Source: Eledone cirrhosa (lineage: Eukaryota). From it: a stretch of 64,000 nucleotides of DNA. The translations under genes were made by a program, and so were the position numbers. Positions 1-64,000 of the stretch are shown here, in pieces. Every line of letters starts with the position of its first letter. Within the stretch, counting starts at the first letter, position 1. Location: assembly GCA_964016885.1 (NCBI GenBank), contig OZ024742.1:125550001-125614000 (forward strand), in the 5' to 3' direction. The notes below the pieces were generated by a model that worked only from the letters and a program-made list of their open reading frames with translations, was not told where the DNA came from and searched no databases.

Positions 1-660
1 GAGAGAAAGATATGCAGGGGTTGGAGTAATAGGAGAGAGTGGTTTGTAGATATCTTAATCAAAATGTTATGGTAGGGGTTTTATTATACTAGTCACTCTT
101 AGAGCGACCACCTTAAGCGATGCGTTGATAGTCAATGTTGGAATTATTTATTGGCCCAGAGGGCAGGTTCATAGATGTGGAGAGGGAGGGAGGTAGGACA
201 AAGGCGAGAGAGAGAGTGGAATGGATATCACTCCAACCCCTGCATATCTTTCTCTCTCTTCCTCTCCCCTACTTTTCTCTCTTCCTTTTCTACTCTATCT
301 TCTCCAACAACCCCACTTAAGGGTATTTACATCGTACATTTTAACCATTCTGCTCTGATGATACAGTGGTCACAGCATTTGATATTTGAGTTTTGCAAAT
401 AGTTGTAAATTTGCACATAGCATAACTAGGCTGTATAACCACCGTGGAAACATTTGTAAGCACACGGAATAAAAAACCTTTTTATGATGTCTACCTGTTA
501 TTATTCATTCTTTATCTACACTCCGGAATACAGAAGGATCAGGAACTAAGTTTCTTCAACAATTCTTCCATAACTCGTTGAGTAACCTCTCACCGTACGT
601 CAACCATATCCAGTGTAGTAATTAACCATTACTGGATCTAGGATAATCCTATACCTAATA
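1..660 (+). mobile_element. PLE-type terminal repeat (pLTR) fragment with inverted 5' copy running off the window edge
   Basis: 1-27 is the reverse complement of 230-256; contains an HHR at 351-462 and ends near a TA-rich tract. Confidence 0.5.
351..462 (+). ncRNA. Type I hammerhead ribozyme with extended stem II
   Basis: TGCT-CTGATGA-tacagtggt...accaccgtg-GAAA-C-attt-GTA-AGCA; stem I TGCT/AGCA, GUA cleavage triplet. Confidence 0.7.
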
Positions 661-734
661 TATTATACATATATATAACTTTCACATATATAACTTTCAT
701 TTCACGATTGTGAATACAATTCTCTTACTACTCA

Positions 735-935
<201 letters not shown>

Positions 936-1084
936 TAGGTGACATATATCATATTGTAACGAAGGTTCTGTCTGTTTTGTAAGGCTTAATAAAACAATCA
1001 AAAGCACATAGACTGTTTTAATCGTTAATTTAGTTACTATTCTTTTCTATGATCTCTCTCCATCTGTCTATAAGCTTTTTAATG

Positions 1085-1600
1085 CCACGTTCATAAAATT
1101 ATTTGGGTTTTCAACTAAAAGAAGGTAACTAACTCATTTTCGATTTCCACTTTTGTAGTAAGGCACAATTCACTCAAATGATTTTGCAAACTTCCAAAAA
1201 GATGGTAATCTGTTCTCAGGAGGCCCGGGGAATGTGGTGGGTGAACTATAAATTGCCAGGGACATTTTTCTAGGAGATCTTTCGGCTTTTGTACAGTGTG
1301 ATGTCTAGCATTATCATGATGATGGATGACTTCTTTTCTGTTTATTAATGACTGCCGATTTTGCTGCACACTGCTTTCAAACATCTTAGCTGTTGGCAAT
1401 AGATTTCGGCTGCTATTGTTTGATTATCGCCTAGCAGCTCATGATGAATTATTCCCATCATATCCCACCACGCACACACAAAATAATCTTTTTTGGATGC
1501 TGGTCACTTCTGGGCTACTGAGCTGGCTCTTCACCTCAACTGAGCTACTGACTTCATCGTTTAACATTATGATAAAGTATCCATTTCTGATCTCATAACT
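1085..1600 (-). pseudogene. Decayed mariner (DD34D) transposase fragment
   Basis: ORF 1115..1399 has HHDNARHH and PPHSPGL..TDYHLFGSLQNHL, matching the mariner HDNARPH / YSPDLAPSDYHLF motifs. Confidence 0.85.
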
Positions 1601-1694
1601 AAATCAATGCTATTAGAGTTTATTTAAGAACAAGATAATATACTTTACTAGGGTATATGACGGATCTAAGAAAATATTAAATACATATATCATT

Positions 1695-2090
1695 CGCCAC
1701 TAAACTATATATAATATCTGTCTCTAAACTACATATACTATCCGACACTAAACTACATATACTATGAGACACTAAACTACATATACTATGAGACACTAAA
1801 ATACATATACTATAAGACACTAAGCTATCCTTTTCTACCTACATATACTATTTGTTTCTAAACTGCATATAATATCTGTCTCAAACTACATATGCTATCT
1901 GTCTCTAAACTACATATAATATTTGTCTCTAGATTATATATAATATCTGACATTAAACTAAATATTCTGTCTGCCACTAAGCAACATATGCTATCTGTCT
2001 CTAAACAATATATCCTATCTGTCTCTAAACTACATATACTATCTCTCAATAAACAACATATACTATCAGACACTAAACTACATATATCAC
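1695..2090. repeat. Degenerate 24-bp minisatellite (ACTAAACTACATATACTATGAGAC-like)
   Basis: Tandem units visible; gives the 8-aa periodicity in ORF 1858..2109. Confidence 0.85.
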
Positions 2091-2689
2091 CTGCCAATAA
2101 AATAACCAAACATTAATAAGCAAATATTATATTCAGACTACGAGTATGAAGGAAAGGAATGGAAAATTTAAGAGAAAAATTGAATTTTCCTTAAACCAAA
2201 ATAGCGTGTTGGAATTTAAAGCATTTCTTCAATATTTGTTTTATTTCATAGCGTATTGCCATTTGTATCAGATATTGTGTTAATAAATCGACTACAGAAA
2301 ACGAAAGTTTTTCTAACTACTTTTTTCCTTGTTTATCCAGTATATCGTGCTCAGTGACCAATTAAATAACTCTGCTATAGTAAATAAAATACAAGAAACA
2401 ATACTAAAACAGTAGTAACACCAACTGAAACAAAATCTCTTAAATCTTGTTAACTTGTCAAGATAGCAAAGATACAATAAATATATATTTAGGAGACAAC
2501 ACTTTCACGCCAAATCTTCTGTATACAAAGTTGCTCATTAATAATTAATAAATCAAAATGCAACACAACAGAAAGCAAATATCTGAAACCGTGACACATC
2601 TTTATCCTCTTGTCGTGTCCTCATCAACAGGGTTATCCACAACAAAACAATATTGGCTATGATCTAGGAGAGTGAGGTGGCTTACGCGA

Positions 2690-3123
2690 CATGGAATCAG
2701 TTCGGCATTCACCCTGTGAATATCCCCACCCCTCAAAACAAATAGAACGCCATCCTTTGCAACATGATTTCAGACGGGCTGGTGCGACGGCTCGACCAGA
2801 ACATTCTGGCATGTTTTCGCCCGGCCAACCGTCCCTACAGTGGTGCCTGTTTCAACGCAGTTCCATCGCTTGCGATTGGCAGTCAGCTGGATAGTGACAA
2901 CTTACGCATCGGTGTTTCACTGAGACTCGGTCTCTGCGTCTGTGAGCCTCAGAAATGCCACTGCAGTACCACTGTGGATCCTTTCGGTCTCCACCCACTG
3001 TCATACTGTTACAGCGCTAGCCATCTCTTACGCCATGCTGCACTCAACGAGATCTTAAAGCATCGCTTCGACAGTAGAGGCTTTCCTTCCCAGTTTGAGT
3101 CAGTGGTTTCCAATCCTGCATGA
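2690..3123 (+). mobile_element. CRE-clade (RLE) non-LTR retrotransposon C-terminal fragment
   Basis: SGACFNAVPS..G..L....RIGVSLRLG...CHC....D.FGLH.LS.C...RHAALNEI zinc-knuckle region. Confidence 0.7.
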
Positions 3124-3189
3124 TGTGACTTAGATTTTGCGTTTGCACTTCTACATGCAAGACATGTTATATGGTATTGACTTTGTTAA

Positions 3190-3590
3190 TTAGACGATAA
3201 GGTAACTTCAGAAGCCCTCTACATTCCAGAACCACATCATGAGACTTATGACTGGCAAGCGGCTCAACGACCGTATCTGTTCAGTGAGCTGCTCAACATT
3301 ACCAAACTTAAACCAATTACATCAATTGCCAAGTCAAGAGTACTCAAACTATACGGCTATATAAAAAGATTAACTCGTGGTGTGAGTAAGTTATGCCTGG
3401 AAGGAAGGTTGGCTGGTAAGAGGAGCAGAGGCCGGCAATCAAAACGATGGTTTGACAATGTCAACTTATGGACTGGACTTGATCTTTGCTCTTTGAACTG
3501 CTGGTGATCGAAGTTTGTGGAGAGGGATATCACCTGTTAATGAGCAGTCTGCAACTGGCGGAGTTTAGCGTCACAAGAAAGAAAAAAAAA
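3190..3590 (+). mobile_element. RTE-like LINE 3' fragment
   Basis: Manual translation KSRVLKLYGYIKR..KLCLEGRLAGKRSRGRQSKRWFDNV..WTG. Confidence 0.7.
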
Positions 3591-4109
3591 TGTGAGATAT
3601 TCCTTCAGGTAACTATTAAACAAATATGGCTGACGTTAATTACACAAGATCTACTCCGTTGCAAGTATAACTATTGCTAAGCAAGTGTGTGCTGATGTGT
3701 AGGCACATACAATGTTCTGTATTTCTCATTAATATAAAAGGAATACTTTTGGTTCCTTTAAAATAAAGCCTAGTCTTCTCCAAGATATTTCATTGTATCC
3801 TATGTGGTATGTTCTTAATCTAAGTTCCCATAATCGGGTGGTCAATGCCGTTGTTCTTCTCACGTGTTGGTGTCAAAAACGACTCGATATTTAAGTAGTA
3901 CCGCTATAGATCGTTTAGTTGCGCTCGCATGTGGAAGTGCAAACACACAATCTAAGCCACATGCGGGCTTGGAAACCTATGGCAGTAATGAAAAGGTGTT
4001 GAAGATAACTATACTAAAGTATTCTAATTCTGTATTTTGCATAGAGCGGTCTCTGTTTCTTTTATCAGTTCTACGGAGACATTCAACACTACTTATATAT
4101 ATAAATATA

Positions 4110-4147
<38 letters not shown>

Positions 4148-4249
4148 TGTTTGTGTGTGTGCGTGTGTGTGTGTGTGAGTGTGTGTGTGTATGCGTGTGC
4201 GTGTGTGTGTGTGTATGTGAGTGGCTGTAAACATATGTATGAATGTATG

Positions 4250-4319
<70 letters not shown>

Positions 4320-4324
<5 letters not shown>

Positions 4325-4485
4325 AAAGTGTCAGGACCCCGACGGCTGAGCTCCGGCCATTTCGACAGCTAGATCTGAACAGAGTTCAGGTCCTGACTCT
4401 TTTCATATTACCTACTCTAATACCCTAAGTATCGAGTACTCTGGTGCGTTATGGTCCACCTGGTTCCTTACCACACTTCCTTCGT

Positions 4486-4487
<2 letters not shown>
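4320..4487 (+). mobile_element. Palindromic miniature element (HHR-half family), internally deleted copy
   Basis: Shares the tail TACCCTAAGTATYGAGTAC..GGTGCGTTATGG..CTGGTTCCTTACCACA..CCTTCGTTA with 5 other copies; flanked by (TA)n. Confidence 0.8.
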
Positions 4488-4519
<32 letters not shown>

Positions 4520-4849
4520 AAAATAGTGTGCAGCATCGACCCGCTAGCATTCATACGCACGTCTGGTGCTTTGTGAGTTTGCTTGATACGGCAATCACTG
4601 AAAAGGTCCCTGCGAGTGAGGTGCTGTGTTTACGTGTCACATTTTTATTTCACTCGATTCTACTGACAAGAATCTTCAGGTCTTGAATAGAGTGATAACT
4701 AGAGATGAACGTGAGTATACGTCCAATATTCAAATGCCAAATTTCAGTCAACATAATGGAAGTAGCAAACGTCACCAAAGGTTCAATAAAGGTGATGCTG
4801 GCTCTAATACCGAAACTGTTTATATCACGAATACGCACCAAAAGCTCTG

Positions 4850-5130
4850 TCTAAAAGGTTTGTCTCGAGCCTCTATGCTCATCAAGCCGGGGCTTATCCC
4901 ACTTTCTGTAGCGTTAAGCGACTGGGAGCATAAAATTCCACACTGTACATGACGCCATTCCATCACAGTGTTAAATCCCCAGCTATTACTGGTACTCGTT
5001 TGCAGTTCAATATACTGGTGCAACTTGAAATGTTTTGCTCAAGAACGCAACACACATCTCAGTCAAGATTCGAACCCATGCCATCGACATTATGATCATA
5101 AGTCCAACAACCTTCCCACTAGGCCAACAC
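4850..5130 (-). mobile_element. Degenerate tRNA-derived SINE (family 2)
   Basis: Minus-strand B box GGTTCGAATC and TTCTTGAGCAAAACA core similar to 30245 and 55815. Confidence 0.55.
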
Positions 5131-5199
5131 CTCCACAAAAACGTACTGTCACAAAGGCATATTATTAGGAAGTCATTTGAGGACTTTCTGATTCCGTTC

Positions 5200-5500
5200 G
5201 GTGTAAATGACTGGATCTGTCAACCACGCCAAACTGGCTGCTAATCAATGGTTTCGTGGCAAAGAAATACATTTCGCTCATTTGCCTGACTCTATGCTCT
5301 CCAGACCCAATTCCTTCTGACTTCTGATGACACTAAAAAGTTCGCACTTTGAGAGCTAAGTGAACATCAAAGGAACTTTTACTGGTAAGTTGAAGGCCAT
5401 TCCAGAGGAAGCATTCCAAATCTGCTTAGAATATTGGAATGATCGATTGGCTAAGCGTGTAATTCGAAGAAGGAGAGTAGCAATTGTACCCCATAAAATA
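5200..5500 (+). pseudogene. Mariner transposase C-terminal relic
   Basis: LKAIPEEAFQICLEYWNDRLAKRV resembles the mariner C-terminus IP.E.F..CF..W..R..KCV. Confidence 0.6.
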
Positions 5501-5556
5501 CGTATTTGTTTACACAGTCTATCAACCTTACACACACACACATATATATATATACG

Positions 5557-5609
<53 letters not shown>

Positions 5610-5653
5610 TTGTGTGTGCACATATATATATATATACATATATACACATACAC

Positions 5654-5717
<64 letters not shown>

Positions 5718-6149
5718 CAACCATTGACCTTAGGAAACGAAATCATATTCAATTCTACTACCGGGTAATGTAACATGATTTCACAGCCATATAGCCAAAG
5801 AAAACAAATGTGGTCTCTAATAAAATAAATAACAAAGATCATGTCACCACACCAGGTACTTTTAGAATGAAATTCGTTGCATTGAGTAAATACACAAAAT
5901 AGACACTCTAGAGCAATGTGTAACTATAGATGTAAGATATGAACTGAAAATTAAAATAAATACTACAAATGAAATAGCTCACGTAAATTGTTGTTTTTTT
6001 TTCATATAAAGAAATGTAAATAAGACAGAAAATACATCACTTGAGACACTTATCTGGACAATTCGAAAGTAAGATCTGATTGAAGACTAAAACTGGTAGA
6101 TTATCTATGTATGTTTCTCCTTCTCTTAAGTTCGAGTAAATATTTAACC

Positions 6150-8040
6150 GGCCACCTTCCTGGTGGCAATGTTGTAAAAGAAAAGAAATTGTCATACCTT
6201 GAATCGCAAGAATCTGGAAAATTACGAAGGTGCTAGCTATTGCAGCCATTTTTATTCTATGAATTAGGGAGCTGCGCTCTTTATTCACGAATCCAAGTTC
6301 AGTCATACTTTTTTCCAAGCTAGTTTGTATATAACCTGTAGCTGTAATAATGATGGGTATGAAGCTGAAGGTGTATCTTAGTTACTGGATCTGCAAACTC
6401 CCCATCTTTCCTTCTACTCCTGTATTTTTCTTACAACGTTGAAATTAAGTGGGCAGCTGATCTCCACAACATATCACGTTTTACATGTGTTTCACAAATA
6501 ACAATATCAGGCCGGTTGTGCTTTAATTTGGCGGCAGTTTTTATATTCAGGTTCAACCAGTATTCCTTTGTGCCATCTATCTCAACATATTCTTCCTCAT
6601 TTGTTTTTAATTTTGTTTTCTTAAGTGCGTTCCAGATGGTTCTAGCTATCACATCGTGTTTCATGGGGAGGTAGTAACGAGAAAATATCCTTTCGCAGTT
6701 GGCAACAATGTGGCTAACATCTTCGACCTTTGTTCTACATAGCCTACCTACATTTATTGTCGACTGATAGCCCTCCTCTTTTGTGTAGCAGATATTTGGT
6801 AGGGATTTTTTGTTCCTGTGTTGTATAGAGATATCCTTCAAGGTGGAATGTCATAAACTTTTCGGAACTCCATGCCAGGCCGTTTGAATGATTTATCCTC
6901 TCCATGGTCTGTGTTTTTCGTCTCAGGTACGCATGCACAACTTTCTCTGTAAATTGGTTCATTTTTTATGTTGTTCGAGCATTGAATAGGATCTTCCAAT
7001 GTCCCTGGGAGAGAGATTTATATCAGCCCTTATTCCATATCTCTCCCCCAGATCAGTGGCTGTGGATTGGCAGTATCGGTAGAGGATCGGATACCATGCT
7101 TTGACGCATAGAGGTACGGCCCTTGTCATTCTGAGTTCAAATCCCACCGAGGTTAACTTTGCCTTTCATCCTTACGGAGTCAATAGAATAAAGTACCAGT
7201 AATGCACTAGGTAATTGCTGGCCGTGTGCCAAATGTAGAAACAATGATTTCCTTCATGCTTATAAACCTGGGCTGACCTTTTTCTGGTTGCTGCCTTTTT
7301 CTTTTGTTGAAGATGTTTCTTCAGTGTTACTATCCGGGTCTCGTGGGATGATAATATGTATTTTAGACTCCGGCCCTCTTCCTTGCGTGAAAGTATAGCC
7401 TATCCACATCACCATTGATGGTAGAGTTTCCAGTAACACTGAGAAGCTTGCGAGTTCTTACATACATCTCACTTAGTTCTTGCAATGTTGGTGTTAGGAT
7501 TGGCACAGCATAAGTATGGTGGGCAATATATTTGTTGTGTGCTGATAGTTCTGATGACCACATTTTCTTTACTCTCCTGGGGTATTCAGTTCTGGTTCTC
7601 TCTTCGTTTATGGGTCCATCATATCTGACATTCTCATCCTTTCCAAGATATCTGTTGTCACCTGACTGTAGAAGCTGTATTGTGAAGCCATTTATCTCTA
7701 ATTTCCAGAGGAGAGCACAACCCTTCCATGTTTTACTGTCAAATATGCTCATTTGGACTCACCAAATTTCATCCTGATGTCTGCAGATAATTGTGTAATG
7801 AGGTCCAATTTGTTTTATATAGTTGGTATTTGGCCAATACAACTTCAGGTCATCAACAAAGAAATGATGGGAGATACGTCTGGACCAAATTCCATGACAA
7901 CTTTGTTTTGTGAAAAGTATGATAGTGGGTATAGTGAGAGGACGAAGAGCAGCACTGGTAAGCTATCACCCTGAAAAATTCCTTTCTGGCAGTGTATTTT
8001 CGGTAGGGATTTTACACATCTCTATACCCACTTTATACAC
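6150..8040 (-). mobile_element. R4/Dong-like RLE non-LTR retrotransposon, fragmented
   Basis: Minus strand QGDSL (~7970), HHFFVDDLKLY (~7840-7870), YLG..WSSELSAHNK, CRLC..KVEDVSHIVANC, KHD, NRPDIVI; interrupted by a SINE. Confidence 0.8.
7057..7245 (+). mobile_element. tRNA-derived SINE (family 1, octopus-type)
   Basis: B box GAGTTCAAATCC followed by the conserved GCCTTTCATCCTTACGG.GTC.ATA.AATAAAGTACCAG domain. Confidence 0.85.
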
Positions 8041-8071
8041 CCTATTACGAGTACATTGCACTGAAGCCATC

Positions 8072-8125
<54 letters not shown>

Positions 8126-8178
8126 GATGGTTATTACAATCATTGTTAAACTAATATCTAATATATATATATATATAT

Positions 8179-8577
8179 ATATATTAGTAAAAAGGAAAAG
8201 AAAATGCTGACAAATTTTTCCCAGTGAAAAATAGTTTAATTGTGAATAATAAGTTATAAATCAGTAATAAGTATTGGTTAGTATTCAGTTTTAGTTTTAA
8301 GTTTTTACCGGTTACACATTTCTAATGCTTTTCAAAAATAATTTTGAGATAGAACGCTCGTGATGTTTGCTCTAATCAGATTAGAGCAAACATCACGAGC
8401 GTTCTATCTCAAAATTATTTTTGAAAAGCATTAGAAATGTGTAACCGGTAAAAACTTAGAACTAAAACTGAATACTAACCAATACTTATTACTGATTTAT
8501 AACTTATTATTCACAATTAAACTATTTTTCACTGGGAAAAATTTGTCAGCATTTTCTTTTCCTTTTTACTAATATAT
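8179..8577. repeat. Near-perfect ~400-bp palindrome centred at 8378, inserted in (TA)n
   Basis: CTCTAATC-A-GATTAGAG centre; arms of about 200 bp; decayed HHR-like TTGAAAA-gcatt-aga-aatgt-GTAA-ccg-GTA at ~8417-8454. Confidence 0.9.
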
Positions 8578-8757
8578 CACAACTCGTGTGTCACACCTCT
8601 ATATTTTTAAATATATATATATATATATATATACAATTGCCGTATATAATCGTATTAATATTGCATATCTTTTCCTATTATGATACAAAATAACACCCTA
8701 CAATTTTCTAATGGACTTACAACCTACAGAACAAGGTTATGATATAATTCAAATAAT

Positions 8758-8943
8758 TGTTTCTACTTTAGGTACAAGGCCAGCAATTACCCAGTGCATT
8801 ACTGGTACTTTATTTTATCGACCCCGTAAGGATGAAAGGCAAAGTCAACCTCGGCGGGATTTGAACTCAGATCGTAAAGAGACGTAACTATGCTGGAAAG
8901 CATGGCGTCCGACCCTCTACCGATACTGCCAATCCACCGCCCT
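8758..8943 (-). mobile_element. SINE family 1 with target-site duplication
   Basis: Reverse complement of the 7057 family; TSD ATTCAAATAAT on both sides. Confidence 0.88.
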
Positions 8944-10124
8944 ATTCAAATAATGTATGGGAAATGGTGGTGTCACTGACCGACAGGTGCGATTTACATA
9001 CGAACATAGATGCTAATTGTTGTATAGATGTGAGATGGTTGAATGGTGAGTATGGTTGTGAACGGCTGCAGATGTAAGAACAGCACTGACATTATTTTAT
9101 TGATTTTACTTAACACATAGAAAAAAGGGCTTCTAACGAGTCAATCACTGCTACACTACATTTTCCAATCCGTGGCCAGAAATGTATATTCCTCTGATTG
9201 TCATAGCAACAAAAACAGATACGGACATCTCCTTTCTGTGACATTCTACCGCTACTACAATGACATATGCACCCCAGAGGTACTGTCGCTTCACTCATTT
9301 TTTCTCATTTTTATTCAACCATATTGTATCCAGCACCTAAGGCCCCGCCCGCACTAACAAGTACCACCAGTTATTCTGCCACCCAAGAACATTGTCTCTC
9401 TAAAAATCTATCATGCACAAGTTATTTCTGCAGGAGACGATGTGGCAAAAATTAAAACTGAATATCACCAGCATCAATCTCATTCATTTCGGTGAGAATG
9501 CGTATTTGAAGAGCACACATGATTCCTGCATATTTTGGGAAGTTGATACAAATGCTATTCTTTCCCACCACAACATCTGTTTTAAACCGTCAAAACAAAG
9601 ATACTAATATAAATATATATTATGCAGGCATATGTATGTGTCACTTATTTGTACAAATTCATTTCCTCCTGAGCAGTCATTCTAACCTTCTAACTTAAAT
9701 CATTTTATTTAGAAAAGATGCCCTGAATGGTTTTGATTTAGTCATCCCGCCAATATTAATCAATTCAGTTGATTTCATCCCACCACCCTTAATCACACCA
9801 CGCATCCTGATGCATTTCACTACAAACAACCAAATAATGTCACACGTGTTTGTTTTAATTCTATCCTCAATTTAATTTCATTTGGACATTTTACTATATT
9901 TTCACACTTAGTAAACCAGCACCAATCTGTCCTTAGACACATGTCATGAGTTTATTCATAGCTATAGCAAGGAGTGAAAGACCACTCAAACATTTCTGTA
10001 AAGGCGGAAATGCTGATCAAGAGCTTGAAGAATAGAGATTCGACAACTCCATATTGAAAAGCTCTTGATCAATAAAGAATAACAGCAATCAGATAAACCA
10101 TTCTCATATATATATATATATATA

Positions 10125-11034
10125 TTCCCTTTACCCCCTCTAACAGTCACTCTCTCTGCTAGCCTCTTCCTCACCTTTCACTCACTCACTCTCTGCTACT
10201 CCCTCTCCTACTTCCTCCCGTTTGACCTGTGCGAGATTCTTTCCTTGCTCACATTTCGACCAGGGTTGGTGGTCTTTATTCTCTCTCGTCCACGATTTCA
10301 CAGAACTTATGTTCATCGATTTCAGAGACTTGACTCCTTCTTCCCCACTTTTCGTTGCATTACCATCTTTGATTGTTTACAGTCTCGCTCGTTCCCCTTA
10401 TTTACGTGTCCCAACGACTTTCTTTAGCCGTTGCTTGCACCAACCGGAGGTATATGGTCTTTAAAGCGATGAAATACCAATGAAGGTTGGCAGATCACTG
10501 ATGAACGACTAAATTTATTCATATGTAACCCATTTGCAACCACGCAGCACGCCATGTTTTCATATTCATATATATATTTTCCTCCGTTGTGACCCGTCTG
10601 TTTCTTTCTTACTGCTTCCTCTTTTCTCTGTATCTCTCACTTCCCTTTACCCCCCTCTAACAGTCACTCTCTCTGCTAGCCTTTTCCTCACCTTTCACTC
10701 ACTCACTCTCTGCAACTCCCTCTCCTACTTCCTCCCGTTTGATGTGTTCGAGATTCTTTCCTCACGCACACTTTGGCCAGGTTGGTTGTTCTTTATTCTC
10801 TCTCGTCTACGATTTCACGGAACTTATGTTCACCGATTTCAGGGACTTGACTCCTTCTTCCTCACTTTTCGTTGCATTACCATCTTTGATTGTTTACAGT
10901 CTCGCTCGATCCCCTTATTTACGTGTCCCAACGACTTTCTTTAGACGTTGCTCGCACCAACCGAGGGTATATGGTCTTTAAAGCGATGAAAAACCAATGA
11001 AGGTTGGCAGATCACTAATGAAGGACTAAATGTA

Positions 11035-11040
<6 letters not shown>
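10125..11040. repeat. Diverged tandem duplication, unit about 517 bp, flanked by (TA)n
   Basis: Paralogous ORFs 10222..10464 and 10739..10981 are offset by 517; pyrimidine-rich. Confidence 0.85.
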
Positions 11041-11075
<35 letters not shown>

Positions 11076-11081
11076 GTATGC

Positions 11082-11522
11082 ATAGTATATACTGTATGTT
11101 TATTTTAAAACATTTTGAAGACCATTCGCTATGAAGTTTTTGAAGACCATTCGCTATGAGTTTTAAAGTAGTGAATATGTCATTTACTTTGTCTCGGCAA
11201 AAACAAAGGGAAGCAACAATTTCTAATTTTTGGTGGACCTGCAACTGCTCTGCTTAATCAGCTCTTAAACATCACTGGAATTCTATAAGAATCCAGCTTC
11301 TACAAGTCTCGGCAGAAGCGAAGGAATAAGCAATCTTGATAACCGTTAACAAACGAGAAACAGCTCTCAGTTGCTTCTCTTTGTTTTTGCCGAGATAAAG
11401 TAAGTGACATAGTCACTACTTTAAAACTCATAGCGAATGGTCTTCAAAATGTTTTTAAATAAACATACAGTATATTATCAAATATCCTATACATACATCG
11501 CTATTTCAGAGCACTGATACTA

Positions 11523-11526
<4 letters not shown>
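11082..11526 (+). mobile_element. Diverged relative of the 317-bp retrozyme-like unit, with inverted 5' segment
   Basis: 11085-11217 is inverted relative to 11371-11478; 11220-11520 aligns by eye to 55270-55580; decayed HHR TTGATAA-ccgtt-aaca-aacga-GAAA-cagctc-TC at 11328-11377. Confidence 0.7.
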
Positions 11527-11590
<64 letters not shown>

Positions 11591-13389
11591 TAATATACTG
11601 AGTTAATTCAATACATTAGAGTAGTTATTAACATTTAATGCATTGAGAGCAGAATGTATTAACTGAAAATAATTTATTTCACTTGACTGTACAACCATTC
11701 TTCAACTTTGTCGCATTTAATCAATATGATAAAAGCTTATATTGTGTCTATCAGACTTGGTATAACGAATCCAATATTTTTACTTTGGACTTTCTAATAT
11801 GTTAATACATTTTCAAGTTATTCCGATTTTAGTAGGGTGTTGTGTTGTGTAGTTTGTTTATATTGTAAAGAAGAACCATAAAATCAAGAATGCACCAGAC
11901 TGTTGTATGACTGATTACATAGAATCTGAAAAATCATTCGACAATTCGAGTATTTGATTAAATATTCTTAAATACTAAACGTCTCATAACGTACAACTCA
12001 CTCGCCAATTCATGAAGATGGAGACCTAGACTGAAGTCTTTGACACCTCAGACGCTGGATGAATTATTCATATCATATCATATATTTGATGTGAGCATAT
12101 TAATTTAGGAATTTCATCCTGCAGCTTTGATGTTGAATTGGCCAATTAAAAGAAGACGTATCTGAAATTGTTAAGGCTATGGAATAAACCAACTCAAATA
12201 CCTAGTCCGTACTAATATGCGAGTGCTAATAGTAATAAATTGTATTATCCAAGGCGTGAAGTCGGAGGGAAAACAGATGCCATGTTATAGTTTTCCGTTA
12301 TTTAGTTTTCGTCTCTACCTTTCAGTTCACTTGCCTTTAATCCATCTGAGAACAGTTGAATTGGTGAGAAAAATATAGCAAAGCCTACTAAATTAATTCC
12401 ATCCTTTCAATAAGAATGTTTAACCAACGGGAGAAATCAATATACAGTGTTCTACATAACCAAAGTGTTACACTCGCCTAACTCTAACTTCAATTATTTA
12501 ATATGCAGAATTGAATAGTTATTATTATTTTTTTTTTTACTGATTTAACGATTCTTATGTATTTTTCATTATTTTTGTATGCAGTACTTCTTCATTTCTT
12601 TTTCAGTTTTACATTAATTATATGAATTAATAGATTTCCACTATAATCTGCATAAAAAAATATGTTTCGTTTTAATTTCAGAAAATTATTGAAACATCAT
12701 TGATTACATTGAATATTTATATATGATATTTTATTCAACACAATAATACGATGCAATAATTGAGCCCGCTTTCGCTTCAAGATTCTATTAGTCGTTGCGT
12801 GATTTCCTAGAGGTTTATTTTAATTTGTGCGAGTACATTATTATTAAGCTGGTAGGTGGGTTGGTTGAAACGATCAAAACACCGGACAAACAATACTTGA
12901 TATAATTTTCTTTAAGCACAAGGGCAGTGTATTTGCATTAAAGGAAGAACAAAATGTGTTATGCTACCATTTTCTAGGCCACTGCGGAGAGAGAGAAGCT
13001 GTATGAACGGAACATTGAAATTAGATCACCGACTTCAATAATGGGTGAGTTTACAGAATAACTCGAAATGCTAGAAATAACAACTAAATCTCTTAAATCC
13101 TACTTCGATGGTTTGCTGTGTTTTCGAGGAATATTAAGGCGCATTGGATAGTACATATCTACACAAGCACCGTCTATAAAAGGTGGCATGGTCACGAGAT
13201 AAATGAACTTGATCATTGGCCTTTTTACAAAGAGTGACCTGTGATTAAACACTAAAAATAACGACGAGTTTATAATTAGCTTTACGGTACTAACGATAAT
13301 ATTATTTAGTGTTATTTTTATTTCTCTATGTGCTGAGTCAATATTCTACAATTTAAAAAAGTTTGTGTGTCAGTGAGAAAGAGTAGACA

Positions 13390-13700
13390 CCTAGTCCCCT
13401 AACCCCTGAAGCATTCGTAGGGCCACCGTAGTGGCATACGGCGTTTCTTGGGCATTGTAATTCTGGCGAAACCCATCTCTCTCTCTAGATCTGAATACAA
13501 CATATTTCTTCCAGAGAAGGATAGAACGTGAGAGAGAGAGAGAGAGAAAGAGTAAGTGAGAAAGAAATATAGAGGAAGAATCGACTTCAGTATTAGAAAG
13601 GTACTTTTTATAGACCCCGAAAGGATGAGCAGAGAGCCGAAATGAATACCGCAAAATATTCTATCCTACGTTCTAACGATTCTACTAATTAGCCGCTCTG
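13390..13700 (-). mobile_element. Old SINE with long (CT)-rich tail, same family as 46350-46915
   Basis: Decayed TCATCCTTTCGGGGTC.ATAAAAAGTAC domain plus a tail homologous to 46410-46590. Confidence 0.6.
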
Positions 13701-14585
13701 ATTAAACAGTACCCATGACTTTTCCGGGCAATTCCAAAATACAGGAATATATGCAAGTGAAGTCCTCGCCTCATCTGATCGATGTCCACGGGATGAAACA
13801 TGGTTGGGGTGGCAATAATGATTTCAAAGTATAGGCACAAGGCCAGTGGGGCTGGAAATAATGAATGGTCAAGTGAAATCAATTCAAATCACCCAAGATT
13901 TGGCGTTGGTGTTAAGCAAGATGACGTGTTAAACCAGAGGTTCGCAAGGGATGCCACACAACCCTCTAGGGAAATGTCAAAGGTCATGAAGTAGGCAGTA
14001 AAGAATGACAAATTATATGAGGGTAGTAACTGACATGAAGATGGCTATAACATCTAGAAGGCTATTAGGTGATGTTATGAAATCATTTTTGTCACTTCTG
14101 GTCAAAGTGATTTAATTAATAACTCCATTGAAAGCGGGGAATCACTATTTCTGTTGGTTGTCATCAAAACCGATGGAGGTCCATTAATTCATATACATAT
14201 TTAGCATTGATTACTAAAATACTTCATGAGAAATAAAGCCCATTCTTCACAACCATTCTCGGCATATTCTTTACATCCAGCCTGGGCTGTTTCTTCACAT
14301 CTGGCCTGGACCTATTTCCAGCCTTACAACGGATATCGGAGATATCGAAATATGTTCGTTGTATTGGTTGTATCCACCCAATGTGGGCATGCGTGTGCAT
14401 GAATAACAAAGTTTACATATGCACTGAAGAAAGCTCTTTGATTATCAATAAATGTTTCTCGTCACAAATATTTATACAGATCAGATGCAAATTCAATTAT
14501 CACTACAAGTTTAACCTGGGTGTACTCTTGGTTACGTTATTTGGCTCTGAAATACAACAATAACAGCAACAGAAGTATTTCAACA

Positions 14586-14685
14586 GTTGGAGGGGGTTTC
14601 TTCTAACAGGACCCGCTGGAAGGAGTGTATGAGGACTTTTCCCCCACGACCTCTCTCAGGAACAAGTCGGCGAAGAAGAAGAAGA
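14586..14685 (+). mobile_element. RTE-like LINE extreme 3' end with (GAA)n tail
   Basis: NRTRWKE...PPRP followed by GAAGAAGAAGAA. Confidence 0.5.
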
Positions 14686-15942
14686 ATATATTCGTTTATT
14701 TACAGTCAAAAGACTGCGACCATGCAGGATCATTGGTTTGAAGAAATATGCCTGATAAAATCACAAATGCAAATTAATTATTTATTCTTCCAGACAACTT
14801 TTTACATAGCATGTAATTTCAATAAGACATTATTTGTAAAAATTTAAATTGTTTTTAAATTTATATAGACTTTTTTTTTTTAATACAATTTTGTTTTAAT
14901 ATCGTTTATTAAGTTTTCTTTCTTAGTTTTAGCGCTTGATATTTTTATATTTCTTGCCATTATGAGCAAGTGGAAAAACAGAGAAAATTGTTCTAATACC
15001 ACTTTCCCCACCCATAGTCGAATTCACTTGTAATTTTACCAAGGTCGATAATAAACTAAATTTAATAAGCTGCATTATTCTGATACGAAAACTAAACAAG
15101 TGTTTAGGTAAAACAAATAAATATGTACAGAGATATTTAGTGTATCTTCATTGATTGATAAAAATCGTTCTTGCGAAATGAAATAAGACACTATAATGCT
15201 ACATAATAGTTTCTTCGACAAAAGATGAATTTTTTTCATTAGAGAAACTTTAATCAAATGGGTGGATTTTCAAGTAACCATTTTCCTAGTTCACTTCCGT
15301 TTTAGGTGAAACAGGTCTTCTATCAAAGTTATGTAATCCGAGGTTATGTCTTTTAGAATTCACATCTAATTTACGCGTTTTTATCCACACTTCTCTGTGT
15401 CACCTTTATAAAGCATTTACTAACATGGTTTCAGGCGGACTAAAATAGCCTCAAGAATGAAATCTGGTGGACGAGAACTCTGGATGCCTGTCTGAATTAC
15501 ATAAGGTATGCATAATAATGTCTTAATGAAGGGAGTTGTTACAACAGAATGTGTGGAAGAGAGTAAGTTACATATATTGATAGAGGGCAAAGAAAGTAAG
15601 TTACATATATTGAGAGAGGAGGAAGAGAATGTATATAGTGAGGGAAGAGAAAAGAGTTACTAGCTTATGGAAGTAAATGAAATCCACATGCCACAACCAT
15701 AAATGAAATTTAAAGATTAGTCTAACACGTGGTCCCGGCCTTCAGGGTGGAGAAAATATTGCCTCGGTGGACGGTGGTGAAGGAAACGTGCTAGAACAGT
15801 CGCTTCCCCTTGCGGTGCTCCGCTCCGACAGCAGTGTGTGAAAAGGATAGCATGCACGTGTGTATCTGTGTGGTGTTTGGTATGTGTGTGCCTGTATCTG
15901 GGGTAGGATACGTATAATGTATCTAGATTACAAAAACTACAT

Positions 15943-16310
15943 ATTCTTCTTCTTCTTCTTCTTCTTCTTCTTCTTTGTTGGTGCAGAGTCCTCCAGTACT
16001 CCCCAAGCGAGACCAGCCAAGCTCATGGATGTTATCCAAATATCTTGTTCGTGACAAATCTATTCCTGGGTCACCAGCCAGTTGTTTTTGCCCGTAAAAC
16101 CTGACCTGCGATTTGTTCCTGAATCATTCTAACCTCGTGCCCGTAATATCGGAACTGTGATCTCTCAATTCGGAGAAGTAGCCTCTCTACCGGGAGTGAC
16201 TCTATGATCTTCGAGATACTGACTCTATCGAGTAACGTTACTCCCAACACCCTTCGGAGGAACCGCATTTAAACCGCTTGTATTGACGCCTCTATTCTTT
16301 CGCTCATTAA
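15943..16310 (-). mobile_element. RTE-like LINE 3' fragment with (GAA)n tail
   Basis: MRFLRRVLGVTLLDRV...IERSQFRYYGHEVRM; (TTC)n at 15943-15975. Confidence 0.8.
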
Positions 16311-16783
16311 ACCTACATACTAGAGTTAAATTGTGTATCCAAATACACAAATTAACTTGGTGTTTCTATTTTAATGATATTAAACATTAATTGCCGGGTA
16401 TTTATTCAATATCAACTAATAAACAAAATAAAAACAAGTATTCGACACATACTTGATAAGAACGGGAGCTATATTTAATAGATAATAATTTATTTATAAA
16501 TAAAGGAAATTGCTACTAATGACAAAATACATAAATATTTAAAGTCACTCAGATTTGTTTCCTCTAACAAAATTATCTGTAAATACAAAGCTGAGAGGTA
16601 AATATCGAGTATTATTTGGCTTTAGAAATGTAGTGGCCATTATTTCTTCTTTTCTTTTAATTGTCGCACGAGTTTCAAAATACAAGATAGAATGATGTTT
16701 CCGAAATTTTAGTAATACACTCTATTCTGTTTATATAACTTATATTTATCATAAAACCAGATTATATGATGTCTATCTCTCAC

Positions 16784-17178
16784 CAAGATATCATATTCTG
16801 ATGGATAAAATTGCAATTTGTACAACGGACTCTCCAGACAATTTGTATTTTCTTTCAACCTTAAAAAAAATAAAAGTAAAAATAACGTTGGTTCTTAAAA
16901 TATTAAATTTGGTTTATATTTTAGTAAGCATACCAGTATTTAAGAAGTTAAGATTTCTTACGTACTCAATTGATATTCTTTGGACAATTTCATTCCCCTG
17001 GCAAAATATTCTCTCAGACAAATCGATTGAAACTGATTAAACAAACTCAGTGTAATCATAACTGGTAGATAAACATTTTTCACGCCATAATGAATTCTTA
17101 AATTCCAGTACATGGCGTATTTTTCAAAGTTTCCAGGAAAACTAAGCAAACTCCCCAAAGTAGTAACGTAGACTTCAT
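16784..17178 (-). CDS. Candidate spliced host gene 5' exons (17112-17178, 16966-17032, 16784-16859), possible secreted protein
   Basis: Phase-consistent GT-AG introns give the open frame MKSTLLLWGVCLVFLETLKNTPFSIDLSERIFCQGNEIVQRISIELKENTNCLESPLYKLQFYPSEYDIL; hydrophobic N-terminus; no homolog recognised. Confidence 0.35.
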
Positions 17179-17817
17179 TGAATATCAGACTTTATTGAAC
17201 CAAATGGCTGATACGTATTGTCTGTTCGGAAATTGCTAAATAACTTGAATTAAAATCTTCATTTCATTACACGCATGGTGCACCATACAAAGTCAGTTAC
17301 TGGATTGTTTTCCCGATTGCGACGAGACGGTAATGTCATTGTTGGCAAACTGCAAATTCCTCATAGGCTTGTATGACATAAACCAAGAAAATTCAGTAGT
17401 GCAATAAATCTAGATGTCGTGTTTTAAGTTCTCCTAAAATGTTACAAGTTATTCACTAAATCACACTGTATTTATTATAATCTTAGATGAGACTAAACGA
17501 AATATTATTTCAAAAATATATTTCAATGATTTCTGCAATAGACACAAAACCATAAACATTGAGAAGGGATATAGCCCATTATAGCTAATTCTAACATCGA
17601 CATTTGACCACATGTTTGGAACGAGTGATCAACAGATTTTATTAATTTCAGTTATCATTAACGCAAGGTATGGAATGTCGGGACAAATCCCACCCCCAGA
17701 TAATCTATCAGTTCCTCTGACAAGACACCAAATTGATACTAATATCAACGACCCAGGAAGTGTAAGAAAAGATTGATGCTGATGTGACTCAATCTCATAA
17801 ATTAAGAAGAAATAATT

Positions 17818-17992
17818 GTTTCTCCTTTTGGCACAGGACCAGCTATTACCCCAGTGCGTGACTGGTACTTCATTTTATCGACCCCGTAAGGATGAAAGAC
17901 AAAGTTAACATTGGCGGGATTGAACTCAGACCATAAAGGGGCGTCATTCTATACTGCAACGCATGGCGTCTGCCCCTCTACCGACACTGCCC
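17818..17992 (-). mobile_element. SINE family 1 with target-site duplication
   Basis: Family motif; TSD AATTAA(G/A)AAGAAATAAT. Confidence 0.85.
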
Positions 17993-18199
17993 AAATTAAA
18001 AAGAAATAATGGAATACCACAAGGTAGTGTCTCAATCGTTCTACTGATTCTTTTAATCGAACACTCTTCTGGCAATTGACAGAAATAAGATAATAATATT
18101 AACAAATTTCAAATACAGAAACATGAATATATGGGAATTCTATAAAAGTTACTTTTTCTAGGGTTAGCGATTTCGAAACATATGAATACACACACACAC

Positions 18200-18334
18200 T
18201 TAAGGGTGAACGCAGAAATTCTTTGCTTAATCTTTAATCTATTGTAATAATAAATATTTGCTCTATGGGTTTATATATATATATATATAATCCTTATCGA
18301 GCCCACTTCGGATTTTAGTCTTCACATTTATTAT

Positions 18335-18340
<6 letters not shown>
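18200..18340 (+). mobile_element. Short pLTR-like terminal fragment, homologous to 63265-63410
   Basis: Shared ATAAATATTTGCTCTA..CCTTATCGAGCCC..GGATTTTAGTCTTCA..; ends in (TA)n. Confidence 0.6.
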
Positions 18341-18416
<76 letters not shown>

Positions 18417-18585
18417 GATTATTAGGAAGAAAAATATATTTGTTTCCCTTTTATTATTTTCTCTTTTCCCTGCGTTAGAAAATGTTTAAAACAAAATATT
18501 TTACTTTGTGTGAAGTGTTAAAGTATTAGTTAATTTATTTATTAACTGACAATACCATTTATTTATTTATATATTTAATAATTGT

Positions 18586-18622
18586 CTATTACCGGTTTCA
18601 GCATTTTATGCATTATCAAAGG
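18586..18622 (-). ncRNA. Decayed minimal HHR (U3:A8 core) at the PLE-1 terminus
   Basis: Minus strand TTGATAA-t-gcat-aaa-atgc-t-GAAA-ccg-GTA; stem I poorly paired. Confidence 0.45.
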
Positions 18623-19619
18623 GGGGAAATGTATTGGTGTAAAATGTTTGTGATGTTGAACATGTTAAGTAAATGGGGAAGAAAGAATAACGTTATTTAC
18701 AAACAAGGTTTTTTTAAGTGAAAAGGAAAAAGAAAAACAGGCGGTAATGTGGAACATGTAAGGTAATGGAAAAGAAAAAATAATATTATTTACAGGCATA
18801 GTTCTTGAGGATAAGCAGTTCAAAATATAATCTATATGAAAGTGAGGCTGAAAAAGGAAGAAGGAAAGGAAAAATAAACACACATGCACACGCACACACA
18901 CACACACACACAATTATATACATACACATATATATATATACATACACACATACATACACACACACATATAAACACACACACACATATATATGTGTATATA
19001 TACATACACATACATATACACATACATACATACACACATAATTATCAACATATCCATACATACACATACATACAAATACACAAACATGCTACACACACAC
19101 ACACATATACATGCATATATATTTGTATATACAAACATATATATACATACATACACACACATACATATATATATACACATATATACATATATATACTTAC
19201 ATATACATACACATATATATATACATACATACATACACACTAATACATATATACACACGTACATACATACACATACATACACACATATATACACGCATAC
19301 ATACGCATGCACAAATATAGAAATATGTACACACACCTACATACTGACACACACAAATAATTATAAGAACAAATATAATAATAAAAATACAGTCACATAA
19401 GAATAAAAATGAATATAAAAATTATTATAGTGTTGACAGCGATACAGGCACAAATAAATGAACAAACACACGTGGTAAGGAATTCACACAATTGCACGTA
19501 CACATACATATGTAAAAATAAATACATACACACACTCTCACACAACCACATACATATACAATTACATAAACACATACATACGTATACACATATATATACA
19601 CACACACATATACATATAT

Positions 19620-19666
<47 letters not shown>

Positions 19667-19892
19667 CATATCCATACATACATACACATACACATACATA
19701 CATATCACAAACACATACATACAAATACAAACACACACATATGTATGTGTGTAAAACTCATTCTTAGATGTATTCATATGCTCCTTGTTTAACTCTAAAA
19801 TATATATAACTACATACACATACACATACACATACATATATATATATATATATACCTACACACACATATACACATCATACATATACATACAT

Positions 19893-19949
<57 letters not shown>

Positions 19950-20416
19950 AAAAAACATAAATATTATATATATAAAAAAACATATATATTGTATATATAA
20001 AAATAAAAAGTGGGGGAATACGACAAATAATAAATAAATAATTAGAAAAGGGTATAAATGTCTATAGCTGATTAAGAGCACTCAACAAGTTCCTGGAGCA
20101 AATGATCAATGAAAATAAGCATTAAATCACTGTATGTAATTATGCATATACACACACATATACATATATATACATACACACACACTCACAAACACAACCA
20201 CAGAAATACACACATACATAGATATACGTATATATATATACACACACATAGGAAAAAGTCTGACCCCATGGCAGAGCTCAAGCCGTTTCTGAGGCTATTA
20301 TATATATACACACAAAATGATTATATAAAAATATATATACACGGACAAATATACACACGCCCACACACACACATATTAAATCTATATATACACGCATACA
20401 TACACATATATATACA

Positions 20417-20466
<50 letters not shown>

Positions 20467-20561
20467 CACCCGCACAAATACAACAGAAGCATATAAAATA
20501 CAATTATATATACATATACATATACATACAGATAAATATAAACATACATACACACACATAT

Positions 20562-20646
<85 letters not shown>

Positions 20647-20834
20647 GCAACACACACGCATACACAAAAAAATAAATATCTAAAAATAAAAAGGTTGGGT
20701 ATGTGAAGGGTTAAGGAAAATAAATGACATAGTAAAAGGTTTAAATATAAGGGGAGATAAAGGAGAAAGAGAATACGAGAGTACAGAAAGTGAATTCAGA
20801 AGGTTAAATAACGTAGAGAGCAGAGAAGGAAGTC

Positions 20835-21340
20835 ATGGTAGTTGAGTTATCGTAGGAATGACAATCCAGTTACAGATCAGATGTGATTTCAGGTGAGGAC
20901 AAGATCTGAATATCTCGGTCTTTGAGTTCAGACAAACAGAAGTGGCTTTCAAGTTTTGTAAAATCCTATATTTTTCAGTGGTACACAAAGAACAATTCTT
21001 TGTGCCCCTTTGGTACTTTCTCGAATGGTCTAAAATAGATCAATCGATAGAGTACGGGATGTTTTTTATCCTTGAATTCCCACACTTTACTTGCGAGGGC
21101 CGTTGCTGTTCTTTTATCGGAGTGCTTAAAAGAAGCGACATGTGTATAAAACCTGGTTTTAAACCTGTCCTGGGTCATGCCAACATATCGCTCACTCCTG
21201 GCTGGCTGGTTGTTGATTAAACGTGTCATTTTGGCCTCATATACAACGGATTTTGTGTTACATTTGCCCTGTAATGGGCATTCATCCAGCTTCCTGCAAC
21301 TGCATCCTGGATTTGTCCTCGTACGATTTGAATTAGTGAT
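20835..21340 (-). pseudogene. PLE-1 inverted GIY-YIG fragment
   Basis: ORF 20975..21349: CSCR..ECPLQGKC..KSVVY..RYVGMT..FKTRFY.H..SF. Confidence 0.85.
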
Positions 21341-22144
21341 ATAAGACATTTTTAATAAAGCCGCCCGTTATTATAATAAAGCCCTTAATAACAGCGGATT
21401 TACAGAACAAATTAATTATTTACCTACCCCCCCCCCCCTAAAACTAACCACAATAATAGGAAAAGGAAAATTATTTGGTTTACACCCCCCTTCTCTCTAA
21501 CTGTCAAAACTAATGTGGGAAGGAAATTCCTTGACCTCTTAGATAAACATTTACCTCCTAATCATAGATATTATAAGATATTTAATAGAAATGTAGTTAT
21601 GATCAGTTACTGTTGTTGCCCATCAATGAAGTCTAAGATCACTAATTCAAATCGTACGAGAACAAATCCAGGATGCAGTTGCAGGAAGCTGGATGAATGC
21701 CCATTACAGGGCAAATGTAACACAAAATCCGTTGTATATGAGGCCAAAATGACACGTTTAATCAACAACCAGCCAGCCAGGAGTGAGCGATAGGTTGGCA
21801 TGATCCAGGACAGGTTTAAAACCAGGTTTTATGCACATGTCGCTTCTTTTAAGCACTCCGATAAAAGAACAGCAACGGCCCTCGCAAGTAAAGTGTGGGA
21901 ATTCAGGGATAAAAACATCCCGTACTCTCTCGGTTGGTCTATTTTAGACCATTCGAGGGAGTACCAAAGGGGCACAAAGAATTGTTCTTTGTGTACCACT
22001 GAAAGATATAGGATTTTACAAAACTTGAAAGCCACTTCTGCTTGCCTGAACTCAAAGACCGAGATCTTCAGATCTTGTTCTCACCTGAAATCACATCTGA
22101 TCTGTAACTGGATTGACATTCCTTCGATAACTCAACCACCTTGA
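21340..22144 (+). pseudogene. PLE-1 thumb/linker plus GIY-YIG endonuclease (disrupted)
   Basis: IIWFTPPFS, FLDLLDKH, KIFNRN, CSCR..CPL..C, VVY, premature stop at 21791-21793, CSLC..E, SCSH. Confidence 0.88.
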
Positions 22145-22388
22145 ACTCCTTCTCTGCTCTCTACGTTTTTTTTACCTTCTGAATTCACTTTCTGTACTCT
22201 CGTATTCTCTTTCTCCCTTATCTCCCTTTATATTTAAACCTTTTCCTATGTCATTTATTTTCCTTAATTTCCCCCTACTTTCTGCCTTACCCTTCACATA
22301 CCCTACCTTTTTTATTTTTAGATATTTATTTTTGTGTGTATGCGTTTGTGTTACGTATATCTGTGTATATATGTATATATATATATAG

Positions 22389-22421
<33 letters not shown>

Positions 22422-22423
22422 TG

Positions 22424-22506
<83 letters not shown>

Positions 22507-22546
22507 GATATTAAATAAATGGAAACTATATTTATAAAACCATATT

Positions 22547-22612
22547 TATTTCATTATATATATTTCAGGGATATCATATTAACAATATGTTATGCCTTCT
22601 TCAGACAAAATA
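22547..22612 (-). ncRNA. Type I HHR, PLE-2 left arm
   Basis: Reverse complement of 26744-26809. Confidence 0.75.
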
Positions 22613-23454
22613 CAATATAGACAGTTTTATAGATAAATAGATTTGACATACCGTTCAACATCGACTTGTATTTGAAAAAGTTCATTTGGCAGTGAAAAAT
22701 TGTAAACAGAAAGAAAGAAAGAAGGAAAAAAAAAAGAAAAAACGAAGAAAAAGAAGAAATGCATGCAACAAAATAGAGAGATGGAAAAATAGATAAAGAG
22801 AAGAATTTCATGTAAAGAAACAGAGAGAGATATATAGAGAGAGGAAATAGATAGAGATAGATATATATAGAGAAAAGTAGGTAGTTGAACATCCGTTGAA
22901 TGACGTATCAATGATACATTTATTTATTTATTTATTTATTTAGCTCTAGTATTAATGTAAGGGAGATATATGTGGTTAGGAAAGAAACCAGCCGTTATAT
23001 AGAGAGAAAAAATGAAAAGTAACCAGACATAGGCGAGGCAAAATTTAAAAACCCTATGTATCAATGTAGAAATATTAGTTCGTATAAAAACCAGGCACTA
23101 TAATGTAAATATCAGTATTCATGAATGAGACACGTATCTAAATGTGTGAAAAGTAATGATCTTATGTCTAGTTTTAAAAATTCATATGTTTATATGATAA
23201 CTACAAACATCGATGTGAATTTACGTGATCAAGTCTGCAAACTCCTATTTCACACGGAGAACATTCTCATTGTGCTATAAAAATTTAAGTATACATATAT
23301 GTGTATATATACACACATATATATATAGAGTCTATATTAATTTTAATTTTAACAATACTATTCTTGTCTTTACTCTACATGATTATCTATCAAGCAGAAA
23401 TAGAGAACAGATTTCAATATATTAATAAAAGGATATCAGAAACAAAAACAAAAA

Positions 23455-23514
<60 letters not shown>

Positions 23515-24389
23515 AATAAATAAAATAGAAAACTAAAAAATATTACATATTAAAAATAAAAATATTAAAAACATTAAAAATATTAAAAATAAAAACATAG
23601 TATGCCACGCAAATCGACCACAAAGATCAACCCTTCAAAATTAATTGACAATATATTGCCAAGTTCATTATAAGCATCAGAGTCGAAAACAGATAAAGCT
23701 AAAAATTATTTACCAAATCGCGTCAAGCAGAAATCATTTCAAAAGTTTAGGATGCCCATTTGGTCTACATATGTTCTTATATTTAATTTAGAAGTTTATC
23801 TAGTGTAACGTTTATTCGATATATTTGGAGCATCAACTTTTAGGGTAGTTTAATTTTTCATGAAGAATGTTTAAAATTAAAATAAAAAGAAGAATAAAAA
23901 GAAGAAATCGAAAGATTTATCGGCTAGTTTCCCAAATAATTACAAATCAAACTAAATATACTACATTTTAAATTTAAATTTATATTTAAAAGTTGAGTTC
24001 AATCTATGTTTGCAGCAACTGAATAAATTTGTCCGTAGATTAAGGGAATTTTTAGATTTTAGTATAAAGAATATCTCCTCCGCGCAGAGGTCACATGTCT
24101 CAGAGGATGAATTAAAAGGAATCCCTCTTGAGACTATATTCCAAGCCGTCGAATATCTAACGTTATCTTGCCTAAGTTGCCAGAGTACGCCTGATAGTGC
24201 TGTTGAAGATTTTTTGCTTGGATCTGTGAAAGAATTCTTGTGGTTATTATAGCGAAGTTTAAATTCCGTCGATGTGGAACCGACGTAGTTAAAAGAATTA
24301 GAGTCCGTTTTAACATTACAGTTGTATATTATATTTTTAACTAAGCAGTTGTTATTTAACGGACATTTAGATCAATCTCTACAGTTACA

Positions 24390-25409
24390 TTCTCAACACA
24401 TGTCTTCACTATCCATTTCACAAGTTGAATGAAAACTTAACCTATGTCAGCTTTAACTCTAACCACCCCAGATCTGTCAAAAACACTATAGTACACTCTG
24501 TTCAAAAACGTATCTCTAGAATCTCGTCTAATAGAAAGATTTTCGACGAAAAAGCCCAGTACTACAATGAAGCGTTAGCTAGAGCAGGATATAGTGATAA
24601 GATTATGTACATAGATAATGATAGACAAACTAAACAAAATAACAACTATTTTAATTACGGCCACAACCTTAACAACTATAATAGAAAGCATTACAATAAT
24701 TCCAAACGCCAAAAAAGAAATAGAACTAGGAACATAATATGGTTTGCCCCCCCCCCCCCCCCCCTTTCTCACTAAACATTAAAACCCACATCGCTAAACT
24801 ATTTTTTAAAGCTCTTGATAATCGCTTCCCTAGAACACAAAGGTATCACTCAATTTTCAATAGACATACTATAAAATTATCCTACTCATCCACCAAAAAT
24901 TTAGCACAAAATATTAATAGAATAAATAATAGGAACTTAAAACCTAGCGATAATAGTATAAATAATATACAAGTTAACAAATGTAACTGTAGAGATAGAT
25001 CTAAATGTCCGTTAAATAACAACTGCTTAGTTAAAAATATAATATACAACTGTAATGTTAAAACGGACTCTAATTCTTTTAACTACGTCGGTTCCACATC
25101 GACGGAATTTAAACTTCGCTATAATAACCACAAGAATTCTTTCACAGATCCAAGCAAAAAATCTTCAACAGCACTATCAGGCGTACTCTGGCAACTTAGG
25201 CAAGATAACGTTAGATATTCGACGGCTTGGAATATAGTCTCAAGAGGGATTCCTTTAATTCATCCTCTGAGACATGTGACCTCTGCGCGGAGGAGATATT
25301 CTATATACTAAAATCTAAAAATTCCCTTAATCTACGGACAAATTTATTCAGTTGCTGCAAACATAGATTGAATTCAACTTTTAAATATAAATTTAAATTT
25401 AAAATGTAG
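24390..25409 (+). pseudogene. PLE-2 RT C-terminus/thumb plus GIY-YIG (frameshifted)
   Basis: SNHP, RISRISS, IIWFAPP, CNCR...CPL..NCL, IIY..YVGST..FKLRYNNH, CDLC.EE, CKHR. Confidence 0.88.
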
Positions 25410-25859
25410 TATATTTAGTTTGATTTGTAATTATTTGGGAAACTAGCCGATAAATCTTTCGATTTCTTCTTTTTATTCTTCTTTTTATTTTAATTTTAAA
25501 CATTCTTCATGAAAAATTAAACTACCCTAAAAGTTGATGCTCCAAATATATCGAATAAACGTTACACTAGATAAACTTCTAAATTAAATATAAGAACATA
25601 TGTAGACCAAATGGGCATCCTAAACTTTTGAAATGATTTCTGCTTGACGCGATTTGGTAAATAATTTTTAGCTTTATCTGTTTTCGACTCTGATGCTTAT
25701 AATGAACTTGGCAATATATTGTCAATTAATTTTGAAGGGTTGATCTTTGTGGTCGATTTGCGTGGCATACTATGTTTTTATTTTTAATATTTTTAATGTT
25801 TTTAATATTTTTATTTTTAATATGTAATATTTTTTAGTTTTCTATTTTATTTATTTATT

Positions 25860-25895
<36 letters not shown>

Positions 25896-26743
25896 TTTTT
25901 GTTTTTGTTTCTGATATTTTTTTATTAATATATTGAAATCTGTTCTCTATTTCTGCTTGATAGATAATCATGTAGAGTAAAGACAAGAATAGTATTGTTA
26001 AAATTAAAATTAATATAGACTCTATATATATATGTGTGTATATATACACATATATGTATACTTAAATTTTTATAGCACAATGAGAATGTTCTCCGTGTGA
26101 AATAGGAGTTTGCAGAGTTGATCACGTAAATTCACATCGATGTTTGTAGTTATCATATAAACATATGAATTTTTAAAACTAGACATAAGATCATTACTTT
26201 TCACACATTTAGATACGTGTCTCATTCATGAATACTGATATTTACATTATAGTGCCTGGTTTTTATACGAACTAATATTTCTACATTGATACATAGGGTT
26301 TTTAAATTTTGCCTCGCCTATGTCTGGTTACTTTTCATTTTTTCTCTCTATATAACGGCTGGTTTCTTTCCTAACCACATATATCTCCCTTACATTAATA
26401 CTAGAGCTAAATAAATAAATAAATAAATAAATAAATGTATCATTGATACGTCATTCAACGGATGTTCAACTACCTACTTTTCTCTATATATATCTATCTC
26501 TATCTATTTCCTCTCTCTATATATCTCTCTCTGTTTCTTTACATGAAATTCTTCTCTTTATCTATTTTTCCATCTCTCTATTTTGTTGCATGCATTTCTT
26601 CTTTTTCTTCGTTTTTTCTTTTTTTTCCTTCTTTCTTTCTTTCTTTCTGTTTACAATTTTTCACTGCCAAATGAACTTTTTCAAATACAAGTCGATGTTG
26701 AACGGTATGTCAAATCTATTTATCTATAAAACTGTCTATATTG

Positions 26744-26809
26744 TATTTTGTCTGAAGAAGGCATAACATATTGTTAATATGATATCCCTGAAATATATAT
26801 AATGAAATA
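26744..26809 (+). ncRNA. Type I HHR, PLE-2 pLTR
   Basis: TATTTTGT-CTGAAGA-agg..cct-GAAA-tatata-TA-ATGAAATA; 8-bp stem I with G:U pairs, palindromic stem III, AUA site. Confidence 0.78.
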
Positions 26810-27039
26810 AATATGGTTTTATAAATATAGTTTCCATTTATTTAATATCGTAAATATACTCCAAATACTTGTTGAGTGCTTTTATATCAGTTATAACAAT
26901 TTAAATATAACTTTCCATATATATATATATATGTGTATGTATATGTGTGTATATGTATGTTTATATTTATCTGTATGTATATGTATATGTATATATAATT
27001 GTATTTTATATGCTTCTGTTGTATTTGTGCGTGTGTGTG

Positions 27040-27072
<33 letters not shown>

Positions 27073-27329
27073 GTATATATATGTGTGTAGCTATGCGTGT
27101 ATATATAGATTTAATATGTGTGTGTGTGGGCGTGTGTATATTTGTGCGTGTATATGTATTTTTATATAATGGTTTTGTGTCTATATATATAATAGCCTCA
27201 GAAACGGCTTGAGCTGTGCCTTGGGGTCAGACTTTTTCCTATGTGTGTGTATATATATACGTATATGTATGTATGTGTATGTATGTGTGCGTGTATTTTT
27301 GTGGTTATGTTTGTGTGTGTGTATGTATA

Positions 27330-27377
<48 letters not shown>

Positions 27378-27518
27378 GAAGAGATATTATCTCGAAAATT
27401 AAGGACATTTAAATAAATTCAAGGTGAAAGACGAATTCACATCAATATCTTTCACTATTGCATTCTTCTTTCTATGTCCATACCTGCATTGTCTTGGCCT
27501 TATTACACATATTCAAAC

Positions 27519-27608
<90 letters not shown>

Positions 27609-27823
27609 GTATGTGTGTGTGTATATGCATAATTACATACAGTGGTTTAATGCTTATTTTCATTGATCATTTGCTCCAGGAACTTGTTGAGTGCTCTAAA
27701 TCAGCTATAAACATTTATACCCTTTTCTAATTATTTGTTTATTATTTGTCGTATTCTCAACTTTTTATTTTTATAGATAGAATATTTATGTTTTTTTATA
27801 TAAATAATATTTATGTTTTTTCT

Positions 27824-27858
<35 letters not shown>

Positions 27859-28042
27859 ATGTATGCATATGTATGTGTATGTGTATATGTGTGTGTAGGT
27901 ATGTGTATGTATATGTATATATATTTTAGAGTTAAACAAGGTTCATATGAATACATCTAAGAATGAGTTTTACACACATACATGTGTGTGTTTGTATTTG
28001 TATGTATGTGTTTGTGATATGTATGTATGGATATGAATGTAT

Positions 28043-28110
<68 letters not shown>

Positions 28111-28525
28111 ATATGTGTGTGGGTGTGTATATATATGTGTATGCGTATGTTATTGTATATGTAATTGTATATGTATGTGGTTGTATGAGAGTGTATGTAT
28201 GTATTTATTTTTACGTATGTATGTGTACGTGCAATTGTGTGTATTCCTTACCACGTGTGTTTGTTCATTTATCTGTTGCCTGTATCGCTGTCAACATTAT
28301 AATAATTTTTATATTCATTTTTATTCTTATGTGACGGTATTTTTATTATTATATTTTTTCTTATAATTATTTGTGTGTGAGTATGTAGGAGTGTGTAGAT
28401 ATTTCTATATTTGTGCATGCGTATGTATGCGTGTATATATGTGTGTATGTATGTGTATGTATGTACGTGTGTATATATGTATGATTGTGTGTATGTATGT
28501 ATGTACGTGTATATATATGTGTATG

Positions 28526-28557
<32 letters not shown>

Positions 28558-29138
28558 TGTATGTATGTATGTATATGTGTATATATATGTATGTGTGTGT
28601 ATGTATGTATATATATGTTTGTATATACAAATATATATGCATGTAAATGTGTGTGTGTGTGTGTATGCATGTTTGTGTATTTGTATGTAGGTGTATGTAT
28701 GGATATGTTGATAATTATGTGTGTATGTATGTGTATATGTATGTGTATGTATATATATATACACATATGTATGTGTGTGTGTATATGCGTGTGAGTATGT
28801 ATGTGTGTATGTGTATATATATATATATGTGTATGTATATAATTGTGTGTGTGTGTGTGTGTGTGTGTGCATGTGTGTTTATTTTTCCTTTCCTTCTTCC
28901 TTTTTCAGCCTGACTTTCATATAGATTATATTTTTGTTTTTAAAATCCAATGCCAATAAATACACCAGGATTTTCTCATTCTGATGATTGAAAGCAAAAT
29001 TTGTTTGCTTTTAAGAAACCAGTGGTAAATGAAATAATTGACTTATGTTGTTTATTTAATAACTATTAAGCTCTGTTACCTACATAGAGTACTCTTTTTT
29101 CCTGGACCTTTCCTACGGAATTACTTCATTTACACACA

Positions 29139-29203
<65 letters not shown>

Positions 29204-29676
29204 ATATCCCTTTCTTTGAGCTATTTAATTGTAAAAAAACTGTTTGAGTTTATAACTCCATATATAATATTCTCAGCTCCATGCCTTGAGCTAATTTTTT
29301 AGTCCCATAAAACCAGCTGCTATTTTTAGCGGCACGAATATAGGACGTGCTAGACGCTGGGACACATGTGCGTTCAACAACATATTTCTCTGAGTCTTCC
29401 TAAGTATTTTGAAGTGAAACTTACCAATTTCTGGATACCTGCAGAAGAGCACAGGAATTGGAAATTTCACTTAATTGTTGCGAAACAAATTTAAAATTTA
29501 AAATTTAAATTTGTCCAGCTATCACGGCTATTGCCAATATAGGTTTGTTTTTATTGATTTATTATTTTAAATCGAGACAGGCAAACTGTATTATTTTAAT
29601 TAGTATTTTTCAATCTAGCTAACTTGGTCATTTGCAATGCAAACACATGTATACTTGTATCAGTGTTTATCCCTAT

Positions 29677-29850
29677 GATATATTCATTTGTATTACACGG
29701 CTCAGAAATATCCCTTTCTTTGAGCTATTTATTTGTAAAAGTCTATTTCAGTTTATAACTCTATATATAATATATATATATATATGTATGTTTGTATGTA
29801 TTTAGATTCTGTATTTATGTGTGCATGTGTGTGTATATATATATATAATG

Positions 29851-29896
<46 letters not shown>

Positions 29897-30036
29897 TTAC
29901 ATGTATTCTTGTGCAGAATGAGTGTCTACAGTGCGGTGAAAAAGATTATATTATAGCCGGAAAGCCCAGTTCCGGCTATAATATAATCTTTTTCACCGCA
30001 CTGTAGACACTCATTCTGCACAAGAATACATGTAAG

Positions 30037-30068
<32 letters not shown>

Positions 30069-30240
30069 TATATATATATATACACACACATGCACACATA
30101 AATACAGAATCTAAATACATACAAACATACATATATATATATATATTATATATAGAGTTATAAACTGAAATAGACTTTTACAATTAAATAGCTCAAAGAA
30201 AGGGATATTTCTGAGCCGTGTAATACAAATGAATATATAT
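29677..30240. repeat. ~560-bp fold-back palindrome centred near 29966
   Basis: AGCCGGAA-agcccag-TTCCGGCT centre; non-palindromic relatives of the arm at 29205-29280 and 32790-33100. Confidence 0.9.
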
Positions 30241-30244
30241 ATAG

Positions 30245-30365
30245 TGAAGGCGTGTGGCTGAGTGGTTAGAGAATTGTATTCGCAATCGTAAGGTTGTGAG
30301 TTCGATTCCTGGACCAGGCGATGCGTTATGTCCTTGAGCAAGACACTTTATTTCACGTTGCTCCT
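30245..30365 (+). mobile_element. tRNA-derived SINE (family 2), 3' truncated
   Basis: A box TGGCTGAGTGG, B box AGTTCGATTCC, core TGTCCTTGAGCAAGACACTT. Confidence 0.8.
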
Positions 30366-30523
30366 TCTACCTGGAGTTGCGACCGATAGATAGTATTAGC
30401 AATTGGAAAGACCAACGGAAACATTGTTCCCTCGGTCCGATTTGACAAAAAAGTCGATCGTTCCTTAAAAATATATATATATGTATATATATATTTATAT
30501 ATATATTTATATATATATATATT

Positions 30524-30859
<336 letters not shown>

Positions 30860-32280
30860 TTCAAAAGTAACCAATCTTAAAGATGGAGATGGAGATAGGA
30901 GAGGAGAAGAGAGATTGGTGAATTAGTTAGAAGCCAAAGCGTAAAGGCATGTGTTCAATGTGATGTGCAATATGCAGTGGAAGGCAGCTTGGTGGCTGGG
31001 TTAATGCAGAGGTTAGGTGCACAGAGCTGGAAATATTCATTAGTTAAGCAAAACACGAATTTCACAAGGAAGACATTATTAAAAGATTGTCAACATAGTT
31101 AACCTTGGCGGTCCGTTTACAATTGTTTCGCTACTCCATCTAATGTTTCTGGATCAAATGATTATAGATCATTATTGACCTGGTTCAGTTGAAGATAATT
31201 AACTTAGGTACAATTAGAGCAAATCATTGGAACTTCAAAAGGAATATAAATTAAAATAAAGAAAGAATGTTACATGAATGTAATGTTCCATATATTGGTA
31301 TTTCACTATGGTGTCCTGGGTATATCTATCGTCTGATATAGTCGAGCAGTATTCTTCTGTCGAGGCTGCATTGTGTGAGATCTTCCTATGGGTAACAAGA
31401 TGGCCGCCAATGGACATATTTACCTTAATAATTAGAGGGTGGTTTCAGGGGAAGAAACTCCTCGAGAAATTAGAAATTGCGGGTCGTTTATTGTTAAGAA
31501 GTGCTAATTTTTTTAATTGAGAGACAATGTAAGGGAGGTAACTTATAATTATCTAAGTTAGCTATAACTATTTAACTTATTACCTATAAGTAAAAATGAG
31601 GCTAGGTGACTATGTTGGGTCAAATATTCTGTTGGCGAAGGAATTAGCCCTTCGATGTTGACAGCTAATAGTTACCTCCATTCTATCGTTAATCGGTAGA
31701 GGCCGTGATAGAGTTATGTAATATGCTTCGGTAAGACAGAGGTCACAAGTGTTTCTTCGTCCATTGAACGGTTGGGCCCTAGTCAAGATATCCCATGTTA
31801 GTGAGTGTTCAATGTTGGTTAATTTAAGGTTTTTAATGAGCCTAGCTAGAGATGTCGAACATCTGTTGTTAGGGTCTCGGAAGGAAAAAGAGTGCGCGTT
31901 TTAGCGTAGCTTAAATAGGTTAGATGTAGAGCCAATATAGGAGCTGGTATTCGAAGCAGTTTTAACTGTGCACCTATAAACTATATTGGGTGTCAGGCAA
32001 TGTCCATTTAGTGGGCATGCATTAGGGTAACGGCAGTTGCAGTTACTTCTGCGGTTAGTGAGAGTAGGGTTGTTTAAACTATGCGGTTGGTCCGTGCTAG
32101 AATGATTAGATGGGGGAGGTGTGCTACTGGAGTAAGTATTGGTGTAGTGGCGTGGTGTATTTGATGGGCGGTGGTTGTACCGCGGTGTGGGATTTATGTC
32201 TTAGTTTATGATGGTTACTGAATGCGTTGTGGGTAGCTAGGTTAGGTGTTGTGGAGAATGAGATTGTAATGTTGTTTTTA
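30860..32280 (-). mobile_element. Decayed PLE 3' fragment (GIY-YIG plus 3' UTR)
   Basis: Minus strand CNCRYPNACPLNGHCL..IVY.C and SYIGSTS at ~31920-32045; HHR 3' half GAAA-caattg-TA at 31118-31129. Confidence 0.8.
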
Positions 32281-32289
32281 TTAAACAAC

Positions 32290-32714
32290 ATTCAAATTAG
32301 AAGTTAGATTCTCAGCAAGTAAATGACAAGTAATTATGTTTTGAAACAATGAGCGAGTTTGAAATTAGAAATATAAGCTTTCACCGTATTTTTGACTAAA
32401 GAAATTTTTAGCCTGATAGTGGGGTTTAGAACTCTCAGAGAAATGGAAAAAGATGAGTATTGACGTACATGGGAGTCGAACCCACATCTTTGGTTACCCA
32501 GACCACTGTGCTACCATTACACCAACACATCACCCATCTCCTTCCATTCAAATTAGAAGCTACATTCTTAGCAAGTAAATGACAAGTAAGTATGTTTTGA
32601 AAGAGTGAGCGAGTTTGAAATTAGAAATAGAAGCTTTCACCGTTTTTTGTCAAAAATACGGTGAAAGCTTATATTTCTAATTTCAAACTCACTCACTGTT
32701 TCAAAACCTACTTA

Positions 32715-32718
<4 letters not shown>
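32290..32718 (-). mobile_element. 256-bp tandem unit with tRNA cloverleaf and fold-back end at (TA)n
   Basis: Direct repeat 32291/32547; palindrome centred near 32650. Confidence 0.7.
32461..32532 (-). tRNA. tRNA-like cloverleaf, nominal anticodon GGG (Pro); probably element-borne rather than a translational tRNA
   Basis: 72 nt; paired acceptor stem, D-stem GTGT/GCAC, anticodon stem TGGT/ACCA with loop CTGGGTA, T-arm GTGGG-TTCGACT-CCCAT; A and B boxes present. Confidence 0.6.
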
Positions 32719-32792
<74 letters not shown>

Positions 32793-32924
32793 CATCTATG
32801 TATGTATGTTTGTATGTATGTAGATTCTGTATTTGTGTGTGTATGTGTGTTTGTGTGTATATATGATATGTATATATTCTTGTGCAAAATGAGTCTCTAC
32901 AGTGCGGTGAAGAAATATTATATT

Positions 32925-33075
32925 GTCATGCTTTCCACCATAGTTACGTCCCTTTACAGTCTGAGTTCAAATCCCGCCGAGGTTAACTTTGCCTTTCATC
33001 CTTAAGGGGTCGATAAAATAAAGTACCAGTAATGTACTGGGTATTTGATGGCCTTGTGCCAAAAGTAGAAACAAT
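32925..33075 (+). mobile_element. SINE family 1, 5' truncated
   Basis: Family motif; ATTATATT duplicated at the flanks. Confidence 0.85.
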
Positions 33076-35479
33076 TATATTACAGTGGAAAGCCCAGCTC
33101 CATTTGTAAAAACGTTTAGTTATGTACATGTGCATACATATAGGCTTAGTGGGCTCGTGAAAACCGATCGCCTGGTTTGGAATTATTAGATTATCTATAT
33201 TGTTAAATACCTCAATAGCTCTTTATCCTCAATCATTCTTTTGTAAATATTGGAACATCGTCTGCGGTATCAGAATATATTTTCGCTTTTCTCAGAGGCT
33301 TTGGAAAAAAAATACGTGCCCTACCCTCCTGCCCTGATTAAAGATTACAAAAAGTATACTTAATCAAGCCATAAATGTCATTTGCGATGTACCTTATGTT
33401 TTCACTGGTTAGATATATTGAGCTAAGCATCTAACATGTAATACTACAGACTGCTGACATGTATCAGTAAGTTTCTGTACTACAGGTGACAAATCTAACT
33501 CGGAAATTTCAGCTAGCCGCTCTTGATACATTACTGTTAATGATATACTAGACTGTAATGAGAGTTGTATTGAAATACACGGACTTTAACTAAACCCACT
33601 CAACTATACAGTTACAATACTTGTATTTTATCTCGCTAATGCCCATGTTATAAGTACCAGTCATAGGTTGTGTTCTCTAGGTTACGTCACAAGCCATTCA
33701 TAATCTGGGTAGATACTAAACAACATAAAGTCATTTCAACGGCAAATTTCTTTTCTTTTGAGCCACAAGAGAGCCTCTATGCTCCAGCTATATGTGCTGA
33801 AAATAGCAGGCAAATTCTCTCAAACCACAAGCTATCATATTAAAACATGATATACCCACTTGATACTAGTCCTAGATATACTGAAATAAAGAATGATAAA
33901 AGCTAAATTTTCCTTGGTCAAACATACAAACATAAACATTTGATCCTATGATCAATAATATAATCATTTATGTATATAAAGTACCTTGTATCCATTCAGC
34001 AAATTCAAACTATTCTAGTTTAACATATATAATTTCGTCACCTTGTTCCAATGTTGCAGAAGTTGACTCTGATTTCGTCACTTGAGATGAATGTATTAAA
34101 ATCCCAGTATTTATCTAGATTTATAGATTAAATAACAGTATATATTAGGAACCAGCATTATCCCGGAACTTCAATTCAATTTCAATCTAATATACAATCT
34201 ATCCTCTGCCACCAGTTTTCTATCTGTTAACCAAATCGCCTTAGCGGGTATATGATTAAAATAGGTTTTAACTCCTACTGTTTTTTAACACTATATAGTA
34301 AATACTTCAGTTGAGCTCAGAGTAGTATAGTTTTACAGGGTGCTCCAGTAACTTAACGTAATACCATAAATATTTTAAATTATTCATTTATACACATTGT
34401 TCGTTGATTCTTTAAATTCCCTCGGAAAATCAATTTAATGTGTGAGTAATTTATTAGAGCTGAGTCGGGTTGACATTAACCTAGATTTCTGACAAGACTC
34501 AGTGGTTTCTAGAACCAATAATTTTATCAATAAAATTAAATCTACAGCTTTTAACATCCGTTTTATTAAATGTTTTCTTCTACAAATAACTTTAATGGAA
34601 TTGTTCTTCAGTCAACAATAATTTGACAAACGTAACCTAGTTTAATAGCGCCTGTAGACGGTTTGCGTTGCTTTGCACAACTTTTAATGAATTCTCGTTT
34701 GCTTTGTTCTGTAATAAAGTAGAACTTGATAGATGTTGAACGGTTTATTTCTCTAATATACTTTACAAAGAAATAGTAATTTCATCATTTCGTTTTGCTT
34801 ATGTTCTTTTATTTTGATAAGTATATCTACATCAAAAAGAGACAATGATACACGTCTGATCCAAGTTTCTCTTTCCAACGTATCTTCAATTATATAGCGA
34901 AATAAATTCTTTCATCTGGTTTCGTGATCTAAAGTAATCACAAGAGAATTACTAATATTTTCCCGCTTTTTTTCATTATATCGTTTAATTTACTTTAATA
35001 AGAAAACAAATTATTTTCAATTACATTTTATACCGTATTTCTTTAAATATATATTTTAGTAGACACGATATTCAAATGGTGGCAATAAAATTAGTCAAAT
35101 AAATTTTCTCGTAATTAGCAATATAATATGTTATTTCTGATACCTTCAAAATAAATACTAGCCGCATACTAGTGTATATGGGAATTTCCTCATAGCATAA
35201 TTATCTAGTTATAATATTCTTCTCCTTACGTAAGGTTTCTCTGGCAACCGGGTGCAATGTTAATTGGCCTCAGGTCAGACCCTGATCTCAGAGGCTCAAT
35301 ATATCGCGTGGGATTCTAACAATGATAGTAGAAATTTAGGCAATGCCTATGACGTCGCGCATCCCAAGATTGTTTATGAAAGACGTAAGGTGTTTATGAA
35401 CCGTTCCTAGTGTTTCAATGACGATTCGCACGACTTAAGGCTCTACATTATGCTCAGTTTTAATAGCGTCTGCAAGGTC

Positions 35480-36600
35480 TGGATTCTTATTGATCATTTC
35501 CATGTTCTGTTCAACCACATTGAAGTCGGGGGGGGGGGGGCGCAATATCGATTAGAGCCCATTATTGACCACTCATGACGACAATCGGTAATTCCATTTC
35601 CTAATACTTTGGCCAAAATCTTTAACTCTGTGTTGAGCAGGGCAATGCGCGGGATATTGTCAACTATGTCTTCCTTGTATGCGTCTTTCCTCATCTGTGT
35701 TACTGCTCCCAGGCTCACAGCAAGGGGAATTCTGCCATTCTGTTGCTAGTTGCAATAGACAGCTGCGATGATATCAGAGGGTTTTTCTGGCATATCTACG
35801 TAAAACCCGTAGGGCAGACTATCCAAACTAGGCAATCTACACCTCATACAGGACTTCCCTATCTTGGCTGGTGTTATAGGCTTTTCGCAGCATTCCACAT
35901 ATCTCGACGAGAGTTGCAGTAGCATCTCGAGTTAGGAACTATAGTCCGCCACTTTTACCGTCACCCACTTGCCTCAAAAGGTTGTGCAAAGTGCTACTAA
36001 AAAGATGCAAATATTTGCCCATCTCTAATTGTGGATTTATTGCTAGACTGCGCCTCTTCCATTTGGGCCCATTGAACATCTGTTGTACTTCCGTGTCTCA
36101 GAGCAAGTGCTTTAGCTAGGACAATGCACACATTGTGTTTCACATTAATCGCCTCTTCTAGATTAGCTACTAACTCCTGCTTTGTTCCAACATGTTATGG
36201 TGCTACATCTTTACTACAAGCTATTCGTTCTATTGTAATCCCTCTCTTGACTATTGCCCAAGTCAAATGTCACCTATCTAATGTGCTTATCTGGTTTCTA
36301 TAGACTTTACGTGCTGGGAATGAGGCGTTAAGTTTGCAGTAATCGCGCCCCTGCCTACTTCTACATATTGAGTCTAGGTGAACCATGAAGGTCACAAATG
36401 TTTGGTCTGAATACGTGACCGTTTGTAGATGTGGATATCCTGCACTATCCCTATCTGTTAACCTAATTCTAATTACAAATCTATCTAGATACGATCTAGA
36501 TGGCTCTATTCGATTTATCCATGTCCACACTGGCGCATTCGGCAAATCTAGTCTAGGGGTTCAAATAATTTTGCTTTATCCCCCACTATCACTTGGAAAA
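35480..36600 (-). mobile_element. L1/Tx1-like LINE ORF2 relic (APE end to RT start)
   Basis: WTW....SRSYLDRF, SD(Q/H), YCKLNAS and RIALLNTELKILAKVL. Confidence 0.75.
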
Positions 36601-38029
36601 AATGTCCACCGTCCTCCTGTATAGTAAATATTCAGAAGCATACCAAAAATATTTGGTAAGAGTTTGTTACTAGTTCATAAACTGACTTTTTATGGTGTAA
36701 TATAAGTACAATAAAAAACTGATTTATACGGTCGCGGCTGCTGCTGCTGATGTTACTACTACTACTACTATCATGTTAAAGAACATGAGAAAGGAAACTT
36801 GACCATTTGAAACTGTATTTTATTAAACTTAATTATAAAGTATATAATTTAGTTTTATGGTTAGTATTAGAGTGCAATAAATTAAACAATTTTTAGAAAA
36901 ATGTTGAAAACTCGAATGTGACGGCTGAATGCCGACACAATGGAAGTCGGGTAAAAATAACCCTAGGGATAGAAAACCGTGGCAGTGATCGCTCCAGAGA
37001 GATGGAAAGTTGCGAGGTGAATGGAAATTATAGATTATTGAGAGAGGAGAGTTTTGGCACGTCGGAGTGATGAGGAAAATAAAGGAAAACAAGTGGAGAC
37101 TAATTATGTACACTATAAGCAACTAATAAAAATTCACTAATTCACTAATAAAAATATTTTTTGTCTAATACTTTTTCGGTGCTATTTTACTTTCGCGCCT
37201 ACAAGACATATAAATATTGTTGAAATCAATCACTCAATATTACAAACGGTGCACAACGTTTATGTGCCGTTTTAACATCAAGTCAGCGAGGGTGTGGAAA
37301 ATTCATGAATGAGAGAACAGAAATTGATACTTCGAGCCACAGTTGCGAAAGTGAAATAACGTCTACTATTTCTCTCACAAATGACAGCACATAAATAACT
37401 TCCCTAAAACTAAATTATATCGTTTATAAATAAATTTATTTAAATAGTGTTTTAAATTGTTACGGTATATGAAGTAATCAAAATCTACTGAAGGTAACGT
37501 TTTTTTTACTTTTTGCTATTTTATTCGTGGAAGACGTAAAGATGAAAAATGAAATTTTATTGGCAAAGTTGTTCTATGTCTTTCGTTATCCGATTTATAT
37601 CCGGAAAAAATGTTATTTCGTCTGAAGAAATATTTGAAGGTAAAATAGACCTTCTAAAATCTATACAAAAATATTCTTTTTTGCGAGGATGTTATATCAT
37701 TTCTGGGGTTGTGGGCCAGTTATTCCCATTTAGCGTCCTATTTCGTTGTTTCTTTATATACAGATTATTTGCATATCTCCTTTGAATATTTATTTTCAGG
37801 TAGCATATATTCTTAATACTTAAAATACTATATCACCTACCAGAATTCCGAAATGCCCACCATATTCTGTTCAGTTACTCATCACTCATGCAACAGTTGA
37901 AATCGCCCACCGGTGGGGAGACCCTGATTTAGTCAGTATCTGTCAAACGGTTGAACTCGCCCACTGGTGGGTGATATCGCCCTGGTTGGGAGACCCTGAT
38001 TTAGTCATTATTTCTCAAACAGTTGCAAT

Positions 38030-38390
38030 CATCTAATCACCTGAAGAAATTCGACCATCTTGGCACAGTCGGGGAATATGTGGCCTCCCGTCTAAAAGCT
38101 CTGTCTGCGCTATAATTCACATCCAAGACCACCTTACCATTAGTTCCAGGGAGATATTCCGTACCTCGATGCTCTGGCCTTTCCTATAGAGCACTGTCAC
38201 CCCGCTTCCCATTCCATACCGACAAAGATATGCATAGACCTCAAAGTCTTAAACCATAGGAGCCTGTGCGCAGTTATTGGGAATCTGTTCTCATTGACGA
38301 CTACTACATCCACCGTTAGTGAGTTGATGTCATTGAGTAACCAATCGTGCTTCCAGGCCGACCCCAGGACATGCACGTGCATTGATACAT
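38030..38390 (-). mobile_element. L1/Tx1-like APE endonuclease N-terminal relic
   Basis: MHVHVLGSAWK..WLLNDINSL.VDVVVVNENR resembles NV.GL...K...LL......DV..LQET. Confidence 0.55.
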
Positions 38391-38536
38391 CCTACTCTTA
38401 AATTTACCAAGTTAGCTGGAAAACGTGAGGAAAAAAGGAAATCGGAGCCACTTACCACCCTGGTGGTGTTAGAGCTATGTTCTTTTATCCTTGTTAAATC
38501 TGTAATATGTTTTTATTATATTACTTTATTAACGCA

Positions 38537-38620
38537 AACCTTTCATCCTTACGGGGTCGATAAAATAAAGTACCAGTAATGTACTGGGTAATTGCTGGCC
38601 TTGTGCCAAAAGTAGAAACA
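38537..38620 (+). mobile_element. SINE family 1, 5' truncated, 17-bp TSD
   Basis: TSD ATTACTTTATTAACGCA at 38520-38536 and 38621-38637. Confidence 0.9.
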
Positions 38621-39189
38621 ATTACTTTATTAACGCATTACAATAACATTCTCTAATGTTTTATTATTACACCACTGTTTTAACGTTAGGATTTCTATGT
38701 GTGAGTCTGTTTGGCTAATAAAGAAATAATACTAGGTATTATTCTTATTTATATTGTTTATATTTTTGTTGCAGTTCCTGTTTTTTTTTTTTTGTTTTAT
38801 GTTTTTTCGTTTTTTTTGTGGTGGTGTTTTTGGACGTGTTTTACACATACCATTGAAGATTTGGATGTTCCAGATTTAATTTGATGGAATGGAAGTTTTT
38901 ATTTTCATTTCTTCATCGGAGGTTTCGTGTGGCACCTTCTTTACCATATAGTTGAAAAATATAAACTTTGTCCTTGGCCATTTTTAAAACTAGATTATAT
39001 TTATTTTCACATTGTTTACTTGTAATTTAATTACGACTTTTCTTCTCGGGTAATGGTAATTCGATAAATATTTCGTAATCAAAAACAAGGATTTAAAAAA
39101 AATTAGACAAATAGAAAATATTGATGATAATTAATCAGAAACAGTTATGGAAACAGACAATTCTACAAATAGATACATTTTAGAACTAA

Positions 39190-39660
39190 GTTATTCATAT
39201 ATTAGCACACACGGGGAGATAGGAAATGTTCTCACAACAATTCTAATCAAGGAATATGTAAGATGAAATACTTCAGATTTCTTTTTCTTATACGAAACAA
39301 GGTGCAAATTTTATACAACCGGTTTTATACCATCGTTTATTCCGATCAATTCATAAAGCGATGTATGCCGTAGTATCCGGTGCAATTTGACAGTATTGCA
39401 GCATGTATTGTCTCCAAATCAGAGTGTGCGGTGAAGCAACAGCTGTAATTTGTGCGGTACACATATTATCACTGGCTAGTGCAGAAGCAAACATCAGTAC
39501 AGATTTTGAACATTGGTTGGCATGTCGACGTACGAGAATTTATGAGTTTGAAGTTGAAACGAAAAAAACATGAGGTTTTGCGGGTTTGTATTGAAATGGC
39601 CATTCTGATGACCCGTAAGACTACAGAAGTAGCATATACGTGCACCCCTTTTTGAGAACA
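39190..39660 (+). pseudogene. Possible LINE ORF1 (gag-knuckle) relic
   Basis: Broken PFIP..RC, CNLCG.H....C and KKHEVLRV motifs across frames. Confidence 0.3.
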
Positions 39661-40313
39661 GAGAGAAACGTAGTGAAGCAGATTGTACATGGATGAACAT
39701 CCAGTTGCCTCACATTATTTCCACTAAGAATCTTTTGAGAACTTTCTATTCAGAAGAATTTTGAAAAGCAGCTTCGATGACGAACGCCGGATAATAGCAG
39801 CAACAATGGTACAAAGCTCCTGAAGACATTGTTTTCAGAATGGAGCTAGTTGCTGCTCTGATCGTAGTCAAATACATTGCCTCAACATCAATGCCAGGGG
39901 TCAGTGACTAGGGGGTCGTGTGCTTCCCTCTTATAGCCATACACTACAGTAGTAAAGTGATGAAACATGATATCCATGTTTCTTCACATCACTCATAAAC
40001 GTCTAATAGACAGAATGAACTGACAGAAGAGCAAGGACATTACATCAAATGAGGAGGAGGTCGGCACTATTGTGGAAAGTTTTAATGATAGATTGCTAAT
40101 AAAATCCTTCTGGTAGTCTATACAAATCTAGAGTTCATTTTTTTTACATGGATGGGAGAACCAAATCAAATATGGTCACACACTCACACAAACACATACA
40201 CGCACACATACATACACACACAAAGACTCACACACACACACACATACACATATACATATATATACAAATATGCTCACGCATTCACACATACACATATATA
40301 CACACCCATATAT

Positions 40314-40413
<100 letters not shown>

Positions 40414-40559
40414 ATACTTTGGGAGGGTCATGTTGCCAATAAGAAACACACGCACCAGATGCTTTCACTTCAATTTATTATAATAAATTTAGAAATTTAG
40501 GAATTTAGAAATTCCCCGTTGGTTGGTTGGTTCCACAACCAGATGGTTGTTTATATATT

Positions 40560-40602
40560 GTCAAAGTTCTTTCGTCACACATTCTGTGACCTCTTCAGTG
40601 AC
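40560..40602 (-). ncRNA. Type I HHR, PLE-3 pLTR
   Basis: Minus strand GTCA-CTGAAGA-g-gtcac..gtgac-GAAA-gaac-TT-TGAC. Confidence 0.72.
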
Positions 40603-40809
40603 TGGGGATTCTTTTCTTTGTTTTTGTGCCTCTCCTTTGTTCTGTCCTACGCCATCTTGTTTCTGTGTGTGTGTTGTGTGCTCAGTCTGCGCATGCGCCA
40701 CATCCGGGTGTCTGTGTGTCTTTATATTCGTTTATTTATTTGTTTATTTACATGTTACTGGTTGTTTGTTTGTTCTATGTGCGTGTGTGTTTTCATTTTG
40801 TCCTTAATT

Positions 40810-42442
40810 CTAAGTTGTGATGTTGCTGTTCCACTCATGTTTTCTATTTAATTTTGGTTGTAATTCTTTTATGTTTATTGCCTCTGTGATTTGTCTAAAC
40901 ATTGCGTCTTTTCTGTGTGTAGATTCTATTTTTATTTCTATGTTCTCTAATTTACCCTTATGTTCTATTTTAGCATGTTGGTAGAGTAGAGATGATTCTT
41001 TACTATCTTGAAGGTCTCGCCAGTGTTCATTTATCCGTTCCCCTACACTACGAGCTGTCTCACCTATGTACACTATATTTTTATCTCTACATTGTCCTTC
41101 AGTACATCTTATGCTATATACTACATTTCTAGTTTTACAGTTAATATGGGGGCTTAATTTACAGGTTATACATTTCTTATGTATACAGGGGGGTCTTTGA
41201 AAGGGGTATGTCTTGCTAATAAGTGCTTTTATGGAGGTACCTGGCCTTTCTACTATCTTAATATTGAGTTCATATTTATCTAGGGCCCTTCTAAATTTGT
41301 AAGCTAATTCACATCTAGGGGTTGTATCGATGAACATTACACTCTGGTATTTATTGCTATCATACCATGAGTTTATTCTATTAGCCTTATTCCTAGTTCT
41401 TTCTATTCTATTCCAAAATGTGCTCCTATACAAGGGGCAGGTCCCATTTGTGTCATTATTTACCATTTTTTCCCATTTGGTTCTGGCTCCTCTATACACT
41501 CTGATTTTATCTCTCTGATTGTAACCAGAGAACTGCATACGGTGGATGAAGTGTTGTACGTGTCTCTTTAGTTCTTCGGGTTGCACATGCGGGACACGTT
41601 TCTCATCACCCGTACCAAATCCGCAATCATGTATGTTGATTTTGGTATGGTCCGAAACAGCTGAGTTTCGGTGGATCAAATATTTGGAAGTCATGGGTTT
41701 GGCATAATGGGAATGGAGGATTTGTTTTTTGTTATTAATGGTATCTAACCAGAGCTCTGTGTCTAGTACAGGTAATCGATGGTTGGGGTGTTTGCTTGGG
41801 TAGTCTATAGTAACTCTAATACTCTGGTGGATGGAGTTAGCTATTTGCTGGATGCTTTCCATTGTGTTTTTCTCTAATTCCAGACTGTTCTCTAGTGGGG
41901 GAGTTTTAACTACGATGTCTATATCATCAACGTAGCGGGAGTACATTATCAGGGTTAAGGGGTCTTCTAATTGTTCTTTAAGTTTAAGTTTAAGTCTACT
42001 GTCCCACCATACCATGAATAAGTTAGCTATGTCGCCTGCAATGCTAACACCAATGGCTGCTCCCTCCTCTTGGGCATATGTTTTTCCATTAAATTTGAAC
42101 ATATGTTCCTTAAGGGTTAATTGTATGCTGGCCCCCACCGCATGTGCAATCATTTTCTTTAGTTCATCGTTGTTTTCGGGGGTTCGTATGGCACTGGTCC
42201 ACCCGTTCCATCTATCTGTGTGGGTTTTCTTGGCCATTGAGGTAATGGTAGGTGGTCTGCCTCTTGCTGGTCTTGTAGGACACAGGTTGCTAAGGTCATA
42301 TGTGTCTAGATAAGTATTACTATAGGTAAGTTTAAGTAGGAGTCCCAGCTCACTGGTATCAATCCCACGGAACTCAACATTGTTCTCACTGATCATTTCT
42401 ACGCATTTCTCCACAGCAAAATCCACGTCAATAGATGGATAC
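40810..42442 (-). CDS. PLE-3 reverse transcriptase, thumb and GIY-YIG (5' broken by inversion)
   Basis: YPSID, F.FNGKTYAQEEGAAIG, YSRYVDD, LPVLD, C..KCITC, VVYSIRC, YIGETAR, ERINEH, EAI. Confidence 0.88.
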
Positions 42443-42459
42443 TGGGACGTAATGGAGAT

Positions 42460-42960
42460 AATGGAGACATAGCATGCTTTCCAACAGACAAGTCTGGCAG
42501 AATGTTGGTTGACAGTCTGCCAAACTACATCCAGGCAATGCAACCCCACATCAGTAACACAAGAGAAGTAACACCGCAAGAGCATGAGGATAGAGAAAAC
42601 GCCCTCAATGCCCATATGGTGATGTGGACAAATATAATGCAGCCCAACAAAAGGACTGGCAACAACTTCCAGGCCTGGAACATGACGTGCCAGCGTTGTA
42701 TGGGCTTCGAAAAGACCATAAAATTGGCAGTGACCCTGTCACGGGACCACGGACACGGCCAGTCTGTGGAGCTAACATTGCTAGTAACTACAGACTGTCC
42801 TACCTCCTCTCCCTGATCATACGCCCCATCATTGAAATGTCCCCAGATGTATGTGACAGCACGGAGGACCTCCTCAGCAGAATCGGCGAGAGTAACCGAT
42901 CTAGGGACCTAACAAACTGCATAATAGGTAGTATGGATGTTGTGTCCTTGTATCCATCTA
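42460..42960 (+). pseudogene. PLE-3 N-terminal RT segment, inverted
   Basis: PALYGLRKDHK, RPV, IIGSMDVVSLYPS, which continues in the minus ORF at YPSID. Confidence 0.85.
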
Positions 42961-43602
42961 GAGCCATACGGACCCCCTTGTATAGGAGTAAATTTTGGAA
43001 TAGAATAGAAAGAACTAGGAATAAGGCCAATAGAATAAACTCATGGTATGATAGCAATAAATACCAGAGTGTAATGTTCATCGATACAACCCCTAGAGGT
43101 GAATTAGCTTACAAATTTAGAAGGGCCCTAGATAAACATAAACTTAATATTAAGATAGTAGAAAGACCAGGTACCTCCATAAAAAACACTTATTAGCAAG
43201 ACATACCCTTTTCAAAGACCCTCCTGTATACATAAGAAATGTATAACCTGTAAATTAAACCCCCACATTAACTGTAAAACTAAAAATGTAGTATATAGCA
43301 TAAGATGTACTGAAGGACAATGTAGAGATAAAAATATAGTGTACATAGGTGAGACAGCTCGTAGTGTAGGGGAACGGATAAATGAACACTGGCGAGACCT
43401 TCAAGATAGTAAAGAATCATCTGTACTCTACCAACATGCTAAAATAGAACATAAGGGTAAATTAGAGAACATAGAAATAAAAATAGAATCTACACACAGA
43501 AAAGCCGCAATGTTTAGACAAATCACAGAGGCAATAAACATAAAAGAATTACAACCAAAATTAAATAGAAAACATGAGTGGAACAGCAACATCACAACTT
43601 AG
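42960..43602 (+). pseudogene. PLE-3 duplicated GIY-YIG tail
   Basis: YIGETARSVGERINEH, near-identical to the minus copy. Confidence 0.85.
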
Positions 43603-43809
43603 AATTAAGGACAAAATGAAAACACACACGCACATAGAACAAACAAACAACCAGTAACATGTAAATAAACAAATAAATAAACGAATATAAAGACACACAG
43701 ACACCCGGATGTGGCGCATGCGCAGACTGAGCACACAACACACACACAGAAACAAGATGGCGTAGGACAGAACAAAGGAGAGGCACAAAAACAAAGAAAA
43801 GAATCCCCA

Positions 43810-43852
43810 GTCATTGAAGAAGTCACAGAATATGTGACGAAAGAACTTTGAC
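43810..43852 (+). ncRNA. Type I HHR, PLE-3 inverted copy (C3U)
   Basis: GTCA-TTGAAGA-a-gtcac..gtgac-GAAA-gaac-TT-TGAC. Confidence 0.6.
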
Positions 43853-44075
43853 AATATATAAACAACCATCTGGTTGTGGAACCAACCAACCAACGGGAAA
43901 TTTATAAATTCCTAAATTTATAAATATATTATAATAAATTGAAGTGAAAGCAACTGGTGCGTATGTTTCTTATTGTCAACATGACCCTCCCAAAGTATAA
44001 CAATATCGGTTTCAACACACATTTTCAGATAAAGAATCTTGCTAAATAAATTCAGAAACGAAATATATATATATA

Positions 44076-46257
44076 ATTATAATAAAATAACAGGAGGCTG
44101 GACTTGTGTAAATCCTTGAAAGGTTCATTATACTATGATCATTTCAATGACCGGGTTCCGTATGAATCCGGTGATATGATCAAGTATTCGAAATATAATG
44201 AATGAATGTAACAGATAATATCCATGGGGCTGAAAATCATAGACCCGAGGACGACCAACCATCTAGCATCTTCCACTTTAGCCGGTCGCCCTCAAGTGCT
44301 GGCCATTCGGTCTACTTAAGACTATTTAGTGAGGGGGCGAAAGCTTATAATGTGCTACTAACCTCCGGTCAAAGAGAAAAAAAGACAGAAAGAAAGAAGA
44401 AAAGTCAGCGTTAATGTCATGCTACAACCAGGCTAGGAATTGCCGCGAAAAAAGTTATTCTAAAGAACCTATATCTTAACAGAGGTATATAATATAACAG
44501 AGGTATATATAGTGGGCGTCTGCATGGTATAATGTGTGAACAGGAAATTGGAACGTTAAATTTTTGTTTAGATTTATACGAAGAAATAAAAAAAAAATTT
44601 AATTAAAGATTAAAATTATAAAATTAAAAAATTTAGAAAATTAAAAATTATGGTTTGGGTTGCGAGATTTAGTTAAAGAATTAATGTTTTTATCTTCGTA
44701 TTCTGCTTTTATTTATATATGTATTTTTGTTTTTTTGCCTACTGTTCCTTTTATTTAGGTTTTTACTCGCTTTACTCTCATTAAGTACTTATCATTGTAC
44801 TCATTAGCACACAACACTAGAATATCTCCCCCTGAGAACCATAATACTTATAACCCGGACTATCTGGGGACCTAGATATAGTCTATTTGCGCTTTTGATC
44901 GGGTTTTATAATTGATTACACGCGATGATCCGACTGGTGTGGTGGTTTTCCTGGCTGCGCGCCCGGCGCCCTGGTGCATAAGCCTCCCTTGAGTGCTTGG
45001 AAAAATAAATTTCCCCTTCTTTCTGTAAATGAAATTACTCGGAGCGGCTGCTTCGCCCCGGGGCCCGCCGCGCCATCGTTTTTGACCGCCATATAGTACC
45101 TTTAAATTCTAGGCCTAATCATAGCTATTAGCTGTATCATGCCTCCCTCTACTGGCTCTTAAACAAATCCCCCTCCTGTGTAAATTAATAGTACTCTTTG
45201 GTATAACGATGGCCTAACGACGATGGCTGACTTCCCACTAGCACACCCGAAGCCTAGAACAGTTACATTCCTCGAGTGATCGGAAAAATTGATTTCCATA
45301 TCTTTCGCTAGACGATTTCACTCGGAATGGCTGACACGTGGTAAGAATGGGCTGGCCGGAGTCTGCAGTCGTCGCGTGCTGTTTGACTGCTAAACAAGGA
45401 CTTAATCTTTACTCTATATCCCAACCTGAAAACTTATCGAGGATCTCTATAATACACTTAAATTTTTTTCATAAAAGACTCTCTCTGGAAATTCTTTAAC
45501 TAAATCTCGCAACCCAAACCATAAATTTTTTTTAAACTGTTTAATTTTTAATTTTATAATTTTTTTAATTTTATAATATTAATCTTTAATTTAATTTTTT
45601 TTTTAAATTTCATCCTATAAATCTAAACAAAAATTTAACGTTCCAATTTTCTGTTCACACATTATACCATGCAGACGCCCACAATATATACCTCAATTAT
45701 AATATATACCTCTGTTAAGATATAGGTTCTTTAGAATAATTTTTTCGCGACAATTCCTAGCCTGATTGTAGAATGACATTAACGCTGACTTTTATTATTT
45801 CTTTCTGTCTTTTTTTTTCTCTTTGACCGGGAGGTTAGTAGCACATTATAAGCTTTCGCCCCCTCACCAGACAGCCTTAAGTAGACCGAATGGCCAGCAC
45901 TTGAGGGCGACCGGCTAAAGTGGAAGATGCTAGATAGTCGGTCGTCCTCGGGTCTATGATTTTCAGCCCCATAGATTTTATCTGTTACATTCATTTATTA
46001 TATTTCGAATACCTGATGATATCACCGGATTCCTACGGAACCCGGTCATTGAAATGATCATAGTATAATAAACCTTTCAAGGATTTACACAAGTCCAGCC
46101 TCCTGTTATTTTATCATAATATTTAACTGCGTACTCGCACCACCAACTACACAAACGAAGACGGTTGAACCGCTTTAAGTTGAGTACTCTCCATATTATT
46201 ACATCAAGATTGAGCATACGGAATGACCAGCTCTATCCAGTGGTGAACCTTCAAACC

Positions 46258-46260
<3 letters not shown>
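44076..46260 (+). mobile_element. Non-coding inverted-repeat element with HHR-bearing ~610-bp arms and GC-rich core
   Basis: 44076-44682 is inverted relative to 45491-46120; unique 3' extension to (TA)n at 46260. Confidence 0.8.
46009..46066 (+). ncRNA. Type I HHR, canonical core
   Basis: ATAC-CTGATGA-t..accggattcc-tac-ggaacccggt..t-GAAA-tgatca-TA-GTAT; decayed mirror copy at 44130-44187. Confidence 0.82.
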
Positions 46261-46314
<54 letters not shown>

Positions 46315-46349
46315 ATGCTCACATACATCCAAACATTTACACATAGTCA

Positions 46350-46915
46350 ACGTTGTCTTTCATCCTTTCGAGGCCGATAAAAACAACCAGTTCACAGCCT
46401 AGTACTGGAATCTTCTTCCTCTATATCTCTTTCTCGCTTTCTCTCACACAGTCAATCCTTCTCTTGAAGAAGTTTCCTGTGTTCAGACTTGGAGAGGGAT
46501 GGGTACAGCCAGATTTTAAATGTCCAAGAGACACCGGATGCCATTACGGTGCACCTACGACTCCATCAAGAGTTAAGGGCCTATCGCGTCAATTATATGC
46601 ATGTAGGCGGAGAGTCGTATAGGCGACTAATACCATGGTATTTGTTTCAGGCCATATACTCTGAGTTCAAATCCAGTTCAACTTTACCTTTCATCTTTTT
46701 GACGCCGCTAATCAAAGTACAATTTCTGTACTGGGGTCAGTTCCTCCTCTATCTCTCTGTATCGCTTTCTCTCTCACTCTCTATTTCTTTCATCTCTCAA
46801 AGAATACGCCAGAGACAAGCAATGGAGACTGATGTTGTTCCACAAGGTTCAAAATGCCCGGGACATGCCGTTTATCATAACGGTGCACCCACAGCTTCAT
46901 TAGGTGTTAAGTGAT
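46350..46915 (+). mobile_element. Two tandem decayed SINE plus (CT)-tail copies
   Basis: CTTTCATCCTTTCGAGG.CGATAA and GAGTTCAAATCC motifs; tails homologous to each other and to 13390. Confidence 0.6.
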
Positions 46916-47295
46916 TTTTCCCTTCTTTTTCCTCTCCATATAGACTTATAAAGCTGCGTTATGCTGTACAACATAAATAATCAAACACCTTATTGTTTAT
47001 ATGATACTAGATAAGACCATTGGATTGTTTACAGAATGCTTTGTTTACAGTTTTACTAAATGCCTAATATTTTATGTAATAAATGATATATGTTTCATAC
47101 CTTCAATGCAAACACTTACTACAGATAAAATACTATGAGTGAAGCATATCTTATTGTTCAAAGTGCGTTAATGGCTGTGATAATGTTGATTAATATTCCA
47201 CTGAAATTTAAGTTTAACGTTTTAACTCTTTCAAAGAAAAGTACTTTATTTTCAGTGCGTTCGCTCGCAGTTACACCCACACAAACAGAGAGAAG

Positions 47296-47405
<110 letters not shown>

Positions 47406-47929
47406 TACGGGAACGCACATTCACAGGCACGCAGAGACGCACATGGCCGAACACACGCGCACATGCTCACGCGCACAAAGCACATGAACACACTAAAGCA
47501 TACACAAAAAGCACACATATACAGAAGCGCGCACACTTACACACACACACACACACACACAAAATAACAACGACAAGAAATAACACACAACCTCTATTTT
47601 GCTTTTATAGGCATCCAGCTGCCATACTCTAACTTCTCCACTCAGCTTAGAATCTTTTGTCTGGCGTGTCACGATACTCCGCTTTATTATCGAATCTCAA
47701 AACTCTTCCACACAAATTTCCAACCCAAATGGCATTTTAATGTTCTCACTAAATTGCCTGACAAAACAGAAAAGACTTTTAAGTTACGGAACATTTACTG
47801 TATATAATTGCTCAACATCTTTGAAGAAGATATGTAGAATGTTCCTTGTTCATTCTATCTATTATCTATCTATCACGATATCCATTTATCTTCTATATTT
47901 TTCTCTCGCTCACTCTCTCTCTCTTTTTT

Positions 47930-48351
<422 letters not shown>

Positions 48352-49202
48352 TGTGTGTGTGAGAGAGAGTATGTGTGTCTATGTATGTGCCAGTGTGCAC
48401 ATGCGTGCGCGTCTTTAACCCATGAAAGTGGCTTTCCCTTTATGTTTGAGACAACAATAAGAAATTATAGGAACTGCTTTTAGTGCATTTATCTTTTTTT
48501 TTCTTTTTCTTGCATAATGCAATATTGCGAATTTCTTATATGTATTCTAATAAGTTTACTTGATCTCCTTAAAAAAAATTCATAGGAAAAATACAGTTAA
48601 AATATTCAAAGAAAATAATTTCTTCTTGTAAACAATGTCATTTTCCAACAAGTGTTATAACTGTGGAGTGTATAAAAATTCAAAACAGACTTGTATTCTT
48701 CGCAGTTCCAGCGTTGTTGTCTTATATAGTTTGCTAGATATTGGTTTTGTTTTATGTACAGTCGATTCGGTGCGGTAATAATTTTCGCAAAGTGTGAGTT
48801 AAATTACAAACAGAAGAATAATTTGTAAGCGCCATGCATTTTGAGTATGTATGTATGTTACGTAACTGCTGAGGGAGTCGTAGACATACCGTCGTTACAT
48901 AATAAAATACCTATCTGGAGCATTATTTTATCTTGGCGGACTCTACCACATTTCCAAGTCTGAACACAGCTGATTCCTTACAGAGAAAGTGACAAATATA
49001 GAAGAAAGGTGTTTGTGTGCGTCTGTCTGTCTGTGTATATGCGTGTGGGTATGTATATATATATATATACAAAATTAAGATAAATTAAAATGAACTTAAT
49101 CCAAATCAAAATTATGGGTGACATGCCAGAAAGGGATGCGCCTTATGTGATTATCTCCTGTGATTATTCATGTTTATTTATATGTTAATCAATGTCTAGT
49201 TG

Positions 49203-49306
<104 letters not shown>

Positions 49307-49369
49307 CACATATACACACGCACAGACACACACACACGCACACACGTGCTTTAATATATATATATATAT

Positions 49370-49520
49370 AGAATATAGAAATGGCTTCTGATGATTTCTA
49401 CCGAATGAAACAGTTCTAGTCCTGTAGACGCCATTTCTATATTAAATATTTATACTCTGCTATGTATTGAGTACCTTACTTACTATGGTTACCCCCGATT
49501 GAACACCGGATAAAGTTATG
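49370..49520 (+). mobile_element. ~150-bp solo HHR element in (TA)n
   Basis: Homologous copy at 55672-55812 (minus) and terminal fragment at ~56232-56260. Confidence 0.7.
49372..49443 (+). ncRNA. Type I HHR
   Basis: ATATAGAAATGGC-tt-CTGATGA-t-ttc-tacc-gaa-t-GAAA-cag..ctg-TA-gac-GCCATTTCTATAT. Confidence 0.75.
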
Positions 49521-49863
49521 TATATATATATATATATATAATGATGAAATATATGGAGAATAGAAATGGCTGTGTAGTTGCTATTTAAGGTAACTTAAAA
49601 TGCAGTGGGATTACGAAGAAAGCAAGAACGGGGGGTCCTCATCAGTTGTCTACTGGGGATCACGGATATTTCTACGCTTTAAAGACAAGATACCTCGGCC
49701 CAGGGCGTCAATAATTGGATAGGATATTGGGAAAACGGAGGAAAGAGGGAAGGAATGCAATGGGGAAGAAAACCGAAAACAGTAACAAAACAGCGAAAAA
49801 AGACAACAAACCGAGCAATGTGCGAGCAACTTAAGGTAAAAGATCCAAGATCACTCGGTAAGG

Positions 49864-49908
<45 letters not shown>

Positions 49909-49912
<4 letters not shown>

Positions 49913-50145
49913 AACGAGTAGGACCCCGACGGGTGAGCTCAAGCCGTTTCGACGGCTAATTCTGGACTAAAAACTTTAGTCCAGAAATAGCCATCGAAAC
50001 GGCTTGAGCTCTGCCGTCTAGCCGTCGAAACGGCTTGAGCTCAGCCGTCGGGGTCCTACTCGTTCCTATTACCCACTCTACTACCCTAAGTATTGAGTAC
50101 TTTGGTGCGTTATGGCCCATCTGGTTCCTTACCACATTTCCTTCG

Positions 50146-50148
<3 letters not shown>
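49909..50148 (+). mobile_element. Palindromic miniature element (HHR-half family), copy A
   Basis: TAGGAACGAGTAGGACCCC..GGGGTCCTACTCGTTCCTA arms plus family tail. Confidence 0.85.
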
Positions 50149-50212
<64 letters not shown>

Positions 50213-50214
<2 letters not shown>

Positions 50215-51936
50215 AGAGTATTACCAACAAACCTTTGGATTGCCCATGGGATCAAGCCTATCAGGTGTGCAAGCGATCTCTTACATGGACAACCTCGAAC
50301 GCAAGGCACTCAACGCCTGCCACCCCAACGCTGTAGCCTTTTTCTCAAGGTACGTGGACGATATCCTCATCCTCACATCTTCCCAAGACACGGCAAACAG
50401 AATCTATGAGACGTTCAACAACACGGACGAGAACATTGACTTCAGTGTTGAACACCCCAACGAAGACGGGTCACTTGCCCTCCTCGACTTCCGAATCAAC
50501 ATCACGGAACAGGGAAGGATCCACTGTAACTTCTACCGAAAGGCAGCCTGCAGGGACCTGTTCGTTCATTATAAGTCCGCCCTCCCTAACACTGCCAAAA
50601 GAGGATACATCACGAACGAGATCGCGCAAATCAAAAACAGATGCAGTGATCCCGCGAGGGGTGTCATTCATACCAAGCGATTCCTCGAGGTGCTGGAGAC
50701 GAACGGGTACCCTACCTCGATCACAGACAGAATAGGAGACACCAGACACAAGAGACAGAGAGGCACCCAAGGCAAGTGCTTCCTTAAAATGCCACACCTG
50801 GGCGAGAATACCACCAACGCTATCCGCAAGGCTATACGGAGGGAGGGCCTCGACATCCACCTGGCCCACTCGGGCCCCTCCCTGCGAAGATGCCTCTCCA
50901 GGAAACCCGGGAAATCTACTGACGCATGCTCCCTCAGAGACTGCCCGATACGCCTTGCGAACTGTTGCCTACGCACGTCGTGTATAAGATAGAATGTGAC
51001 AGGTACAACCAATACTACATAGGTAGCACAATCCGACCTTTGCAGATCCAGATCAAGGAACACACTAAAACCAGGGACTCGTCTTTCCGGAAACACATAG
51101 ACAAATGCGGAAACCAAGACGGAAGGCCCATTGTCACAATTCTAGCGACTGAAAGAAACGTCGGCACGTTACGTATCAAGGAAGCGCTTTTTATCAAACG
51201 CCTGCAACCGCAAATAAACAACCGATCAGAGAGAAGCGAAATGAGATGGCTGGTTTAAGTTAAAAAACGATGCAGCAACACACAACACACGCACACACAC
51301 ACACAAACGAGACAACTACACACACACACACACACGCGCGCGCGCACACACACACAGTAGCATTCCACCATACGAACATACTACACTGCCAATACAGAGG
51401 AACAAGGCAACGACACACGCACACACACACACACACACACACATACAAGCGAGGCAACAACACACGCACACACACACACAGTAACATTTAACAAACAGGC
51501 AGAGAATGGACTGACAGCTAGCGTCACCCCACTCCCTCATTCGGCCGCTGACCTCTGCCCGACCGACCCCATTTCACGCGCACACGCGCTCTGCAGAATA
51601 CCTCAGATATTCAAAACAACAAACAGCGAAGGAAGCGTTTCGCACCTGTCCGACAGACAACCTTTTCCCCCACCCCGGAAAAAACCCCCAGTTGATGGAT
51701 GTGAATCCGAAATATATAGGGACTATTAAATCTCTCCCAAGGTAACTCTCTCTTGTGTTGTTATTTTTATTTTTATTTTATCATTTATACTCTTCCCTTC
51801 ATTCTTCTACACATCTTACACATCTTATACACACCACGCATCTCAACGTACACCCACTTACATCTCTCTCTCTCCACCACCGGATCTTATTACCCGGAGA
51901 TTTACCCATTTGCATTGTCGAGGCTTCCAAACGGCT

Positions 51937-51940
<4 letters not shown>
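50213..51940 (+). mobile_element. PLE-4, 5' truncated (RT, thumb, GIY-YIG; frameshift near 50980)
   Basis: YYQQTFGLPMGSSLS, FSRYVDD, LALLD, FYRK, NGYP, VVYKIEC..YYIGST; decayed HHR at 51685-51722. Confidence 0.9.
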
Positions 51941-51980
<40 letters not shown>

Positions 51981-51984
<4 letters not shown>

Positions 51985-52174
51985 AGAAAGTATGACCTCG
52001 ACGGCAGAGCTCAAGCTATTTCTGGACTAAAAACCTTAGTCCAGAAATAGCCGTCGAAACGGCTTGAGCTCAGCCGTCGGGGTCCTACTCGTTCCTATTA
52101 CCCACTCTACTACCCTAAGTATTGAGTACTTTGGTGCGTTATGGCCCATCTGGTTCCTTACCACATTTCCTTCG

Positions 52175-52177
<3 letters not shown>
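51981..52177 (+). mobile_element. Chimeric miniature element (left arm of copy B, right arm of copy A)
   Basis: Left arm matches 54022, right arm and tail match 50030-50148. Confidence 0.85.
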
Positions 52178-52237
<60 letters not shown>

Positions 52238-52239
<2 letters not shown>

Positions 52240-53439
52240 AGAGTATTACCAACAAACCTTTGGATTGCCCATGGGATCAAGCCTATCAGGTGTGCAAGCG
52301 ATCTCTTACATGGACAACCTCGAACGCAAGGCACTCAACGCCTGCCACCCCAACGCTGTAGCCTTTTTCTCAAGGTACGTGGACGATATCCTCATCCTCA
52401 CATCTTCCCAAGACACGGCAAACAGAATCTATGAGACGTTCAACAACACGGACGAGAACATTGACTTCAGTGTTGAACACCCCAACGAAGACGGGTCACT
52501 TGCCCTCCTCGACTTCCGAATCAACATCACGGAACAGGGAAGGATCCACTGTAACTTCTACCGAAAGGCAGCCTGCAGGGACCTGTTCGTTCATTATAAG
52601 TCCGCCCTCCCTAACACTGCCAAAAGAGGATACATCACGAACGAGATCGCGCAAATCAAAAACAGATGCAGTGATCCCGCGAGGGGTGTCATTCATACCA
52701 AGCGATTCCTCGAGGTGCTGGAGACGAACGGGTACCCTACCTCGATCACAGACAGAATAGGAGACACCAGACACAAGAGACAGAGAGGCACCCAAGGCAA
52801 GTGCTTCCTTAAAATGCCACACCTGGGCGAGAATACCACCAACGCTATCCGCAAGGCTATACGGAGGGAGGGCCTCGACATCCACCTGGCCCACTCGGGC
52901 CCCTCCCTGCGAAGATGCCTCTCCAGGAAACCCGGGAAATCTACTGACGCATGCTCCCTCAGAGACTGCCCGATACGCCTTGCGAACTGTTGCCTACGCA
53001 CGTCGTGTATAAGATAGAATGTGACAGGTACAACCAATACTACATAGGTAGCACAATCCGACCTTTGCAGATCCAGATCAAGGAACACACTAAAACCAGG
53101 GACTCGTCTTTCCGGAAACACATAGACAAATGCGGAAACCAAGACGGAAGGCCCATTGTCACAATTCTAGCGACTGAAAGAAACGTCGGCACGTTACGTA
53201 TCAAGGAAGCGCTTTTTATCAAACGCCTGCAACCGCAAATAAACAACCGATCAGAGAGAAGCGAAATGAGATGGCTGGTTTAAGTTAAAAAACGATGCAG
53301 CAACACACAACACACGCACACACACACACAAACGAGACAACTACACACACACACACACACGCGCGCGCGCACACACACACAGTAGCATTCCACCATACGA
53401 ACATACTACACTGCCAATACAGAGGAACAAGGCAACGAC

Positions 53440-53473
<34 letters not shown>

Positions 53474-53961
53474 GCGAGGCAACAACACACGCACACACAC
53501 ACACAGTAACATTTAACAAACAGGCAGAGAATGGACTGACAGCTAGCGTCACCCCACTCCCTCATTCGGCCGCTGACCTCTGCCCGACCGACCCCATTTC
53601 ACGCGCACACGCGCTCTGCAGAATACCTCAGATATTCAAAACAACAAACAGCGAAGGAAGCGTTTCGCACCTGTCCGACAGACAACCTTTTCCCCCACCC
53701 CGGAAAAAACCCCCAGTTGATGGATGTGAATCCGAAATATATAGGGACTATTAAATCTCTCCCAAGGTAACTCTCTCTTGTGTTGTTATTTTTATTTTTA
53801 TTTTATCATTTATACTCTTCCCTTCATTCTTCTACACATCTTACACATCTTATACACACCACGCATCTCAACGTACACCCACTTACATCTCTCTCTCTCC
53901 ACCACCGGATCTTATTACCCGGAGATTTACCCATTTGCATTGTCGAGGCTTCCAAACGGCT

Positions 53962-53965
<4 letters not shown>
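52238..53965 (+). mobile_element. PLE-4 tandem duplicate (offset 2025 bp)
   Basis: ORF translations identical to those in 50213-51940. Confidence 0.9.
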
Positions 53966-54021
<56 letters not shown>

Positions 54022-54025
<4 letters not shown>

Positions 54026-54215
54026 AGAAAGTATGACCTCGACGGCAGAGCTCAAGCTATTTCTGGACTAAAAACCTTAGTCCAGAAATAGCCGTCGAAA
54101 CGGCTTGAGCTCGGCCGTCGAGGTCATACTTTCTCCTATGACCCACTCAACTACCCTAAGTATTGAGTACCCTGGTGCGTTATGGTCCATCTGGTTCCTT
54201 ACCACAACTCCTCCG

Positions 54216-54218
<3 letters not shown>
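54022..54218 (+). mobile_element. Palindromic miniature element, copy B
   Basis: TAGGAGAAAGTATGACCTC..GAGGTCATACTTTCTCCTA arms plus family tail. Confidence 0.85.
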
Positions 54219-54254
<36 letters not shown>

Positions 54255-54741
54255 TATATATATTAGAATTGGAGCTCTGAAATAGCAATATATATATGGA
54301 TGTATATATAATGTATTTTGCAATACACTTTATGCTTAATTAAAAGTATTTTGAAGACCGTATGCTATTGTTTTAGAGTAGTGACAAATTCACTTACTTT
54401 AATCTCAGCAAACAGGGGAGATAAGCCGACAATGCCTTGTTTCGCTTTTGTTGAAACTTATCAAGGCTAACTACCCCTCCTGTCTACTGAGATTACTGAT
54501 GTTATATTCTTAAAGAATTCTAGTAAATAATCAGGAACTGATTATACAGAGCGATTGTTGGTCAGGCAGAAATTAAAAATTAGAATTGGAGCTCTGAAAT
54601 AGCAATATATATATGGATGTATATATAATGTATTTTGCAATACACTTTATGCTTAATTAAAAGCATTTTGAAGACCGTATGCTATTGATTTAGAGTAGTG
54701 ACAAATTCACTTACTTTAATCTCAGCAAACAGGGGAGATAA

Positions 54742-54784
54742 GCCGACAAGGCCTTGTTTCGCTTTTGTTGAAGCTTATCAAGGC
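54742..54784 (-). ncRNA. Type I HHR with U3:A8 core (also 54425-54467 and 55059-55101)
   Basis: Minus strand GCC-TTGATAA-gctt-caacaa-aagc-GAAA-c-aaggcctt-GTC-GGC. Confidence 0.8.
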
Positions 54785-55409
54785 TAACTACCCCTCCTGT
54801 CTAATGAGATTACTGATGTTATATTCTTAAAGAATTCTAGTAAATAATCAGGAACTGATTATACAGAACGATTGTTGGTCAGGCAGAAATTAAAAATTAG
54901 AATTGGAGCTCTGAAATAGCAATATATATATGGATGTATATATAATGTATTTTGCAATACACTTTATGCTTAATTAAAAGCATTTTGAAGACCGTATGCT
55001 ATTGATTTAGAGTAGTGACAAATTCACTTACTTTAATCTCAGCAAACAGGGGAGATAAACCGACAAGGCCTTGTTTCGCTTTTGTTGAAGCTTATCAAGG
55101 CTAACTACCCATCCTGTCTACTGAGATTACTGATGTTATATTCTTATAGAATTCTAGTAAATAATCAGGAACTGATTATACAGAGCGATTGTTGGTCAGG
55201 CAGAAATTAAAAATTAGAATTGGAGCTGAGATTAAAGTTATATATACATTATATATACATCCATATATATATTGCTATTTCAGAGCTCCAATTCTAATTT
55301 TTAATTTCTGCCTGACCAACAATCGCTCTGTATAATCAGTTCCTTATTATTTACTAGAATTCTATAAGAATATAACATCAGTAATCTCAGTAGACAGGAG
55401 GGGTAGTTA

Positions 55410-55452
55410 GCCTTGATAAACTTCAACAAAAGCGAAACAAGGCCTTGTCGGC
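55410..55452 (+). ncRNA. Type I HHR with U3:A8 core, inverted unit
   Basis: GCC-TTGATAA-actt-caacaa-aagc-GAAA-caaggccttg-TC-GGC. Confidence 0.72.
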
Positions 55453-55578
55453 TTATCTCCCCTGTTTGCTGAGATTAAAGTAAGTGAATTTGTCACTACT
55501 CTAAAACAATAGCATACGGTCTTCAAAATGCTTTTAATTAAGCATAAAGTGTATTGCAAAATACATTATATATACATC

Positions 55579-55669
<91 letters not shown>

Positions 55670-55671
55670 TG

Positions 55672-55812
55672 TATAAGTTTATCCGGTTTTCAATCGGGGG
55701 TAACCACAGTAAGTAAGGTACTCAATACATAGCATAGTATGAATATTTAATATAGAAATGTCTTCTACAGGACTAGAACTGTTTCATTCGGGAGAAATCA
55801 CAAGAAGCCATA
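55672..55812 (-). mobile_element. Solo HHR element (49370 family), decayed core
   Basis: Reverse complement of 49380-49520 with a CTTGTGA core. Confidence 0.7.
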
Positions 55813-55814
55813 TC

Positions 55815-56150
55815 AAAGCACGTGACTCAGTGGTTAGAGCGTTGGGCTTGCAATTGTGAGTTTGTGAGTTCGATTCTTGGACCGGGTGATGAGTTGTGCC
55901 ATTGAGTAAGTTATTATATTTCACCCATGCTCCAGTTCATGCAGCTGTGGTAATGAGTTGTGATGTCACTGATGCCCGGCTGTATCGGCCATTGCCTTTT
56001 CTTTGGACAGTATCGGCGTCGTGGAGAGGGGAGAATGGTGTACAGGGGTGACTGCTGGTCTTCGACAAACAAACATGCCCGAATTTGTGCCTCGGAAGGG
56101 AACATTCTAGGTGCAAATCCCATAGCCATTCGTGACCGAATGGTGTCAAA
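55815..56150 (+). mobile_element. tRNA-derived SINE (family 2), near full length
   Basis: TGACTCAGTGGTTAGAGCG, AGTTCGATTC, TGCTCCAGTTCA.GCAGCTG. Confidence 0.78.
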
Positions 56151-56155
56151 GATTT

Positions 56156-56217
<62 letters not shown>

Positions 56218-56260
56218 CGTGTGTGTGTGTGTGGTTACCTCCGATTCAACCCGGAATAAC

Positions 56261-56296
<36 letters not shown>

Positions 56297-56358
56297 AAAT
56301 CTGTACAACTGTCTGTTATCGAAAAAAGCTTTTTTACACCCACCCACACACACACACA

Positions 56359-56422
<64 letters not shown>

Positions 56423-56425
<3 letters not shown>

Positions 56426-59014
56426 TATTGAAGTTTCCGTTGAAAACAGAAAAAGTCATAGGAGTGAAGAGTGCTCTATGCAAGTGCCAGAGCAAAATTT
56501 AATGTATAAAAAACAATACAATATAATTACCTCATTACCAGAGGTTTCCCTAATAAGGCGAATACGAAAGAAACGTCTTCATTCGTTCGTCGGACGAGGC
56601 AATATAAAACATAGCTAAATATTTGGAAAGTCTCCTCAAGAAATGCAAAAAAAATTATATAAATATAGATAATACAATATACATATAAAATATATAAAAA
56701 TGTTTAAAGAAATATAGTTAGGTGTGTGTATATGTATGTATATACACTCACAGATGTACATATGTATGTATGTACAAATGTGTGTGTATAGTGAAAATGT
56801 GTGAGTAAATATATATATGAGGGCAAGTATATCTGTGTATCTGTAACTACAGACACAGATGAAATGAGTGTCCGGTTGACAGGTATACAGAAAAACAGGG
56901 TATTAGATACATTATAAGAATATGAAGGCACGCGTATAAACACACACACACGCGCGTACACTTATATGCGGAAGAAAAAGAGGTAGGGGAGTGTAATAGT
57001 AAAAAGAAAGTATCATTCTCGATATATTGATAAAAATGGAACAATAATTTAGAAAGAATTGCAAAGTAAGGAAAAGAAAACAAATAAGGTATACGCGTAC
57101 ATACACACATATATCTATAAGAAACGTATATCTATAAAAATATATATATACACGCAAAACGTGCAGACGAATGCGTATGCAAGTATACATACACACACAG
57201 GATGCACATATATATATACATACACCTCGCCGCATGTATATCTAATCACGCGTACGTACGCGACTGTATACACACACACACATACACACACATAAATATA
57301 TACATACATATATACATACGCACACTTACACATCCATACATTCAGTACGTACACACACACACACACACACACACATACATACATACACTCACGCACGTTG
57401 ACCCGCTTACATGCACACACATAAAAATGAGAATGTAAAAAAAACATAGATGTAAAATACACAGATATAAAAACACACATACATACACATATATATATAC
57501 ACGCACGCGCGCGCACATACGGAGGCGTTCGTGTACATATACAGAAAGTGTACACACATAAAGACGCTCAGACACATAGATACAGGGTGTAAAAACAGCC
57601 TTGTGAATAAGTGAGTACAAATATAAAAATAAAAATATAAAATTCGCTGCGAAATAACAGAGAATATCTGGAGTGGAAAACGCAGGTGACCTGTGTAATC
57701 AGGTAGTGAAGAAAATAGGGAAGTAAAAAGTGGAAAGTCAAGATATTAGGTAAGTGAATCGGAGAATAAGGGGGGGGGGGGTTAGTGGTGGATGTGAAGT
57801 AAATATAAAAATAAAAATTAAAATTTAAATTTAAATTTAAATTTAAATTTAAATTTAAATTTAAATGAAATTAATAATAAGGTTAAAAATGAAAGTAAAT
57901 CAGAAAAGGTAGTCTTAAAGAGAATAATAAGAGCTTATGGAGGATATGTATCTGAAAGTGTGTTAAGTTTATATGAGCTGGAAAGCAGGTGTGATTTCAT
58001 GTGTAGACAACTGGTGAAGATTTCTCTCTTTGTGTTTAGGCAGGTCTTTGTTGATTTAAGGTTTTGCAAAATCGAATATTTTTCATTTATGCAGAGCGTG
58101 CATTTTCTTGTTCCTCTTGCATATTCTTTAGATTGGTTCAAAATTGACCAATCTAATTTATATTGGATAGCTTGGTCTTTCAAATCCCATATTCTGCTAG
58201 CCAGAGCTGTTGTAAATCTTTTTTCTGGATGTCGAAAGGATGCGACATGTGAGTAATAACGCGTTTTGAATTTGTTTTGCGTCATACCCACATATCGTTC
58301 ACTAGTGGCTGGTTAGTTGTTGCTGATGGTAGTCACTTTAGCCGCATATACAATGGCTTTGGTGTTGCATTTACCTTGTAATGGGCATTGACCTTGATTC
58401 TACAGGAGCAATTTTGATGTTCTCTAGGTGATTTTTTGTTGATGGTATAGGATTTAATAGGGGGACCGCAGGAGTAGCTAATTTTGACACAGTTTCTATT
58501 AAAGATCTTATAGTATCTATATGTTCTAGGGAAATGTTTATCTAAGAGCTCTAGGAATTGTTTGCCTACATTAGTTTTAACTGCTAGAGAGTAGGGGGGT
58601 ATGAACCAGATTATTTTTCTTTTCCTATTATGTTTAATAGAGTTAGTGTAGTTGGGTATGTATTTAATCGGTTCGCTAAAACCGCTATTTTGGGGGGCTT
58701 TATTATAGTAGGGGGATGCCTTATTGAAAATAGCTTCTGAGGAAGAGAGGGTGGAGATCCTACAGCTAATATTAGGGATAAGGTTTTTAAAAACTATAGG
58801 AGGATGGCAAGAGCCTTTATTTATATATTTTAAGTTTTCATTAGGTTTATGGTATGGTTTATAAGAAGCAGTAGGCAAATCTAGGTTTATATCTAGGAAA
58901 TTTACATTGGAAAGGTTAGTGTCAACAGTAATTTGGTTTTTATTAAGTCTTTCCTTAATCTATCTAAGTTATGGCCTATGGTGGTATGGGAAACTATTAG
59001 ACCATCGTCGCGAT

Positions 59015-59015
<1 letters not shown>
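56423..59015 (-). mobile_element. PLE-5 (Naiad-like), 5' truncated at the RT YRDD motif
   Basis: FYRDDGL at ~59000, FLD, YKPYHKPN, HPP, IIWFIPPYS, CSCR, YVGMT..FKTRYYSH, CTLCINEK; long microsatellite-rich 3' UTR. Confidence 0.88.
56526..56603 (-). ncRNA. Type I HHR variant (CCGACGA core, branched stem II)
   Basis: Minus strand ATTGCCTCGT-CCGACGA-...-GAAA-cc-tct-gg-TA-ATGAGGTAAT; 10-bp stem I. Confidence 0.65.
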
Positions 59016-59075
<60 letters not shown>

Positions 59076-59240
59076 TGTGTGTGTGTGTAAAAAAGCTTTT
59101 TTCGATAACAGACAGTTGTACAGATTTTGAAGAAGCACAGACGGAGTGTGTAATATATTTCATGTTATCGTAAATGGAATCGAACCCGGAACCATGGGGT
59201 ATTACGCAATATTTTTAGTAATAACAGGTATGGTTAAGCT

Positions 59241-59344
<104 letters not shown>

Positions 59345-59363
59345 GAGAGAGAGAGAGAGGGGG

Positions 59364-59403
<40 letters not shown>

Positions 59404-59436
59404 ACACGGGTGTGTATGATTGTGTATAGAAGATTA

Positions 59437-59822
59437 TATTAGTAAAAGGAATTCCAACGTTGTCTGATTTACTCGTTTTATTTACAATCCTTTACTTTAA
59501 AATTTATAATGGTATTATAATGAAAGAGTATGATAGAGTATTAAATGTTAAGTGTTAATTGAACATGTACTTCCATGCTTTTGCAATCTTCAGGTTCATA
59601 ATGTGTGGTGACAGTCAAGTTTGCAATTTTCAACAGTTGAAAATTGCACACTTGACTGTCACCACACATTATGAACCTGAAGATTGCGAAAGCATGAAAG
59701 TTCTTGTTCAATTAACACTAAACATTTAATACTCTATCATACTATTTCATTATAATACCATTATAAATTTTAAAGGATTGTAAATAAAACGAGTAAATCA
59801 GACAAAGTTGGAATTCCTCTTA

Positions 59823-59827
<5 letters not shown>
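59437..59827. mobile_element. ~390-bp palindromic pLTR-like element centred at 59635
   Basis: TTTTCAAC-A-GTTGAAAA centre; slightly diverged arms; HHR in each arm. Confidence 0.85.
59672..59710 (+). ncRNA. Minimal type I HHR
   Basis: TGAAC-CTGAAGA-t-tgc-gaaa-gca-t-GAAA-gttc-TT-GTTCA; decayed mirror copy at 59560-59598. Confidence 0.75.
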
Positions 59828-59879
<52 letters not shown>

Positions 59880-59884
<5 letters not shown>

Positions 59885-60116
59885 AAAGTTCTATTTAAAT
59901 TGTTGGGATACAAGTAAATATTTTTATAACTGATATAAAGCACTCGACAGGTATTTGGAGTAGATATACGATATTAACATATCGTAAAACTGTGTAAAAC
60001 TGATATATATTGTATTTTGTCTGATGAAGGCATACCATAATTTAACTTGGTATCCTTGAAATATGTATAATGAAATAAATATGGTTTTATAAATATAGTT
60101 TCCATTTGTTAATATC

Positions 60117-60118
<2 letters not shown>
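59880..60118 (+). mobile_element. Solo pLTR related to PLE-2, with short inverted 5' piece
   Basis: 59990-60118 is similar to 26725-26851; 59920-59970 is the reverse complement of ~26845-26895. Confidence 0.75.
60013..60077 (+). ncRNA. Type I HHR, canonical core
   Basis: TATTTTGT-CTGATGA-aggcatacca..tggtatcctt-GAAA-tatgta-TA-ATGAAATA. Confidence 0.78.
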
Positions 60119-60169
<51 letters not shown>

Positions 60170-60176
<7 letters not shown>

Positions 60177-63160
60177 GGGTACTATTTATAGGTATGTATA
60201 TTTTAAACTTTTTATAGTTATGTATATTTTAAACTATAAACAGGGAAGGTCAGTAATGTATTACTACCTTATTACCAGTAAGATAAATAGCTCAATGTAA
60301 AAACATCAGTTGTTCTACAGAGCAGTTATACAAGAATCAAAGCTATTCACTTACAATTGTTTCATCCAAACCTAGGCTTGGAGTCTTCGGAGCATTTTTC
60401 AATTGACCTCCTATCCAACGGAAGAGACATATATATATATTGATGTACAGTGGAGTGACATATATTATACTATACTATATTTGTAAAGCAATTCAAATTT
60501 AAAATCAAAACTAAAATACATGCGGCAGATAACACAGATAATGCAAGTGATAGTTCGATAATCAGATCTAGTAGATAGTGTATGCGTTAGTCATACATGG
60601 ATCATGCAAGTGTGTCTCATTTATATACGAGTATTGTGTGACAAGGTATTACATGTAATACAAGCACTTTAAGCGGGTAAGCAAGAGTATTATGGTGGTT
60701 GTAGTGGGAGGGTATTTTTTGTATAGATCAAAAAAGTATGTGTGCAGAAAAAGAAAAAGAAAGTTATAGTTTTCGCATCCACCACATATGTTACGATGAA
60801 TTCGTATTGAATGTTTGATGTAGTAAATGATTATAACGTATTGAGGCTCAGTGATATTTAATCCATATTTATAGAATAGGTTCTTTCTGCTGCGAGAATT
60901 TACAGTGGTTTATTATCCGGAAGTGGGTGTGTAATTTAGGGGAGTTAATGCGTAAGGGGAGGTAACTAGCTGATTCTCATAACTAAATTCATTGTTCTAA
61001 CATACATTATATGGTGCCTCAATTGAGTCCCTTATTTAAAAGGTTATATATTTATATTTAATGTTAAATACAGTCTCCTCTATCATAATGTATTAAAGGT
61101 ATCTATAGGAAGTTGATTACTCCTTATTATATAGCGCTATATTGAATTTCCCACGCAGTGCTATATCTTTATATCAAAATTCACTGTAAATACAGTCTAC
61201 TCTCAAAACATATCAAAGGACCATTAGAATTGTGTCTACATAACCCTTGGTAAGCTATGGAGCAGCGTACGGCTGTTTGCATGATAATATCAAATACATC
61301 TCTTGGGTAAACAAATACATCCCTCATTTACAATGTCATTAATCTATCCATTAAGTTATACATGCATATATAATTCATATATAATTCATTGCACCACCCT
61401 ACATATAAGTTAGACAGATCCCTTATGTTAATAAATTAATCCTATATATATCTGATGTTATTACTCTATACAGATACATATATAATTCACTGCCGTATCT
61501 AGTATTTAAAGTTTATATAGACTGTATTATATTTCTATCCCTATATAATTATAAGTAATTAAAAGTAATTATATTAAAAGTTGGTGTTTATGGGGATATT
61601 TCTAGGGTATAAAGTTATAAATAGATATAATGATTTGTGTCGAGGAAAGGGTGGATCAGAGGCTGTCGTGTAGTGGTGGAAGGCAAGCCCTTGAGGTGTG
61701 GTGTTAGAAGCGGTGATGGGTTCAAGTCTGACATTGTTATATACTAGGTTTAAAGCTTTGGAAGGAGTGTCGGGAGCGGTGCTGGCACGACGCAGACACT
61801 TCTGATTTTTTATTAAGGAGGTTAAGGTTCGAAAAGATTATAGTATGGGTCTCTAGTAGACAGAGGTTACAGAATTTATTAGGTGGTTTGTACGATGCTG
61901 CCTTACCTATCACTTCCCATTGAAGTGTATAGGATCTATTTCTAGTTTTCAGATAGTGTATGTAGCTAGATAGTGAAGTGGAGTTGGCTAGACGGTGTTT
62001 TTTGAAAGAATTGTGATGTGAGTTGTATTTCGTTTTGAAGCAGTTCGAAGTAGAGCCTATATAGGTTTCAGAAGAGTTGCTAGTTCTGACCGTGCATGAG
62101 TAGATGATGTCCTTGATTAAGCAGTTTTTACCTAAAGGGCAGGTTCTATTAGATCTACAGTTACATTTATTTTGGATGTTAACCTGTCGGTTATTATGTT
62201 GTGTAGAAGTCTGGTTGCTAGGTATTGCATTATGACTATGAAGGTTGTCGCTCCTAATGCTATTGATTTCATTAGTGTTATTACTATATTACTATTGATA
62301 TCAGGGTTTGTAGTTATTACGTTGTTTTGAAAGTTTACCCCCTGCTGTGCTTTAGTTTGTTGAAAGTAAGTATTAATCTTTTTTTATTGCTACTAGCTAT
62401 GTGGTATGCTATGTTAGGCGTGGTAGAGTAGGAGATTTTAATGGTGCTTTTATTTATAAGACTATGGTACTTGTGGCCAGATGGGAAGTTTTTATCCAGG
62501 ATTGAGAAGAAAGCCTTGGGTAGGTAGAGATGTTTAGATTGAAAGGGGAGTTGAAAAATGTATTAGTTCTTCTATTTTGTTTTTTTTATATCTGTTGAGG
62601 TGTTTCCGTTTATGGTATTTTGGTGTCTTCTCTGGTGCGAGTTACGTTTGTTGCTACCCTTCGTATTAGTGTGTGTTTGGTTATTACTCTTATTACTATT
62701 TTTCATCATGGACATATTGTGAGAAATAATGTTGTAACTATGTGTTTTTATAGGTAGGAACTCAATCTCATTATTATGGCCTGATCTAGCTAATGCCTGA
62801 TTATAGTATTGTGAGTTTTTGCTAAATATGGTTTCGTCATAAGATAGATTAGAGATTCTATTGGATATTCCTTTAGAGATAGAGTTTAATATTGATCTAG
62901 GGTGGTTAGACTTGGTATCTACATAAATTAGTTTTTCGTTAGGTTTATGGAATGGTGTATATATTTTAGAGTCTAGGTAAAGGGTAGCATCAAGGAAGTT
63001 AACGTTTTTAGTGTTTTTGTCTATGGTGATACTTAGGTTATAGTTTTTGAAAGTTTTATGTAATAGTGTCCTAGTTCTTTCTATATTAAGCCTAGGTTTG
63101 GATGAAACAATTGTAAGTGAATAAATGCTTTGAACATAGCTTTGATTCTTGTGAATTCTA
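60170..63160 (-). mobile_element. PLE-6 (Naiad-like), decayed, with short inverted pLTR piece at its 5' end
   Basis: Minus strand NVNFLD (~63000), SNHP, CNCR..TCPLGKNCL, TYIGSTSNCFKTKYNSHH, CNLC, SCQHR; 63088-63152 is inverted relative to 60330-60379. Confidence 0.85.
60348..60394 (-). ncRNA. Type I HHR variant (CCGAAGA core)
   Basis: Minus strand TGCT-CCGAAGA-c-tccaagc-ctag-gtttgga-t-GAAA-caattg-TA-AGTG. Confidence 0.68.
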
Positions 63161-63184
63161 TATATATATATATATATATATTTA

Positions 63185-63410
63185 TTTAGTTATTAAAATA
63201 ACAGATTAAAGTTTAAGAAAAGAATCGCTGCTTTCACCCTTAACTGGATTTTCAGAAGATCCCGTAAAGGGTGAGAGCAGCGATTCTCTGCTTAAACTTT
63301 AATCTGTTATTTTTATAAATATTTGCTCTACGGTTCTTATATATTTGATATATATTTATCCTTATCGAGCCCTCTTTGGATTTTAGTCTTCAAATTTATT
63401 ATTATTACTA
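63185..63410 (+). mobile_element. Short fold-back pLTR element with decayed HHR
   Basis: 63196-63241 is inverted relative to 63267-63314; CAGAAGA-t-ccc-gtaaa-ggg-t-GA(G/A)A; homolog at 18200. Confidence 0.6.
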
Positions 63411-63646
63411 TATATATATATACATATATATATATACATAAATATATGTGTATATATATATGTATATATATGTATACATAAATATATGTGTATATATATG
63501 TATATATGTATATATATGTATATATATGTGTATATATATGATATATATATTATATATATAATATGTATATATAATATATATATATTCATATATAATATAT
63601 ATATATTATATATATATATATATAATATATATATAATATATATATA

Positions 63647-63985
<339 letters not shown>

Positions 63986-64000
63986 TATAATATATATATA

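What the first reader, a model, noticed from the sequence alone, without database searches (positions are those of the whole stretch)
49909..50148. MITE-like palindromic family made of a mirrored hammerhead 3' half, with copy-specific arms
Seen in six copies (4320, 30624, 49909, 51981, 54022, 63692) plus fragments at ~20248 and ~27192. The right arm reads long hairpin (gacggcta..tagccgtc)-GAAA-cggct..agccg-TC-ggggtc, i.e. HHR stem II, GAAA, stem III and GUC. Where CUGANGA should be there is a mirror image of the 3' half. Outer arms differ between copies yet match within each copy, and the mirror always stops at an internal TA fused to the target (TA)n. Inference: these are not DNA-transposon MITEs but PLE-mobilised retrocopies whose 5' arm is rebuilt by cDNA fold-back at the stem II hairpin.
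Basis: partly seen in the sequence, partly recalled or inferred. Interest (0 to 1): 0.75.

Follow-up and report, generated by a model that had tools for sequence, protein, structure and literature searches.

The report
Penelope stubs marking ribozyme cut
These hairpin-shaped repeats are not DNA transposons but tiny head-to-head stubs of the end of a very abundant Penelope-like jumping gene, likely made as two short DNA copies primed from the two sides of one break; they stop at two fixed points that likely mark the start of the element's RNA and the cut made by its hammerhead ribozyme.

Summary
The repeats are real. Each is the 3' end of a 3.56-kb Penelope-like retroelement (PLE) with Hydra-clade protein motifs; about 29,800 exact arm matches lie in this genome. 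Long copies carry the missing hammerhead 5' half, with a U3-A8 or C3·A8 core instead of CUGANGA. Inverted copy plus one-sided tail in (TA)n is a published PLE layout. One end has the tail and one lacks it in 96 of 98 short and 23 of 24 long insertions. Arms stop at a promoter-like boundary (75 of 99) or at the predicted ribozyme cut (59 hits versus 0 and 2 at control offsets). Best reading: twin priming on one RNA, run-off to its 5' end, end-joining. No RNA data. This scan noted the same reading before on other DNA of this genome.

The parts
49867..49910 (.). (TA)22 target tract, left
   Evidence: sequence
49909..49971 (-). Tail-less (N) arm: parent unit positions 3416-3479, from the 5' boundary in hammerhead loop II to the end of stem I
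   Evidence: blastn to a real full-length unit (L186), 95% identity
49975..50018 (+). Internal 44-nt piece running from the 5' boundary to the GUC of the predicted cut site, with diagnostic letters of another subfamily than its flanks; likely a template jump onto a cleaved RNA
   Evidence: sequence; similar junctions elsewhere in the genome
50019..50068 (+). Tailed (T) arm: 3' strand of stem II, GAAA, stem III, GUC (predicted cut between 50049 and 50050), 3' strand of stem I, internal TA at 50067-50068
50069..50148 (+). 79-80 nt tail; in full-length elements it continues without (TA)n into the 5' UTR, with the ORF start 91 nt further on
50147..50211 (.). (TA)n target tract, right
   Evidence: sequence
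63692..63809 (+). Copy whose two arms both begin at the predicted ribozyme cut (T side = the last 98 nt of the unit, 3461-3558)
4320..4487 (+). Divergent-subfamily copy: long N arm, T arm starting within about 1-2 nt of the cut site
30624..30823 (-). Copy with both arms ending near the 5' boundary, 8-nt filler
51981..52177 (+). Chimeric copy (left part as 54022, right part as 49909) at the joint of a tandem duplication
54022..54218 (+). Copy with a 9-nt deletion in the N arm
20248..20299 (-). Old tail-less arm fragment, mirror partner of 27191-27242 inside a longer inverted repeat
27191..27242 (+). Old tail-less arm fragment (mirror partner of 20248-20299)

Best explanation
Each palindrome is two 5'-truncated copies of the 3' end (pseudo-LTR) of a 3.56-kb Penelope-like retroelement lying head to head in a (TA)n tract, likely written as two separate cDNAs primed from the two ends of one cut. 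Shown: the parent (RT-like ORF of about 700 aa with a C-terminal GIY-YIG-type region, about 1.2 kb 3' UTR, type I hammerhead fold with a variant core, 79-nt tail); two fixed 3' ends 79 nt apart; one of each per insertion; two pile-ups of 5' ends. Inferred: (1) the enzyme, probably as a dimer, cuts both strands in (TA)n and starts reverse transcription at two internal sites of one RNA, one per DNA end, as shown in vitro for an anole PLE (PMC11167929). (2) The RNA starts 140-144 nt upstream of the tail end, inside hammerhead loop II, so initiation near its 5' end gives run-off cDNAs of about 61 and 140 nt that lack the catalytic box. (3) If the RNA has been cut by the ribozyme, the cDNAs are 19 and 98 nt. 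(4) The two cDNA ends are trimmed and joined with filler or microhomology, which gives each copy its own centre. (5) When the run-off cDNA instead jumps to an RNA 3' end, long and tandem copies result. Odds: identity 0.97, twin priming about 0.75, cut-site footprint about 0.7, promoter reading of the main boundary about 0.6.
For: Parent; tail-to-ORF junction has 817 first-look candidates, 40 scored at 95-100%. Tail rule: 96 of 98 short head-to-head insertions; 23 of 24 long ones with both ends resolved and TA-flanked, out of 46 chains; 28 of 30 cut-site hits. Symmetry: of 93 measured, T arm longer by more than 3 nt in 30, N arm in 28 (3 of these misaligned; 2 of the 3 are about equal by eye), within 3 nt in 35. 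1,330 genome hits have a full N arm and a shortened T arm. Among 16 tandem-containing insertions the short inverted arm has the tail in 11, lacks it in 4, and 1 has no tail at either end. Five insertions join this arm to the end of another hammerhead-bearing family (L031, L040, L050, L053, L058). Boundary: of 99 position-ordered arms, 75 stop 4-16 nt upstream of the anchor, 8 at 19-29, none from 30 up to the 5' half, and 16 run through. A TATA-like box lies 29-31 nt upstream of an initiator-like motif (motif names recalled). Cut site: 59 hits with both arms at the cut plus one A/T, versus 0 at +3 and 2 at -1; 19 of the first 100 of 1,332 very short copies by my hand count. Jumps: 5 of 8 internal joints land at -144, -140, -139, -125, -98; upstream pieces end within 1 nt of the cut in 12 of 28 by script, 10 after removing two mis-scored by point mutations.
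Against: No transcript, cap or cleavage data were available. The cap-G test was inconclusive: free G 12, T 31, A 5, C 4. Subfamily share of the cut-site class does not follow the core: about 26 of 59 versus 8 of 99 background for one U3-A8 subfamily, but 4 of 59 versus 23 of 99 for another, and the C3·A8 subfamily still gives 6 of 59 (hand count; the background needs an exact 34-mer). With a full N arm, T-arm starts are broadly spread, only 9 of 30 within 1 nt of the cut. The -1 control pattern was slightly stricter than the test, and CpG decay can mimic a one-letter filler. Rfam finds no hammerhead in four parent loci; only 2 of 4 parent folds give the three-way junction as the minimum-energy structure. 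Pfam gives no hit on the parent ORF. Samples were picked by patterns, not at random; the two-family pairs were found by a pattern that selects them. PMC11167929 found no RNA reads ending at the anole ribozyme cut, and cleavage was not needed in vitro.
Confidence: 0.75

Rival explanations
1. Fold-back (first reader; close to the self-priming idea in PMC3846280): one cDNA folds back and copies itself, and later central deletions vary the centre.
For: Arms share subfamily and 7 rare alleles. Both arms tend to stop at the same site. Central deletions in palindromes are established knowledge (recalled) and could give symmetric arm lengths.
Against: Two-family pairs. In 11 of 16 tandem insertions the mirror would have to run past the internal N site and stop at T, while in short copies it always stops at N. 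Junctions with a single non-parent letter at the cut site offer no stem for self-priming. Inverted pieces made of tail only (L141, L211).
Confidence: 0.12
2. Twin priming is right, but the two pile-ups are reverse-transcriptase stalls at RNA structure (apex of stem II, base of stem III) or trimming stops, not RNA 5' ends.
For: The main boundary coincides with the apex of the long stem II, and the cut site lies 1 nt from the base of stem III. Cap-G test inconclusive. Broad spread of T starts in mixed copies.
Against: A stall at stem III should leave the C of GUC in the arm, yet the arms lack it. Upstream pieces also END at the same bond (focal copy 49975-50018), which a stall does not predict. 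Both arms share the same stop far more often than independent stalls would give (rough comparison).
Confidence: 0.2
3. A non-autonomous mini-element (SINE- or retrozyme-like master) that is copied as a whole palindrome.
For: Very high copy number and near-constant length.
Against: Nearly every centre is different. There is a continuum to multi-kb copies with the same ends. Minis lack the putative promoter and the catalytic box.
Confidence: 0.04
4. DNA-transposon MITE with terminal inverted repeats and a TA target duplication.
For: Inverted arms ending in TA.
Against: One-sided tail; arms are the end of an RT-encoding element; lone arms and two-family pairs exist. No transposase search was run.
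Confidence: 0.01

Closest known systems
Insertion units of endonuclease-bearing Penelope-like elements: pLTR, adjacent inverted 5'-truncated copy, tail at one end (PMC8557442, passages and section 11; PMC3846280, passages)
   Same: Partial tandems, inverted truncated copy, tail on one side only, hammerhead in the pLTR, microsatellite targets
   Different: Tail is 79 nt (30-40 bp in the papers) and lies in the 5' UTR, not over the ORF start. Most insertions are cut down to about 200 bp with fixed 5' stops. The strict one-tail rule is counted here.
Hydra clade of C-terminal EN+ PLEs (PMC8557442 section 11 and supplementary file 1, part 2)
   Same: RWK-like, DKT, CxCX5C, CxxC and CxH motifs; no CCHH; (TA)n targeting; an inverted 5' copy is noted for Penelope-13_HM
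   Different: 3.56 kb against mostly under 3 kb. Hammerhead core U3-A8 or C3·A8 with a long stem II, where all Hydra hammerheads listed in file S2 have CUGA-N-GA and short stems. Not placed in a tree.
PAc (Poseidon of green anole) in vitro (PMC11167929, parts 1-2 of 4 read)
   Same: Two internal RT start sites bounding the tail; both DNA strands cut and extended; predicted dimer; AT-rich targets
   Different: That paper does not assign one site to each DNA end, does not explain inverted copies, and saw no reads at the ribozyme cut.
U3-A8 minimal hammerheads of Schistosoma PLEs (PMC4209133, parts 1-2 of 4 read)
   Same: U3-A8 covariation, palindromic loop III, pairs of motifs on opposite strands 100-700 bp apart
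   Different: Here stem III is 4-6 bp and stem II is about 50 nt long.
L1 twin priming; retroviral strong-stop transfer (recalled; twin priming seen only in a search listing)
   Same: Two primers on one RNA; run-off cDNA that jumps to an RNA 3' end
   Different: Here the second primer uses a fixed site, and both products face outward from a head-to-head join.

Membership tests
EN+ Penelope-like element | Single ORF with RT and C-terminal GIY-YIG endonuclease | tested here: met
   Motifs read in alignment A1; 948 homologues at about 40-56% identity. Pfam gave no hit; all copies seen have stops or frameshifts somewhere.
EN+ Penelope-like element | pLTR from partial tandem, inverted 5'-truncated copy, one-sided tail | tested here: met
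EN+ Penelope-like element | Hammerhead motif in the pLTR | tested here: met
   Variant core, stems I-III; no Rfam hit
Hydra clade | RWK, DKT, CxCX5C, CxxC and CxH motifs; no CCHH | tested here: met
   RWR, DKT, CNC-x5-C, CNLC, CKH
Hydra clade | Insertion in (TA)n | tested here: met
Hydra clade | Canonical hammerhead core | tested here: not met
   UUGANAA or CUGAGAA against CUGANGA in file S2; therefore filed as Hydra-like only
Hydra clade | Generally under 3 kb | tested here: not met
   unit 3,558 bp
Hydra clade | Phylogenetic placement with named Hydra proteins | not tested
   No named reference sequences were fetched
Type I hammerhead ribozyme | Self-cleavage after GUC | not testable with these tools
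   Indirect only:
MITE | Inverted repeats at both termini and a uniform interior | tested here: not met
   One-sided tail, copy-specific centres
MITE | Target-site duplication | not testable with these tools
   Hidden by (TA)n
MITE | Termini shared with a transposase element | tested here: not met
   Termini belong to an RT element; no direct transposase search
Non-LTR retrozyme | Tandem units each with a complete type I hammerhead (10.64898/2026.07.22.740005, part 1 and passages) | tested here: not met
   Minis are head to head and lack the core

The most novel reading that the evidence does not exclude
The stubs are a fossil record of the whole PLE cycle: a promoter inside hammerhead loop II disables the 5' ribozyme, the complete 3' ribozyme cuts in vivo and leaves a 42-45 nt terminal repeat, a dimer primes one start site per DNA end, and the run-off 'strong-stop' cDNA transfers to the cut 3' end as in retroviruses. 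Failed transfers are the minis; repeated transfers are the partial tandems.
Probability: 0.45. Interest if true: 0.75.

Novelty: new member of a known kind. Interest (0 to 1): 0.5.

Why it matters
How PLEs make inverted ends with a one-sided tail, and what their hammerheads do, are stated as open in PMC8557442; PMC11167929 saw no RNA ends at the cut. This family gives thousands of insertions whose end points can be counted, and exact predictions: an RNA start, a cut bond, and cDNAs of 61/140 and 19/98 nt. In practice such stubs are easily mis-annotated as MITEs or microRNA hairpins. The layout itself is known, and this scan has already reported the same reading for this genome, so the added value here is the counts against fold-back and the jump junctions.

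Tried and rejected
Rfam on the window: no hammerhead among the 150 best of 167 matches, only microsatellite and hairpin noise plus one tRNA. Rfam on four parent loci: none. CUGANGA parent search: 48 hits, 30 inspected, none a parent. The PLE next to the focal copy (50213 onward) is not the parent (no significant BLASTP match). Sequencing runs: no RNA holder listed. Three contig sets of one sample cover the arms deeply but no piece spans the tandem duplication, so artefact versus real is open. Cap-G test inconclusive. Link between core type and cut-site share: not found. Hairpins just 3' of both start sites, a lead from earlier notes: the one after the T end is the local minimum-energy fold; the one after the N end can be drawn and its variation sits in the loop, but it is not the minimum-energy fold and no compensatory change was seen. 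Look-up of earlier findings by sequence: nothing. Paper searches listed no paper that describes twin priming, strong-stop products or genomic cut-site footprints for PLEs; I judged most from listings, and the library lacks most subscription journals. The supplements of PMC11167929 held as text had no matching terms; its figures S1-S2 were not seen and may bear on how start sites are used. The bioRxiv supplement was not seen.

Full report
Observation. Each full copy reads (TA)n, arm, variable centre, mirror arm, TA, 79-80 nt tail, (TA)n. The family is large: 29,779 exact matches of a 34-nt arm pattern against 0 for the reversed control. In 30 loci picked by the tail, the centres differ from copy to copy. 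In 49 of 96 short copies that could be compared without gaps, arms differ by 1.55 of 52 nt within a copy and 4.43 between copies; 36 of 49 have the same diagnostic haplotype in both arms against 15% in shuffles; 7 rare alleles are in both arms and 50 in one arm only. Copy 51981 is the exception: it is a chimera at the joint of a 1.7-kb tandem duplication.

The parent. A search for CUGANGA upstream of the arm found 48 hits; none of the 30 read was a parent. But L020 and 16 of 99 position-ordered arms continue upstream into a constant sequence. It completes a type I hammerhead: stem I of 5 bp plus an extension that ends at the internal TA, a core UUGANAA with position 7 free (G, U, A, C), or CUGAGAA in one subfamily, a long stem II, GAAA, stem III with a palindromic loop, and GUC. 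Two of four parents fold into this junction unaided; Rfam does not detect it. U3-A8 cores are described for PLEs (PMC4209133). Further upstream lie about 1.2 kb of 3' UTR and an ORF; downstream of the tail, full-length copies run without (TA)n into a 91-nt leader and the ORF start. The unit is 3,558 bp. The protein has the Hydra-clade motifs of PMC8557442, though Pfam gives no hit, and the hammerhead core and length depart from the Hydra families listed there. The PLE beside the focal copy is unrelated.

Known layout. An inverted 5'-truncated copy, a tail at one end and (TA)n targets are published PLE features. The tail was shown in vitro to lie between two internal RT start sites, with both DNA strands cut and extended by a predicted dimer. 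The minis are the short end of a continuum that reaches full-length tandems.

Fold-back or two primers. One end carries the tail and the other lacks it in 96 of 98 short insertions and 23 of 24 long ones with both ends resolved, of 46 chains found. Arm lengths are symmetric: of 93 measured (3 failed to align), 30 have the tailed arm longer, 28 the tail-less arm (3 misaligned), 35 about equal; 1,330 genome hits have a full tail-less arm and a shortened tailed arm. Later central deletions could give that symmetry, so two further points matter. In 11 of 16 tandem-containing insertions the short inverted arm has the tail while the long arm ends without it; a mirror copied from the long arm would have to pass the internal tail-less site, where short copies always stop. 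And five insertions join this arm head to head with the end of another hammerhead-bearing family (found by a pattern that selects them, so rare). Two primers, each on its own start site, account for all of this.

Two fixed 5' stops. Of 99 arms taken in chromosome order, 75 stop within a 13-nt stretch ending 140-144 nt from the tail end, 8 a little further, none in the next stretch, and 16 run through. The boundary has initiator-like letters and a TATA-like box 29-31 nt upstream (motif names recalled); a cap-derived G could not be shown. The second stop is the predicted cut. Among 1,332 very short copies, 19 of the first 100 have both arms ending there by my hand count. With a single A/T filler there are 59 hits (two are one palindrome read twice) against 0 at +3 and 2 at -1. 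Window copy 63692 is such a copy. Against: with a full tail-less arm, only 9 of 30 tailed arms start within 1 nt of the cut, and subfamily shares do not follow core type.

Jumps. Five of 8 internal joints in long copies link an ORF position near 733-832 to one of these stops or close by. In short direct duplications the upstream piece ends within 1 nt of the cut in 12 of 28 (10 after correction; about 4 expected if flat over the 20 positions seen; two share microhomology). L286 shows a full parent ending at GUC joined to the boundary. The focal copy holds such a piece at 49975-50018. A stall of the enzyme would not make pieces end at the same bond where others begin, which favours real RNA ends.

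Verdict. A new, very abundant Hydra-like PLE family seen through its shortest insertions. The kind is known. The mechanism (twin priming on one RNA, run-off to a start or a ribozyme cut, end-joining or jump) is inferred from DNA only. I reached the parent, the boundary and the cut-site reading before looking at earlier notes; notes on other DNA of this genome report the same and are not independent support. Interest 0.5.

Noticed in passing
window 50213-51939 and 52238-53964: 99.8% identical tandem duplication of a 5'-truncated PLE of another family, with element copies at all three joints; recent unequal exchange between the 49909 and 54022 copies, or an assembly artefact.
   Followed up: partly
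window 18822-28934: Nested inverted repeats: outer pair 18822-20564 / 26938-28934 (85-90%), inner PLE pairs 20636-22365 and 22506-26850 (98%).
   Followed up: no
window 40409-44003, 44076-46120, 54264-55589, 8179-8577, 59495-59775: Further long inverted pairs and palindromes; the first holds a 642-aa PLE ORF at 40813-42738 (-) with weak RT and GIY-YIG Pfam matches.
   Followed up: no
window 57938-58959, 61740-63189, 24353-25379, 21416-22141, 31613-32200: Remains of other Hydra-type PLE families, 32-58% identical to the parent protein.
   Followed up: no
L031, L040, L050, L053, L058 (about 1298-1500): A second hammerhead family with canonical core whose 5' ends also cluster at one initiator-like site, joined head to head with this family.
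   Followed up: partly
L184, L188, L193, L217: Four independent copies break off at ORF-side positions 815-832 before a jump; possibly a recurrent premature RNA 3' end.
   Followed up: no
window 32461-32531 (-): tRNA-like match above Rfam's gathering score.
   Followed up: no
L187 just after each of the two end sites: Small bulged hairpins 4-6 nt past both end sites, possible start signals for the enzyme.
   Followed up: partly
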